Assembly: GCA_963821925.1 (NCBI GenBank)
Contig: CAWGFO010000010.1
Coordinates: 74,065-138,064 of the forward strand
Length of the DNA stretch: 64,000 nt
Source of the DNA: an uncultured Actinomycetes bacterium
GTDB lineage: Bacteria > Actinomycetota > UBA4738 > HRBIN12
Direction of reading: 5' to 3'
Part shown: positions 1-64,000 of the stretch, piece after piece
Layout: each line of letters starts with the position of its first letter
Position numbering within the stretch: position 1 is the first letter of the stretch
Notes under the pieces: model-generated
Databases searched by the model: none
Told to the model about the DNA's origin: nothing
What the model saw: the letters and a program-made list of their open reading frames with translations, nothing else
Position numbers and translations under genes: made by a program

Positions 1-204
1 AACCTGCGTCAGCCGAGGAACCGACCGATCATCAACGTGGTGGCGGTCGGCGTGACGGTCGCGATGTTGATCCCGGTCTACATCGCGCAACGGATCGCAG
101 GGGGCGGGGCCGACATCGCGACGCCGACGCCGCCCGGCCGACGCGAGGGACCGACCGACACGGTGACGGCCGCAGCCGCCGCGCAATCCAGCCAGGGCGC
201 CTAG
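1..204 (+). CDS. C-terminal fragment of a membrane transport permease (probable ABC transporter inner-membrane component); partial at the window edge
   Basis: In-frame translation from nt 1 gives ...PIINVVAVGVTVAMLIPVYIAQRIAG..., a hydrophobic helix followed by a polar tail, ending at TAG 202-204. That stop overlaps the bpa stop in a convergent arrangement. Confidence 0.35.
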   Translation, partial: NLRQPRNRPIINVVAVGVTVAMLIPVYIAQRIAGGGADIATPTPPGRREGPTDTVTAAAAAQSSQGA

Positions 205-713
205 AGGTACGTTCCGCCGCGCTGCGGTGGCCCGTCCTGCGACTCGGAGGCGTCCGGGTTCTGCGGCAGCAGCCCCCGGCGCTTGATCTCCTCGAACTGC
301 GCCCGCGCGGCCGCCTGCTGCGCGAACATCGCGGCCTGGATCCCGTGGAACAGGCCCTCGAGCCAGCCCACGAGCTGGGCCTGGGCGACGCGGATCTCGG
401 ACTCGCTCGGCACCCCTTCGAGCGGCGGGGCGAGCTCGCCGAGCTCCTGCTTCAGGTCGTCGGAGAGCACTTCGGAGAGCTCGCTCACGGCCCGCTGGTA
501 GATGTCCGCGAGGCGCTTGCGGCCCGACTCGTCGAGCGACGCCTGACGGGTCTCGTCGAGGAGCTCGCGCACCATGCTCGCGATCCGCAGGAGCTTCGCG
601 GGCTCGGTGATCGTCTCCTGTGGCGGGCCTTCGTCGGGCACGGGCATGTCCTGGGGCTCGATCGGGATCGCCTGCACGGCGTCGTCGCTCGGCGCCTCGG
701 GTTCGGTGCTCAT
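201..713 (-). CDS. bpa: Bacterial proteasome activator Bpa/PafE (Rv3780 family)
   Basis: 170-aa product with a helical core (LVGWLEGLFHGIQAAMFAQQ) and a C-terminal ...GGTYL tail resembling the GQYL proteasome-docking motif. ATG at 711-713 on the reverse strand. Confidence 0.7.
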   Translation of the reverse strand: MSTEPEAPSDDAVQAIPIEPQDMPVPDEGPPQETITEPAKLLRIASMVRELLDETRQASLDESGRKRLADIYQRAVSELSEVLSDDLKQELGELAPPLEGVPSESEIRVAQAQLVGWLEGLFHGIQAAMFAQQAAARAQFEEIKRRGLLPQNPDASESQDGPPQRGGTYL

Positions 714-757
714 GGCCGACAACCTAGCAGCACCGGTTCGGAGCGCCCGGCCCCCGC

Positions 758-2107
758 TCAGCCGCCGAGGTTCCGGATCAGCAGCGCTTCCGCGAGCGCG
801 AGCCGTTCGAGGTCGCCCAGGTCCACGCTCTCGTCGATCGAGTGGTAGTTCGAGCGCTCGTCGCCGGCCCCGATGATCAGCACCGCCATCCCCGGGAACG
901 TCTCGGCGAGCATCGGCACGAGCGGGATCGAGCCGCCGCTGCCGATCTCGACCACGTCGGCCTCGAAGGCCTGGGCGAGCGCGTCGCGGCAGGCCGCGAA
1001 GGCGTCGGTGGTGGTGTCGACCAGGTAGCCCTGCCCGGCCTCGTCGGCCTCGATCTCGACACGCACGCCCCAGGGCGCGGCCTCGCGGAGATGGGCGACG
1101 AGGGCATCGCGGCCGGCGACCGGATCGTCGCCGGGCGCGAGCCGGAGCGACACCCGGGCGCTCGCGGTCGGCACGATCTGGTTCGAGGAGCCGGCGACCG
1201 GCGGCGCATCGAACCCGAGGACGTTCACGGCGGGCTTCGACAGCAACCGGTCGGCCAGGCTGCCCGAACCGATCAGACGGACCGAGTCGAAGACCCTGGA
1301 CTCCTCCCGGAACTCGTCCTCGGGGACCTGCATGCCCGTCCACTCGAAGCTGTGCAGCCCTCGGATCGCGACGTTGCCGTCGTCGTCGTGGAGCGTGGCG
1401 ATCATGCGGGCGAGCGCGGTGATCGCGTCGGGGATCGGCCCGCCGTTCGCGCCGCTGTGCTGCGCGATCGGCAGGACGCTCACCGTCACCCGGCAGTCGG
1501 TCACCCCGCGCACGCTCGTGCCGATCGTGGGCACGCCGGTGCGGTAGTTGCCACCGTCGGCCACGATCGCGACGTCGGCCTTCAGCAGGTCGCCCTGCCC
1601 GCGGACGAGGTCGGGGAGGTGCTCGGTCGAGCACTCCTCCTCGCCCTCGACGACGATCTTCACCGTCACCGGGAGCGGCGCGCCGTCGTGGGCGTCCAGC
1701 GCCCGGAGCGCGGCCGCGTGCACCGCGATCCCGGCCTTGTCGTCGGCGGCGCCGCGGCCATACAAGCGACCGTCGCGGATCTCGGGGGCGAACGGCCCGG
1801 TCGTCCACGCGGCCGGGTCGCCCTCGGGCTGCACGTCGTGGTGCGCGTACAGGAGGATCGTGGGCGCGCCCTCGGGCCCGGGGATCTCCGCGAACACGGC
1901 CGGGTGACCGTCGCCCAGCTCGATCAGGCGGGCTCCGGCGGCGCCCGCGGCGGCGAGGATGTCGCGGGTGAGCTCGGCGCTCGCCCGCACGTGCGCAGGG
2001 TCGTACCCCGGATAGCCGATCGAGGGGATCGCGACGAGCCGGGAGAGCTCGTCGATCGTGCGGGGCATGTCGTCGGAGACCTTCGTGCGGAGCGCGTTCG
2101 TGTCCAT
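758..2107 (-). CDS. M20 family metallopeptidase (dipeptidase / ArgE-DapE-like)
   Basis: 449 aa with LYAHHDVQP...GRGAADDKAG metal-binding motifs typical of M20 peptidases. Confidence 0.8.
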   Translation of the reverse strand: MDTNALRTKVSDDMPRTIDELSRLVAIPSIGYPGYDPAHVRASAELTRDILAAAGAAGARLIELGDGHPAVFAEIPGPEGAPTILLYAHHDVQPEGDPAAWTTGPFAPEIRDGRLYGRGAADDKAGIAVHAAALRALDAHDGAPLPVTVKIVVEGEEECSTEHLPDLVRGQGDLLKADVAIVADGGNYRTGVPTIGTSVRGVTDCRVTVSVLPIAQHSGANGGPIPDAITALARMIATLHDDDGNVAIRGLHSFEWTGMQVPEDEFREESRVFDSVRLIGSGSLADRLLSKPAVNVLGFDAPPVAGSSNQIVPTASARVSLRLAPGDDPVAGRDALVAHLREAAPWGVRVEIEADEAGQGYLVDTTTDAFAACRDALAQAFEADVVEIGSGGSIPLVPMLAETFPGMAVLIIGAGDERSNYHSIDESVDLGDLERLALAEALLIRNLGG

Positions 2108-2179
2108 GGCCGGGCACGATACCGAAGACGGAAGCGAGACCGCCGGGCCACGGGCACCGGCCCGGCGGGGCTCGCCGCT

Positions 2180-3223
2180 CTAGGCCCGGAGCTCGCCCTC
2201 GGGCTCGGCCATCCGCCAGTCGTACGGGCTCACGAACGACGTGACGAGCTGTGCGTAGTTCGCGCGCGCGTACGCCACCGGGTTCGGGATGTTCTGCTGG
2301 CTCATCGAGCCCTTCAGCTGCTCGACGCTCTCGTACTCGTGCTCCTCGAGCCAGGTCTCGACGTCGCGGAGCACCGTGGCGAGGTGATCGGGCCCCTCGT
2401 GGAGCAGCGCCGAGGCCATCATCGCGACGTCGGCACCGGCGAGGAGGACCTTCAGCACGTCGGCGCCCGAGTGCACGCCGGTGGTCGCCGCGATCGAGGC
2501 GTGCACGTGGCCGCGGAGGATCGCGATCCAGCGGAGCGGGAGCCGCAGTTCGTCGGGCGTCGACAGGTGCAGCGACGGATCGACCCGAAGCTCCTCGAGG
2601 TCGATGTCGGGCTGCATGAACCGGTTGAACAACACCAGCCCGTCGGCGCCGGCCGCGACCAGTCGGTGCGCCATGTGGCCCACCGACGAGAAGAACGGTC
2701 CGATCTTCACGGCGAGCGGGATCGTGATCTCGGCGCGCACGGCCTCGACGAGTTCCACGTAGCGCTCCTCGACGGCGTCGCTCGTCTCCTCGGGGTCTGC
2801 CGCGATGAAGTACACGTTCAGCTCGAGCGCGTCGGCGCCGGCCTCCTGGATCCGCTTCGCGTGCCCGATCCAGCCGCCGATCGTGATGCCGTTCAGGCTC
2901 CCGATCACGGGGATCTCGAGCTCGCGCTTCGTCTCCTCCAGGTGATGGAGGTAGGTCTCGGTACCCGTCGTGTAGTCGCCGAGCTCCGGCAGGTACGTGA
3001 GCGCCTCGGCGAAGCTCTGGGATCCCACCTCGAGCGCGCCGTCGAGTTGGATCTCGTCGTGCTCGATCTGCTCCTCGAAGAGCGAGGGGAGCACGACCGC
3101 GGCGGCGCCCGCGTCCTGCATCCGTCGCAGGGTGTCGATCCGCTGGCCCATCGGCGAGGCCGAGGGGACCACCGGGTTCCGGAGCTCGAGCCCCAGGTAA
3201 TGGGTGCGAAGGTCCACGCTCAT
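2180..3223 (-). CDS. Dihydroorotate dehydrogenase-like (PyrD/DHPD-family TIM-barrel flavoprotein)
   Basis: 347 aa with DHO_dh-like motifs (VIGSLNG, ELNVY, VKIGPF, ATTGVHSGADVLK). Its start overlaps the PFOR stop as ATGA. Confidence 0.65.
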   Translation of the reverse strand: MSVDLRTHYLGLELRNPVVPSASPMGQRIDTLRRMQDAGAAAVVLPSLFEEQIEHDEIQLDGALEVGSQSFAEALTYLPELGDYTTGTETYLHHLEETKRELEIPVIGSLNGITIGGWIGHAKRIQEAGADALELNVYFIAADPEETSDAVEERYVELVEAVRAEITIPLAVKIGPFFSSVGHMAHRLVAAGADGLVLFNRFMQPDIDLEELRVDPSLHLSTPDELRLPLRWIAILRGHVHASIAATTGVHSGADVLKVLLAGADVAMMASALLHEGPDHLATVLRDVETWLEEHEYESVEQLKGSMSQQNIPNPVAYARANYAQLVTSFVSPYDWRMAEPEGELRA

Positions 3224-6200
3224 GTCGCCTCTCCCTCCTCACGGGCGTCGATACCGCCGGGCGCCTCCTCGTGTGCGCTCCCGCGCTCGATCCCGGCGGT
3301 CTGCTCGTACAGGTGCCAGCGCGCGTCGACGTCGTCCTGCGCGCGCCGCATCAGCATGTCGGCCCGATCGGGGTCGGTGCGCCGAAGCATCGCGTAGCGC
3401 GCCTCCTGGTCGGTGAACGCCGTCAGCGGGATCGTCGGCTTCTTGCTGTCGAGGTGGAAGGGGTGCTCACCGGCCTCGGCGGCCGCCGGGTCGAACCGCC
3501 ACAGCGGCCAGTAGCCCGAGGCCACGGCCTCCTTCTGGTGGCTCATCCCGGTCGACATGTCGATCCCGTGCGCGATGCAGTGGCTGTACGCGATCACGAG
3601 CGACGGCCCGCGGTGGGCCTCGGCCTCGGCGAGCACCTTCACCGTGTGCGGCATGTCGGCACCCATCGCGATCTGGCCGACGTAGACGTCGCCGTAGGCG
3701 GTCGCGATCATCCCGAGGTCCTTCTTGCCGCCGGACTTGCCCGCCGCCGCGAACTTGGCGACCGCTCCGCGGGCGGTCGACTTCGATGCCTGGCCGCCCG
3801 TGTTCGAGTAGACCTCGGTGTCGAGCACCAGGACGTTCACGTCGCGGCCGGTCGCGAGCACGTGGTCGAGCCCGCCGAACCCGATGTCGTAGGCCCAGCC
3901 GTCGCCGCCCACGATCCAGACGCTCGTCGGGACGAGGGCGTCCGCCGCGGCCAGCAGGTCGGGGATCCGCGGATCCACGACGTGGACGATCCGGTCGCGG
4001 AGCTGGCCGAGGCGCAGCCGCTGGAGCGCGATCGCCTCGTCGTCGCGGGCCGTCATCCCGTCGAGGAGACCCCGCACGAGGCCCTCGCCGAGGTCGGGCT
4101 CCATCGCCTCCAGCAGGTTCGCGGCCAGGTCGGCCTTCGCGTCGAGTGCGAGCCGCATCCCGAGGCCGAACTCCGCGTTGTCCTCGAACAGCGAGTTAGA
4201 CCACGCCGGCCCGCGCCCGTCGGGCCCGACGGCCCACGGCGTGGTCGGGAGGTTGCCGCCGTAGATCGACGAGCAGCCCGTGGCGTTCGCGACCAGGAGC
4301 CGGTCGCCGACCTGCTGCGTGAGCACCTTCAGGTAGGGCGTCTCGCCGCAGCCCGCGCACGCCCCCGAGTACTCGAAGAGGGGCCGGAGCTGCTGCGAGC
4401 CCTTCACGGTGTCGGCCCGGACGTCGCTGCGGGCCGGATCGGGGATCGTCAGGAAGAAGTCGAACCACGCGCGCTCGTCGTCGAGGTGCTCGTCCTTCGG
4501 GCACATGTCGATCGACTTGTGCTTGACCTCCTCCTTGCTGCGGGCGGGGCACACGTCGACGCAGATCCCGCAGCCGGTGCAGTCGTCGGGCGCGACCTGG
4601 ATCGTCATCAGCCGCCCGGGATGGTCGCGGTCCTTCCAGTCCTTCGTCTTGAACCCGACCGGGCCGCCCTCGGCCGCGGCGGGCTCGAACACCTTCATGC
4701 GGATCGCCGCGTGGGGGCAGACCAGGGCGCACTTCGCGCAGTCGATGCAGATCGCCGGGTCCCACACCGGGATCTCGCGCGCGATGCTGCGCTTCTCCCA
4801 TCGGGCGGTATCGGTCGGGAACGTCCCGTCGACGGGGAGCGCGCTCACTGGCAGGAGGTCCCCCTCGCCCGCGATCATCGCAGCGGTCACCCGCTGGACG
4901 AAGTCCGGCGCGTCCGCGGACACGGCGGGGAGCATCGGCGGACCCTCGCCGGCCTCGGCGGGGATCGCCACCTCGTGGAGGGCCGCGATCGCGCCGTCGA
5001 CGGCGGCGAAGTTCCGCGTGAGCACCGTCTCGCCGCGCTTGCCGTACGTCTTCACGATCGCGGCCTTGATCGCGGACACGGCCTCGTCCGGCGGCAGGAT
5101 GTCGGCGATCGCGAAGAAGCAGGTCTGCAGCACCGTGTTCACGCGCGTGCCGAGGCCGGCCTCCTTCGCGACCCGGTAGCCGTCGACCACGAACATCCGC
5201 AGGTGCTTGTCGACGATGTGCCGGCGGGTGGCCTCGGGCAGGTGCTCCCACACCTCGTCCGGCCCGTACGGGCTGTTCAGCAGGAAGGTCGCGCCCTCGG
5301 CCGCGACCGAGAGCACGTCGGCACGCTCGAGCCGCTCGAACTGGTGCACCGCGACGACGTTCGCCGACCGGATCAGGTAGGTGGAGCGGATCGGACGCGG
5401 TCCGAACCGCAGGTGCGAGACCGTGAGCCCCCCGGCCTTCTTCGAGTCGTAGACGAAGTACCCCTGGGCGTGGAGGTCCGTTCCCTCGCCGATGATCTTG
5501 ATCGTGTTCTTGTTCGCGCTGACGGTGCCGTCGCTCCCCAGCCCGAAGAACACCGCGCGCACGACGTCGGGATCCTCGGTGTCGAAGTCCGGATCCACGG
5601 GCAGGCTCAGGCGCGTCACGTCGTCGGTGATGCCCACCGTGAAGTGGTTCACGGGTTCGAGCGCCGCCAGCTCCTCGAGGGCCGCCTTGGCCATCGCCGG
5701 CGTGAACTCCTTCGACGACAGGCCGTAGCGACCGCCGAGCACGCGCGGCAAGCCACCCGCGAACCGCGCGCGCCCGGCGGACGTCTCTTCGGCCAGGGAC
5801 GTGACCACGTCCTGGTACAGCGGTTCGCCCGGCGCCCCGGGCTCCTTCGTGCGGTCCAGCACCGCGATGCCGCGCACCGATTCGGGGAGCGCGGCCACGA
5901 GCGCCTCGGCCGAGAACGGCCGGAACAGCCGGACCTTGACGAGCCCGACGCGGTCGCCGCGCTCGATCATCGCCTCGACGGCCTCCTCGGCGGCGCCGAC
6001 GCCCGACCCCATCAAGATCAGTACGCGCTCGGCCTCGGGGTGCCCGACGTAGTCGAACAGTCGGTGGGGACGCCCGGTGCGCGCGGCGAGTCGGTCCATC
6101 GCCGCCTGCACCAGGTCGGGGACCGCCGCGTACCACGGGTTGCAGGCCTCGCGTGCCTGGAAGAAGACGTCGGGGTTCTGCGCCGAACCGCGCAGACGAG

Positions 6201-6876
6201 GATGCTCCGGCGACAGGGCGCGGGCCCGGTGCTCGTGCACGAGCCGGTCGTCGATCATCGCCCGCAGGTCCTCGTCGAGGAGCCCCTCGATCTTGTCGAC
6301 CTCGTGCGAGGTGCGGAACCCGTCGAAGAAGTGGAGGAACGGGACCCGGGACTCGAGCGTGACCGCGTGGGCCACGAGCGCGAGATCCTGCGCCTCCTGC
6401 ACCGACGACGACGCGAGCATCGCGAACCCGGTCGTCCGTGCGGCCATCACGTCGGACTGGTCGCCGAAGATCGAGAGCGCGTGGGTCGCGATCGTGCGCG
6501 CCGCGACGTGCATCACGAACGGGGTCAGCTCGCCCGCGATCTTGAACATGTTCGGGAGCATCAGCAGCAGGCCCTGCGACGCCGTGAACGTGGTGCCGAG
6601 CGCGCCGGCCTGGAGCGCGCCGTGGATCGCGCCGGCGGCGCCGCCCTCGCTCTGCATCTCCACGACCTGCGGGACGGCGCCCCACAGGTTCTGGCGACCC
6701 GCGGCCGACCAGGCGTCGGCGAGCTCGCCCATCGACGTCGCCGGCGTGATCGGATAGATCGCGATGACCTCGGAGAGTCGGTGGGCGACCGCCGCCACCG
6801 CCTCGTTGCCGTCGACGGTGATGAGCGGGCGCGTCGAAACCGGTGAAGGGGTGGCTTGCGTCTTCATGGCTGCCAT
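3220..6876 (-). CDS. nifJ: Pyruvate:ferredoxin (flavodoxin) oxidoreductase, single-polypeptide NifJ/PFOR type
   Basis: 1218-aa uninterrupted ORF. The N-terminus (ITVDGNEAVAAVAHRLSEVIAIYPITPATSMGE) and internal 2x[4Fe-4S] CxxCxxCxxxCP motifs (CIDCAKCALVCP, CTGCGICVDVCP) plus a TPP-binding region match PFOR. Confidence 0.9.
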   Translation of the reverse strand: MAAMKTQATPSPVSTRPLITVDGNEAVAAVAHRLSEVIAIYPITPATSMGELADAWSAAGRQNLWGAVPQVVEMQSEGGAAGAIHGALQAGALGTTFTASQGLLLMLPNMFKIAGELTPFVMHVAARTIATHALSIFGDQSDVMAARTTGFAMLASSSVQEAQDLALVAHAVTLESRVPFLHFFDGFRTSHEVDKIEGLLDEDLRAMIDDRLVHEHRARALSPEHPRLRGSAQNPDVFFQAREACNPWYAAVPDLVQAAMDRLAARTGRPHRLFDYVGHPEAERVLILMGSGVGAAEEAVEAMIERGDRVGLVKVRLFRPFSAEALVAALPESVRGIAVLDRTKEPGAPGEPLYQDVVTSLAEETSAGRARFAGGLPRVLGGRYGLSSKEFTPAMAKAALEELAALEPVNHFTVGITDDVTRLSLPVDPDFDTEDPDVVRAVFFGLGSDGTVSANKNTIKIIGEGTDLHAQGYFVYDSKKAGGLTVSHLRFGPRPIRSTYLIRSANVVAVHQFERLERADVLSVAAEGATFLLNSPYGPDEVWEHLPEATRRHIVDKHLRMFVVDGYRVAKEAGLGTRVNTVLQTCFFAIADILPPDEAVSAIKAAIVKTYGKRGETVLTRNFAAVDGAIAALHEVAIPAEAGEGPPMLPAVSADAPDFVQRVTAAMIAGEGDLLPVSALPVDGTFPTDTARWEKRSIAREIPVWDPAICIDCAKCALVCPHAAIRMKVFEPAAAEGGPVGFKTKDWKDRDHPGRLMTIQVAPDDCTGCGICVDVCPARSKEEVKHKSIDMCPKDEHLDDERAWFDFFLTIPDPARSDVRADTVKGSQQLRPLFEYSGACAGCGETPYLKVLTQQVGDRLLVANATGCSSIYGGNLPTTPWAVGPDGRGPAWSNSLFEDNAEFGLGMRLALDAKADLAANLLEAMEPDLGEGLVRGLLDGMTARDDEAIALQRLRLGQLRDRIVHVVDPRIPDLLAAADALVPTSVWIVGGDGWAYDIGFGGLDHVLATGRDVNVLVLDTEVYSNTGGQASKSTARGAVAKFAAAGKSGGKKDLGMIATAYGDVYVGQIAMGADMPHTVKVLAEAEAHRGPSLVIAYSHCIAHGIDMSTGMSHQKEAVASGYWPLWRFDPAAAEAGEHPFHLDSKKPTIPLTAFTDQEARYAMLRRTDPDRADMLMRRAQDDVDARWHLYEQTAGIERGSAHEEAPGGIDAREEGEAT

Positions 6877-6990
6877 CGTGGAAGCCGGAGGGTGCCGTCC
6901 CTAGGGCCGAAGGGCCCCACCGGACGGGGCCGGCCGCTGCCCACGGCCCGGGTCGCGCGGGCGAACCTGGTGGGCAGGAGGCGAGGTCCG

Positions 6991-7404
6991 ATGGCGACGA
7001 TCGAGGTGCGGCACGAGGACGGCGACCGGTTCACGGTGGCGATCCGGGGCCACGAGCTCACGGTCGATCAGCCGGTCCGCGACGGCGGGGCCGACGAGGG
7101 GCCGACGCCCACCGAGCTGTTCGTCGCCGGCTTGGCCTCCTGCGTCGGGTTCTACGCGGGACGGTTCCTCCGCCGACACGGGCTCGACGGCGCCGGCCTC
7201 GGGGTCGCGTGCTCGTGGACGATGGCCGAGGACCGGCCGGCGCGGGTAGGGACGATCGACCTGACCCTGCAGCTCCCCGACGGCTTCCCGGAGGAGCAGC
7301 GTGACCGGTTGATGGCCGTGGTGGAGCACTGCACGGTCCACAACTCGCTCGTGCGGCCACCGGAGGTGCGGATCTCGGCACGCACGACGGTGGTCACCGC
7401 CTGA
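6991..7404 (+). CDS. OsmC/Ohr family peroxiredoxin-like protein
   Basis: The track ORF starts at 6856 with a low-complexity leader, so I take the ATG at 6991 (MATIEVRHEDGD...). It carries the OsmC-family paired cysteines (GLASCVG ... HCTV). Divergent from PFOR. Confidence 0.7.
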   Translation: MATIEVRHEDGDRFTVAIRGHELTVDQPVRDGGADEGPTPTELFVAGLASCVGFYAGRFLRRHGLDGAGLGVACSWTMAEDRPARVGTIDLTLQLPDGFPEEQRDRLMAVVEHCTVHNSLVRPPEVRISARTTVVTA

Positions 7405-7429
7405 CGCGCCGACATCGACGGGCCGTCGA

Positions 7430-8044
7430 CTACGGTGACAGGCGCTCGATCCGCCAGCCGTCGCCGTCGCGCACGTAGTGGACGCGGTCGTGGAGCCGGA
7501 ACGCGCGCGCCTGCCAGAACTCGACCGTGCGCGGCGCGATCCGGTACCCGCCCCAGTACGGAGGCAGGGGCACGTCGTCGTCGTACGTCCGATCGATCTC
7601 CTCGAACCGCGCCGTCAGCTCGGCGCGGCCCTCGAGCACCGAGCCTTGGCGTGAGGCCCACGCGCCCAGGCGCGCCTCGCGCGGCCGGGTACGGAAGTAC
7701 GCGGCCGACTCCGCGTCGCTCGTGGGGGTGACGCTCCCGGTCACGACGACCTGACGGTCGAGCTCGCGCCAGAGCACCGCGAACGATGCCCGTGGGTTGG
7801 CGGCGAGATCCCGGCCCTTGCGGCTCTCCCGGTTCGTGTAGACCACGAAGCCGCGCTCGTCGAAGCCGCGCAGGAGCACGTGCCGGACCGTCGGGTCGCC
7901 GTCGGCGCTCGCCGTCGCGAGCGCGACGGCGTTCGCGAGATGGATCCCCTCGTTCTCGGCGTCCTCGAACCACACGCGGAACTGCGTCATCGGTTCCGGG
8001 GGAAGGTCGTCGAGGTCGAGGCCCAGGTCGGGCTTCTCGCTCAT
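7430..8044 (-). CDS. pdxH: Pyridoxamine 5'-phosphate oxidase
   Basis: 204 aa with PNPOx motifs (VRHVLLRGFDERGFVVYTNRESRKG, WGGYRIAPRTVEFWQARAFRLHDR). Confidence 0.85.
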   Translation of the reverse strand: MSEKPDLGLDLDDLPPEPMTQFRVWFEDAENEGIHLANAVALATASADGDPTVRHVLLRGFDERGFVVYTNRESRKGRDLAANPRASFAVLWRELDRQVVVTGSVTPTSDAESAAYFRTRPREARLGAWASRQGSVLEGRAELTARFEEIDRTYDDDVPLPPYWGGYRIAPRTVEFWQARAFRLHDRVHYVRDGDGWRIERLSP

Positions 8045-8105
8045 GGGGCCATGCTGCTCGTCGCCCGGTCGCCCGTCACGGCCGAACGGCCCGCCCGGGC
8101 CGGGC

Positions 8106-8756
8106 CTACGGCGACAGCCGTTCGATCCGCCACTCGCCGCCGTCGTCCCGCTCGTACCGGAAGCGGTCGTGCAGCCGGTGCCGGCGTCCCTGCCAGAACT
8201 CGATCGAGCGCGGGATCACGCGGTAGCCGCCCCAGAACGGCGGCCGGGGGACGTCGCCGCCGGCGAACCGGGCCGTCGCCTCCGCCAGCCGGGCATCGAG
8301 CGCGGCGCGGTCGTCGATCGACGCGGATTGCCGCGATGCCCAGGCGCCGAGCTGCGCATCGCGCGGGCGCGTCGCGAAGTAGGCGTCGTCATCCTCGTCC
8401 GCCGTCCGCAGGACCTTGCCGTCCACGCACACCTGCCGGTCGAGCTGCTTCCACAGGAAGACGAGGCCCGCGTGCGGGTTCGACTCGAGCTCCCGTCCCT
8501 TGCGGCTCTCGCGGTTCGTGTTGAAGACGAACCCACGGTCGTCGAGACCGCGCAGCAGCACGTGCCGCACCGAGGGCCGTCCGTCGGCATCGGCGGTCGC
8601 CAGCGCCATCGCATTGGGGAGCGGGACGCCGGCACGGTCCGCGTCGGCGAGCCACCGACCGAACTGCTCGATCGGATCGGGAAGGAGGTCGGCGCGCCGG
8701 AGCGGGCGATCCTCGTGGAACCCGGACGGCGCGTGCATCCGGCGAGGGTCGGTCAT
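8106..8756 (-). CDS. pdxH: Pyridoxamine 5'-phosphate oxidase, tandem paralogue
   Basis: 216 aa, about 55-60% identical to the adjacent pdxH across the same motifs. Confidence 0.8.
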   Translation of the reverse strand: MTDPRRMHAPSGFHEDRPLRRADLLPDPIEQFGRWLADADRAGVPLPNAMALATADADGRPSVRHVLLRGLDDRGFVFNTNRESRKGRELESNPHAGLVFLWKQLDRQVCVDGKVLRTADEDDDAYFATRPRDAQLGAWASRQSASIDDRAALDARLAEATARFAGGDVPRPPFWGGYRVIPRSIEFWQGRRHRLHDRFRYERDDGGEWRIERLSP

Positions 8757-8789
8757 CGGGTCGCTCCTCGGCCGGTCATGGCGCCAGCA

Positions 8790-8863
8790 TAGGTGGGGAG
8801 GTGCCCCCGGCAGGACTCGAACCTGCGCTTCCGGCTCCGGAGGCCGACGCTCTATCCGCTGAG
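8790..8863 (-). tRNA. tRNA-Arg (anticodon CCG)
   Basis: The reverse complement folds as a cloverleaf: GCCCCCG acceptor stem, D-arm GCTCAGCGGATAGAGC, anticodon stem-loop TCGGC-CTCCGGA-GCCGA (anticodon CCG), T-arm GCAGGTTCGAGTCCTGC, discriminator A. CCA is not encoded. Confidence 0.85.
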
Positions 8864-8951
8864 CTACGGGGGCGTAGCCACGACGAGTCTAGCAACCGCC
8901 CCCTTACCCCCCGTGAGCCGGGCCTCCACGACCCCGGGGTATCCTCGATCC

Positions 8952-9332
8952 ATGCCCGAGGGAACCCGCGTGCTGCTGGTCGACGACGACCCCGCGATGC
9001 TCCGCCTGCTCGAGGTGAACTTCCGCCTCGAGGGCTTCGTCGTGGACAGCGCCACGCGCGGCGAGGAGGCCCTCACGATCGCCGAGGCGACGCCGCCGGC
9101 GGCCGTGCTGCTCGACATGATGATGCCGGGGATGGACGGCATCGAGGTCTGCCGCCGCCTGCGCGCGCTGCCCGGTCTCGCGGAGGTCCCCGTCATCTTC
9201 CTGAGTGCGCGCGTCCGCGACGACGACGAGCCGGAGGACCCCACGCTCGGGCCCGTCACGCACCTGTCGAAGCCCTTCGACCCCCAGGTGCTCGTGGGCC
9301 TCGTCCGGCGCAGGATCGGCGAGGCGGCGTGA
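8952..9332 (+). CDS. Stand-alone response-regulator receiver domain (CheY-like)
   Basis: 126 aa with LLVDDD, the phospho-acceptor region LLDMMMPGMDG, and LSKPF. There is no output domain. Its stop overlaps the argS GTG start. Confidence 0.7.
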   Translation: MPEGTRVLLVDDDPAMLRLLEVNFRLEGFVVDSATRGEEALTIAEATPPAAVLLDMMMPGMDGIEVCRRLRALPGLAEVPVIFLSARVRDDDEPEDPTLGPVTHLSKPFDPQVLVGLVRRRIGEAA

Positions 9333-11007
9333 TCGAGGACCAGCTCGTCGCGTGGATCGGGGAGGGGCTCGTCGGGGCCGCCCCGGCGCTCGGCCTCGAG
9401 GGCGACCTTCCCGTGCCCGAGCTGCTCGCGCCCAAGCAGAAGGAGCACGGTGACTTCGCGACGAACGTCGCCCTGGGGCTCGCGAAGCGCGCCGGGAAGC
9501 CGCCGCGCGAGGTGGCGCAGGCGATCGTCGACGCGCTCCCTCGCGGCCCCGTTCGTGGAGCGCGTCGAGATCGCGGGGCCCGGCTTCCTGAACGTCTTCA
9601 CGACCGACGAGTGGCTGCACGCGGCGCTCCGCGACGTGGTCGCGGCGGGCGAGGCGTACGGACGTGCCGCGCCGAACGACCGGCGCGTGCAGGTCGAGTT
9701 CGTGAGCGCGAACCCGACCGGTCCGCTGCACATCGGGCACGCTCGGAACGCCGTGCTGGGGGACGCCCTCGCGCGCCTCTTCGAGGCCGCCGGCTGGACC
9801 GTGGAGCGCGAGTACTACTTCAACGACGCGGGCCGGCAGATGGACCGGTTCGCGGAATCGGTCGAGGCGCGGTACCTGCAGGCGCTCGGGCGCGAGGCCG
9901 AGGTCCCCGAGGAGGGCTACCACGGCGCGTACCTGGTCGAGATCGCCGAGGACATCCGAGCCGAGCACGGAGACGCGCTGGCCGACCTCCCGCCCGAGGA
10001 GCGCCGGGCCCGGCTGCTCGCCGAGGGATCGCGCCGCGTGCTCGCCCAGATCGAGGCGACCCTCGACCGGTTCGGCGTGCGCTTCGACGTGTACTTCAGC
10101 GAGGCCGAGCTCGCTCGCAAGGGTGAGATCGACGCCGCGATCGAGCGGCTCCGCACCGCGGGCTACGCGTACGACGCCGAGGGCGCCGTGTGGTTCCGCT
10201 CGACCGAGTTCGGCGACGACAAGGACCGGGTCGTGATCCGCTCCGACTGGGACGCACACGTACTTCGGGGCCGACTGCGCCTACCTGCTCGACAAGTTCT
10301 CCCGGGGCTTCGAGCACGTCGTGTACGTCTGGGGCGCCGACCACCACGGCGACGTGAAGCGCGTGAAAGGTGCGGCGCAGGCGCTCGGGATCGATCCGGA
10401 CGCGGTCGAGATCGTGCTGTACCAGTTCGTCTCGTTCCTGCGGAACGGCGAGGTCGTGAAGATGAGCAAGCGGTCGGGGTCGATCGTGACGCTCGACGAG
10501 CTGCTCGACGAGGTGGGGGTCGACGCGGCGCGCTTCACCCTGCTGACGTCGTCGAACGACTCGGCCATGAACTTCGACATCGAGCTGGTGAAACGCCAGT
10601 CGATGGACAACCCCGTCTACTACGTGCAGTACGGGCATGCCCGGATCGCCAGCATCCTCCGCAAGGCGGCGGCCCAGGGCGTCGAGCTCCGCCCGATCGA
10701 CGAGGCGGACCTGAGCCTGCTGAGGGAGGAAGGGGAGCTCGACCTGCTGCGGGCGCTCGCCGAGGTGCCGGCGCAGATCGCGACCGCGGCCGATCTCAGG
10801 GCGCCCTACCGCCTGACGCACGCCGCGCAGGATCTCGCCGGCCGCTTCCACCGGTTCTACGCGGAGCATCGCGTCGTCGACGAGCAAGTGCCCGACCTGA
10901 CGCAGGCGCGCCTGTGGTTGTGCGCGGGCACGAAGCAGGCGCTCGCGAATCTCCTCACGCTGCTCGGGGTCTCGGCGCCCGAGCGGATGGACCGGACGGA
11001 TGACTGA
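9329..11007 (+). CDS. argS: Arginine--tRNA ligase; the frame as given is broken by two apparent 1-nt indels near 9539 and 10247
   Basis: Three consecutive frames carry the N-terminal add-on domain (from 9329), the HIGH region (SANPTGPLHIGHARN, frame 0) and the catalytic-core segment VYVWGADHHG (recovered in the third frame, starting just 3' of the 10247 indel) through the anticodon-binding C-terminus (frame 1). Reading ...RSDGTHTYFGADCAYLLDKF... requires removing one t at about 10247. Confidence 0.8.
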
Positions 11008-12874
11008 CGGCTCGGCCGCGGGGAGCCCCCGCACCGGGTCGCGACTCGCGGAGGCGTCGTCGGGCCCGTCGCCCTGGCCCGCGTCGGCTTCCCTCGGTCC
11101 GCGCGGCCTCGAGATCGGTGGTGTCGCCTGCGCCGACCTGGCGGCGCGCTACGGCACGCCGCTCCTGATCGTCGACGAGGCCGACCTCCGCGCGCGGTGC
11201 CGTGCGATCGCGCCGCGCTTCGACCGGGTCCTCTACGCGGTCAAGGCGTTCACGGCGCACGCCGTGATCCGGATCGCGCTCGAGGAAGGCCTGGACCTGC
11301 TGGCGTCGACCGGCGGCGAGGTCGAGGCGTGTCTGCGTGCGGGAGCCCGCGGCGACCGCGTCGTGCTCCACGGGAACAACAAGTCCGACGCGGAGCTGCG
11401 CCTCGCGGTCGACGCTCGGCTCTCTCTCGTGATCGCGGATGGGCCCGACGAGCTCCGGCGCCTCGACGCGATCGCGCGCGAGGCGGGCCGGACGCAGCCC
11501 GTCCTGCTGCGGGTCGTCCCCGAGGTCCGGGTCGCGACGCACGAGGCGATCGCCACCGGCCACGTGGCCTCGAAGTTCGGGACGCCGCTGGCGGGGGCCG
11601 AGGACGTGGTGGGACTCGCCGGGTCGCTCCCCGGGCTGCGGTTCGACGGCCTGCACGCCCACGTCGGATCGCAGGTGCCCGACGTCGCCTCGTACGAGGC
11701 GGCGCTCGATGCCCTGCTCGGCCTGGCGGTGCGCGTGCGCGACGCCGCGGTCGGCACGGTGCGCGTGCTCGACCTGGGCGGTGGGTTCGCGGTCCCGTAC
11801 GTCGACGAGCCCGGATTGGACCCGGCCGACGTCGCGGACTCCCTGCGCGCACGGCTGGACGCGCGCTGCGCCGACGAGGGCCTCGAGCGGCCGGCCCTCG
11901 TCGCCGAGCCCGGGCGCACACTCGTGGCGAACCCGGTCGTCACCCTCTACGCGGTGGGGGCACGCAAGGACGCCGGCGGCCGCACCCTCGTCGCCGTCGA
12001 CGGCGGGATGTCCGACAACCTTCGGCCGATGCTGTACGACGCCCGCTTCGAGGCGCTCCCGGCGAACCGTCCCCGCGACGCGATCGCGCGGATCGCGCCC
12101 GTCACCGTGGTCGGCAAGCACTGCGAGTCGGGCGACGTGCTCGCCGACGGCGTGCCGATGCCCGAGGACCTCGGTCCCGGCGACCTGATCGCGTTCGCCG
12201 CCACCGGCGCGTACACCTACTCGCTCGCGACCGCCTACAACCGGGTAGGCCGGCCCGCGGTGGTGGCCGTGCGAGAGGGCGCGAGCCGCCTCTGGCTGCG
12301 TCGCGAGGACGCCGCCGACATGGATCGCTTCGAGACCGCGGCCGCGCGCCCGTCGCCCGACGTCACCGTGCCGACGGGCGTCACGATCCGGCCCGCGCGA
12401 CCGCGCGACGCCGCGTCGTTCGTCGAGATGTGGCAGGCGGTCGTCGAGGAGGGCCGATACGTGCGGAGCGAGACCGTGGCGCACCCGAGGCGGGTCTACC
12501 GGTCCCGGTTCCGACGGCCGTGGACCGATCAGGAGGCGCAGCTCGTCGCCGTGGAGGGGGAGCGCGTGGTGGGCCACCTCTACATCCAGCGTGAGCGACA
12601 CCCGGTCACGCGACACGTCGCGACGCTCGGCATCTCCGTGGCGCCGGACCGGCGGGGCCAGGGGATCGGCGCGGCGCTCCTCGACGAGTCGATCCGCTGG
12701 GCCAGGAGCGTGGGGGTCGAGAAGATCGTGCTCTCCGTCTACCCGACGAACACCGCCGCGATCTCCCTGTACCGGCGCTTCGGGTTCGTCGACGAAGGCC
12801 GGCTCGCGCGCCAATCGCGCCGCTCGACCGGCTACGTGGACGAGATCTTGATGGGCCTGTGGCTGGGCGGCTGA
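11000..12874 (+). CDS. lysA: Diaminopimelate decarboxylase fused to a C-terminal GNAT N-acetyltransferase domain
   Basis: Residues 1 to about 440 are LysA (YAVKAF PLP-lysine region, GGGF, CESGD, GAYTYSLATAYN). After a linker, about 150 aa carry a GNAT motif A (RRGQGIGAALL...LSVYPTNTAAISLYRRFGF). Confidence 0.8.
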   Translation: MTDGSAAGSPRTGSRLAEASSGPSPWPASASLGPRGLEIGGVACADLAARYGTPLLIVDEADLRARCRAIAPRFDRVLYAVKAFTAHAVIRIALEEGLDLLASTGGEVEACLRAGARGDRVVLHGNNKSDAELRLAVDARLSLVIADGPDELRRLDAIAREAGRTQPVLLRVVPEVRVATHEAIATGHVASKFGTPLAGAEDVVGLAGSLPGLRFDGLHAHVGSQVPDVASYEAALDALLGLAVRVRDAAVGTVRVLDLGGGFAVPYVDEPGLDPADVADSLRARLDARCADEGLERPALVAEPGRTLVANPVVTLYAVGARKDAGGRTLVAVDGGMSDNLRPMLYDARFEALPANRPRDAIARIAPVTVVGKHCESGDVLADGVPMPEDLGPGDLIAFAATGAYTYSLATAYNRVGRPAVVAVREGASRLWLRREDAADMDRFETAAARPSPDVTVPTGVTIRPARPRDAASFVEMWQAVVEEGRYVRSETVAHPRRVYRSRFRRPWTDQEAQLVAVEGERVVGHLYIQRERHPVTRHVATLGISVAPDRRGQGIGAALLDESIRWARSVGVEKIVLSVYPTNTAAISLYRRFGFVDEGRLARQSRRSTGYVDEILMGLWLGG

Positions 12875-12934
12875 TCCCGCCCACACGGCCGATCCTGCGG
12901 GCGCCGGTCGGGCCGCGGACGAGTGGCCGCGCCG

Positions 12935-14410
12935 TCAGGGTTGCTCGAGGGGCCAGGGATCGAGGATCAGTGGCGGGATCGGCTCCTGCGAGAAGTCGAA
13001 CTCGCGGGCGAGATCGCCCAGGAACGGGAGCTCCTCGCGCACGGTCGGCCGCGGGTCGGGCCGTCCCTGGTTCTCGCCGTCCAACCGCTGGCCACCGAGG
13101 AACCGGTCCTCGATCAGCTTCAGGTAGGCGTCGAACGAGAGCGTCTGGCTGTCGACGCCGAGGGTACGGTCGGCCCAGGGGCTGATCAGGAGGCCCGGCA
13201 CGCGGAGCCCGTAGCCGGCGGCGTCGACGCGCGGGGGCTCCACGTGGTCGTAGAAGCCCCCCCAGTCGTCCCAGGTCAAGAAGATCGCGGTGTGGTCCCA
13301 CAGGTCGCTCTGCATCACGGCGTTCACGATCGTCGTGACGTGCGCCTGCCCCTCGGTGATCGGTGCGCCGGTGCCCGGATGCTCGCTCACCCCGCCGCGG
13401 CCGGGCACGATCCACGTGACCGAGGGGAGGCTCCCGTCGGCCACCGACGCGAAGAACGAGGCGTGCGTCTGGATCCGGTCGAGCTGCCCCGTCTCGCGCA
13501 CGTCGGTGAACCCCGTGAGCACGTTCTGGGGCCGGGCCGGACCCCTCGCGTCGCATGCCGCCTGCGTGTCCTCGTGGCGGCGGCAGAGGACGTCGCCCGC
13601 GTAGTACGCCCAGCTCACCCCCGCCTGGTGGAGGAGCCATGTGATGTCGGTCCACGCCCACAGCTCCGGGTGCTGGTACCACTTGAGGTCGTCGAACAGG
13701 TCGCCCATCCGCAGGTCGGTGCTGCACGAGTACGCGTCGTGGGGGTCCGTGCACCGCGCCGACCACCCCGAGACCAGGAACAGATGCGCGGGAAGCGTCC
13801 ACGAGTCGGTCGGCGCGAACATCCGGTCCTGCAGGACGAACTGCTCCGCGTACGCCCAGTAGTTGGGGATCGTCCGGTCGTCGTGGAACGACATCAGGTC
13901 GGGCTGACCCTGCGGGCCCACGAAGCCGGCACAGCTCGGATCGCTGGGCTTGCGCACGCACAGGCGTGCCGCCGCGGCCTCGATGAACCCGTCCATCTTC
14001 CCGCCGTCCACGGTCGTGACGGCCGCCGGATGGTCGTGCGGGCCGCCCTCGTTCACGAGACGGGTCGTGGGGTAGGGGGGTACGCAGCGGCCGAGCGTCG
14101 GATGGGGCACGCACACGGACGGGGTCCCGTCCGGCTTCATCGGGATCCCGTTGGCGCCGGGGAACGTCCCGAAGTAGTGATCGAACGAGCGGTTCTCCTG
14201 CACGATGAAGATCAGGTGGTCCAGGTTCTGGATGCCGGCGGCCGGATCGATCGGACGATCGCCTGGTGATGCGGAGGCGACCGCGGCGGGCTCGATCGGG
14301 GATGCCGGCACGTCGGCGCTCGACCGGGTGCAGGCGGCCGCGAGGAGCGCGGCGGCGAGCACGGCGGCGACGGCGGCGGAACCGGGGAGTCGTGTTCGGG
14401 GGCGGGTCAC
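12935..14410 (-). CDS. Phosphoesterase-family protein (non-haemolytic phospholipase C / acid phosphatase family), lipoprotein
   Basis: 491 aa. Lipobox signal (LLAAAC) followed by IFIVQENRSFDHYFG... diagnostic of the PF04185 phosphoesterase family. Confidence 0.75.
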   Translation of the reverse strand: MTRPRTRLPGSAAVAAVLAAALLAAACTRSSADVPASPIEPAAVASASPGDRPIDPAAGIQNLDHLIFIVQENRSFDHYFGTFPGANGIPMKPDGTPSVCVPHPTLGRCVPPYPTTRLVNEGGPHDHPAAVTTVDGGKMDGFIEAAAARLCVRKPSDPSCAGFVGPQGQPDLMSFHDDRTIPNYWAYAEQFVLQDRMFAPTDSWTLPAHLFLVSGWSARCTDPHDAYSCSTDLRMGDLFDDLKWYQHPELWAWTDITWLLHQAGVSWAYYAGDVLCRRHEDTQAACDARGPARPQNVLTGFTDVRETGQLDRIQTHASFFASVADGSLPSVTWIVPGRGGVSEHPGTGAPITEGQAHVTTIVNAVMQSDLWDHTAIFLTWDDWGGFYDHVEPPRVDAAGYGLRVPGLLISPWADRTLGVDSQTLSFDAYLKLIEDRFLGGQRLDGENQGRPDPRPTVREELPFLGDLAREFDFSQEPIPPLILDPWPLEQP

Positions 14411-14525
14411 GGCCCGTCACTGTAGCCGACCCTGCGCCACCCGCCGGGAGGCGGCCCGGTTCCGGGCACGCGTCCTCCGCCCGGCTACGATTGGTCGGAC
14501 CGGGATCGAACGGGGGCATCGGCAG

Positions 14526-15818
14526 GTGGGCGAGGAACGCACGATCCGCGTGGGCTTGCTGGGCTGCGGGAACGTGGGCGCGGCCGTGATCCGCCTGCTC
14601 CACGAGCACGCCGACGACATCGCGATGCGCGCCGGATGCCGCCTCGAGGTGGCCCGGGTGGCCGTCCGCGATCTCGGTCGTGACCGCGACGTGCCCCTGT
14701 CTCCGGACGCCTTCACGCTCGACGGCGTCTCGATCGTCGACGACCCCACGATCGACGTCGTCTGCGAGCTCCTCGGCGGCGTGCAACCCGCGCGGGCCCT
14801 GATCCTGCGGGCGTTCGCGAACGGGAAGTCCGTCGTCACCGCGAACAAGGAGCTGCTCGCCACCGACGGCGAGTCGTTGTTCGAGGCGGCCGACGCGGCC
14901 GAGCGTGACCTCTACTTCGAGGCCGCGGTGGCCGGCGGGATCCCGCTGATCCGGCCGATGAAGGAGTCGCTCACCGGCGAACGGATCACCCGGCTGCTCG
15001 GGATCGTGAACGGCACGACGAACTTCATCCTCACGCAGATGACCGAGCACGGCTGGTCGTTCGACGACGCGCTCGCCGAGGCGCAGCGGCTCGGCTACGC
15101 GGAGGCTGACCCCACCGCCGACGTGGAGGGGTTCGACGCCGCCGCGAAGTGCGCGATCCTCGCGTCGATCGCGTTCAACACGCGGGTGGTCGCGGGCGAC
15201 GTCTACCGCGAGGGCATCACGAAGGTCACCGCGCAGGACATCGCCGACGCCGCCCGCATGGGCTACGTCGTGAAGCTCCTCGCGATCGCCGAGCTCGACG
15301 AGGATGAGGTGAGCGCGCGCGTCCACCCGGCGATGATCCCGGAGGCCCATCCGCTCGCCAGCGTGCGGGACGCCTTCAACGCCGTGTTCATCGAGGGGCC
15401 GAAGATCGGCCAGCTGATGTTCTACGGGCGCGGTGCGGGGGGCGACCCGACCGCGGCCGCCGTGGTGGGCGACCTCGTGACGGTGGCCCGGCACACGGCG
15501 TCGGGTGCGCGAGGGGTCGGCTGCACGTGCGCGCTCGATCGCCGGATGCGCCCGATGGACGGCACGCGCGGCCAGTACTACCTGAACCTGCACGTCGAAG
15601 ACCGGCCCGGTGTGCTGGCCGAGGTCGCCGAGCACTTCGGGCGCAACGGCGTGTCGATCGAACGCGTGTGGCAGGAGGGGGCCGGCGACGAGGCGACCCT
15701 CGTCTTCATCACGCACCGGGCCCAGGAGGGCGCGTTCCAGAAGACGATCCAGGAGCTCCGCGAGCTGACCGCGGTGCGGGCCGTGTCGAGCGTCCTGCGC
15801 GTGGAGGGGGAGGAGTGA
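14526..15818 (+). CDS. hom: Homoserine dehydrogenase with C-terminal ACT domain
   Basis: I take the GTG at 14526 ([14 protein letters not shown]-binding fold). The long upstream in-frame extension has junk composition. C-terminal ACT region [21 protein letters not shown]. Confidence 0.85.
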
Positions 15819-16927
15819 CCGGCGACGTGGCGATGCCCGCGGCGTCGTCATCCGGCGCCGGCGATCCCGTGCCGGGCGCGCACCAGTGGCGCGGGCTGAT
15901 CGAGGAGTACCGCGGCCGGCTCCCCGTCACCGATGCGACCCCCGTGATCACGCTCCGCGAGGGTGGCACCCCGCTCGTGCGCTCCGACGTCCTCTCAGCC
16001 GAGACCGGCTGCGACGTCTGGCTGAAGTTCGAGGGGGCGAACCCCACCGGCTCCTTCAAGGACCGCGGGATGACCCTCGCGATCAGCAAGGCGGTCGAGG
16101 CCGGCGCCAAGGCCGTGGTCTGCGCCTCGACCGGGAACACCTCGGCGAGCGCGGCGGCCTACGCCGCGAAGGCGGGGCTCACCTGCGCGGTGCTCGTCCC
16201 CAAGGGCAAGATCGCGCTCGGCAAGATGGCGCAGACGTTGATCCACGGCGCGCGCGTGCTGGAGGTCGACGGGAACTTCGACGCCTCGCTCGAGCTCGCG
16301 AAGGATCTGGCCGAGCGCTACCCGGTCACGCTCGTGAACTCGGTGAACCCGTTCCGTCTCCAGGGCCAGAAGACCGCGGCGTTCGAGATCTGCGACGCGC
16401 TCGATCGCGCGCCCGACCTGCACTGCGTGCCGGTGGGCAACGCCGGCAACATCTCGAGCCACTGGATCGGCTATTCGGAGTACCTCGCCGACGGGATGAT
16501 CGCCGAGCCCCCGCAGCTCTTCGGGTTCCAGGCCCAGGGAGCGGCCCCGATCGTGCTCGGCGAGCCCGTGAAGGACCCCCAGACGATCGCCACGGCGATC
16601 CGCATCGGGAACCCAGCCTCCTGGGACAAGGCCGTGAACGCCGCGAGGGAGTCCGAAGGCGCGATCGAGGCGGTGACCGACCGCGAGATCCTCGCTGCCT
16701 ATCGCCGGATCGCGCGCGAAGGGATGTTCGCGGAGCCGGCGAGCGCGGCCAGCGTCGCCGGCCTGCTGCACCTGCACGCCGAGGGGAAGCTGCCCGCGGG
16801 GGCGACCGTCGTGTGCATCCTCACCGGGCACGGCCTCAAGGACCCCGAGTGGGCGATCGCGGGGGCGGCCACCCCGGTGACGGTCTCGGTCGACGCGGCG
16901 GCCGTCGCGGCCGAGCTGGGGCTCTAG
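15815..16927 (+). CDS. thrC: Threonine synthase
   Basis: PLP-lysine motif [17 protein letters not shown] at 15815 overlaps the hom stop (an ATG at 15833 is an alternative start). Confidence 0.9.
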
Positions 16928-16932
16928 CGGGC

Positions 16933-17781
16933 GTGCGCCTCACCGTCCGCGTCCCCGCGACCTCGGCGAACCTCGGCCCGGGCTTCGACTGCTTCGGGCT
17001 CGCGCTCGATCTGTGCAACGAGGTGACGGTCGACACCGACGCGGCGCCCGGCGTGGCGTGGGAAGGCGAGGGCGCGTCGGAGCTGCCGACCGACGGTTCC
17101 GACCTCGTGAGTCACGTGATGGCGTCCGTCGCCCAGGTGACGGGCGGGACCCTGCCGCCGATGCGGCTCGACGGGCTGAACCGGATCCCGCTCGAGCGAG
17201 GCCTCGGGTCCTCCTCGGCCGCCGCCGTGGCCGGCGCGGCGATCGCTCTGCGGATCCTCGGCGAGGCGGCGACGCCCGACGCCGTGTTCGGTCACGCGGC
17301 GAGGATCGAGGGGCATCCCGACAACGCCGGCCCCGCGGTGTTCGGCGGCTTCACGATCGCGCTGCCGGACGGGACGGTCCACCGGTTCGACCCGCACCCC
17401 GACCTCCATCCTGTCGCGCTCGTGCCGGGCGACCGGTTGCCCACCGCCGAGGCGCGCCGGGCGCTCCCCGAGGACGTACCGCGCGAGGACGCGGTGTTCA
17501 ACGTGGCGCACGCGGCACTCACCGTCGAGGCACTGACCCGCGACCCGTCGCTCCTCGGCGAGGCGCTCCAGGACCGGCTCCATCAGGACGCCCGGCTCGC
17601 GCTCGTTCCGGCGGTGCTCGAGGTCTTCCGCTCCCTCCGGGGAGCCGGGGTCCCCGTGTGCGTGTCCGGGGCGGGTCCGACGCTCCTCGCGTTCCCGCGC
17701 GAGCCGCTCGCGGTCCCCGAGGGCTGGCGCGTGATCGAGCCGGGGATCAGGTCCCGGGGGTTCGAGCTGGCCGAGGAATGA
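16933..17781 (+). CDS. thrB: Homoserine kinase
   Basis: GHMP-kinase motif PLERGLGSSSAA and an N-terminal ANLGPGFD motif. Follows thrC directly. Confidence 0.85.
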   Translation: MRLTVRVPATSANLGPGFDCFGLALDLCNEVTVDTDAAPGVAWEGEGASELPTDGSDLVSHVMASVAQVTGGTLPPMRLDGLNRIPLERGLGSSSAAAVAGAAIALRILGEAATPDAVFGHAARIEGHPDNAGPAVFGGFTIALPDGTVHRFDPHPDLHPVALVPGDRLPTAEARRALPEDVPREDAVFNVAHAALTVEALTRDPSLLGEALQDRLHQDARLALVPAVLEVFRSLRGAGVPVCVSGAGPTLLAFPREPLAVPEGWRVIEPGIRSRGFELAEE

Positions 17782-17787
17782 ATCCCG

Positions 17788-18966
17788 TCAAGCGGGGGTG
17801 CACACGCCCGGGCTCACGGCCTCGTCTCGGGCGATCGACCGCGTGACGAGCTGGGAGAACTCGCTCGACACGATCGCGTAGCCCACGTGATCCTCGACCA
17901 CCGAGTTCGCGAACACGACCCCGGCGACCTTCCCGTTCGGCAGCACGAACGGCCCCCCGCTATTGCCCGGCGCCACGTCGGCCTGCAGCTCGTACAGACG
18001 CCGCGTGACCTCGCCGCTCCCGTAGATGTCGTGGCCGACGGGCACGATCACCTGGCGCACGGCTGCGGCCCCGGTCGTGAGCGAGCCCCCGCCGGGGTAC
18101 CCGAGCACCGCTCCGCCGTCCCCGCGGGCGAGATCGCCACCCAGGAGGGCGAGCGGCGGCGCCGTCAGGGTGGGGACGTGCAACACGGCGATGTCCAGAT
18201 CCGGATCGAACCCCACGACGGTCGCCGGGTGGTCGTGGCCGTCGAGGCGGACCCACAGCTCGGTCGTGCCGGCCACGACGTGCGCGTTCGTCACGACGAA
18301 CCCGGGCTCGACCACGAACCCGCTGCCTTGGTTCAAGAACCCGTGGAAGCAGCCGTCCCCGAGGACCTCTGCCGTGCTCGGCGCTGCGTGCCGGAAGGCG
18401 GCCGTGGCATCGGCCCCCGACGGCGGCTCGACCGGGTCGGCCGGGACCGGCGGGAGCCCGATGAACACGTCGGGGAACCCGAGGAGCGCGAGGACCCTTT
18501 GCAGCTCCCCGATCATCGAGGGCGGCTGCGGCATCACGGCGTCGAGGCCCCGCACCACTCTCGAGTCGCGGATCCCGCGGGCGATCTGCGGGAACGGCCC
18601 GTTGGCCAGGTTCAACGCGAGGAACCAGGTCGTGAGCAGGAGCGCGACCACGGAGACGACCGCACCCCCGTAGGCGTCGGCGCTCTGCATCTTCGAGCCG
18701 TGCGTCCTCGTGCGGACACGGCTGCCGACCACCCATCCTGCGAGGTTGCCGACCGCGCCGCCGATCAGCACGACGCCGAGCGCGATCGCGATCTGGGTCA
18801 GCGGATCACCCCCGAATCGGGCAAGCCGGGGGGCGAGCATGATGCCGATCACGATGCCGAGGGCCAGCCCCGACAGCCCGATCACCTGCAGCACGGCGCC
18901 GCGCCGGTAGCCGCCGATCACGGACAGCACCAGCAGCACGAGGAAGATCAGGTCGAGCCAGGTCAT
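17788..18966 (-). CDS. MarP-family membrane serine protease (CvpA-like membrane domain plus trypsin-like protease; Rv3671c-like)
   Basis: Four N-terminal TM helices, then a chymotrypsin-fold domain with VTNAHVV (His), D and GNSGGP (Ser) catalytic motifs. Confidence 0.75.
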   Translation of the reverse strand: MTWLDLIFLVLLVLSVIGGYRRGAVLQVIGLSGLALGIVIGIMLAPRLARFGGDPLTQIAIALGVVLIGGAVGNLAGWVVGSRVRTRTHGSKMQSADAYGGAVVSVVALLLTTWFLALNLANGPFPQIARGIRDSRVVRGLDAVMPQPPSMIGELQRVLALLGFPDVFIGLPPVPADPVEPPSGADATAAFRHAAPSTAEVLGDGCFHGFLNQGSGFVVEPGFVVTNAHVVAGTTELWVRLDGHDHPATVVGFDPDLDIAVLHVPTLTAPPLALLGGDLARGDGGAVLGYPGGGSLTTGAAAVRQVIVPVGHDIYGSGEVTRRLYELQADVAPGNSGGPFVLPNGKVAGVVFANSVVEDHVGYAIVSSEFSQLVTRSIARDEAVSPGVCTPA

Positions 18967-19013
18967 GGCGCAGGTATCGTCCCACGGAGAGCCACGGCTG
19001 AGGGGGCACTCGG

Positions 19014-19805
19014 GTGAAGGAGTTGGCGGGCAGGGGCGCGCTCGTGACCGGCGGGACCACCGGCCTCGGCCGCGCGATCGCCGAGGTGTTCGTGCGGGAG
19101 GGCGCCGCGGTCGTGATCACCGGGCGCGACGAGGGGCTCGGGCGGGAGGCCGAGGCCGTGCTGCGCGGGGCCGGCGAAGCGTGGTTCGTGCGCGCCGATG
19201 CCGGCGACCCCGCGCAGATCGAGGCGTCGGTGGACCAGGCGGTCGGGCTCCTGGGCGGGCTCGACGTGCTCGTGAACAACGCGGGCCTGGGCGTGGCCGC
19301 CTCGCCGCTCGACACCCCGCTCGCGGACTACGACCGGGTGATGGACGTGAACGTGCGTGGGTGCTTCCTCTACGCGCAGCGGTGCTTCCCTCACCTCGAG
19401 GCCCGTGGCGGCTCGATGATCCACATCGGCTCCGACGCAGGGGTGCTGGGAGAGGTCGACATCGGCGTCTACTCGGTCTCGAAGGCCGCGGTGCACATGC
19501 TGTCGAACGTGCTCGCCGTCGAGGGCGGCCGGCGCGGGGTGCGATCGAACGTGATCGCGCCCGGCGATACGGAGCCGGGCATGCGCCACATGGGCCCACC
19601 CGGCGACCAGGATCGGCCCGAGGACGACCCGTCGACCTGGCCGCTCCCGCCGATCGGGCGCGTGGGCCGCGCGGCCGACGTCGCCGAGGCCGCCGTCTAC
19701 CTCGCCTCCGAACGGGCCTCGTTCGTGAACGGCGTGACGCTGCTGCTCGACGGGGGCATGCGCGCGGGGTTCAACACCGCTCGGTTCCTGCCGATGACCC
19801 CATGA
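19014..19805 (+). CDS. Short-chain dehydrogenase/reductase (SDR)
   Basis: TGGTTGLG cofactor motif, NNAG, and a YSVSKAA catalytic YxxxK. Confidence 0.8.
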   Translation: MKELAGRGALVTGGTTGLGRAIAEVFVREGAAVVITGRDEGLGREAEAVLRGAGEAWFVRADAGDPAQIEASVDQAVGLLGGLDVLVNNAGLGVAASPLDTPLADYDRVMDVNVRGCFLYAQRCFPHLEARGGSMIHIGSDAGVLGEVDIGVYSVSKAAVHMLSNVLAVEGGRRGVRSNVIAPGDTEPGMRHMGPPGDQDRPEDDPSTWPLPPIGRVGRAADVAEAAVYLASERASFVNGVTLLLDGGMRAGFNTARFLPMTP

Positions 19806-19848
19806 GAGTGGCCCCCGCCCGCCGGCCCCGCGACTAGACTGGACGCCA

Positions 19849-20637
19849 GTGGTCACGATCGCCCACATCTCCGATCCGCACGTCGGTTCGCCGTTCTTCG
19901 TGCCGAACCTGATGAACCGCGTGATCAAGGAACTCAACGAACTGTCGCCCGATGCCGTCGTCTGCACCGGCGATCTCACGACCGAGGGCTACCGCCAGGA
20001 GTACAAGAACTGGCTCGCCTACGCCGAGCGGATCGAGGCGCCGATCCACACCGTGCCGGGCAACCACGACTCGCGCAACGTCGGGTACCTCCACTTCGAG
20101 GATCTGATCGGACCGCGGATGTGGACGGCCGAGGTCGAGGACGTCCGGATCGTGGGGCTGGACTCGAGCGAGCCCGACCTGAACGAGGGCAAGGTCGGGC
20201 GCATGCACTACGAATGGATCAGCCGCCAGTTCCAGGCGCCCGCCGCGCTGAAGGTGCTGGCCCTGCATCACCACCTGCTGCCGATCCCGGGCACCGGTCG
20301 TGAGCGGAGCACGGTGATGGATGCGGGCGACCTCCTCGAGGTGCTGATCCACGCGGGCGTCGACGTCGTGCTCTCGGGGCACAAGCACGTCCCCTACGTC
20401 TGGCGCCTCGAGAAGATGTTCGTCGCGAACGCCGGGACCGTGTCGTCCCTCCGCGTGCGCGGGTACACGAAGCCCTGCTACAACGTGCTCGAGTTCGAAC
20501 GGGGCGAGGTCAAGATCTTCCGGAAGTTCCCGTTCGGCGACAGCACCGTGATGGCGCACTTCGCGCTCTCGGGCGAGGAGTTCTACCGGGCGCACGAGCT
20601 GCCCGTCCAGGAGCGCACCGTCCACGTCGGCGACTAA
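19849..20637 (+). CDS. Metallophosphoesterase (calcineurin-like)
   Basis: Begins with GTG. Motifs SDPHVG, GDLT, GNHD, LHHH and GHKH are the canonical MPE metal-ligand blocks. Confidence 0.75.
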   Translation: MVTIAHISDPHVGSPFFVPNLMNRVIKELNELSPDAVVCTGDLTTEGYRQEYKNWLAYAERIEAPIHTVPGNHDSRNVGYLHFEDLIGPRMWTAEVEDVRIVGLDSSEPDLNEGKVGRMHYEWISRQFQAPAALKVLALHHHLLPIPGTGRERSTVMDAGDLLEVLIHAGVDVVLSGHKHVPYVWRLEKMFVANAGTVSSLRVRGYTKPCYNVLEFERGEVKIFRKFPFGDSTVMAHFALSGEEFYRAHELPVQERTVHVGD

Positions 20638-20688
20638 CGCCGGCCCCACCACCCGCACGATCGTCCCGACCGACCCCCCGATGGAAAG

Positions 20689-22035
20689 GTGATCCCCACC
20701 CCGATGCGCACCCTCGTCCTCGTCGACGGCGAGCATTACCCGCCGGTCACCCGGTGGGGCATCGAGACGGCCATCGCCCGCGGCCACGACGTGGTGGGCG
20801 CGCTGATGGTCGGCGGGATCGAGAAGATCGATCCGGGGTCGCTGCCCGACCTCGGCGTCCCGACGACCGCGGCCGGCGACGACCGGATGGCCGCGCTCGG
20901 CGCCGCGCTCGACGCGCTCGAGCCCGAGGTCGTGCTCGACCTGTCCGACGAACCCATCCTCGGCTACCGGGAGCGGATGGAGCTCGCGGCGGTCGCGCTC
21001 GCCCGGGGGGTCGTCTACCAGGGCGCCGACTTCCGGCTGGACCCGCCGGCCGGTGGCCCGCCGATCGACGCTCCCACGCTCGCCGTGATCGGCACGGGCA
21101 AGCGGACCGGGAAGACCGCGATCAGCGGCGAGGTCGCCCGGCTGGCCGCGCGCATGGGTCTCGACCCGGTCGTGGTGGCGATGGGGCGCGGCGGACCACC
21201 CGAGCCACAGGTCGCCGAGGCCGGGAGCGTTGACCTCGAGCGCCTGCTCGAGCTCGTCCGGTCGGGCCAGCACGCCGCGTCGGACTACCTGGAGGACGCG
21301 CTCACGACCGGCGTGACGACGATCGGCGCCCGCCGCGCGGGCGGGGGGCTCGCGGGGGCGCCGTACGCGACGAACGTCCGCGAGGCGGCCGAGCTCGCCG
21401 CCGCCCGCCGCCCGGGCGTCGTGATCCTCGAGGGCAGCGGGGCGGCGGTACCGCCCGTCCCGTGGGACGCCGGCGTCCTCGTGGTGCCCGCCTCGGCCCC
21501 GCCCGAGTACCTGGGGGGCTATCTCGGTCCCTATCGTCTCTTGCGGTCGGACCTCGTGGTTGTTACCATGGCGTCCAGCCCGTTCGCTGGGCCCGAGAAC
21601 CTCTCCGCACTCCGTTCCCACGTCGGCCGCTTCCTCGATGATGCCCGGTGCGTGGTGACCGACTTCATCCCGGTACCGCTGTCCGACGTGCGGGATGCGA
21701 GGGTGTTCTTCGCCACGACGGCGCCGGGGGCGGTCGCCGCTCGACAGGTCGACCACCTGGTGAGCGTCCACCGATGCGACGTCGTGGGATGGAGCGCGCG
21801 GCTGGCCGATCGGGCCGGCCTCGCGGAGGATCTCGATGCGGCCCAGGGATACGACGTCCTCCTCACGGAGCTGAAGGCCGCCGCCGTCGACGTGGCGTGC
21901 GAGCGGGCGATGGCCCGGGGGGCGGAGGTCGTGTTCGTGGACAACCGCGCCACGGTGGTGGAGGGATCGACCGATCTCGACACGGCGTTGGGCGAGGTGC
22001 TCGACCGAGCATCCGAGCGAGGGACTCACCGGTGA
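20689..22035 (+). CDS. Cyclic 2,3-diphosphoglycerate synthetase-like P-loop protein (archaeal cDPGS family)
   Basis: 448 aa, N-terminal LVDGEHYPPV, Walker-A GTGKRTGKT. The size and architecture match Methanothermus cDPGS. Its stop overlaps the GTG of the 2PGK-like gene. Confidence 0.5.
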   Translation: MIPTPMRTLVLVDGEHYPPVTRWGIETAIARGHDVVGALMVGGIEKIDPGSLPDLGVPTTAAGDDRMAALGAALDALEPEVVLDLSDEPILGYRERMELAAVALARGVVYQGADFRLDPPAGGPPIDAPTLAVIGTGKRTGKTAISGEVARLAARMGLDPVVVAMGRGGPPEPQVAEAGSVDLERLLELVRSGQHAASDYLEDALTTGVTTIGARRAGGGLAGAPYATNVREAAELAAARRPGVVILEGSGAAVPPVPWDAGVLVVPASAPPEYLGGYLGPYRLLRSDLVVVTMASSPFAGPENLSALRSHVGRFLDDARCVVTDFIPVPLSDVRDARVFFATTAPGAVAARQVDHLVSVHRCDVVGWSARLADRAGLAEDLDAAQGYDVLLTELKAAAVDVACERAMARGAEVVFVDNRATVVEGSTDLDTALGEVLDRASERGTHR

Positions 22036-23000
22036 ATCGATCCGATACGAAGACCCATATCGTGATCTCCGATCGCGAGCCCGGCCTGCCGTTCTCCAAG
22101 GGCCTGCTCGCGTCCCAGGTCATGGTCACGGGGCTGTCGCCGTTCCGCGCGTACCAGGTCGCCGAGGCGGTCGAGGAGCGCCTGCGCGCCGACGGGAGCG
22201 TCTCGCTCACGAGCGAGGAGCTCTCCGATGTGGCCCTGGCCGTCCTGGGCGAGATCGCGGGCGAGCGCTACGCGAAGAACTTCGTGCGGTGGCGCGAGGT
22301 CGAGCGTCTCGACGTCCCGCTGGTGATCTTGATCGGCGGCGCCACGGGCGTGGGCAAATCCACGATCGCGACGCAGCTCGCCGCTCGCCTCGGCATCGTC
22401 CGGGTGGTGGCCACCGACGCGATCCGCGAGGTGATGAGGTCGATGCTCTCGCCGAAGCTGATGCCCACGCTCCACACGTCGTCGTTCCACGCCGACGAGG
22501 CACTCCTGGAGCCTCCGTCGAAGGCGGTCGACGCCCTGATCGTGGGCTTCCGGGAGCAGACGGCGGCCGTCTCGGTCGGCATCGATGCACTGATCGAGCG
22601 CGCGGCGACCGAGGGCACGAGCATCGTGATCGAGGGAGCGCACGTGGTGCCCGGGTTCTTCGACGTGCAGACGCACGCCGAGCGGATCCTGTCCGTCTCG
22701 TTCCTGATCGGCGTCGACGACGAGGAGCGGCACCTCACGCACTTCGCCTCCCGCGAGGGCGCGGTGGCCGCCCGGCCGGCCGAGCGGTACGCGAACGGGT
22801 TCGACAACATCCGCAAGCTCCAGCGCTACGTGAAGGCGCAGGCGCTCGCCCACGGGGTCCCGATGATCCCCAACTACAGCTTCGACCAGTCGATCGCTGC
22901 GGTGACCGACCTGGTCATGGAACGCGCCACCGAGCGCGCGGCCGAACTCCGCGCGGCGGGGGCCACGAACGAGCACCGAGCAGAAGGGATACCGACGTGA
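22032..23000 (+). CDS. 2-phosphoglycerate kinase-like (ATP-cone plus P-loop kinase)
   Basis: N-terminal ATP-cone ([20 protein letters not shown]...VEERL), then Walker-[11 protein letters not shown] and a kinase core. This is the archaeal 2PGK architecture. Confidence 0.6.
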
Positions 23001-23658
23001 AGCTCTTCCTCGACACGGCAAGCATCGAGGAGATCCGCGAGATCAACCGATGGGGCGTCCTCGGCGGCGTGACGACGAACCCGTCCCTCGTGGCCAAGGA
23101 GGCCCAGGACCCCGACCGGGTCTGGAAGGAGATCCTCGAGGAGGTCCCGGGCGATATCTCGCTCGAGACCACCGAGCCCGAGGCCGACGCGATGTACGAC
23201 GAGGGCGTCGACCTCTCGCGGAAGGCCCCGAACGCCGTCGTGAAGGTGCCGATGACGCCCGACGGACTCGCCGCGGGCCGCGCCTCACCGAGGACGGGAT
23301 CCGTATCAACGTCACGCTCGTCTTCTCGCCGGCCCAGGCGATCCTGGCCGCCGAGATCGGCGCCTACATCGTGTCGCCGTTCCTCGGTAGGCTGGACGAC
23401 GTCGGCAGCGACGGCATGGGCATGCTCCGCACGATCTGCGAGATCTACGCGGTGCAGGGCTATCGCACCAACGTGCTGGCGGCCTCGCTTCGGCACCCGA
23501 TGCACGTGGTCGACGCCGCGCTCGCGGGCGCCGATATCGCCACGATGCCGTACGACGTGTTCATCAAGCTCGTGAAGCATCCGTTGACCGACTCCGGCCT
23601 GGACAAGTTCATGGCCGACTGGAACACGCTCCAGAACGAACTGAAGGGAGAGGCCTAG
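22997..23658 (+). CDS. tal: Short transaldolase / fructose-6-phosphate aldolase family; one apparent 1-nt deletion near 23285
   Basis: [32 protein letters not shown], the Schiff-base lysine in VVKVPMT, and a C-terminal half (INVTLVFS...) in the +1 frame. The frame is restored by ccc in place of cc at about 23285. Confidence 0.7.
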
Positions 23659-23662
23659 CCTC

Positions 23663-25432
23663 ATGGAGACCACGACCGACCGCAGCGCCCTCGAGGGCAA
23701 GCTGATCCCCGAGCTGCAGCGGATCGCCCAGGAGATGGGCATCGAAGGCACGCAGAAGCTCCGCAAGGCCGGCCTGATCGACGCGATCGTCGAGAAGGGT
23801 GGCAACGGGGAGGCCAACGCATCGACCGGGTCCGCCGCGCCACGTGGGCGCCGGGGCGCCAACGGCGAGTCCGCCGCGTCCGCCGAAGGCGCCGAGGCGC
23901 CGCCGGAGACGTCGACCGAGGAACGCGCCGATGAGCGCGGCACGTCCGAGCGCGCCGACGACACGTCCGAGGCCGAGGAGCGCGGCGCCGAGGACGGCGA
24001 CGTCGACGGGAACCGAGAGGCCCCGCGTGCTCCGCGCGGCGACCGCCAGCGCGACGACCGTGGCGATCGCGGCCGCGACCGGAACCAGGATCGTGGTCCG
24101 AGCGACCGCGGTGACCGGAACCAGGACCGGAACCAGCCCCGCAACCAGGGCGGACAGCCCCGGAACCAGGACCGTGCCCAGGGCGGACAGGATCAGGACC
24201 AGGGTGGTCAGCGCGACCGCGACGGTCGCCGCCAGCGTCCCTCCCGCGAGGAGCGCCGGCGTCAGCGCGAGGAACGGCGCCTCCGCGAGGAGGCCGATCG
24301 CGCCGAGGAGGTCGCGAACGCTCCCACGCAGAGCGGGATCCTCGACCTCCTGCCCGACGGCTACGGGTTCTTGCGGACCTCCGGCTACATGCCGGGCTCC
24401 GAGGACGTCTACGTCTCGGTCTCGCAGGTCCGCAAGGCGTCCCTCCGCAAGGGAGACGTGATCGGCGGCAAGGTCCGGCGTCCGCGCGACAACGAGAAGT
24501 ACCTCGCACTCCTCGAGGTCGAGACCGTCAACGGCATGGATCCCGAGACGGCGCGCGACCGCTCGAACTTCGACAAGCTGACCCCGCTCTTCCCCGACGA
24601 GCGTTTCCGGCTCGAGTCGGGCCCGCTCGCCGTGGCCGAGCGCATCATCGACATGATCGCGCCGATCGGCAAGGGCCAGCGCGGCATGCTCGTGGCGCCG
24701 CCCAAGGCGGGCAAGACGACGATCCTCAAGCAGGTCGCGAACGGGATCATCGCCTCGAACCCGGAGGTGCACCTGATCGTGCTGCTCGTCGACGAGCGGC
24801 CCGAGGAGGTCACCGACTGGCAGCGCACGGTGACCGCCGCCGAGGTCGTCTACTCCACGTTCGACAAGCCCACCGAACAGCACATCCAGGTCACCGAGCT
24901 GGTGCTCGAGCGAGCGAAGCGGCTCGCGGAGTCCAAGCAGGACGTCGTGATCATCCTCGACTCGCTCACACGGCTGGCGCGCGCCTACAACCTCGCGATG
25001 CCCGCGAGCGGCAAGATCCTGTCGGGCGGCATCGACGCGTCGGCGCTCTACCCGCCTCGGCGGTTCTTCGGCGCGGCGCGCAACATCGAGGAGGGCGGCT
25101 CGCTCTCGATCATCGCCTCGGCGCTCGTCGAGACCGGGTCGCGCATGGACGAGGGGATCTTCGAGGAGTTCAAGGCCACGGGCAACATGGAGCTCCGCCT
25201 CGACCGGCAGCTCGCGGAGAAGCGCCTGTTCCCCGCGATCAACGTCGACGCGTCGGGCACCCGCAAGGAGGAGCTGCTGCTCCCGCCCGAGGAGCTCGCC
25301 CTCGTGATCAAGCTGCGCCGGGTCCTGCACGCGTTGGAGCCGGCCGCCGCGCTCGAGCTCCTCACCGACAAGATCCGCGCCACGAAGTCGAACGAGCAGT
25401 TCCTGAAGGAGATCGCGAAGAGCGGGAACTGA
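23663..25432 (+). CDS. rho: Transcription termination factor Rho with an RD/RG/NQ-rich N-terminal insertion
   Basis: 589 aa with the Walker-A GKGQRGMLVAPPKAGKT and Q/R loops. About 110 aa of low-complexity D/R/G/N/Q insert lies between the N-terminal domain and the CSD, as in other actinobacterial Rho proteins. Confidence 0.95.
   Translation: METTTDRSALEGKLIPELQRIAQEMGIEGTQKLRKAGLIDAIVEKGGNGEANASTGSAAPRGRRGANGESAASAEGAEAPPETSTEERADERGTSERADDTSEAEERGAEDGDVDGNREAPRAPRGDRQRDDRGDRGRDRNQDRGPSDRGDRNQDRNQPRNQGGQPRNQDRAQGGQDQDQGGQRDRDGRRQRPSREERRRQREERRLREEADRAEEVANAPTQSGILDLLPDGYGFLRTSGYMPGSEDVYVSVSQVRKASLRKGDVIGGKVRRPRDNEKYLALLEVETVNGMDPETARDRSNFDKLTPLFPDERFRLESGPLAVAERIIDMIAPIGKGQRGMLVAPPKAGKTTILKQVANGIIASNPEVHLIVLLVDERPEEVTDWQRTVTAAEVVYSTFDKPTEQHIQVTELVLERAKRLAESKQDVVIILDSLTRLARAYNLAMPASGKILSGGIDASALYPPRRFFGAARNIEEGGSLSIIASALVETGSRMDEGIFEEFKATGNMELRLDRQLAEKRLFPAINVDASGTRKEELLLPPEELALVIKLRRVLHALEPAAALELLTDKIRATKSNEQFLKEIAKSGN
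23980..24300. repeat. Imperfect short tandem repeats (gaccggaaccagga-like units) encoding the Rho low-complexity insert
   Basis: Repeated gaccggaaccagg / cagggcggacag units are visible between about 24040 and 24250. Confidence 0.5.
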
Positions 25433-25516
25433 CGCTCGGAGGCTGCCCGGGAATGCAGGGGCGTTGACACCGGTGCGAGGTACCCTCATGCGGTCAGCGA
25501 AGGAGACGCATCCACG

Positions 25517-25744
25517 ATGAAGCAAGGCATCCACCCCGACTACCAGATCGCGAACGTCCACTGCTCGTGCGGGAACACGTTCCAGACCCGCTCGACCGTC
25601 AGCGAGATCCGCGCCGAGATCTGCTCGAACTGCCACCCCTTCTACACGGGCAAGCAGAAGCTGATGGACACCGGCGGCCGGGTCGAGCGCTTCCAGAAGC
25701 GCTACGCGAAGACCCAGGCGGCGCAGCAGGCCGCGAAGCAGTAG
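25517..25744 (+). CDS. rpmE: 50S ribosomal protein L31 (type A, zinc-binding)
   Basis: MKQGIHPDY...CSCG...[13 protein letters not shown]. Confidence 0.95.
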
Positions 25745-25749
25745 CCGAC

Positions 25750-26673
25750 GTGTCGGACGCGCCCGCGCCCGCACCCTCGAAGCCGCATCTCTACGGCGGC
25801 CAGGCCGTCGTCGAGGGCGTGATGATGCGCGGCGCGGCGCACTGGGCGGTCGCGGTCCGCCGGCCGGCGGGCGACATCCACATCGAGTCGCACGACATCG
25901 ACTCGATCGCGGCCAAGCACCCGATCCTCGGCAAGCCCGGGCTGCGCGGGATCATCGTCCTGGGGCAGTCGCTCGCGATCGGTACGCGTGCGCTCCTGAT
26001 CGCGGCGAACCAGGCCGTCGAGGAGGAGGAGCAGCTCAGCTCGCGCCAGGTCACGGTCTCCCTGATCGTCGCGTTCGCGCTGTTCATCGGGATCTTCATC
26101 CTGGGGCCGACCGCCCTGTTCGCCTGGTTCGAGGACCGGACGGGTGGCGGCGTGGCCGTCCTCGTGCTCGAGGGCGTGTTCCGGGTGGCGCTCTTCGTGG
26201 GCTACCTGTGGCTGATCGGCCGCACGAAGGACATCCACCGGGTGTTCGAGTACCACGGGGCCGAGCACAAGACGATCGCCGCCTACGAGCACGACGTGCC
26301 GCTCGAGCCGGACGAGGTGGATCGGTTCCCCAAGGAGCACGTCCGCTGCGGCACGAACTTCCTGATCATCGTGATGATCATCACGATCTTCGTGTTCACG
26401 TTGTTCGGCACGCCGGGCTTCTGGTGGCGGATCGCGTCGCGGATCGTCGCGATCCCGCTGATCGCGGGCATCGCCTACGAGGCGCTCCGCCTCGGCGCGC
26501 GGTTCCCCGACTCGCTGCTGATGAGGGCGCTGATGCGGCCCGGGATCTGGCTGCAGAAGATCACCACCCAGGAGCCGGCACCCGACCAGATCGAGGTCGC
26601 GATCGCGTCGTTCGACGAGGTCCTGCGGTGCGAGCGGGAGGCGCCGCGGCCGGCCGGCCCGCCTCCGGCCTGA
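25750..26673 (+). CDS. DUF1385 (YqhQ-like) membrane protein
   Basis: YGGQAVVEGVMMRG...FEYHGAEHKTI motif block. This is its conserved position between rpmE and prfA. Confidence 0.7.
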   Translation: MSDAPAPAPSKPHLYGGQAVVEGVMMRGAAHWAVAVRRPAGDIHIESHDIDSIAAKHPILGKPGLRGIIVLGQSLAIGTRALLIAANQAVEEEEQLSSRQVTVSLIVAFALFIGIFILGPTALFAWFEDRTGGGVAVLVLEGVFRVALFVGYLWLIGRTKDIHRVFEYHGAEHKTIAAYEHDVPLEPDEVDRFPKEHVRCGTNFLIIVMIITIFVFTLFGTPGFWWRIASRIVAIPLIAGIAYEALRLGARFPDSLLMRALMRPGIWLQKITTQEPAPDQIEVAIASFDEVLRCEREAPRPAGPPPA

Positions 26674-26770
26674 GCTCCGCGCCGCACACACCATCTCCCG
26701 AGGGTCGTTGCATCCGCGCCGAGGGCACCGGAAGATGCCCGGGTACCTCGAGCGAGCGGGAGGCTTCCCC

Positions 26771-27655
26771 ATGAGCAACACTTCCGACCTCGATCTGCCG
26801 TTGCTGCCCAGCGCCGAGCAGATCCGACGCCGTGAATTCGCGTCCGTACGACGCGGCTACGACCCCGATCAGGTCCGCGACTACCTGGGCGCGGTCGCCA
26901 CACAGGTCGAGACCCTGGAGCGGGACCTCCGCGAGGCGCGGCTGACCGCCGAGACGGCCGCCCCTGCACCCCCGGCGACCGCGACCGCCCCCGCGCCGAA
27001 GACCGATCCGTACGAGGAGCTCGGCAAGCGCATCGCCGGCCTGGTCGCCACCGCCGACCAGGAAGCGATCCGACTCGTCGACGAGGCCAAGACGGAATCG
27101 TCGCGGATCCTCCAGGAGGCTCGCACCGAGGCCGACCGGATCCGGACCGACGCGCAGTCCCACGCCGAGGAGGTCCGCCAGCAGGCCGCCGACGTCCTCG
27201 CCGAGGCCCAGGCGAAGGCCGACGCGATCGTCGCCGGCCTCGCGGAGCGCCGCGAGAACCTCGTCACGCAGCTCCAGACGATGCAGTCGCGGCTGCTGAA
27301 CGTCGCGAAGGAGCTCGACGTGACGATCGAGGACGGCGGCACGAGCGCCGCCGCGTCCGTCTCGGCGAGCTCGGCGCCGGAACCCGTGGTCACCGCACCC
27401 GTGTCGAAGGCGCCCGCGCCGGCTGCCGAGCCGGCGGCCGAGGGCCCTCAGCGCGCACGCACCGACGCCGCGGCCGTGGCCGAGGGTGACGACCTCGCCG
27501 ACCTGGTCGACCCGCGGTACGAGGACCTCTGGGTCTCCGCCGACGCGGCCACCGCCGAGCCCGACACCGACGCCGACGCGAGCACCGGTGATGCCGAGAT
27601 CGACCTTCCCGACCTCGCGTCGATCGAGCTCGACTTCGACAGCGACGACGACTGA
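26771..27655 (+). CDS. DivIVA-domain coiled-coil protein
   Basis: N-terminal FASVRRGYDPDQVRDYL DivIVA motif, a long coiled coil and an acidic tail. I prefer the ATG at 26771 over the track start at 26708. Confidence 0.65.
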   Translation: MSNTSDLDLPLLPSAEQIRRREFASVRRGYDPDQVRDYLGAVATQVETLERDLREARLTAETAAPAPPATATAPAPKTDPYEELGKRIAGLVATADQEAIRLVDEAKTESSRILQEARTEADRIRTDAQSHAEEVRQQAADVLAEAQAKADAIVAGLAERRENLVTQLQTMQSRLLNVAKELDVTIEDGGTSAAASVSASSAPEPVVTAPVSKAPAPAAEPAAEGPQRARTDAAAVAEGDDLADLVDPRYEDLWVSADAATAEPDTDADASTGDAEIDLPDLASIELDFDSDDD

Positions 27656-27670
27656 TCCTCCCGCACGACC

Positions 27671-27714
27671 GAACGACCCTCGCGGCGGCTCTCGGGGGTC
27701 GTTCTGCGTTCTGG
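27671..27714 (+). terminator. Candidate intrinsic terminator (hairpin plus a U-containing tail) after the DivIVA-domain gene
   Basis: GAACGACCC ... GGGTCGTTC forms a 9-bp stem, followed by TGCGTTCTGG. Confidence 0.3.
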
Positions 27715-27727
27715 GAACATCGCACGC

Positions 27728-28822
27728 ATGGCATCCGATCTCGAGGCGAGGCTCGCGGAGGTCGAGGCGCGCTACGAGGCGGTCTCGGCCGAGATGGCCG
27801 CGCCCGAGACCAGCGCCGACCCCGAGAAGCTCCGGACGGTCGGCAAGGCCTTCTCCGATCTGGAGGAGATCGTGCGCCCGTACCGGGAGTTCCGCGAGGT
27901 CACGAAGGCCGCCGACGACGCGCGCGAACTCGCGAAGGCCGAGTCCGATCCAGAGATGGAGGCCTTCTTCCGCGAGGAGGCCGAGCGCGCGGAAGCCCGT
28001 GCCGACGAGCTCAGGGCGCAGCTCGAGCTGCTCCTCGTCCCGAAGGACCCGAACGACGGGAAGGATCTGGTCGTCGAGATCCGCGGTGGCGCCGGCGGCC
28101 AGGAGGCCGCCCTCTGGGCGGGCGAGCTCTATGAGATGTACGCGAGGTTCGGCGAGCGCCATCGCTGGAAGATCGAGGTCCTGTCCTCGTCCCCGAGCGA
28201 CCTCGGCGGCTTCAAGGACGTCGTGCTCGAGGTCCGCGGCAAGGACGCGTACTCGAAGCTGAAGCACGAGTCCGGCGTCCATCGCGTGCAGCGGGTGCCC
28301 GTCACCGAGTCCCAGGGCCGGATCCACACGTCGACCGCCACCGTGGCCGTGCTCGTGGCGGCCGAGGAGGTCGAGGTCGAGATCCGTTCCGAGGACCTCG
28401 AGATCGACGTCTACCGCTCGAGCGGACCGGGCGGCCAGTCCGTGAACACCACCGACTCGGCCGTGCGGATCGTGCACCGACCGACCGGCATCAAGGTCGA
28501 ATGTCAGGAGGAGCGCTCCCAGCTCCAGAACCGCGAGAAGGCGATGCGCTACCTGCGGGCGCGCCTGCTGCAGAAGGCGATCGACGAGGCGCAGGCGAAG
28601 GAGGCCGCGGCGCGGCGCTCGCAGCTGGGGACCGGCGACCGCTCGGAGAAGATCCGCACGTACAACTTCCCGGACGGCCGGGTCACCGACCACCGGATCA
28701 AGTACACGTCGCACCAGCTCCAGGACGTGCTGGCGGGCGGTCCGGAGCTCGACGGCTTCGTCGACCGGCTGAACCAGGCGGAGCGCGCCGCCCAGCTCTC
28801 CGAGGGCGACGCGGAAGATTGA
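27728..28822 (+). CDS. prfA: Peptide chain release factor 1
   Basis: RF1 PVT tripeptide (RVPVTES) and GGQ motif (SSGPGGQSVNTTDSA). Confidence 0.95.
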   Translation: MASDLEARLAEVEARYEAVSAEMAAPETSADPEKLRTVGKAFSDLEEIVRPYREFREVTKAADDARELAKAESDPEMEAFFREEAERAEARADELRAQLELLLVPKDPNDGKDLVVEIRGGAGGQEAALWAGELYEMYARFGERHRWKIEVLSSSPSDLGGFKDVVLEVRGKDAYSKLKHESGVHRVQRVPVTESQGRIHTSTATVAVLVAAEEVEVEIRSEDLEIDVYRSSGPGGQSVNTTDSAVRIVHRPTGIKVECQEERSQLQNREKAMRYLRARLLQKAIDEAQAKEAAARRSQLGTGDRSEKIRTYNFPDGRVTDHRIKYTSHQLQDVLAGGPELDGFVDRLNQAERAAQLSEGDAED

Positions 28823-29655
28823 TGCGTCCCGCCGAGGTCGTCCGTCGCGGCGCCGGGTACCTGGAACGCCACGAGGTCGACCAGCCGCTCGCCACCGCCG
28901 AGGTCCTGCTCGCCTCGATCCTCGGCACGGACCGCACCGGTCTCTACCTCCGCGAGGAAGGGCTCTCGACCGCCGAGGCGAAGCGGTTCGGGCGCGCGCT
29001 GTGCCGCCGGTGCACGGGGACCCCGGTCCAGCACCTCACGGGGGAGCAGGGGTTCCGGGGGCTCGTGCTGACGGTGCGCCCGGGGGTGTTCATCCCTCGG
29101 CCCGAAACCGAGGTCGTGGTGGACGCGGCCCTGGTGGCGGTCGCGGCCCTCGAGGCGCCGCTCGTGGTCGACGTCGGCACCGGGACCGGCGCGATCGCGC
29201 TCTCGATCGCGCTGGAACACCCCGGCGCGCGGGTGGTCGCGACCGACGCTTCGCCCGAGGCCGTGGCCCTGGCGCGCGAGCACGCCGGGCGGTTCGGCCT
29301 CGCGGTCGACGTGCGCGAGGGCGACCTGCTGGGGCCGGTCGCGGTCGAGCTCGCGGGCGAGGTCGACCTGGTCGTCAGCAACCCGCCGTACGTGGAGCCT
29401 TCCGCGCTCGAGGGGCTGCCGCCCGACGTGCGGGCCGATCCGGCGACGGCCCTCGTCGGCGGCATCGAGGTGTTCGAGCGGCTGTTCGCGCAGGCCGCCG
29501 CGTGCCTGCGTCCCGGCGGCATGGTCGTGGTCGAGATCGGTGACGCGCAGGGCGAGGCGGTGGCCGGGGCGATGCGGGCCGCGGGGTTCGCCGGCGTGCG
29601 CGTCGGGCCGGACCTCACCGGGCGCGACCGGTTCGTCGAGGGCCGACGGACGTGA
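28822..29655 (+). CDS. prmC: Release-factor glutamine N5-methyltransferase
   Basis: VDVGTGTGAI SAM motif and the NPPY catalytic motif. Its ATG overlaps the prfA stop (ATGA). Confidence 0.9.
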   Translation: MRPAEVVRRGAGYLERHEVDQPLATAEVLLASILGTDRTGLYLREEGLSTAEAKRFGRALCRRCTGTPVQHLTGEQGFRGLVLTVRPGVFIPRPETEVVVDAALVAVAALEAPLVVDVGTGTGAIALSIALEHPGARVVATDASPEAVALAREHAGRFGLAVDVREGDLLGPVAVELAGEVDLVVSNPPYVEPSALEGLPPDVRADPATALVGGIEVFERLFAQAAACLRPGGMVVVEIGDAQGEAVAGAMRAAGFAGVRVGPDLTGRDRFVEGRRT

Positions 29656-30290
29656 CCCGCCGCCGGGACCCCGTCGCCGAGGCCGCCGACGCGGCGCGCG
29701 CCGGCCGATTGATCGTGCTCCCCACCGACACCGTCTACGGCCTCGGGACACGGCCCGACGATCCGGTGGCCACCGCGCGGCTCTTCGAGGCGAAGGCCCG
29801 GCCGCACGGTCTCGAACTGCCGATCCTCGCGGCGACCGCCGCCGAGGCGCGGACCCTGGCGCGGTTCGACGCCCGCGCCGACCGGCTCGCGGGCGCGTGC
29901 TGGCCGGGCGCCCTGACCGTCGTGCTCCCACGGACCGAGGCCTCGGGGGGCTGGGAGCTCGGGGGCGACCCCGCGACCGTGGGCGTCCGCGTGCCGCACC
30001 ATCCGCTCGCCCTGGCGGTGCTCGCGGCGACCGGGCCGCTGGCCGTGACGAGCGCGAACCGCTCGGGCGCGCCGCCGGCTCGCACCTGTGACGAGCTGCA
30101 GGCGGCCTTCGGCGATGCGGTCGAGGTCTACCTGTGCCAGGACGAGCCGCTGGAGGGCCTGGCCTCCTCGGTGGTCGACCTCGCGCACGGTCCCGCGCGG
30201 CTCCTCCGCGCCGGATCGGTGGCGTCCGAGGTGATCGAGCGATTTCTGCCCGGCGAGGGGCCGCTGTTAGACTCGCGGCCCTCTCCATGA
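29652..30290 (+). CDS. tsaC: L-threonylcarbamoyladenylate synthase (YrdC/Sua5 family)
   Basis: PTDTVYGLG, LPILAA and SANRSG motifs. Confidence 0.85.
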   Translation: MTRRRDPVAEAADAARAGRLIVLPTDTVYGLGTRPDDPVATARLFEAKARPHGLELPILAATAAEARTLARFDARADRLAGACWPGALTVVLPRTEASGGWELGGDPATVGVRVPHHPLALAVLAATGPLAVTSANRSGAPPARTCDELQAAFGDAVEVYLCQDEPLEGLASSVVDLAHGPARLLRAGSVASEVIERFLPGEGPLLDSRPSP

Positions 30291-30889
30291 CCTCGATCCT
30301 CGTCGTCTGCACGGGCAACATCTGCCGCTCCCCGATGGCCGAGGGCTTCCTCCGTGACGCCCTGATCCGCCGTTTCGGCGACCGGGCTCCCGGCGTGTCG
30401 TCGGCGGGCACGATCGGGTGGACCGGATCGCCCGCGAGCCCTGAGTCGGTCATCGCCGCCGGGGAGCGGGGGAGCGACATCGAGTCCCACCAGGCCCGCG
30501 AGCTCCGGCCGCCGATGATCGAGGGAGCCGACCTGATCCTGTGCATGGCCGGCGAGCACCGCGACGCGGTGGTGGCGGACGTGCCGGAGGCGGCGGCCCG
30601 GACGTTCACGCTGAAGGCCCTCGTGCGGTTGCTCGAGGCGCTGCCGCCGGCCACGCCCGTGGACGATCCCGACGCGTTCGTCGACCGGGTCGCCGCCGCG
30701 CACGAACTGCGGCTCGAGGGCGAGGCGCGCAACCCGCACGACGAGGACATCTCCGATCCGCTCGGCCTCCCGCTCGACACCTACCGGGCGATCGCGTGGG
30801 AGCTCGACGGGTGGAACGCGCGACTGATCGACGGGCTCTTCGGGGCGGAGCCGGGGGCGACGGCGGGGTCCGTCGAGGAGGCGGGATGA
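30287..30889 (+). CDS. Low-molecular-weight protein-tyrosine phosphatase / ArsC-like
   Basis: P-loop VVCTGNICRSPMAEG (CX5R) and a DP catalytic Asp (DISDPLG). Confidence 0.85.
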   Translation: MTSILVVCTGNICRSPMAEGFLRDALIRRFGDRAPGVSSAGTIGWTGSPASPESVIAAGERGSDIESHQARELRPPMIEGADLILCMAGEHRDAVVADVPEAAARTFTLKALVRLLEALPPATPVDDPDAFVDRVAAAHELRLEGEARNPHDEDISDPLGLPLDTYRAIAWELDGWNARLIDGLFGAEPGATAGSVEEAG

Positions 30890-31332
30890 GGATCGCGATC
30901 GCCTGCGACCACGCCGGCTTCCCCTTGAAGGAGGACCTGAAGGTCTTCCTCGAGCACGAGGGGCACGAGGTGACGGACCACGGCACGCATTCACCCGAGC
31001 CCGTCGACTATCCGGCGTTCTGTGCGGCGGCGGCGCGCGCCGTCTCGGCCGGCGAGGCCGACCGCGCGATCCTGACGGGAGGCTCGGGCCAGGGCGAGCA
31101 GATCGTCGCGAACAAGGTCCACGGGATCCGGGCCGCGCTCTGCCACGACCTGTACCTCGCGCGGCTCTCGCGCGCGCATAACGACGCGAACGTGCTGAGC
31201 ATGGGGGCGCGTGTGATCGCGCCCGCCTACGCTCGAGAGATCGTCCGAGTATGGCTGGCCACCCCGTTCGAGGGGGGCCGGCACCAGCCGAGGTTGGATC
31301 AGATCGCGAGTATCGAACGGGGGGAGTCATGA
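30886..31332 (+). CDS. rpiB: Ribose-5-phosphate isomerase B
   Basis: [12 protein letters not shown]...[15 protein letters not shown]. Confidence 0.9.
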
Positions 31333-32594
31333 GGGAGTACGCAGCGGACTGGGAGGCCCTGAAGGCCACCGACCCGGAGGTCGCCGACGCGATCGCCGGC
31401 GAACTGAACCGTGAGCGCACGAACCTGCGCCTGATCGCGTCCGAGAACTTCGCGAGCCCTGCCGTCCTCGCGGCGGTCGGCTCGACGATGACCAACAAGT
31501 ACGCCGAGGGCTACCCGGGCCGGCGATACTACGGCGGGTGCGAGTTCGTCGACGTCACCGAGCGGCTCGCGATCGACCGGGCGAAGCAGCTCTTCGGAGC
31601 CGACCACGCGAACGTGCAGTCGCACGCCGGTGCCCAGGCCAACATGGCGGTCTTCGGGGCGTTCCTCACCCCCGGCGATGCCAGCGAGAAGGTGCTCGGC
31701 ATGGTGCTCGCACACGGCGGCCACCTCACCCACGGATCGCCGGTCAACGTGAGCGGCATGTGGTTCAACTTCGTCGGCTACGAGGTGGACCGCGAGACCG
31801 AGCAGCTCGACATGGACCGGGTGCGCGACCTCGCCAAGGCCGAGAGGCCGAAGATCATCCTGGCCGGCTACACCGCGTACCCGCGTGAGATCGACTTCGC
31901 CGCGTTCCGCTCGATCGCCGACGAGGTCGGCGCGATCCTGTGGGTCGACGCGAGCCACTTCATCGGGCTGGTTGCGGGAGGGGCGTACCCGAGCCCCGTG
32001 CCGCACGCCGACGTCGTGACGTTCACGACGCACAAGGCGCTCCGTGGCCCGCGCGGCGCGATGATCCTGTGCCGTGAGGAACACGCGAAGGCGATCGACA
32101 AGGCCGTCTTCCCGATGATGCAGGGCGGCCCGCTCGAGCACGCGATCGCGGGCAAGGCCGTGGCGCTGAAGGAGGCGATGTCGGACGACTTCAAGGCGTA
32201 CGCCGAGCGCACGGTCCGCGACGCGCGCGCCCTGGCCGCCGGGCTCGCCGAGGAAGGACTGCGCATCGTCTCCGGCGGTACCGACTCGCACCTGATCCTC
32301 GCCGACGTGCGCCCGCTCGGGGTCGACGGCAAGGAGGCGGAGCGCGTGGCCGACGAGGTGGCGATCGCCCTGAACAAGAACCAGATCCCCTACGACCCGA
32401 ACCCGCCGTCGTCGCCCTCGGGCATCCGCGTGGGCACGCCGGGCGTCTCCACCCAGGGGATGGATGAGCCGGAGATGCGCGAGATCGCGAGCATCCTCGG
32501 CGACGCGCTCCGCGCCCCCGACGACGCGGGCGTCAAGGAGAAGGCCCGTGCCCGGGTCCTCGACCTGATGCAACGCTTCCCGGTCTACCCGTAG
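31329..32594 (+). CDS. glyA: Serine hydroxymethyltransferase
   Basis: LIASENF...[17 protein letters not shown]-lysine block. Confidence 0.95.
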
Positions 32595-32621
32595 CGCGAT
32601 GCCCGGTGCTGCCGGGCCCGG

Positions 32622-33857
32622 TTGCCGACGGAGCGGCCGGGCCCGCAGACTGGTCCCACCGTGGTCGCCTACCTGATCGTCTTCGTGGCCTGCGCGGCCA
32701 CCACGTTCGTCGCGACCCCAGCGGTGCGCCGCATCGTCGTGCGGTACGGCGCGATCGACCAGCCGAACGACCGGAAGGTCCACCCCGTCGCGACCCCGAC
32801 GATGGGCGGGCTCGCGATGTACGTCGGGGTCGTCGTCGGGCTGGCGGTCTCCTACTTCCTGCCGTTCTTCTCGGATGTGCACGCCGCGAGCCCCGAACCG
32901 GTCGCGACCTTCGTGACCTGCACCTTGATCGTGGCCCTCGGCGCGATCGACGACCTCCGCGGGATCATGGCCCTCACGAAGTTCACCGGCCAGGTGTTCG
33001 TTGCGGGGATCCTGATCCTGATGGGCATGGAGCTCAGCTACTTCTGGTTCCCGGGCCTCGGCATCTTCGTCCTGCTGGGCTCGGATATGAGCGTGCTGAT
33101 CACGATCCTGTGGGTCGTGGCGTTCGTGAACGCCGTGAACCTCGTGGACGGCCTCGACGGCCTGGCGGCCGGGATGGTCGCGATCGCGGCCGGGGCGTTC
33201 TTCCTGTACATGACGCGCTCACCGAGCCCCTTCGGCGACGCCTCGGAGGCCGCGCTGATCTCCGCGGTGACCGCCGGGGTGTGCGTGGGCTTCCTGCCGT
33301 GGAACTTCAACCCCGCGAAGATCTTCATGGGCGACTCCGGGTCGATGCTGCTCGGGCTGCTGCTCGCGATCTCGACGATCTCGGGCGTGGGCCGCAACCC
33401 GTACTCGCCGAGCACGGGCGACTTCGCCGCGATCGCGATCCCGCTCCTCGTGCCGCTCCTCGTCCTGTTCATCCCGTTCCTCGACGTGCTGCTCGCGATC
33501 GTGCGCCGGGTCTGGCGGCACCAGGGGATCGGGGTGGCCGACAAGGAGCACATCCACCACCGGTTGCTCGACATCGGGCACAGTCACAAGCAGGCGGTCC
33601 TGCTGATGTACCTGTGGAGCGCGCTGATCTCCGGGAGCGCCCTCGCGATCGGCCTGATCGACGGGCGGTTCGCGGCGGGACTCGTGCTGGCGGGCGCGGT
33701 GGTGTTGTTCCTGATCACCGCGCTCCCGCGGCTCACGGAGCGCCGCCGCAACGGCGACGAGCCTCCCCACGGCGAGCACACCGGCGAGGAACCCCCGCCG
33801 GACGACGACGGCAGAGCGGCCGCGTCGGCGGGCCCGGTCTCCGACACCCCGGGATGA
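32622..33857 (+). CDS. wecA: UDP-GlcNAc:undecaprenyl-phosphate GlcNAc-1-phosphate transferase (WecA/Rfe, MraY-family)
   Basis: Ten or more TM helices, DDLRG, NAVNLVDGLDGLA and FMGDSGS motifs. The true start may be the GTG near 32665. Confidence 0.85.
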   Translation: MPTERPGPQTGPTVVAYLIVFVACAATTFVATPAVRRIVVRYGAIDQPNDRKVHPVATPTMGGLAMYVGVVVGLAVSYFLPFFSDVHAASPEPVATFVTCTLIVALGAIDDLRGIMALTKFTGQVFVAGILILMGMELSYFWFPGLGIFVLLGSDMSVLITILWVVAFVNAVNLVDGLDGLAAGMVAIAAGAFFLYMTRSPSPFGDASEAALISAVTAGVCVGFLPWNFNPAKIFMGDSGSMLLGLLLAISTISGVGRNPYSPSTGDFAAIAIPLLVPLLVLFIPFLDVLLAIVRRVWRHQGIGVADKEHIHHRLLDIGHSHKQAVLLMYLWSALISGSALAIGLIDGRFAAGLVLAGAVVLFLITALPRLTERRRNGDEPPHGEHTGEEPPPDDDGRAAASAGPVSDTPG

Positions 33858-34007
33858 CATGCTGCAGTCCTCGCCCTTGTCCGTTCCGTACAAGTGGGTG
33901 AGGATGGCTGTCCGAACCCGAGGGTCCGTGACTAGGAAGAACGGGTGATAATCGCCGCCGCCCTGTGGCATCATGCGCGGGCGTTGATGGGGTTCTAGGA
34001 GTAGGGG

Positions 34008-35141
34008 GTGGCCGTGCCGGAGATCGACGTACGCCTCGAACGGGTCTCCAAGATGTTCGGGGACGTGGCAGCGGTGGACGACCTGTCCCTCGACATCGAA
34101 GAGGGCGAGTTCTTCAGCTTGCTGGGCCCGTCGGGCTGTGGGAAGACGACGACGCTCCGCATGATCGGCGGGTTCGAGGATCCGACGTACGGCACCGTCT
34201 ACCTGGGCGGACGCGACGTCACCGACCTGCCTCCGTACAAGCGCGACGTCAACACGGTCTTCCAGTCGTACGCGCTGTTCCCGCACCTCGACGTGAAGGA
34301 GAACGTGGCGTTCGGGCTGCGGCGCAAGAAGGTCGACAAGGCCGAGATCGAGACGAGGGTCAAGGACGCCATGACGCTCGTCGACCTGATCGGGTTCGAG
34401 ACCCGGAAGCCGCCGCAGATGTCGGGTGGACAGCAGCAGCGCGTCGCGCTCGCACGGGCGCTCGTGAACCACCCCAAGGTGCTCCTGCTCGACGAGCCGC
34501 TCGGCGCCCTCGACCTGAAGCTCCGCAAGCAGATGCAGCTCGAGCTCAAGCGGATCCAGCAGGAGGTCGGCATCACGTTCATCTACGTGACGCACGACCA
34601 GGAAGAGGCCATGACGATGTCGAACCGCTTCGCCGTCATGCGCCTCGGCAAGATCGAGCAGCTCGGGGATCCCGAGATGGTCTATGAGAACCCCGCCACG
34701 GAGTTCGTCGCCGGGTTCCTGGGCGCCTCGAACATGCTCGAGGGCGACCTCGAGGCAGGGTCGAACGGCGTCGCCACCGTGTCGCTGCGCGGCGGCGGTG
34801 TGGTGCGGCTCCCCACGAGCCGCGTGCCTTCCGACGCGCACGGCACCGTGAAGGTCGGCGTGCGCCCGGAGAAGCTCACGATCACGAGAGGGGAGGACGC
34901 CACCGTCCCCGAGGGGGTCAACCACGTATCCGGCCGCGTCACGATGACCACCTACATCGGCGTGAGCCACCAGTACAAGGTCGAGGCGGTGGGCGGCACG
35001 ATCATGACCGCCTACGTGCAGAACCTGGGCCACGAGGACGCTCCCCGACAGGGCGAGGCCGTCACGGTCTCCTGGAGGCCCGAGCACACGTTCGCGGTCG
35101 TCCCCCAGGAGGGCTTGATCATGGAGGAGGACGAAGCATGA
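34008..35141 (+). CDS. potA: Spermidine/putrescine-type ABC transporter ATPase (PotA-like)
   Basis: Walker-A GPSGCGKTT, signature LSGGQQQRVALARAL, Walker-B LLLDEPLGALD, and a C-terminal TOBE domain. Confidence 0.85.
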   Translation: MAVPEIDVRLERVSKMFGDVAAVDDLSLDIEEGEFFSLLGPSGCGKTTTLRMIGGFEDPTYGTVYLGGRDVTDLPPYKRDVNTVFQSYALFPHLDVKENVAFGLRRKKVDKAEIETRVKDAMTLVDLIGFETRKPPQMSGGQQQRVALARALVNHPKVLLLDEPLGALDLKLRKQMQLELKRIQQEVGITFIYVTHDQEEAMTMSNRFAVMRLGKIEQLGDPEMVYENPATEFVAGFLGASNMLEGDLEAGSNGVATVSLRGGGVVRLPTSRVPSDAHGTVKVGVRPEKLTITRGEDATVPEGVNHVSGRVTMTTYIGVSHQYKVEAVGGTIMTAYVQNLGHEDAPRQGEAVTVSWRPEHTFAVVPQEGLIMEEDEA

Positions 35142-36430
35142 CGGAGGACCGCAGGACGCCCGACCCGGCGTTCGCCGCGTCACTGATGCGCGGCATGACC
35201 CAGCGCCGGATCTCCCGTCGCGATCTGATCAAGTACGGCGGGGCCACGGTCGGCACCCTGAGCCTCGCCTCGATCCTCGCGGCATGCGGTGGCGACACGG
35301 CTCCCGGGAGCGGCGGCCAGCCGAGCGGTGCGACGGTCGACTTCGGCGCCCAGGCCGGCGACACCGTCAACTTCGCCAACTGGCCGCTCTACATCGACAA
35401 GGGGAAGCTGCCCGACGGCAGCAAGGGGTACCCGTCGTTGTACAAGTTCCAGCAGGAGACCGGTATCACGGTCAACTACAACGACGAGATCCAGGGCAAC
35501 GCCGACTTCTTCGGCGAGATCCTGCCGCAGCTCCAGGCCGGGCAGGACACCGGGCGCGACATCATCGTGATCACGAACGGCCGGGAGCTCAACGCCTTGA
35601 TCGTCAACGGATGGCTCACGGAGCTGGACGCCTCGATGCGGCCGAACTTCGACGCGAACGCGGCCACGTGGGCGAAGGACCCCGACTTCGATCCCGGGAA
35701 CAAGTTCTCGATGGCCTGGCAGTCCGGGCTCACCGGGCTGGGCTGGAACAACGACAAGGTGAGTCGGCCGCTCACCAAGATGGACGACCTGATGAACCCC
35801 GATATCGTCGGGACGAATTCGGTCGGCATGCTGAAGGCCGACATGCCCGACCTCGTGATGATCAACCTCGGCATCGTCCCGGCCGAGTCCACGCCGGAGG
35901 ACTGGAAGGCCGCGGCGGAGTGGATCCAGAAGCTCAAGGATTCCGGCACGGTGCGGACGTTCTACGACCAGGGCTACATCGACGACTTCACGGCGGGAAA
36001 CCTCTCCGCGAGCATGGTCTGGTCCGGCGACGTCCTCTACTACAAGATCTGGGAGAACGCCCCCTATGATTTCGCCGTGCCCGAGGGCGGCGCCCTCCTG
36101 TGGATCGACAACATGCTGATCCCGGCCAACTCCGCCAATCCCCAGGGCGCCTACCAGCTGATGGACTTCGTCTACAAGCCCGAGATCGCCCAGCTGATCA
36201 CCGAGTGGGTGCTCTACATGTCGCCCGTGCCGGCGGTGCAGGACCTGATCGCCCAGCACGCCAGCGAGGAGACCGGCGCGTATGCCGCCGACCTCGAGGC
36301 CACGGCGACGAGCCCGTACCTGTGGCCCGATGAGGCGCTGCTCGCGCAGACGCCGTTCGGCCGCAACCTCACGACCGATGCCGAGCGCGAGGAGTGGGAC
36401 AGCATCTTCATCCCGCTGACGGAGTCGTAA
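35138..36430 (+). CDS. Polyamine-type ABC substrate-binding protein (PotD/PotF-like) with Tat/lipoprotein signal
   Basis: RRISRRDLIKYGGATVGTLSLASILAACGG signal, then a periplasmic-binding-protein fold. ATGA overlap with potA. Confidence 0.8.
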   Translation: MTEDRRTPDPAFAASLMRGMTQRRISRRDLIKYGGATVGTLSLASILAACGGDTAPGSGGQPSGATVDFGAQAGDTVNFANWPLYIDKGKLPDGSKGYPSLYKFQQETGITVNYNDEIQGNADFFGEILPQLQAGQDTGRDIIVITNGRELNALIVNGWLTELDASMRPNFDANAATWAKDPDFDPGNKFSMAWQSGLTGLGWNNDKVSRPLTKMDDLMNPDIVGTNSVGMLKADMPDLVMINLGIVPAESTPEDWKAAAEWIQKLKDSGTVRTFYDQGYIDDFTAGNLSASMVWSGDVLYYKIWENAPYDFAVPEGGALLWIDNMLIPANSANPQGAYQLMDFVYKPEIAQLITEWVLYMSPVPAVQDLIAQHASEETGAYAADLEATATSPYLWPDEALLAQTPFGRNLTTDAEREEWDSIFIPLTES

Positions 36431-36432
36431 GG

Positions 36433-37392
36433 GTGCCCCAAGATCAGGCCAAGGATCTTGCGCTCCTGACGGCCACCGTCGCCGGTCAGACCGGCGACGG
36501 GCCACCCGGGCGCGCGGACCAGTTCTTGGCCAAGCGCCGACAGCGGGTGGCCTACGGTTTGTTGGCGCCGGGGGCGGTCTACCTCATGTTCGCGTTCATC
36601 GTTCCGCTGACCCTGGTCGTGTACACCTCGCTCGAGAGCGGAGGCCTGCTGTCGGGTGGCTACTCGTTCTCCTGGGCGTTCGACAACTACGTCACGGCGT
36701 TGACCGACTTCAAGACCTTCTACGCGCGGTCGTTGGTCTACTCGGGCCTGGCGACGGTGTTCTGCATCCTGCTCGCGTACCCGATGGCGTACTGGATCGC
36801 GTTCTACGCCGGGAAGTGGAAGTCGACGTTGTTCTTCCTGATCCTGGTGCCGTTCTTCGTCTCGTTCGTGATCCGCACGGTGCAGTGGAAGTTCCTGCTC
36901 GCCGACGACGGGGTGATCTTCGGTCCCCTGAAGACGCTCGGTCTCCTGCCGGAGACGTTCCACGTGCTCGCCACGCCGGTCGCGGTCGTGGCCGGCATCA
37001 CGTACAACTTCCTACCGTTCACCGCGCTGCCCCTCTACGTCGCGCTGGATCGGATCGACAAGCGACTGGTCGAGGCGGCCAAGGACCTGTACGCGACGAA
37101 GTTCGAGGCGTTCCGCAAGGTCGTGCTGCCGTTGTCGTTCCCCGGGCTGTTCGCGGCCGTGATCCTCACCTTCGTGCCGGCCACCGGTGACTACGTGAAC
37201 TCCAGCGTGCTGGGGTCGAACAAGACCACGATGATCGGGCAGATCATCCAGTCGAAATTCCTCGTGGAGGCCGACTATCCGCAGGCCGCCGCGCTCTCCG
37301 TGATCCTGATGGTGGGCATGCTGGTGATCGCCCTGATCTACGCACGGGTGCTGGGCACCGAGGACGCGGCCTTGGCCGCGGCGGCGGCATGA
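36433..37392 (+). CDS. potB: ABC transporter permease (PotB-like)
   Basis: Six TM helices and an EAAKDLYAT EAA loop. Confidence 0.8.
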   Translation: MPQDQAKDLALLTATVAGQTGDGPPGRADQFLAKRRQRVAYGLLAPGAVYLMFAFIVPLTLVVYTSLESGGLLSGGYSFSWAFDNYVTALTDFKTFYARSLVYSGLATVFCILLAYPMAYWIAFYAGKWKSTLFFLILVPFFVSFVIRTVQWKFLLADDGVIFGPLKTLGLLPETFHVLATPVAVVAGITYNFLPFTALPLYVALDRIDKRLVEAAKDLYATKFEAFRKVVLPLSFPGLFAAVILTFVPATGDYVNSSVLGSNKTTMIGQIIQSKFLVEADYPQAAALSVILMVGMLVIALIYARVLGTEDAALAAAAA

Positions 37393-38282
37393 GCGCGGCC
37401 ACGATCGATCGATCGGGCGTCGACCGCGGTCCGCTCCGCAAGCAGCGCCGGCGATGGACGTTCTACATCCTGCCGGTGTTCACGATCGCGATGATCGTCT
37501 ACCTGGCGGCGCCGATCTTCATCATGATCCTCTTCTCGTTCAACAAGCTCGTAGGTGAACGGCAGGTCGCCACCTTCACGTGCTGCACGCTCGACTGGTG
37601 GCGTGAGATGTTCGGCGTCCAGGGGCTGAACAAGGCGATCGCGACCTCGATCAAGGTCGCGATCCCCGCGTCGATCATCGCGGCCGCGATCGGGGCCCTG
37701 ATCGGGCTGGTGCTGGGCCGCTACCGGTTCGGCGGCCGGGGTCTCACGAACTTCGTGATCTTCCTCGCGATCGCGATCCCCGAGATCGTGCTCGCGTCGG
37801 CGCTGCTCTCGATGTTCGTGCAGGCGACGACGCCGCTCGGATACGGCACGATCCTCTTCAGCCACATCGGGTTCTCGATCGCGTTCGTCGCCATCACGGT
37901 GCGCGCCCGCGTGCAGGGGCTCGACCGGTCGCTGGAGAACGCGGCGCAGGACCTGTTCGCGACGCCGTTCCAGGCGTTCGTGCGTGTCACGCTCCCGCTG
38001 ATCATGCCGGGCATCGTGGCAGGGTTCCTGCTTGCGTTCGTGCTCTCCCTCGACGACTTCGTGATCACGAACTTCGTGGGCGGCTCGGTGAACACGTTCC
38101 CGGTGTGGGTGTACGGCGCGTCGCGCATCGGGGTCCCACCGCAGGTGAACGTCTGGGGCACGATCCTGTTCCTGGCGGGCCTCCTGACGGCCGGGCTGAA
38201 CCTCGCCAGCAGCTTCCGCTCGAGCCGCAAGGCGTCGGTGGTCGTCTCGACCGCGCCGGTGGTCCAGGCGTCGAGCAAGTGA
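37389..38282 (+). CDS. potC: ABC transporter permease (PotC-like)
   Basis: Six TM helices and an ENAAQDLFAT EAA loop. ATGA overlap with potB. Confidence 0.8.
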   Translation: MSAATIDRSGVDRGPLRKQRRRWTFYILPVFTIAMIVYLAAPIFIMILFSFNKLVGERQVATFTCCTLDWWREMFGVQGLNKAIATSIKVAIPASIIAAAIGALIGLVLGRYRFGGRGLTNFVIFLAIAIPEIVLASALLSMFVQATTPLGYGTILFSHIGFSIAFVAITVRARVQGLDRSLENAAQDLFATPFQAFVRVTLPLIMPGIVAGFLLAFVLSLDDFVITNFVGGSVNTFPVWVYGASRIGVPPQVNVWGTILFLAGLLTAGLNLASSFRSSRKASVVVSTAPVVQASSK

Positions 38283-38393
38283 CGTCGTCGGGCCAGGCGT
38301 CCCGAGGGCGCCGGAAGCCCGCGACTTCGTGAATCTTTTCACAAGGTCACGAGAAAACACCCTCTGACCTGCGGAAACGCATGTTGCGATCCT

Positions 38394-38423
38394 TTGACGG
38401 GCCTCCGGCCTCCTGCCTATACT
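38394..38423 (+). promoter_or_regulatory. Candidate sigma-A-type promoter of the atp operon (TTGACG, 18-nt spacer, TATACT)
   Basis: TTGACG at 38394-38399 and TATACT at 38418-38423, in an unusually AT-richer stretch. The ATG at 38433 lies about 10 nt downstream, which suggests a leaderless or very short-leader transcript. Confidence 0.35.
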
Positions 38424-38432
38424 GAACCGCTC

Positions 38433-38631
38433 ATGCCGGGACGCGACCAAGGGGAAGCGTGGAGGGGTGCGAACCAGGCCTGGAGCGCGATCGGCACCAT
38501 GCTCGCCGGCATCGTCGTGTGGGGAGGGGTCGGTTGGCTCCTGGACCGTTGGCTCGGCTTCGACGGGCTGTTCCTCCCGATCGGGATGGTGCTCGGTGTG
38601 AGCGTGGCGATCTGGTTGATCTACCTCCGAT

Positions 38632-38651
<20 letters not shown>
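38433..38651 (+). CDS. AtpZ-like small membrane protein (ATP synthase operon-associated)
   Basis: 72 aa with two TM helices (AIGTMLAGIVVWGGVGWLL / LFLPIGMVLGVSVAIWLIYL). It sits where actinobacterial atp operons place this small protein (Rv1303-like). Confidence 0.5.
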
Positions 38652-40181
<1,530 letters not shown>

Positions 40182-40192
40182 GGAGGCCCGGC

Positions 40193-40732
40193 ATGCTGCA
40201 CGTAGTGCTGCTGGCCGCGGAGGAGAAGAACCCGATCCTCCCGGACATCGCCGAGCTGATCTACGGCACGCTCGCGTTCCTGATCGTGTTCGGGCTGCTG
40301 GCGAAGTTCGCCTTCCCGGCCTTGAACACGATGCTCGCCGAGCGCACCGCCAAGATCCAGGGCGAGATGGAGAAGGCCGAGGCCACCCGACAGGAGGCCG
40401 ACGCCCTGCTCGCCGAGTACCGCCAGAACCTGGCCGGCGCTCGGGACGAGTCGAACCGGATCATCGAGGAGTCCCGCAAGACCGCGGAGCAGCTCCGGCG
40501 CGACGTCCAGGCCAAGGCCGAGGAGGAGTCGCAGGCCACGGTGGCCCGCGCCCAGGAGGAGATCCGCGCCGAGCGCGACCGGGTCTTCGCCGAGCTCCGC
40601 GGCCAGGTCGGCGACATCGCCGTCGAGCTCGCCGGCCGTGTCGTGGGTGAGTCCCTCGACAAGTCGGCGCACGAGCGCCTGATCGACGAGTACATCGACC
40701 AGGTCGCTTCGGGCGGGAACGGGCAGAACTGA
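40193..40732 (+). CDS. atpF: F0F1 ATP synthase subunit b
   Basis: Single N-terminal TM helix and a long charged coiled coil. Confidence 0.9.
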   Translation: MLHVVLLAAEEKNPILPDIAELIYGTLAFLIVFGLLAKFAFPALNTMLAERTAKIQGEMEKAEATRQEADALLAEYRQNLAGARDESNRIIEESRKTAEQLRRDVQAKAEEESQATVARAQEEIRAERDRVFAELRGQVGDIAVELAGRVVGESLDKSAHERLIDEYIDQVASGGNGQN

Positions 40733-40733
40733 C

Positions 40734-41276
40734 ATGGCGTTCACGGACGACGCGATCCGCGGCTATGCCGAGGCGTTCGCGGCGGTGGCCGAGGCGGAGG
40801 GCGTGCTCGACAAGGTCGAGGACGAGCTCTTCGCGTTCGGCAAGGCGCTCGAGCAGCGGTCCGAGCTGCGCGAGGCGCTGACCGATGCCGCGATCCCGGC
40901 CGAGAACCGCAAGGCCGTCGTGCGCGAGATCCTGAACGACCGGGCCCACGACGTCACCGTGAACCTGATCGGGTTCGCGGTCGAGTCCGGGCACGCCCGG
41001 GACCTGGGCAAGATCGTCGCCACGGTGAGCGCGATCGCGGCCGAGCGCCGCGAGCATCAGCTCGCCGAGGTCCGCAGCGCCGTGCCGCTCGACGAGTCCC
41101 AGCGGGCCCGGCTCGCTGCGGCCCTGTCGACGGCGACGGGCCGGTCGATCGAGGTCAAGGTCGTCGTCGACCCCACGGTCGTGGGCGGCGTGGTGGCCCG
41201 GGTGGGCGACGAGGTGTTCGACGGCTCGATCGCGAGCCGTCTGGACGACGCGAAGCAGCAACTAGGGAGCGTGTGA
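40734..41276 (+). CDS. atpH: F0F1 ATP synthase subunit delta (not fused to b)
   Basis: OSCP/delta family, 180 aa, positioned between atpF and atpA. Confidence 0.85.
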
Positions 41277-41280
41277 CGAG

Positions 41281-43005
41281 ATGGCACTGAACATCGACCC
41301 CGCGAGCATCGCGGAGGCGCTCCGGAAGAACGTCGAGAGCTGGTCGCCCAGCGTCGAGCGCGAAGAGGTCGGTCGCGTGATCGAGACCGGGGACGGGATC
41401 GCGCGCGTGTCGGGCCTGCCGCGCGCGATGGCGAACGAGCTCCTGGAGTTCTCCGGCGGCGTGCTCGGCCTCGCCTTCAACCTGGACGAGGCCGAGATCG
41501 GCTGCATCATCCTCGGCGAGTCCTCGCACATCGAGGAGGGCGACCCGGTCAAGCAGACCGGCCGGATCCTCTCGATCCCGGTCGGCGACGGGTTCCTCGG
41601 CCGCGTGGTGGACGCCCTCGGGCGCCCGCTCGACGGCAAGGGCGCGATCGCCGCCACCGAGCGACGCAACCTCGAGGTGCAGGCCGCGAACGTGGTGAGC
41701 CGCCAAGGGGTGAAGGAACCGCTGTACACGGGCATCACGGCGATCGACGCGATGACGGCGATCGGGCGCGGCCAGCGCCAGCTGATCATCGGCGACCGCC
41801 AGACCGGCAAGACCGCCGTCGCGGTCGACGCGATCATCGCGCAACGCGAGCTGTGGGGCACCGAGCACCAGGTCAAGTGCATCTACGTCGCGATCGGCCA
41901 GAAGGCGTCGACCGTCGCCGAGGTGGTCGAGACGCTCCGCGAGAACGGCGCGCTCGAGTACACGACGATCGTGAACGCGTCGGCCTCCGACCCCGCGCCG
42001 TTCCAGTACCTCGCCCCCTACGCGGGAGCGGCCCTGGGCGCGCACTGGATGTACAAGGGCGAGTCCTCGCTGATCGTGTACGACGACCTGTCGAAGCAGG
42101 CCACGGCTTACCGGACGCTGTCGCTCCTCCTCCGGCGTCCTCCGGGCCGCGAGGCGTTCCCCGGCGACGTGTTCTACCTGCACTCGCGCCTGCTGGAGCG
42201 CGCGGCCAAGCTCTCCGATGAACTCGGGGGCGGGTCCCTGACGGCGCTGCCGATCATCGAGACCAAGGGCGGCGACGTCTCGGCCTACATCCCGACGAAC
42301 GTGATCTCGATCACGGACGGCCAGATCTACCTGGAGCCCGAGTTGTTCTTCTCGGGCGTTCGTCCGGCGATCAACGTCGGCATCTCCGTGTCACGGGTCG
42401 GCGGGAACGCGCAGGTCAAGGCGATGAAGAAGGTCGCCGGACGTCTGCGGATCGACCTGGCCCAGTACCGCGCGCTCGAGGCGTTCGCGCAGTTCGGCTC
42501 CGAACTCGACAAGGCGTCGCAGCAGCAGCTCGCGCGCGGCGCCCGGGTGATCGAGGTCCTGAAGCAGCCGCAGTACCAGCCGCTCGCGGTCGAGAAGCAG
42601 GTCGTCTACGTGTACGCGGCCACGACGGGGGTGCTCGACGACTACCCGGTCGAAGACGCGAAGCGGTTCGTGGTCGGGCTCGGCGAGTTCCTCGACACGC
42701 GGAACCCGGAGATCCTGTCCGCGATCCGGACCTCGGGCGACCTGTCCGACGACACGACCGCCGCGCTCGACGCCGCGATCGAGGCGTACGCCGCGACGTT
42801 CGTGCCGACCGAAACGGGGCCCGGCTCCGAGGCCGCGCTCGGCGTGACCACGCCACCCGACGAGCTCAAGCCCGACGTGGGCTGGGACCGCCTGTCGTCG
42901 GACGAGCAGCCCCCGGGGCACGTCCCGACGCGCGAGGAAGCCCGAGAGGAGTACGAGGAGAAGGCGGGGCCGGCCGGTTCGGCCGACGCGCCCTTCCCCG
43001 GGTAA
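41281..43005 (+). CDS. atpA: F0F1 ATP synthase subunit alpha with an extended C-terminus
   Basis: GDRQTGKT Walker-A and a complete alpha core, plus about 60 extra acidic/proline-rich C-terminal residues (574 aa total). Confidence 0.95.
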
Positions 43006-43008
43006 CCC

Positions 43009-43899
43009 ATGGGCGCCAAGATCCGCGTCGTCCGTCGGAGGATCCGCTCGGTCCAGTCGACGATGAAGATCACGCGAGCGATGGAGCTGATCGCCTCCTC
43101 GCGCATCGTCAAGGCCCAGAAGCGGGTCGAGCAGGCGCGCCCCTACGCGCTCCAGCTCACCGCCGCGATGGAGGACGTGGCCCGTCACACGGGATCGCAC
43201 GCGCACCCGCTGCTGGAGGCGCGTCCCGACCCGGCCGCGGTGGGCGTGTTCGTCGCGACGTCGGATCGCGGGCTCGCGGGCTCCTACAACTCGAACGTGC
43301 TGAAGGTGGCCGAGGGACTGATCGCGGACGTCCGACGTCGCGGCCTCGAGCCCGTCGTCTACGTGAGCGGCAAGAAGGGCGTCGGGTACTTCCGCTTCCG
43401 CGGTGTGCCGATCCGCGCCGACTGGCAGGGCCACAGCGAGGTGCCGGCGTACGAGATCGCCGAGGAGATCGGTCATCGGCTGATCGACGACTTCGCCGCC
43501 CGCGAGATCGACGAGCTGCACTGCGCCTACACGGACTTCCGGTCGGCGTTCACGCTGCGGGCGACCTCGAAGCGGTTCCTGCCCGTCGCGCACAACGAGG
43601 TGAACGGGCCCGGCAGCGGGATCCATGCCGAGTACCTGTTCGAGCCCGATCCGGTGCAGATCCTGGAACACCTGCTGCCGCAGTACGTGATCACGAAGGT
43701 CTATGCCGCTCTCCTGGAGTCGGCGGCATCGGAGAACGCGGCGCGGCGGCGCGCGATGAAGGCCGCCACCGAGAACGCTGAGGAGATCATCAAGGTCCTC
43801 ACCCGGCAGGCGAACCGCGCCCGCCAGGACGAGATCACCACCGAGATCATGGAGATCGTCGGCGGGGCCGAGGCCCTGTCGGGCGCATCAGGGGAGTGA
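43009..43899 (+). CDS. atpG: F0F1 ATP synthase subunit gamma
   Basis: IRVVRRRIRSVQSTMKITRAMELIA N-terminal helix and ITTEIMEIVGGAEAL C-terminus. Confidence 0.95.
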   Translation: MGAKIRVVRRRIRSVQSTMKITRAMELIASSRIVKAQKRVEQARPYALQLTAAMEDVARHTGSHAHPLLEARPDPAAVGVFVATSDRGLAGSYNSNVLKVAEGLIADVRRRGLEPVVYVSGKKGVGYFRFRGVPIRADWQGHSEVPAYEIAEEIGHRLIDDFAAREIDELHCAYTDFRSAFTLRATSKRFLPVAHNEVNGPGSGIHAEYLFEPDPVQILEHLLPQYVITKVYAALLESAASENAARRRAMKAATENAEEIIKVLTRQANRARQDEITTEIMEIVGGAEALSGASGE

Positions 43900-45330
<1,431 letters not shown>

Positions 45331-45714
45331 GTGCCGGTCGAGGTCCACCTCGTCACGCCCGAGCGTGAGGTCTGGGTCGGTGAGGCCGCGCAGGTCACCG
45401 CGCGTGGCGTCGACGGCGACGTCGGCATCCTCGTCGGCCATGCGCCGCTCCTGGTGCAGCTCGCGATCGGGCCGCTGTACATCCTCCGTGAGGGTCAGCC
45501 CGAGCTCGCCGCGGTGATCGACGGCGGCTTCATGCACGTGGCCTCGCGCGACGGGGTCACCCGCGTCGACGTGATGGCTACGCACGCCGAGCTCGCCTCC
45601 GAGATCGATCTCGAGGCGGCCCGGCGGCGGCTCGAGGCGGCCCAGCAGCGCTCCGACAAGGCGGCGGACCTCGAGATAGCGAAGGCCACCGCGCGGATCG
45701 GCCTGCTCGGCTGA
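45331..45714 (+). CDS. atpC: F0F1 ATP synthase subunit epsilon
   Basis: Its GTG directly follows the atpD stop. 127 aa with a beta-sandwich and a helical hairpin. Confidence 0.9.
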   Translation: MPVEVHLVTPEREVWVGEAAQVTARGVDGDVGILVGHAPLLVQLAIGPLYILREGQPELAAVIDGGFMHVASRDGVTRVDVMATHAELASEIDLEAARRRLEAAQQRSDKAADLEIAKATARIGLLG

Positions 45715-45766
45715 TCCGCGGCCGCTCAGGCCCCCACGACGTCCCCGCCCCTACACTGGACCCCCC

Positions 45767-47038
45767 ATGGACCGACTCCTCGTCACCGGCGGTGCCCGCC
45801 TCGCCGGCACGATCCGCGCCTCGGGCGCCAAGAACTCCGCCCTGAAGCTGATGGCAGCGGCGCTCCTCGCGCCCGGGCGCACGGTGCTGCACAACGTGCC
45901 CAGGATCCAGGACTGCATGCTGATGGGCGAGGTGCTCGAGCATCTGGGCGCGGGCGTCGCGTGGTCGGACGGCTCTGTCACGATCGACGCGGTCGAGCTG
46001 CGATCGGTCGAGGCGCCCTACGACCTGGTGCGGCAGATGCGGGCCTCGATCGTCGTGCTCGGGCCGCTCCTCGCGCGCGCGGGTCGTGCCGAAGTCGCGA
46101 TGCCCGGCGGCGACAACATCGGGTCTCGCCCGATCGATCTCCACATCAGCGGCCTGCAGAAGATGGGCGCCGAGATCCGGGCCGAGCACGGGTTCCTGTA
46201 CGCCGAGACCGACGGCCTGCGCGGCGCGTCGATCACGCTCGACTATCCCAGCGTGGGCGCGACCGAGAACCTGATGATGGCCGCGGTCGCCGCCAAGGGC
46301 ACCACCGTGCTCGACAACGCCGCACGCGAGCCCGAGATCGCCGATCTCGCGGATTTCCTCAACGAGATGGGCGCGCGGATCGAGGGCGCGGGGTCGAGCA
46401 CGGTCGAGGTTCACGGCGTGGACGCGTTCGCACCCGCCGAGCACCGCGTGATCGCGGATCGGATCGAGACGGGCACGTGGGCGGCGGCCGCCGTGGCCAC
46501 CCGGGGCGACGTCACGATCGCCGAGGCGCGCCCCGACCACCTGGAGATCCTCCTCGCGAAGCTCTCCGACGCCGGGGCACGGGTGGACCTCACGGAGGCG
46601 GGGCTGCGGATCCGGCAGGAGGGCCGGCCGGGGGCGGTCGACTTCGTCACGCTGCCGTACCCGGGGGTGGCGACCGACTTCCAGCCGATCCTGATGGCGG
46701 CGCTCGCCGTGGCTGAGGGCACGAGCATCGCCACCGAGAACGTGTTCGAGAGCCGGTTCCTCTACGTCGACGAGCTGCGCCGGATGGGCGCCGATATCCG
46801 CACGGAAGGCCACCACGCCGTGATCCGCGGGGTCGAGCGGCTCTCGGCCGCTCCCGTGAACGCGCTCGACATCCGGGCCGGGGCCGCGATGGTGATCGCC
46901 GGCCTCTGCGCGGACGGCGTGACGGAAGTGTCCGACCTGCACCACCTCGATCGCGGGTACGAGGACTTCGAGGCCAAGCTCGGTGCGCTCGGCGCGGTCG
47001 TGCGCCGCGAGCGCGTCGTCGCGCTCGGCGACCGCTGA
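45767..47038 (+). CDS. murA: UDP-N-acetylglucosamine 1-carboxyvinyltransferase with Asp at the fosfomycin-target position
   Basis: Full-length MurA. Active-site loop [15 protein letters not shown], where E. coli has LPGGCAIGARPVDLH. Confidence 0.95.
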
Positions 47039-47065
47039 TGCCGTTGCGCCGGCCAGCCGGGATGA

Positions 47066-47876
47066 TGTGACGACGATGATGCCGCAACCGCCCCCCCGCC
47101 CGGACCTCGACGCGATGCCGTTCGGCGCGACCGCCGTCGACGAGCTCCGCCCGTCCGTCACGTGGTCCGTCTGGGAAGCCGTGCTCGCCTACGTCGTCGT
47201 GGGCATCGTGCTCGCGCAGGCGATCGTGGGTGGCGTGCTCGTCGCGGTCTTCTCGATCGACCTCACGACCGGCGCGGCGGACGGGCCTGCCGTCGCGCTC
47301 ACGATCGCGGTCGACCTCGTGACGGTCGTCGGTCTGGCCGCGTGGCTGCAGCGGCGGCATCCGGGCTGGTTGCGGACCCTCTGGATCCCTCCGGTCGGCG
47401 CCCGGTTCCGGGCGTTGGCCGCCGGGTACGGGCTGGGGATCGTGCTGTACGTCGTCGTCGCGCTGATCGTCGGCGCCGTGCTGACGCTCCTGTTCCGCGC
47501 GATGTTCGGGGAGGACGTGACGGCGCCCGAGCAGCTCTCGTCGAACCTGTCGGTCCTCGGGAAGATCGGGGCGGCGATCCTGGCGATCGTGGTGGCGCCG
47601 ATCACCGAGGAGTTCTTCTTCCGCGGGATGCTGTTCCGCAGCGTCCGGGACCGTTGGGGGTTCTGGGCGGGCGCGCTCTCGTCGTCGCTGCTCTTCGGGC
47701 TCGCGCACTACGTGGCCTCGCCGTGGCGCGACGCGCTGCTGCTGCAGGCCGTGATGGTCTTCACGGGTCTCGGGCTCTGCTGGATCTACGAGCGCCGGGG
47801 CACGATCGTGGCCAACATCGGCGCCCACATGGCCTTCAACACGATCGGGCTGTTGCTGATCCTGTCCGTGCGCTGA
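47066..47876 (+). CDS. CPBP-family (CAAX protease-like) intramembrane metalloprotease
   Basis: ITEEFFFRGMLF (EExxxR) and FGLAHY (FxxxH) motifs in a polytopic protein. Confidence 0.7.
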
Positions 47877-47894
47877 GGGTCTCCTCGCGCCCGT

Positions 47895-48344
47895 ATGCTG
47901 GGCGCGACGAGGAGGTTCCACGCCGTGCCGACGTTCCCGACCGACCCCTGGTTCCAGGATCTGATCGCGCAGATCAACGCCTCCTCCGACTACCTGGAGG
48001 CCGCCGCCACCTGGGAGGGCGACATCTCGTTCCTCGTGGAGGCCGAGCCCGACAAGGGGATCGCCGAGGACGTCTGGGGCCTCCTGGACCTGTGGCACGG
48101 GGCCTGCCGCGGCGGTGGGGTGGTCGACGAGCCGCGCGGCCGGGCGTCCGCGTACGTGATCGCCGCCCCCTATTCCCGCTGGAAGGAAGTCGTGCTGGGT
48201 GATCTCGACCCGGTCCGCGCGATGATGCAGGGCAAGCTCCGCGTGCAGGGCGACCTGCCCACGATCGTGCGCTACGTGCGTGCCGCGAACGAGCTCGTGA
48301 ACCTGTGCGGCGAGGTCGAGACGACCTTCCCCGACGAGGGCTGA
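47895..48344 (+). CDS. SCP2 sterol-carrier-like domain protein
   Basis: About 150 aa with the SCP2 C-terminal signature (MMQGKLRVQGDLPTIVRYV). Confidence 0.6.
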   Translation: MLGATRRFHAVPTFPTDPWFQDLIAQINASSDYLEAAATWEGDISFLVEAEPDKGIAEDVWGLLDLWHGACRGGGVVDEPRGRASAYVIAAPYSRWKEVVLGDLDPVRAMMQGKLRVQGDLPTIVRYVRAANELVNLCGEVETTFPDEG

Positions 48345-48347
48345 CGC

Positions 48348-49388
48348 GTGCGGGCCGTCGTGTTCGAGGACGCCGGCGTGGTCCGGGTCGCCGACGTACC
48401 TGACCCGACGGTGGTCGATCCCGGCGACGCGGTCGTGCGCGTGACGCGGTCGGCGATCTGCGGCTCGGATCTGCACTTCTACCACCTGAAGGCGCCGGTG
48501 GCGCCGGGCGACGTCCTCGGCCACGAGGCCGTCGGGGTGGTCGAGTCGGTCGGCGACGGCGTGACCTCGGTGGCGCCCGGCGACCGGGTGATCGTCGCCT
48601 TCGACATCGCGTGCGGGTCGTGCTGGTTCTGCCGGCGCGGCGAGACGCAGCTCTGCGACGAGGCCGCCGCGCTCGGAGCGGGGACCTTCGGCGGCGATCT
48701 CCCCGGCGCGCAGGCCGAGCGCGTGCGCGTGCCGTTCGCCGACGTGAACCTGCTCCGCGTCCCCGATGGGCTCGACGACGAGCGCGCGCTGTTCGTCGGC
48801 GACGTGCTGACGACGGGCTACTACGCCGCCTCGATCGCCGGGATCGGCCCGGACGAGACCGTGGCCGTGGTCGGCATGGGTCCGGTCGGGTTCTTCGCGG
48901 CGCAGGCGGCCCGCGCGCTCGGGGCGAAGGCCGTGCACGCGCTCGACCTCGACCCCGAGCGCCTCGCGCTCGCCGAGCGCGTCGGCGCGATCCCGGTCGA
49001 CGTCACGGCGCGGCACCCGGCCACGGCGCTCGCCGAGGCCACCGACGGGCGCGGCGCCGACGTCGTGATCGAGGCGGTGGGGTCGCCGTCCGCGTTCGAG
49101 TCGGCCGTGAACGTCGTCCGCCGGGGCGGCCGCGTCGTGGTCGTGGGCGTGTACGCCGGCGAGACCGTGGAGGTCCAGCTGGGCGTGTACTGGGCCCGCG
49201 CGCTGGAGCTTCGGTTCGTGGGCCTGTGTCCGGTGCACGCGTGGTGGGAGCGGGCGCTCGCCGAGGTGGTCGCCGGCACGATCGATCCCACCCCGTTGAT
49301 CAGCCACCGCCTGCCCCTCGAGGACGCGCCGCACGGGTACGAGCTCTTCGATCGCCGGGAGGCGACGAAGGTGGTCCTCATCCCGTGA
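48348..49388 (+). CDS. Zinc-dependent alcohol dehydrogenase (MDR family)
   Basis: CGSDLH...GHEAVG catalytic-zinc ligands, structural-zinc CxxCxxCxxxxxxxC (CGSCWFCRRGETQLC), and GMGPVG Rossmann motif. Confidence 0.85.
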   Translation: MRAVVFEDAGVVRVADVPDPTVVDPGDAVVRVTRSAICGSDLHFYHLKAPVAPGDVLGHEAVGVVESVGDGVTSVAPGDRVIVAFDIACGSCWFCRRGETQLCDEAAALGAGTFGGDLPGAQAERVRVPFADVNLLRVPDGLDDERALFVGDVLTTGYYAASIAGIGPDETVAVVGMGPVGFFAAQAARALGAKAVHALDLDPERLALAERVGAIPVDVTARHPATALAEATDGRGADVVIEAVGSPSAFESAVNVVRRGGRVVVVGVYAGETVEVQLGVYWARALELRFVGLCPVHAWWERALAEVVAGTIDPTPLISHRLPLEDAPHGYELFDRREATKVVLIP

Positions 49389-49825
49389 CGGAGGCGGGGG
49401 GCGGGGCCGGCCGGGCGCCGCAGGTCCGTTTCGTCGACGCCGAGCCGAACGGTCTCGCCTCGATGGTCGGCGGCCTGATCGAGCAGAACCTGGCCCGGGA
49501 CCGTTCACGGGCGCGGCTGCTCACCGGCGGAGCGGCCACCCTGGTCGCGCGCGACGCCGGGGTCCAGGTGACCCTCACGCTTGGGCCGCGCGAGGTCGTG
49601 GTCGCGAACGGGGCCGATCCCGCCGCCGACCTGGTCGTGACGGCGGCATCGGGCCGGCTGCTCGCGCTCGCGGGCGCCCCGCTCCGGCTCGGCCTGCCCG
49701 ACGGGCTCACCGCCGAGGGCCGTGCCGTGCTGCGGGACCTGGCCGCCGGGCGCGTCAGGATCGAGGGCATGGGCACCCACCCGGGGCTCCTGCGGCGGCT
49801 TACGATGCTGCTCTCCGCGCACTAG
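49385..49825 (+). CDS. SCP2-like domain protein (second copy)
   Basis: 146 aa. Its GTG overlaps the ADH stop. It resembles the upstream SCP2 protein in size and in its ...RVRIEGMGTHPGLLRRL C-terminal pattern. Confidence 0.5.
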   Translation: MTEAGGGAGRAPQVRFVDAEPNGLASMVGGLIEQNLARDRSRARLLTGGAATLVARDAGVQVTLTLGPREVVVANGADPAADLVVTAASGRLLALAGAPLRLGLPDGLTAEGRAVLRDLAAGRVRIEGMGTHPGLLRRLTMLLSAH

Positions 49826-49833
49826 AGGGGCTC

Positions 49834-50434
49834 GTGGACGCGTCGATCGACACCGTGCCACCCCGTCGGCCCGACGAGGCCGCACCGCTCGAGCCGGCCC
49901 ACCGCTGGATCGCGCCGCTCGTCGTCCTGCTCGTGATCGTGGCGGTGGTGGCGGGAGGGTACGTGGTCTTACGCGGTGCTCGCGGAGCCCGCCGGGCCGC
50001 CGGTCGGCGTCGAGGGCGTGGTCTCGATCCAGCCGCTCTCGGGATGGGAGGTCGCCGGCCAGGGGCGGTCCGACGGCCACGCCTACACGCGACTGTCCCG
50101 GGGAAGCGGCACCCTCGACGTCGTGGCCTGGGGGTCGGCGAGTGACGCCGAAACCCTCGCCACGGACTACCGCTCGGTGCTGCAGTCGCAGCTCTCGCAG
50201 CTGCAGGTCTCCGACGACCTCGAGCCCGTGGTGCTGAAGGACGGCACGGCCGGGGTCCGCTTCCGGTACGTGGGCGTCGTGGCCGATACCGGGGCCACGG
50301 TCGAAGGGGTCGTGACGTGCGTCGTCACGCCCGACGGACAGGGGGTCGTCTTCGACGGGTGGGCGCCCGAGGGCATGCTCTCGTTCGTCGACGGCGACCT
50401 CGAGACGATGGTCGACCGGGCGGTGATCGGCTGA
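49834..50434 (+). CDS. Hypothetical membrane-anchored protein; two overlapping frames suggest a frame disruption near 49970
   Basis: The GTG-started frame encodes a signal-anchor helix (IAPLVVLLVIVAVVAGGYVV) and then degenerates into R/G-rich junk. The +1 frame continues from the same point as a plausible soluble domain (LAEPAGPPVGVEGVVSIQPLSGW...) that ends one nucleotide before the prsW ATG. Confidence 0.35.
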
Positions 50435-51636
50435 TGGCGCTGGCCGCCCGCCGCCGCCCGTTCCACCACGCGCGCTTCCTGCAGCCACGGCTCCCGGCGT
50501 TCTGGCTCTACCTGGTGTTGCTCGTGGCCACCGGCGTCGTGGCCGTGGCGCAGGAGGCGGTCTTCCGCGACGCCTCTCCCGGCGGGTTCGCGCTCTCCTG
50601 GCTGCTGCTGGCCGTCTACGCGCTGCCGGTCTTCTTCCTGGTCTACCTCCTGGACCTGTACGAACGGGAGCCGCTCTCGTTGATGGTGGCCGCGTTCCTG
50701 TGGGGGGCGATCGTCGCCACGACGCTGTCGGCGATCGCGAACGGCGGCTGGGGGCTCGTCGTCGCCCGGGTCGGCGGGCCGGAGTTCGCCGCGCGCTGGA
50801 CGGCTGCGCTCACCGCCCCGTTCGTCGAGGAGACGATCAAGGGCCTCGGCGTCGTGATGATCTACCTGATCGCGCGCGACGAGTTCGACGACGTGATGGA
50901 CGGGTTCGTGTACGGGGCCGTCTGCGGGCTCGGGTTCGCGATCGTCGAGGACGTCGTGTACTTCGCGGTGGTCTTCGGCGGCGGGATCGGCGGCGTGTTG
51001 CAGGGCTTCTTCCTGCGGGTGGTCGCGAGCGGGCTGTACTCACATGTGCTCTACACGGGGATCGTGGGGATGGCGGTGGGGATCGTGGTCTCGCGGCGCT
51101 CGTCCGCCACGCTCGGCCGCCGGCTCCTGCAGGCCGCCGGGCTCTGCGCCGTGGCGGTGTTCGCGCACGTCCTGTGGAACTCGCCCGTGCTCGACCTGTT
51201 CCCCGCCGAGCCGTGGACCGGGACCGACTGGCTGCTGATCCCGGTGGCCACCGCGGTGAAGGGTCTGCCGTTGCTCGTGTTCGTCGCGATCGCGGTCGTC
51301 CTCGCACGCCGGCGGGAGCGCCGATGGCTGCACGACGCGCTCGCGACCGAGGTTGGGGGCGACGGGATCTCGGCCGAGGAGCTCCGCCTGCTGGAGGTCC
51401 CGGGTCTGCGGCGCGGGGCCCGGCGGACGATGCGCCGGCGGGCGGGCTCGCGCGCGGCCTCGCTGCTGCACCGGCTCCAGCGCGAGCAGGTGAACCTCGC
51501 GATGGTGGCCTCCCGCGCGGTCGACCCGGCCGACCCGGCGCTCGCCCAGCAGCGCGCGCTCTGCCGGTCACTCCGCGACGCGCTCCGCGCGATCCCCGGG
51601 GCGGCGCCGGCCGAGACGACCGGTGTCGCCGGGTAG
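50434..51636 (+). CDS. PrsW-family intramembrane metalloprotease
   Basis: Polytopic, with FVEETIKG (EExxK) and HVLYTG motifs, and a C-terminal cytoplasmic tail. Confidence 0.7.
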   Translation: MALAARRRPFHHARFLQPRLPAFWLYLVLLVATGVVAVAQEAVFRDASPGGFALSWLLLAVYALPVFFLVYLLDLYEREPLSLMVAAFLWGAIVATTLSAIANGGWGLVVARVGGPEFAARWTAALTAPFVEETIKGLGVVMIYLIARDEFDDVMDGFVYGAVCGLGFAIVEDVVYFAVVFGGGIGGVLQGFFLRVVASGLYSHVLYTGIVGMAVGIVVSRRSSATLGRRLLQAAGLCAVAVFAHVLWNSPVLDLFPAEPWTGTDWLLIPVATAVKGLPLLVFVAIAVVLARRRERRWLHDALATEVGGDGISAEELRLLEVPGLRRGARRTMRRRAGSRAASLLHRLQREQVNLAMVASRAVDPADPALAQQRALCRSLRDALRAIPGAAPAETTGVAG

Positions 51637-52582
51637 GCTGCTGCGCGTGGACGTGGAGGCGCTGATCGCGGGGGTGCTGGCGGGGGAACGGCGCGCCGTC
51701 GCTCGCGCGATCTCGGCGGTCGAGGACGGCGCCCCGGAGCTCGCGGCGATCTCCGCGGGGATCTACGCGCGGACCGGCGCCGCGGCCACGATCGGCCTCA
51801 CGGGCGCCCCCGGCGTCGGGAAGTCGACCCTCGCCGGGGAGCTCGTGCGCGCCGCGCGCGCGGCCGGACGGACCGTGGCCGTCCTCGCGGTCGACCCCAC
51901 GTCTCCGTACACGGGCGGGGCGCTGCTCGGCGACCGCGTGCGGATGCAGGAGCACGCGACCGACGCGGGCGTGTTCATCCGCTCGATGGCCACGCGCGGC
52001 CACCTCGGCGGGATGGCGCTCGCCGCCCCGGAGGCGGTCCGGATCCTGGACGCGGCCGGCTACGACCTCGTGATCGTCGAAACGGTCGGGGTGGGACAGG
52101 CCGAGGTCGACGTGGCCGCCGCCACCGACACCGCGCTCGTCGTGCTCGCGCCCGGGCTGGGCGACGCGATCCAGATGGCGAAGGCGGGGATCCTCGAGGT
52201 CGCCGACGTGTTCGTCGTGAACAAGGCCGACCGCGACGGCGCCGGGGAGGTCGTCCGTGAGCTCCGGCAGATGCTCCGGCTGGGACCGTCGCGCGCCTGG
52301 CCCCCCCCGGTGCTCTCGACGGCCGCCCTCGAGCGGCGGGGGATCGACGAGCTCTGGGCCGCCGTCGACGACCACCGAGCGCACCTGGCGGACTCCGGGG
52401 ACCTCGACGCGAAGCGCCGGGCCCGTCTGCTCCGCGAGGTGGAGAGCCTCGCGGCCGAGCGGTTCAGGCTCCGAGCGGCCGCGACCTTGGAGGCCGACGC
52501 CCGGCTCGTGGAGGACCTGGATGCCCGGCGGATCGACCCGTACGCGGCGGCCGACCGGCTGGCACACGGCTCACCTGCATAG
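51623..52582 (+). CDS. meaB: Methylmalonyl-CoA mutase-associated GTPase MeaB/ArgK
   Basis: GAPGVGKST Walker-A, VETVGVGQ switch region, and NKADRDG. Confidence 0.85.
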   Translation: MSPGRLLRVDVEALIAGVLAGERRAVARAISAVEDGAPELAAISAGIYARTGAAATIGLTGAPGVGKSTLAGELVRAARAAGRTVAVLAVDPTSPYTGGALLGDRVRMQEHATDAGVFIRSMATRGHLGGMALAAPEAVRILDAAGYDLVIVETVGVGQAEVDVAAATDTALVVLAPGLGDAIQMAKAGILEVADVFVVNKADRDGAGEVVRELRQMLRLGPSRAWPPPVLSTAALERRGIDELWAAVDDHRAHLADSGDLDAKRRARLLREVESLAAERFRLRAAATLEADARLVEDLDARRIDPYAAADRLAHGSPA

Positions 52583-52680
52583 GCTCTCAGTTGCAAGGTA
52601 TTGCAGGAAGGCGGTAGGCTTGTTCTCGTTCACGGCGCGGGATCCGACCGCGCCGGCCACCGAGGGGACGTTCGGACCGG

Positions 52681-53679
52681 ATGAAGCGATCGTCGATCGT
52701 CGTCGCGGCGTTGGCGCTGGTCGGCGCCGCCTGCTCGTCGTCGCGGGGCGGGACGGATGCCGATCCGAACCTGGTCCAGGTGGCCACGACCGTCTCGCCG
52801 GTCACGAACATCGTGCAGAACATCGGCGGCGACCGCGTGCAGGTCACCGGCATCGTGCCCGAGGGGACGAACAGCCACACGTTCGAACCGGCGCCCTCCG
52901 ACGCGGCCGTGATGGCCGACGCCGACATCGTCTTCGTGAACGGCCTCCACCTCGAGGAGCCCACCCGCGAGCTCGCCGACGCGAACGTGCGAGACGGGGT
53001 GCCGGTGATCTCGCTCGGGGAGATGACGATCTCGCCCGATCAGTACATCTACGATTTCAGCTTCCCGGAGGCCGGCGGCGACCCGAACCCCCACCTGTGG
53101 ACGAACCCGCTCTACGCCCTGAAGTACGCCGAGATCGTGAAGGACGAGCTCTCGAAGGTGGATCCCGGCGGAGCGGCCACGTACGAGGAGAACTACACCG
53201 CCTTCTCGAAGCGGATCGACCGGCTGGACACGGCGGTCCGTGAGGTGACGGCCACCGTGCCGGAAGCGAACCGCAAGCTCCTCACGTACCACGACTCATT
53301 CCCGTATTTCGCGCGCGAGTACGGCTGGACGATCATCGGCGCGATCCAGCCGTCGGACTTCGCCGACCCGACCCCGCAGGAGGTGGCCGACCTGATCGAC
53401 CAGATCAGGGCCGAGGACCTGCCCGCGATCTTCGGCTCCGAGGTGTTCCCGAGCCCCGTGCTCGAGCAGATCGCCGCGGAGACGGGCGCGACGTACATCG
53501 ACGACCTCCGCGACGACGACCTCCCGGGCGAGAACGGCGACCCCGATCACAGCTACTTCGGGCTCATGGTCTTCGACTTCAAGACCTTCACGGGCGCCCT
53601 GGGGGGCGACCCTTCGGCGTTCGACGACATCGATCTCACGAACGTCTCGTCCGGCGACACGGCGAACTACCGGTACTGA
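52681..53679 (+). CDS. Metal (Zn/Mn) ABC transporter substrate-binding lipoprotein, ZnuA/TroA family
   Basis: Lipobox LVGAACS, then the family-typical HTFEP...HLW...YHDSFPYFAREYG blocks. Confidence 0.8.
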   Translation: MKRSSIVVAALALVGAACSSSRGGTDADPNLVQVATTVSPVTNIVQNIGGDRVQVTGIVPEGTNSHTFEPAPSDAAVMADADIVFVNGLHLEEPTRELADANVRDGVPVISLGEMTISPDQYIYDFSFPEAGGDPNPHLWTNPLYALKYAEIVKDELSKVDPGGAATYEENYTAFSKRIDRLDTAVREVTATVPEANRKLLTYHDSFPYFAREYGWTIIGAIQPSDFADPTPQEVADLIDQIRAEDLPAIFGSEVFPSPVLEQIAAETGATYIDDLRDDDLPGENGDPDHSYFGLMVFDFKTFTGALGGDPSAFDDIDLTNVSSGDTANYRY

Positions 53680-53683
53680 CGGC

Positions 53684-54493
53684 ATGGACCCGCTGATCCT
53701 GCTCGAGAAGGTCACCTGCCGGTACGGCAAGGAGCCCGTGCTGATCAACGTCGACCTCGAGGTCCGCCCGGGGGACTTCATCGGGGTGGTGGGCCCGAGT
53801 GGGTCCGGCAAGAGCACGCTGCTCAAGACGATCGCGGGCTCGATCGCGCCGATCGCCGGACGGATCCACCGAGCGAAGGGCACGGCGATCGGCTACGTCC
53901 CCCAGGTCGAGACCGTGAACTGGTTCTTCCCCGCGACCGTGCGGGAGGCGGTGCTGATGGCCCGGTTCGACGGCCGCGTGGTCCCGTGGGCGTCGAAGGC
54001 GGACGTGGCCGAGGCGGAGGAGGTCCTCGGGCGGCTCGGGCTCGGCGGGCTGGGCGACCGGCACATCCGGGAGCTCTCCGGGGGCCAGCAGCAGCGCGTC
54101 TTCGTCGCGCGGGCGATGCTCCGTCGTCCGAAGCTGCTCCTGCTCGATGAGCCGACGAGCGGGGTCGACGTCCGGACGCGGCACGACGTGATGCACCTGA
54201 TCCACGAGCTGCACCACGAGGGGCTCGCGATCGTCCTCACCACGCACGACCTGAACGGCATCGCGGCCCACCTGCCGCAGATCGTCTGCCTGAACCGCGA
54301 GGTGATCGCGACCGGTGCCCCGCGCGACGTGATCCGCTCCGACGTCCTGGAGCGCACGTACGGTGCGCCGCTCGAGGTCCTCGTGCACGGCGGGATGCCG
54401 GTCGTCGTGGAGCAGTATCCGGGGTACGACGAGGCGGACGAGGGCGCGCGCGTCCTGCCGCTGCGGGAGGGCCACCATGAACACCCTGCTTGA
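53684..54493 (+). CDS. Metal ABC transporter ATPase (ZnuC/MntB-like)
   Basis: GPSGSGKST, LSGGQQQRVFVARA, and LLLDEPTSGVD. Confidence 0.85.
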   Translation: MDPLILLEKVTCRYGKEPVLINVDLEVRPGDFIGVVGPSGSGKSTLLKTIAGSIAPIAGRIHRAKGTAIGYVPQVETVNWFFPATVREAVLMARFDGRVVPWASKADVAEAEEVLGRLGLGGLGDRHIRELSGGQQQRVFVARAMLRRPKLLLLDEPTSGVDVRTRHDVMHLIHELHHEGLAIVLTTHDLNGIAAHLPQIVCLNREVIATGAPRDVIRSDVLERTYGAPLEVLVHGGMPVVVEQYPGYDEADEGARVLPLREGHHEHPA

Positions 54494-55349
54494 GCCGTTC
54501 CACTACGGGTTCTTCCGGCACGCGCTGATGGTGGCGGTGCTGGCCGGCGGCCTCTGCGGGCTCGTGGGGGTGTACGTCGTGCTCCGGGGGATGAGCTACA
54601 TCGGCCACGGTCTCTCGCACGCGATCTTCGGCGGGGCGGTGGCGGGCGCGGCGCTCCTGGGCGCCGGCGCCGGCGCCTCGCTGGGGCTCGGGTTCTACGT
54701 CGGCGCGGGGGTGTTCGGGGTCGGCGCAGCGCTCCTGATCAATCAGATCGCCCGCCGGCGCACGATCGGGGCCGACGCCGCGATCGGGGTGGTGACCTCG
54801 GCGGCGTTCGCGTTCGGGATCGCGATCATCTCGACGCAGGAGGGCTTCCAGACGAATGCCGAGGCACTGCTCTTCGGGAACGTCCTCGGGGTCACGATGG
54901 TCGACGTCCTCGTGGTCGCGGCGGTGGCGGCCGCGATCGCGGTGACCGTCTTCCTGCGGTACCGGCAGCTGCTGTTCGCCACGTTCGACCCCGAGGTGGC
55001 CGAGGTCTCGGGCGTCCGCACCGATCGGACGGACGTGATCCTCGCGTTGATGCTCGCGGCGACGATCATCGCCACGATGAACGTCGTGGGCGTCATGTTG
55101 ATCGCCGCGGTGCTCGTGATCCCGCCGGTGATCGCGCGCCTGCTGACCGACAGCTTCCACCGGATGCTCTGGATCTCGGTGGTCGTGGGCGCCTCGCTCG
55201 GCTTCGTGGGCGTCTACCTCTCGTACTACCTCGACGTCTCGTCGGGCGCCACGGTCGTGCTCACGGGCGCGGCGCTGTTCGCGGGGGTCTACGTGTGGTC
55301 GGCCTACAGGGGTCGCCGGGCGATGGTGGACGCGCTCGACGCCCACTAG
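54477..55349 (+). CDS. Metal ABC transporter permease (ZnuB/MntC-like)
   Basis: Eight TM helices of the ABC-3 permease family. Start ATG at 54477. Confidence 0.85.
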   Translation: MNTLLEPFHYGFFRHALMVAVLAGGLCGLVGVYVVLRGMSYIGHGLSHAIFGGAVAGAALLGAGAGASLGLGFYVGAGVFGVGAALLINQIARRRTIGADAAIGVVTSAAFAFGIAIISTQEGFQTNAEALLFGNVLGVTMVDVLVVAAVAAAIAVTVFLRYRQLLFATFDPEVAEVSGVRTDRTDVILALMLAATIIATMNVVGVMLIAAVLVIPPVIARLLTDSFHRMLWISVVVGASLGFVGVYLSYYLDVSSGATVVLTGAALFAGVYVWSAYRGRRAMVDALDAH

Positions 55350-55377
55350 GGGCATGGCCTGATCGCGTGAACGACAA

Positions 55378-55818
55378 CTAGTTCCCCGCGGCCGCGCATC
55401 CGGCGCAGCGTCCGGTGATCGCGAAGTGCGTGAGGTCCGCGACGAAACCGTGGTGGCGCTTGATCAGCCCCTGCAGGGCGTGCGCCTCCTTCAGCGAGAG
55501 CGCGTCGTCGGCGCCGCAGTGGCCGCACGTGAGGTGCACGTGCTCGGCCTCCTCCGACCGGTGGTACTCGGCACCCGTCTCGAGGTGCGAATGGGCGAGC
55601 ACGCCGACCTCCTCGAGGAGCGTGAGGGTCCGGTAGACCGTGGAGGCGTTCACGCCCGGCATCTCGCCCTGCACCTTGCGGGCGACGATCGCGGGGGAGA
55701 TGTGGCCCTGGGTGCGCATCACCTCGGTGACGATCGCGCGGCGCTGGGGTGTCATGCGGAGCCCGCGGCTGCGCAGCAGCTCCATCACGTCGCCGTAGTC
55801 GTGACCCGTCCGTTCCAT
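55378..55818 (-). CDS. zur: Fur-family metalloregulator (probable Zur)
   Basis: 146 aa with a TPQRRAIV DNA-binding helix, HSHLE plus HVHLTCGHCG and GRCAGC metal sites. Convergent with the znu genes. Confidence 0.8.
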   Translation of the reverse strand: MERTGHDYGDVMELLRSRGLRMTPQRRAIVTEVMRTQGHISPAIVARKVQGEMPGVNASTVYRTLTLLEEVGVLAHSHLETGAEYHRSEEAEHVHLTCGHCGADDALSLKEAHALQGLIKRHHGFVADLTHFAITGRCAGCAAAGN

Positions 55819-55841
55819 GCGGCGCAGTGTAGCAGCGTGTT

Positions 55842-55867
55842 GCAGGTGCAACGAACGTTGCACCTGC
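55842..55867. promoter_or_regulatory. Perfect 12-2-12 inverted repeat GCAGGTGCAACG-AA-CGTTGCACCTGC, either an operator or an I-shaped terminator
   Basis: Exact palindrome between the APH-family gene stop (55872) and the zur start codon (55818). Confidence 0.35.
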
Positions 55868-55871
55868 CGCG

Positions 55872-56798
55872 TTAGGCGTCTCGATCGGGTGCCCTGGGAG
55901 GCTCGGGCGGGGGCAGCCCGAGCGCCCTCGCGGCCCACGGCAGCGCCGTGCGCGCCTGCAGCAGCTGCAGCCGGCGGACGTGGGGCGCCTCCGGGATCGG
56001 CGCCCGCGCCGCATGCGAGGCGAAGTAGCCGGCCAGCATCGCCGCGAAGGCCGCCATGTCGGGAGCCGGCGGCACGACCTGCTCGGGCGGTGGGCCTCCC
56101 TCGGCCTCCAGGCTCGGGAGCCACGACGCCACGTCGAACCGCGGGTTCCCACGGCACGCGAAGTTCCAGTCGATGAACCGCGCGCCGTCCTCGCGCAGGC
56201 ACAGGTTGTCGCTGCGGACGTCCATGTGGAGCAGCCGGTCACCCTCGAGCGGCGCCGCGTGCGCGGTCTCCGTGAGCGCGGGCAGGCAGGCGTCGAGCCA
56301 GTCCTCGTCGCACAGCCCGAGCTCAAGGACCGCCGCTCGGTGCGTCGCGACCTCGGGCCACCCCTCGCGGTCGAACTGACCGGCACCGACCCCGGGGATC
56401 TCGGGTGAGATCGCCGCGTCGGCGACCTGCGCGAGCCCGTCGAGTACCGCCTGAACGCGTGCGCGGTCCCACGGCGGCGGCCATGCGGCGTCGCTCAGAT
56501 CCTCGAGGACGAGGACGGGGCGCTCGCCGTCGTCGTCCCACCCGAGCATCCGCGGCAGGAAGGGCAGCCCCAGGTGCTGCACGTAGAAGAGGCGCTCGTC
56601 GCGGATCCAGGCCGCGGTGTCGAGGGTGTACGCGATCTTGACGAAGCGCGTGCTCCCGTCGGGGAGCGTCGCGATCCAGCGGGAGGCCGCGGTCTGGCCG
56701 CCTCGCGTCACCCGTCGCCAGCCGACCGGCGTGGTCTTCAGCGCGCGGGCGGCCCGCCCGATGTCGTCGCGGCCCGGTCGCGGCTCCTCGGCGTGCAT
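55872..56798 (-). CDS. Aminoglycoside/choline-kinase-like phosphotransferase (APH family)
   Basis: Brenner motif HMDVRSDN and the DxxF(A) region IDWNFA. Confidence 0.7.
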   Translation of the reverse strand: MHAEEPRPGRDDIGRAARALKTTPVGWRRVTRGGQTAASRWIATLPDGSTRFVKIAYTLDTAAWIRDERLFYVQHLGLPFLPRMLGWDDDGERPVLVLEDLSDAAWPPPWDRARVQAVLDGLAQVADAAISPEIPGVGAGQFDREGWPEVATHRAAVLELGLCDEDWLDACLPALTETAHAAPLEGDRLLHMDVRSDNLCLREDGARFIDWNFACRGNPRFDVASWLPSLEAEGGPPPEQVVPPAPDMAAFAAMLAGYFASHAARAPIPEAPHVRRLQLLQARTALPWAARALGLPPPEPPRAPDRDA

Positions 56799-56850
56799 CC
56801 GCGAAGCCTAGCGAGGCGGATGGGTGCCCGCCGCCGGTAGCCTGGCGCGC

Positions 56851-57747
56851 ATGACGGTGATGGTGACCGGCGCGTCGGGACCGCTCGGGCACGCCCTGAT
56901 CCCGCGGCTCGCGGCGCGCGACGAGGTCCGCGCGGCCGTCCGCCGGCCCGATGCCGCCGAGCCGCTCCGGGCGATGGGGGCGAAGGTCACGGTCGGACGC
57001 CTGGACGACGCGGACGCGCTCGCCGAGGTGCTCCGGCGCGTCTTCACGGTGATCCACCTGGTCGGCGGCGCGCACCAGCCCGACGACGACGAGGTGTTGG
57101 CCGCGAACCACGGGTCGGTGGTGACGGCCCTGGCCGCTGCCCGTCAGGCGGAGGTCCGGCGATTCATCCTCGTCTCGGTCCCAGGGGCCTCGCCCGACGC
57201 CCGCGACCCGTACCTGCGGGCGAAGGGCCTCGCCGAGGAGGCGGTCGTCCATTCCGGGCTCGAGCACGCCGTGATCCGCAGCACCCACCTCTACGGGCTC
57301 GGCGGGCTGTGGTTCACGGCGGTGGTCCAGGCGGCGCTCGCCGATCCGCCGCTCGTGCCGGGGGACCCCGAGGCGGTGCTCGCGCCGGCGTTCGTGGACG
57401 ACCTCGCCGAGGTGATCGTGGCCGCCGACGACCGCCAGGAGGACCCCGCGGGCACGTGGGCCCTGGAGGGCCCCGACGCCGTGACGGCGCGCCAGCTCGC
57501 CCGACTGCTGGCGGGGAACGGGGCTCTCGACCCGGTCGGGATCGAGGACGTCGGACTCCCGGCGGTGCTCGAGCGGCTGCTCGGGGTGCCGATCTCGGCA
57601 CCGGCGGCCCGGATCTTCTCGATCCCCGGCCGCGCCGACGCGCCGGACGCGGCGGCAGGGTTCGGGGTCCATCGGACCCCGCTCGTCGATGGTCTCCGGA
57701 TCACGGCGGAGCGCGCGGCCGGGGCGAGCGTCGCGGACTACGGGTAG
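56851..57747 (+). CDS. NAD(P)H-binding NmrA-like atypical SDR
   Basis: VMVTGASGPLG Rossmann motif in a protein of about 300 aa. Confidence 0.7.
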   Translation: MTVMVTGASGPLGHALIPRLAARDEVRAAVRRPDAAEPLRAMGAKVTVGRLDDADALAEVLRRVFTVIHLVGGAHQPDDDEVLAANHGSVVTALAAARQAEVRRFILVSVPGASPDARDPYLRAKGLAEEAVVHSGLEHAVIRSTHLYGLGGLWFTAVVQAALADPPLVPGDPEAVLAPAFVDDLAEVIVAADDRQEDPAGTWALEGPDAVTARQLARLLAGNGALDPVGIEDVGLPAVLERLLGVPISAPAARIFSIPGRADAPDAAAGFGVHRTPLVDGLRITAERAAGASVADYG

Positions 57748-57757
57748 CATCCGCGCC

Positions 57758-58522
57758 ATGCCGGAGCATGTGCACATCGAGGTCGACGACGGGGTCGGCG
57801 TCGTGCGGCTCGACCGCCCGCCCGCCAACGCGTTCGACCTGCAGATGGGCCTCGAGCTCCAAGAGGCGGTCCGCGAGGCGGACGGCCGCGACGACGTCGG
57901 CGCGATCGTCCTCTGGGGCGGCCGGAAGCTCTTCGCGGCCGGGGCCGACATCAAGGCGATGGCCGAGTGGGGCCCCGACGAGGTCAAGCCGAGCGTGGAC
58001 GCGCTCGGCGCGGCCTGCGACCTGCTGGAGTCGATCGGCACGATCTCGATCGCGGCGGTGAACGGCTTCGCGCTGGGAGGGGGGATGGAGGTGGCCCTCG
58101 CGGCGGACCTCCGGTACCTCGCCGACGACGCGACCGTCGGCCAACCCGAGATCCGGCTGGGTGTGATCCCGGGCGCGGGGGGCACCCAGCGGCTGACGCG
58201 ACTCGTGGGACCCGGGCGCGCCCGGGAGCTCGTGTACACGGGACGGCAGGTCGCGGCCGAGGAGGCGCTCGCGCTCGGCCTCGCCGAACGGGTCGTGCCC
58301 GCCGATGAGGTGCTCGAGGCCGCGATCGCCGATGCCCGGGCGCTCGCGAACGGCCCACGGCAGGCGCTCGCGGCGGCGAAGGCCGCGATCAGGGGGGCGA
58401 CGGACACCCCGGGCGCCGCGGGCGTGGCGCGGGAGCGCGAGCTCTTCCTGGGCCTCTTCGGCACCTCCGACCAGCGCGAGGGCATGCGCGCGTTCCTGGA
58501 GAAGCGCGACCCCTCGTTCTGA
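57758..58522 (+). CDS. Enoyl-CoA hydratase/isomerase (crotonase family)
   Basis: AAVNGFALGGGMEVALAADLR oxyanion-hole block and the downstream catalytic Glu region. Confidence 0.85.
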   Translation: MPEHVHIEVDDGVGVVRLDRPPANAFDLQMGLELQEAVREADGRDDVGAIVLWGGRKLFAAGADIKAMAEWGPDEVKPSVDALGAACDLLESIGTISIAAVNGFALGGGMEVALAADLRYLADDATVGQPEIRLGVIPGAGGTQRLTRLVGPGRARELVYTGRQVAAEEALALGLAERVVPADEVLEAAIADARALANGPRQALAAAKAAIRGATDTPGAAGVARERELFLGLFGTSDQREGMRAFLEKRDPSF

Positions 58523-58700
58523 GTCCGCGATCTCGGGATCTTGCTCCATTTCGGACCCCGGAAACCCATGCACGTCACACCGCGGGCACCATCCGGAATG
58601 AACCGGTGACCCGCGCTGTTCGAAGTACGTGACGAGGGGACCGAGCCACCCGAGAGCCACCCCACCCGACACGGGCCCCTCGCGAAAGGATGTGAGCGAC

Positions 58701-58904
58701 GTGGCAGAGGAGAAGTACCGAGGCGCATCGGTTCGGACGCTCCCGCGTGCGAACAAGCAGTACTCGGCCGGACGCGTCTGCGCCGATCCCAACTGCGAGA
58801 CCAAACTCTCCCGATACAACAAGTGGCAGTACTGCTGGCAGCACGAGCCCGTCCACTCGTACGTGCCGCGCGGTAAGCGCAAGAGCCGGACCCAGGCGGC
58901 GTAG
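58701..58904 (+). CDS. Hypothetical small basic Cys/His-containing protein (possible zinc-binding)
   Basis: About 67 aa from the GTG at 58701, which is 10 nt after an AAAGGA RBS. Contains C-x4-C-x12-C-x2-H (CADPNCETKLSRYNKWQYCWQH) and a lysine/arginine-rich tail. Confidence 0.35.
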   Translation: MAEEKYRGASVRTLPRANKQYSAGRVCADPNCETKLSRYNKWQYCWQHEPVHSYVPRGKRKSRTQAA

Positions 58905-59056
58905 ACCCTCGTTCCTCACCGAGGCCCTCCCGATCGGGAGGGCCTCGTCACGTTCACCCTCCCTCGAAGCCGGTGCCGCCGCCTCCCCGGTTCAAGGCAC
59001 GGACTGCAGCAGCCGATGTAGGTCGCAGACCGCTCCCCCCGAGCGCGATCGACCAC

Positions 59057-59227
59057 ATGACGAACGAGACCCGAGAGCCTCCCGCGATGCAGGAGGGAGG
59101 ATGCCCGTTCTGCGAGCGCACCGTGCTCGTGTACGAGGATCCGCCCCGATGCCCCTTGTGCGCCTGTCCGCTGGACGAGGCCTCGATGACGCCGTATTCG
59201 TTCCCGACGGAGAACCCCACCGACTGA
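59057..59227 (+). CDS. Hypothetical small zinc-ribbon protein
   Basis: 56 aa with a CPFC-x14-CPLC pair. I see no clear RBS and the GC content is high, so this call is uncertain. Confidence 0.3.
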   Translation: MTNETREPPAMQEGGCPFCERTVLVYEDPPRCPLCACPLDEASMTPYSFPTENPTD

Positions 59228-59228
59228 C

Positions 59229-61000
59229 TCAGTCGACCAGCTCCACCCGGCGCCAGCCGCGGTTATCGCTGACGAGCGCGACCTCCTCGGCGCCCCGAAG
59301 CTCCGCGACCGTGATCGGGCGCTCCGCCACACGCCCCTCTTCGAGCGCCAGCTCGCGCCCCACGCCGGCCAGGAGCCCGGCGTCGAGTGGCGGGGTCCAC
59401 CAGCGGCCGTCGAGCCTGACCGCCACGTTCGCGATCGTCGTCTCGGTGATCTCGTCGCGGGTGTTCGTCAGCAGCACGTCGTCGGCGTCGGGATGGCGCG
59501 CCTTCGCCTCGTCGAACCGCCGGCGTCGGGTCGTCTTGTGGAACACCATCGGGTCCGACGGGTCGATCCGCTCGGCCTCGTCGAGCGCCACCTTCACGGG
59601 CTCCACCAGCTCCGGGAGCGGCAGCCCGCCCGAGGACACGCGGCCCCGACGGTCGACCACCACCCGGATCCTCGCCGCCCGGTCGGGGAACCGCGCCGCC
59701 TCGCGCTCCGCGGCCGCGACGACGCCCGGCTCGTCGATCACGAACCCGAAGTAGTCGCAGGAGGCCCGCAACCGCGCGAGGTGCCGGTCGAGATGACGGA
59801 ACCCCGTGCCCGGCTCGTGCAGGATCGTCTCGTAGAGCTCGAACCCGGGCCGGCGGTCGACCAGGACGCGGGCCTTGGCCACCGTCTCGTCGTACTCGCC
59901 GGCGGCTCGGGAGTCCCACGTGATCCCGCCGCCGACACCGTATTCGGCCGTGCGCGTCTCGGCGTCGACGATCACGGTGCGGATCGGCACGTTGAAGCGG
60001 GCGGCCGGGTGCCCCGAACCCGGCGGGGCGAGGTAGCCGACCGCCCCGCAATACACGCCGCGCGGCGAGTCCTCGAGCTCGGCGATCAGCCGCATCGTCC
60101 GCACCTTCGGCGCGCCCGTGACGGAGCCGGAGGGGAACAGCGCCGCGAACACGTCTGCCAGCCCCGCCTCCGGGCGCACCTGGGCGATGACGGTCGACGT
60201 GAGCTGCCACACGGTCTCGTAGCGCTCCAGGTCGAAGACGTCGCTCCACGTGACCGAGCCGGGCACGGCCACGCGCCCAAGGTCGTTGCGGAGCAGGTCC
60301 ACGATCATCGCGTTCTCGGCGCGGTCCTTCACCGAGCCGCGGAGGCGTTCGGCGACGGCCGCGTCCTCCTCGGGCCATCGTCCGCGCGGGGCGGTGCCCT
60401 TCATCGGCTTCGTCGTGAGCACGCCGTCGTCGAGGCGGAAGAACAGCTCGGGTGACGCGGAGAGCACGCGGTAGCGGCCCAGGTTCAGGTACCCGGCGTA
60501 CGCGCCGCGCTGCGCGTAGCAGAGATCGCGGTAGAGGCCGCGCTCGTCCCCGGCCACCTGCGACCGCAGGCGCAGCGTGAAGTTCACCTGGTAGGTCTCA
60601 CCCGCGGCGATCTCGTCGCGGATCCGGCCGATCGCGCGGTCGTAGGTCGCGCGATCGATCGAGGGCCGCCAGGCCGCCGCCGCCGACGGGTCGGGGTCGG
60701 CCTGGGGCACCGGGAGGCCCGTGTCCTCGAGCCGCTCGAACATCGCGAACCACGCCAAGGGGAGTCGCGAGAACGGATCGCCCTCCTCGCGGGCCCGCAC
60801 GGCGAGCGCCGGATCGAGGCCCGGGGCCGCCTCGTAGGCGACGTAGCCCGCCACCCAGAGCCCGCGTGCGGCGGCGCCCTCGGCCGCCGCAAGCACCCCG
60901 CGCACCTCGTCGGGGCGGGTGGCCTCGAGCACGCCGACCGGCGAGACGAGCCGGAACGACGGCGAGCCCCCGGTCAGGTCGTCGAAGCGCGCCTCGATCA
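59229..61000 (-). CDS. pabB: Fused aminodeoxychorismate synthase component I (PabB) and aminodeoxychorismate lyase (PabC)
   Basis: The N-terminal ~385 aa are a chorismate-binding enzyme (PMKGTAPRG, SGSVTGAPK, GVYCGAVGY). The C-terminal ~205 aa are a class-IV aminotransferase/ADCL fold (FHKTTRRRRFDEAK...NTRDEITETTIANV). Start is MIEARFDD.... The further 261 in-frame codons upstream in the track look like junk. Confidence 0.75.
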
Positions 61001-61061
61001 TCGCCCGCAACGATACGCGGGACACCGGGGACCGCCCGAGCGGTGCGGTAGCCTCGACCGC

Positions 61062-62132
61062 ATGAGCCCGTCGGTGCTGGTCGCGATGTCGGGCGGGGTC
61101 GATTCCTCGGTCGCCGCCTGCCTCCTGCAGGAGCAGGGGTACGAGGTGATCGGCTCGCACATGCGCCTGGTGCATCTCGACGGGGTCGAGCACGGGTGCT
61201 GCGGCCCGTCGGCCCGCCGAGATGCCGAGGCCGTGGCGCGCATCGCCGGGTTCCCTTTCGAGATCGCGGAGATGAGCGACGCGTTCGAGGCGGCGGTGAT
61301 CGACGATTTCGTGGCCGAGCACGAGGCCGGGCGTACCCCGAACCCGTGCGCGCGCTGTAACGGCGAGATCAAGTTCGGCGCGTTCCTCCGTCGGGCCGAC
61401 GAGCTCGGCGTCGACGTCGTCGCGACCGGCCACTACGTGCGGACCGAGCGCGACGACGCGGGCGTCTGGCATCTGCGGAAGGGCGCCGTCGCGAAGGACC
61501 AGAGCTACATGCTCCACATGCTCGGCCAGGAGGCGCTCGCCCGGTCTGTCTTCCCGGTGGGCGCGTTGCCGAAGGACGAGACGCGGCGGCTCGCCGCCGC
61601 GTTCGGCCTCCCGGTGGCGACCAAACCCGATTCCCAGGAGCTCTGCTTCGCCCCGAGCGGCGAGGCGGGCGCGTTCGTGCGCTCGCAGGCTCCGGCGCTC
61701 GTGCACGCCGGCGGCGAGGTCGTCGATCCCGAGGGGAACGTCCTCGCTCGTCACGACGGGACGTTCGCGTTCACGGTCGGGCAACGCCGCGGGCTCGGCG
61801 TGGCGCTCGGCGAGCCCGCCTACGTGGTCGATGTCGACGCGCCCACGAACCGCGTGACCATCGGCCCGGCGTCGCTGCTCGCACGCCGCGGGCTCGTGGC
61901 CGACCGCGTCTCGTGGGTGGCGGGCGCGTCCCCCTCCGACGACCCGTTCGAGGCGGCCGTGCGGATCCGCTACCGCGGCGAGGACGTCCCGGCGGTGATC
62001 GAGCCCACCCCGGACGGGTTCCGCGTCGAGTTCCGGGAGCCGCAGCGCGCGGTCGCCCCGGGCCAGTCCGCGGTGATCTACCGTTGCGGGGAGGTGCTCG
62101 GCGGCGGCCGGATCGTCGAGTCGCTACGCTGA
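61062..62132 (+). CDS. mnmA: tRNA-specific 2-thiouridylase
   Basis: PP-loop VAMSGGVDSSV and catalytic cysteines (NPCARCN). Confidence 0.9.
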   Translation: MSPSVLVAMSGGVDSSVAACLLQEQGYEVIGSHMRLVHLDGVEHGCCGPSARRDAEAVARIAGFPFEIAEMSDAFEAAVIDDFVAEHEAGRTPNPCARCNGEIKFGAFLRRADELGVDVVATGHYVRTERDDAGVWHLRKGAVAKDQSYMLHMLGQEALARSVFPVGALPKDETRRLAAAFGLPVATKPDSQELCFAPSGEAGAFVRSQAPALVHAGGEVVDPEGNVLARHDGTFAFTVGQRRGLGVALGEPAYVVDVDAPTNRVTIGPASLLARRGLVADRVSWVAGASPSDDPFEAAVRIRYRGEDVPAVIEPTPDGFRVEFREPQRAVAPGQSAVIYRCGEVLGGGRIVESLR

Positions 62133-62157
62133 GCCCTTCGGAACGGAGGAGGGGCTC

Positions 62158-62550
62158 ATGACGGATCATCCGAACGCCGCGATCGCCCGCACCGCGATCG
62201 AGGCCTTCAGCCGTGGCGACATGGCGGCGATGCTCGAGCTGGTCGACGACACCGTCGTCTGGCACGCGCCGGGGACGAACCGGTTCTCCGGGAAGTTCGA
62301 GGGCAAGGCCGCACTGATCGATCGGTTCACCCGGATGGCCGAGGCGGGCGTCGTCACCACCCTCGAGATCCACGACGTCGTGGGCAACGACGATCACGTG
62401 GTCGCCCTCGTGAACGCGACGGTCACGTCGGCCGACGGCCGGAGCTACCAGACCCCACAGGTCCAGGCGATGCACATCCGCGACGGACGGTGCATGGAGT
62501 TCTGGGGGATGAACCAGGACCAGGCCGCGATGGACGAGATCCTGGGCTAG
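62158..62550 (+). CDS. SnoaL/NTF2-like (ketosteroid-isomerase-fold) protein
   Basis: 130 aa with an NTF2-like alpha+beta cone pattern (AIEAFSRGDMAAMLELVDDTVVWH). GGAGGA RBS. Confidence 0.7.
   Translation: MTDHPNAAIARTAIEAFSRGDMAAMLELVDDTVVWHAPGTNRFSGKFEGKAALIDRFTRMAEAGVVTTLEIHDVVGNDDHVVALVNATVTSADGRSYQTPQVQAMHIRDGRCMEFWGMNQDQAAMDEILG

Positions 62551-64000
<1,450 letters not shown>

Follow-up and report, generated by a model that had tools for sequence, protein, structure and literature searches.

A predicted operon for cyclic 2,3-diphosphoglycerate metabolism in Actinomycetota

The window, i.e., the whole stretch of 64,000 nucleotides that was analyzed, contains a block of genes that is fairly likely to be a vertically inherited Actinomycetota operon for the making and breaking of cyclic 2,3-diphosphoglycerate (cDPG), with a core of a metallophosphoesterase (MPE), a cDPG synthetase (cDPGS) and a 2-phosphoglycerate kinase (2PGK). 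This proposal is based on homology, ligand residues, gene order, gene overlaps and distribution, from which we infer the catalytic activities, the presence of cDPG in the cell and its physiological role. A preceding sequence-only reading had stated that the pathway is not characterized in any bacterium. This holds for the searchable literature, in which no paper on a native bacterial cDPG pathway was found and in which the paper on a cultured carrier makes no mention of diphosphoglycerate, but not for the gene names, as thousands of such bacterial proteins are already annotated as cDPG synthetase by NCBI and JGI.

Organization of the block and its neighbors

Four co-directional genes on the plus strand were confirmed at positions 19849-23658 (Table 1). 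The sequence-only reading had placed just these four in the thrB-rho junction; the interval holds six genes, the additional ones encoding a MarP-family protease and an SDR oxidoreductase. The protease scores above the cut-off of its model (338.5 against 250 bits, E=5e-101), and its gene, a variable neighbor between thrB and the block, is missing from many relatives. The SDR gene, found in only 17 of 80 related loci, is likewise a variable neighbor outside the core. The distance from thrB to the MPE gene in relatives ranges from 7 to 5261 nt.

Table 1. Genes in the thrB-rho region of the window.
Feature	Position	Strand	Best supporting match or remark
thrB	16930..17781		
MarP-family membrane serine protease (CvpA + trypsin-like domains)	17788..18966	-	NCBIfam NF033740
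SDR oxidoreductase	19014..19805	+	Pfam adh_short_C2, E=3e-52; 43 nt upstream of MPE
MPE (calcineurin-like metallophosphoesterase, 262 aa)	19849..20637	+	Pfam PF00149 Metallophos, E=6.2e-21
cDPGS orthologue (cyclic 2,3-diphosphoglycerate synthetase)	20689..22035	+	PDB 8ORK/8ORU, E=6e-95
2PGK homologue (322 aa)	22032..23000	+	NCBIfam NF003259, E=1.5e-87
tal, subfamily-5 (fsa/talC-type) transaldolase, interrupted	22997..23658	+	PF00923 (halves); TIGR00875 once repaired
rho (589 aa)	23663..25432	+	TIGR00767, E=2.1e-182

The MPE gene adjoins the cDPGS gene, as proposed earlier, but does not overlap it in the window, where the gap amounts to 51 nt (to the GTG at 20689) or 66 nt (to the ATG at 20704). 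The stop/start overlaps described for the following genes are real: GTGA motifs join cDPGS to 2PGK (22032-22035) and 2PGK to tal (22997-23000), and both are kept in relatives, the former overlap (-4 nt) in 52 of 76 loci and the latter (-4 nt) in 66 of 74, with four more at -17 nt. With a GC3 of 0.91-0.94, the block genes are real coding sequence. The start of rho lies 4 nt past the tal stop, this gap being ≤5 nt in about 50 of 62 relatives, and no terminator-like site was found between tal and rho in the window. Therefore, rho, whose product carries a long R/D/N/Q/G-rich insertion in its N-terminus, is probably co-transcribed with the block.

Relationship to archaeal enzymes

The longest cDPGS reading frame, starting from the GTG at 20689, encodes 448 aa. 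Since M6 is invariant in homologues, the ATG at 20704 is likely the true start, which would result in a protein of 443 aa. A PDB search with the 448-aa protein retrieved solely cDPG synthetases (including 9SXB at E=4e-90), in accordance with the expectation that cDPGS would be its best homologue. Identity to the cDPGS of Methanothermus fervidus (PDB 8ORK, 8ORU; De Rose et al. 2023, PMC10690619) is 41% over 435 aa, i.e., full-length, and both proteins belong to the same length class and have the Walker A motif GTGKRxGKT in common. Both motifs quoted in the sequence-only reading are present; LVDGEHYP is encoded by nt 20719-20742 and GTGKRTGKT by nt 21091-21117. Ten of eleven mapped ligand residues are kept (E45, K46, K145, R146, K149, T150, D208, T353, E404, K406), so that the window protein shares the residues contacting 2,3-DPG, Mg and phosphates. 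In the M. fervidus enzyme, E45, K145 and R146 bind 2,3-DPG, T150 and D208 bind Mg, K149 and K406 shield charge, and E45/K46 are contributed by the partner subunit of the dimer (PMC10690619); E45, K145, R146, T150, D208, K149 and K406 are also kept in 16/16 aligned relatives. The exception is E305, which contacts the adenosine/ribose part of ADP in M. fervidus (PMC10690619) and is replaced by Ser in the window protein, this position being Ser or otherwise variable. Unlike the M. fervidus enzyme, the window cDPGS is bacterial and encoded at 72% GC. The PF27272 CpgS_N domain is found in all close homologues, for which JGI/NCBI use the name cDPG synthetase. As judged from these alignments, the 448-aa protein and the solved M. 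fervidus enzyme are orthologous over their full length.

For the kinase, the best families are both NCBIfam 2-phosphoglycerate kinase models, NF003259 (293.8 bits over profile positions 4-297 of 306) and NF008994 (E=4.9e-86), which agrees with the expected best homologue. By profile comparison, the protein is a full-length 2PGK homologue that has the P-loop kinase core and a weakly ATP-cone-like N-terminal region in common with the archaeal family (NF003259/PRK04220; M. fervidus 2PGK). Its score lies below the equivalog cut-off of 343 bits, as do those of the orthologues scored from other Actinomycetota classes (n=3, 299-320 bits). The kinase family read earlier from the sequence is thereby corroborated, and a P-loop (GGATGVGKS) is visible, whereas the ATP-cone is only a weak match under its cut-off (E=0.005). 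No solved 2PGK structure was found for comparison.

The assignment of the fourth gene to the short FSA/TalC-type transaldolases is correct as to family, but the reading frame is not intact in the window. Compared with four relatives, 1 nt is deleted between 23274 and 23275, and the resulting halves match PF00923 in different frames (E=7e-17 and 1.7e-31). Once repaired, the 220-aa protein exceeds the TIGR00875 cut-off (257.6 against 245.95 bits) and is most similar to the subfamily-5 transaldolases of Thermotoga maritima (1VPX, E=1.2e-69) and Bacillus subtilis (3R8R, E=5e-67), with Escherichia coli FSA at 1e-31; in contrast to the former two, the window gene is frameshifted and translationally coupled to 2PGK. 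With Glu at the position of 'ETT' and Phe within 'SPF', the repaired protein carries what we take to be a transaldolase rather than an FSA signature.

Conservation and origin of the operon

Wherever flanks were available, each of the 80 closest genome loci showed the order MPE-cDPGS-2PGK-tal-rho; these genomes are all Actinomycetota MAGs, many of them from soil. The block also occurs in Thermoleophilia, Geothermincolia and Coriobacteriia, the last with a cultured carrier, strain Es71-Z0120. In an independent metagenome scan centered on the MPE, 64/69 loci had cDPGS as the next gene downstream. In the lineage scanned, the flanks are unrelated to thrB/rho: upstream lie an M23 peptidase, a Kelch protein and a PRTase, and downstream glpX and a gene for an Fe-S assembly protein. 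Because of these unrelated flanks and because glpX replaces tal, MPE-cDPGS-2PGK is, on the basis of gene order, the conserved core of the operon; tal is a variable central-carbon neighbor, which speaks against its earlier inclusion as a pathway member.

The sequence-only reading had interpreted the block as an inserted archaeal-type cassette. A recent horizontal acquisition into the thrB-rho junction might seem plausible given that the review and structure papers on the pathway describe archaeal enzymes only; to our knowledge, the pathway has been biochemically shown in archaea only. In addition, thrB presumably adjoins rho in classical Actinobacteria such as Mycobacterium. Against this, the GC content of the block (0.69-0.755) equals that of its flanks (0.68-0.75), and its GC3 resembles that of neighboring genes, which argues against a recent archaeal insertion. 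Position and order are shared by the 80 closest genomes and by other Actinomycetota classes, across which cDPGS has diverged to 42-49% identity, and the nearest archaeal enzyme is about 41% identical. The archaeal arrangement also differs: in the Methanobacteriales loci examined (Methanothermobacter and M. fervidus), cpgS was found neither next to 2PGK nor with an MPE nearby but is followed by a RimB-like gene, whereas the window cDPGS adjoins both. Such a recent event is contradicted by these data and extremely unlikely, an ancient inter-domain transfer may have occurred, and by all appearances the operon is old and vertically inherited in Actinomycetota. It is also very unlikely that the cDPGS-like protein uses another substrate and does not make cDPG, as would be the case for a protein like the arginine synthetase ArcE (Thermococcus kodakarensis TK2200). 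ArcE is a recognized distant homologue of cDPGS, both belonging to one broad P-loop superfamily, and is found widely among bacteria, some Actinomycetota among them (PMC11032458), and a 50%-identity library contains a long tail of weaker cDPGS relatives (1028 matches at E<=1e-3, only 253 at E<=1e-30). Yet the similarity of ArcE to cDPGS is 'low' (PMC11032458), whereas the window protein is 41% identical over its full length to a bona fide cDPGS and retains every residue for which a contact with 2,3-DPG or Mg has been described. Moreover, ArcE genes are located near arcB/arcC (PMC11032458), of which no homologue was seen among the annotated flanking genes of the window cDPGS; its translationally coupled partner is instead a 2PGK homologue that would provide the substrate.

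The metallophosphoesterase and the possible role of cDPG

The closest solved relatives of the MPE are the class III enzymes Rv0805 of Mycobacterium tuberculosis (E=6.6e-12) and GpdQ of Enterobacter (E=7e-9; PDB 2HY1, 3IB7, 2ZO9), both distant with about 160-200 residues aligned. All dinuclear metal-binding motifs of this calcineurin-like fold family (DxH, GD, GNHD, HHH, GHxH) are invariant across classes. Seven Arg and the blocks DSSEPD and PxPGTGRER do not vary either; these are subfamily-specific and, together with the fixed partnership with cDPGS and 2PGK, distinguish the MPE from Rv0805 and GpdQ. Across Actinomycetota classes the MPE is more conserved (51-58% identity) than cDPGS. The earlier suggestion of a cDPG-turnover enzyme gains comparative support from the partnership with cDPGS and 2PGK, and the MPE is a candidate cDPG or 2,3-BPG hydrolase. 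That it is unrelated to cDPG, e.g., an Rv0805-like cyclic-nucleotide phosphodiesterase kept by inherited gene order, seems somewhat unlikely. Its best solved matches, Rv0805/Icc and GpdQ, are cyclic-nucleotide and glycerophosphodiester phosphodiesterases and not pyrophosphatases, the archaeal cpgS loci examined lack an MPE nearby, and its adjacency within the window's clade is weak evidence because the entire thrC-to-rho region is syntenic. The MPE is also dispensable in one lineage (L084, L089), since cDPGS-2PGK-tal-rho is kept there without it. On the other hand, the junction between thrB and MPE is highly variable in length and in the presence of the MarP or SDR gene, whereas that between MPE and cDPGS is essentially never broken, the pair persists where all flanks differ, and both genes overlap by 4 nt in two classes (L085, L088). 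On the equivalog models for CpdA (51.7 bits, cut-off 225), YfcE and SpdA, the MPE stays far under the cut-offs.

In the proposed cDPG pathway, 2PGK would phosphorylate glycolytic 2-phosphoglycerate to 2,3-bisphosphoglycerate (2,3-BPG), and cDPGS would close its two phosphates in an ATP-driven reaction to the cyclic pyrophosphate cDPG, as in M. fervidus. Less certainly, the MPE might convert cDPG to 2,3-BPG, or 2,3-BPG to monophosphoglycerate. The operon would then encode synthesis and breakdown of a compound that stores phosphate, carbon and energy and doubles as anionic solute. An analogous combination is the ppk-ppx operon of E. coli, encoding polyphosphate kinase and exopolyphosphatase, in which an ATP-dependent maker and a hydrolase of a phosphoanhydride reserve also share one operon; the enzymes are unrelated, however, the product there is a polymer and not a small cyclic compound, and for the MPE a hydrolase function is predicted. 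Precedent for a reserve comes from the reversible M. fervidus cDPGS and from a cDPG hydrolase activity in Methanothermobacter thermautotrophicus, which is membrane-bound (PMC1224877), whereas no obvious membrane segment was seen in the window MPE on reading its sequence by eye. In this lineage, the translational coupling of the block to the housekeeping gene tal and its run-on into rho suggest constitutive expression.

Alternatively, the pathway could work without accumulation of cDPG as a solute, keeping 2,3-BPG or cDPG as a small pool with a regulatory or cofactor function. The carriers are apparently mostly non-thermophilic soil and sediment organisms, cDPGS homologues are also found in the mesophilic genera Methanobacterium and Methanobrevibacter, and the genes to which the block is linked (tal, glpX, rho) are housekeeping and not stress genes. 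Nevertheless, a cofactor that takes two ATP for each molecule and a dedicated module of three genes would be costly, and we regard a small pool as unlikely. The idea that the organism may be thermophilic is not borne out either, given the cDPGS homologues of these two genera and the closest relatives of the window, which are Danish soil/sediment and soil-catalogue MAGs (PMC12313526, PMC10640626). The proposed operon more likely provides soil bacteria with a reserve or an osmolyte than with heat protection. Since clear orthologues of both archaeal enzymes occur in what appears to be an old, vertically inherited operon with a conserved MPE partner, the 'methanogen-only' pathway to the solute cDPG probably occurs widely in bacteria.

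Identity of the 448-residue protein and layout of its locus

When searched against the PDB, the 448-aa protein retrieved only cyclic 2,3-diphosphoglycerate (cDPG) synthetases (cDPGS), among them the M. fervidus enzyme (8ORK/8ORU, E=6e-95) and 9SXB (E=4e-90), in agreement with the sequence-only reading, which had recognized the architecture of this enzyme. The phmmer alignment with the M. fervidus protein covers residues 7-441 of the query and 6-452 of the chain, and the identity is 41% over 435 aligned amino acids. Local Pfam and NCBIfam scans, whose copies do not contain a CpgS model, yielded no match for the 448-aa protein, and precomputed annotation places PF27272 (CpgS_N) on all 120 closest homologs among the matches listed, one of which is 97% identical.

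The ligand residues named for the M. fervidus enzyme in the structure paper (PMC10690619) served as the basis for a residue mapping. Conserved in the window protein are the 2,3-DPG contacts E45 (from the partner subunit), K145, and R146, the Mg ligands T150 and D208, the charge-shielding residues K149 and K406, and the ADP contacts T353 and E404. Of the remaining ADP contacts, E305 is replaced by a serine and is variable among relatives, and the position mapped to the published P335 holds no proline in this numbering. Apart from these two, all mapped ligands as well as K46 are kept in 16 of 16 aligned relatives, and the same applies to the Walker A P-loop, which is also present in the window protein. 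Since Met6 is invariant in homologs and the alignments with the archaeal enzyme begin there, the ATG at 20704 is the likely start codon. Judged by its sequence, the window protein is an ortholog of the M. fervidus enzyme with intact active-site residues.

A distant paralogous family of cDPGS, ArcE (arginine synthetase, T. kodakarensis TK2200), is widespread among bacteria (PMC11032458). An assignment of the 448-aa protein as an ArcE-type arginine synthetase was rejected on account of its high identity to true cDPGS, the retained 2,3-DPG ligands, the coupled gene for a 2-phosphoglycerate kinase (2PGK), and the lack of arc genes among the annotated flanking genes.

Gene layout from hom to prmC (window positions)
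Feature	Position	Strand	Remarks
hom	upstream of thrC, ends not delimited	+	
thrC	about 15830-16927	+	
thrB	16930-17781	+	
MarP-family membrane serine protease	17788-18966	-	CvpA membrane domain and trypsin-like domain, 338.5 bits (cut-off 250)
Short-chain oxidoreductase (SDR)	19014-19805	+	
Calcineurin-like metallophosphoesterase (MPE)	19849-20637	+	
cDPGS homolog	20689 or 20704-22035	+	
2PGK homolog	22032-23000	+	
fsa/talC-type transaldolase (tal)	22997-23658	+	
rho	23663-25432	+	589 aa
rpmE	25517-25744	+	
DUF1385, DivIVA-like gene, prfA, prmC	3' of rpmE		

The cassette had been described as four genes inserted between thrB and rho; the interval actually holds six, the protease and SDR genes being the additional ones. 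Both GTGA stop/start overlaps, at the cDPGS-2PGK and the 2PGK-tal junction, are present in the sequence. MPE does not overlap the cDPGS gene, from which it is separated by 51 nt (GTG 20689) or 66 nt (ATG 20704). The block has a GC content of 0.69-0.755, its surroundings one of 0.68-0.75, and the GC3 of 0.91-0.94 in the four genes is the same as in their neighbors. The composition of the block thus bears no mark of a foreign origin, and a recent archaeal island was rejected.

Scanning 17.5-26 kb for promoters and terminators revealed no site above the shuffled expectation, and a search for PHO boxes gave no site near the block and a count corresponding to chance. The Rfam scan of the whole window identified one tRNA-Arg only. 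With its start only 4 nt past tal, rho has no leader of its own. The Rho protein of the window carries an R/D/N/Q/G-rich insertion of ~170 residues at about residues 50-220; Rho proteins of the Thermoleophilia, Geothermincolia, and Coriobacteriia loci (418-450 aa) are without it. Elsewhere in the window (34008-38282 and 39100-45714), genes for an ABC sugar-type transporter (ATPase, solute-binding protein, two permeases) lie between a GT4 glycosyltransferase gene and a run of eight ORFs, which by ORF sizes and position looks like an F1Fo ATP synthase operon. The first-position GC of the permease and binding-protein genes (0.58-0.61) is below that of their neighbors.

Distribution and gene order in bacteria and archaea

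Among the first 8,000 candidates listed, more than 7,700 clusters at 90% identity matched the window cDPGS with E<=1e-5, and many such clusters from Actinomycetota metagenome-assembled genomes (MAGs) are already named "cyclic 2,3-diphosphoglycerate synthetase" by JGI/NCBI. A one-genome-per-species collection contains at least 508 stretches that code for a relative. The best 80 of these at least 508 loci all belong to uncultured Actinomycetota MAGs, many of which originate from a Danish soil/sediment survey (PMC12313526) and the SMAG soil catalog (PMC10640626). The order thrC-thrB-(MarP)-(SDR)-MPE-cDPGS-2PGK-tal-rho was found in the best 80 loci wherever flanks were available. The spacing between cDPGS and 2PGK is -4 nt in 52/76 loci, that between 2PGK and tal is -4 nt in 66/74 loci (and -17 nt in four more), and tal and rho are separated by at most 5 nt in about 50 of 62 loci. 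MPE and cDPGS are usually 14-75 nt apart. The distance between thrB and MPE varies widely (7-5261 nt), since MarP, SDR, or other genes are present in some loci and absent from others. A MarP-family protease was found in only some relatives. Both SDR and MarP were rejected as members of the module, as they are variable among relatives.

A library clustered at 50% identity contained 253 clusters at E<=1e-30. A profile built from distant high-GC clusters led to proteins from Coriobacteriia, Thermoleophilia, Geothermincolia, and unclassified Actinomycetota, and all seven contigs inspected from these distant clusters carry cDPGS-2PGK-tal-rho. MPE lies directly upstream of cDPGS in five of the seven (Thermoleophilia, Geothermincolia, two Coriobacteriia, and one unclassified Actinomycetota), with a 4-nt overlap of the two genes in two contigs. 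The only two bacterial loci without MPE are L084 and L089. The place of MPE upstream of cDPGS is taken there by two lineage-specific small genes (141-146 and 224-231 aa) without a Pfam match (L084:4748-5923; L089:3675-4912, minus strand). In a further locus of this set, the product of L087:3345-4532 belongs to a family that includes a proposed alternative homoserine kinase. One of the Coriobacteriia carriers is a cultured strain, Es71-Z0120 (Anaerosomatales; L086), a thermophile with a growth range of 25-77 °C, whose published description makes no mention of diphosphoglycerate (PMC9686372).

In every bacterial locus examined that reaches beyond the cDPGS gene, 2PGK adjoins it. In contrast, cpgS of Methanothermobacter and M. 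fervidus has neither 2PGK nor MPE nearby and is followed by a RimB-like gene. This gene (PF05618) lies directly after cpgS in both (L081:9405-9935 and L083:5914-6492, respectively) and overlaps it in M. fervidus, which points to the RimB-like protein as a conserved archaeal partner of cpgS. In Pyrococcus yayanosii, the cDPGS and 2PGK genes are adjacent, as in bacteria (PMC4890121). A neighbor-joining tree of ~70 family representatives displayed long star-like branches that do not cleanly separate bacterial from archaeal groups, and therefore allows no conclusion as to whether ancient transfer or common ancestry explains the origin of the bacterial genes.

Kinase, transaldolase, and phosphoesterase

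With regard to the predicted 2PGK-like kinase, the assignment to the family held, with a match to NCBIfam NF003259 over the whole profile length (E=1.5e-87), at scores below the equivalog cut-offs (NF003259, 293.8 vs 343 bits; NF008994, 289.2 vs 603 bits). Orthologs from three other Actinomycetota classes likewise stay below the cut-off of 343, scoring 299-320 bits, and we read these proteins as a probable bacterial branch outside the reach of an archaeal-seeded cut-off. Domain searches yielded AAA_33 (28.8 bits, cut-off 27) and a weak match of the N-terminus to the ATP-cone (E=0.005; 17.7 bits, cut-off 25.8).

The tal gene lacks one base between 23274 and 23275 in comparison with four relatives and is thereby divided into two frames, both halves being otherwise well conserved. 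In 80 of 80 relatives, the halves share one frame. A Nanopore-based soil/sediment survey (PMC12313526) is the source of many of the closest relatives, and several of their loci contain split genes, which makes a sequencing or assembly error plausible; the frameshift may thus reflect such an error rather than a pseudogene. With one base restored, the 220-aa product exceeds the TIGR00875 cut-off (257.6 vs 245.95 bits), and its best solved matches are the T. maritima (1VPX, E=1.2e-69) and B. subtilis (3R8R, E=5e-67) proteins, with E. coli FSA at 1e-31. As true transaldolases match best, an FSA aldolase was rejected.

MPE scores well above the PF00149 cut-off (76.1 vs 21.5 bits), and its dinuclear metal-site motifs D9-x-H11, G41-D42, G71-N72-H73-D74, H140-142, and G177-H178-x-H180 are invariant among nine orthologs. 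The same holds for the subfamily-specific blocks DSSEPD and PxPGTGRER and for seven arginines, a feature that could fit a polyanionic substrate but is suggestive only. Among proteins of solved structure, Rv0805 and GpdQ come closest (E=1e-11 to 1e-8). MPE stays far under all NCBIfam equivalog cut-offs, as illustrated by CpdA (NF008359, 51.7 vs 225 bits), SpdA (38.1 vs 400 bits), and YfcE (42.7 vs 56.25 bits). Between classes, MPE is more conserved (51-58% identity) than cDPGS (42-49%) and 2PGK (41-51%). A single-sequence AlphaFold model of MPE (pLDDT 42) was unusable for a fold search.

Independently of cDPGS, metagenome contigs were searched starting from MPE, which yielded 69 loci with room downstream. 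In 64 of these cDPGS follows immediately 3' of MPE, and in three more it is found within 2.4 kb. These loci represent another, probably soil-dwelling lineage, whose MPE is 51-62% identical to that of the window. Instead of tal, 2PGK is followed by glpX (class II fructose-1,6-bisphosphatase; PF03320, E=2.5e-103) in 27 of 32 loci of this lineage (among L091-L170). In L163, the one such locus that was annotated, glpX overlaps 2PGK by 4 nt (L163:6950-7957), and the flanks are unrelated to thrB/rho, with genes for an M23 peptidase, a Kelch-repeat protein, and a phosphoribosyltransferase upstream and for an Fe-S assembly protein downstream. Given that the flanks differ and glpX replaces tal, the unit travelling together is MPE-cDPGS-2PGK. 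The fourth gene encodes a central-carbon enzyme and varies between tal and glpX. In B. subtilis, tal and glpX lie close upstream of rho, and the vicinity of such genes to rho may therefore be an old arrangement rather than a link to the pathway.

Putative function and significance of the module

What the sequences show is that cDPGS is an ortholog whose active site is intact, that 2PGK is a homolog, that the genes are translationally coupled, and that three of them form a conserved core. In the proposed sequence of reactions, 2PGK would convert 2-phosphoglycerate to 2,3-bisphosphoglycerate (2,3-BPG), which cDPGS would cyclize to cDPG with consumption of another ATP, by analogy with M. fervidus. 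MPE would then hydrolyze cDPG or 2,3-BPG and so feed carbon and phosphate back into glycolysis. A cDPG hydrolase activity is described from M. thermautotrophicus in a review as membrane-bound and inhibited by K+ and Pi, and the same review relates the reversibility of the M. fervidus synthetase to proposals of cDPG as an energy and phosphate store (PMC1224877). No gene assigned to this hydrolase was found among the papers searched. To our knowledge, no sequence-defined family is known for the activity either. An operon that encodes both the maker and the breaker would be comparable to ppk-ppx. We tentatively consider, as a possibility we hold to be somewhat doubtful, that MPE is the long-missing cDPG-opening enzyme, that MPE-cDPGS-2PGK forms a make-and-break module for a phosphoanhydride reserve, and that cDPG commonly serves Actinomycetota of temperate soils as an anionic solute and as a store of phosphate and energy, with a tie to gluconeogenic and pentose-phosphate genes (tal or glpX).

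Thermoprotection is unlikely to be the main role of cDPG in these organisms. The majority of carriers seem to live in temperate soil or in sediment, and cDPGS is also found in Methanobacterium and Methanobrevibacter, which are mesophilic genera. The optimal growth temperature calculated from IVYWREL content (about 46 °C from 44 proteins) was judged unreliable and not used because of the 72% GC and the small sample.

The enzyme families are known, and bacterial genes are already named in public annotation. In line with the earlier remark that the pathway has not been characterized in any bacterium, full-text literature searches turned up no publication that deals with a cDPG pathway native to bacteria, and the 2023 structure paper describes cDPG as exclusive to hyperthermophilic archaeal methanogens (PMC10690619). 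With respect to the literature, we believe four points to be new: how widely the genes are spread among bacteria, how deeply they are conserved in Actinomycetota, their constant partnership with MPE, and the alternation of tal and glpX. Relatives of cDPGS occur in thousands of metagenome protein clusters, and many of the closest ones come from temperate soil or sediment. The fixed MPE partner offers a specific candidate for the cDPG hydrolase that can be put to the test, and the cultured carrier Es71-Z0120 makes direct tests feasible. Provided that the enzymes do what their sequences indicate, cDPG would be a metabolite widespread among bacteria and not a heat-specific archaeal curiosity, with consequences for phosphate storage in soil bacteria and for the way they cope with drying and salt.
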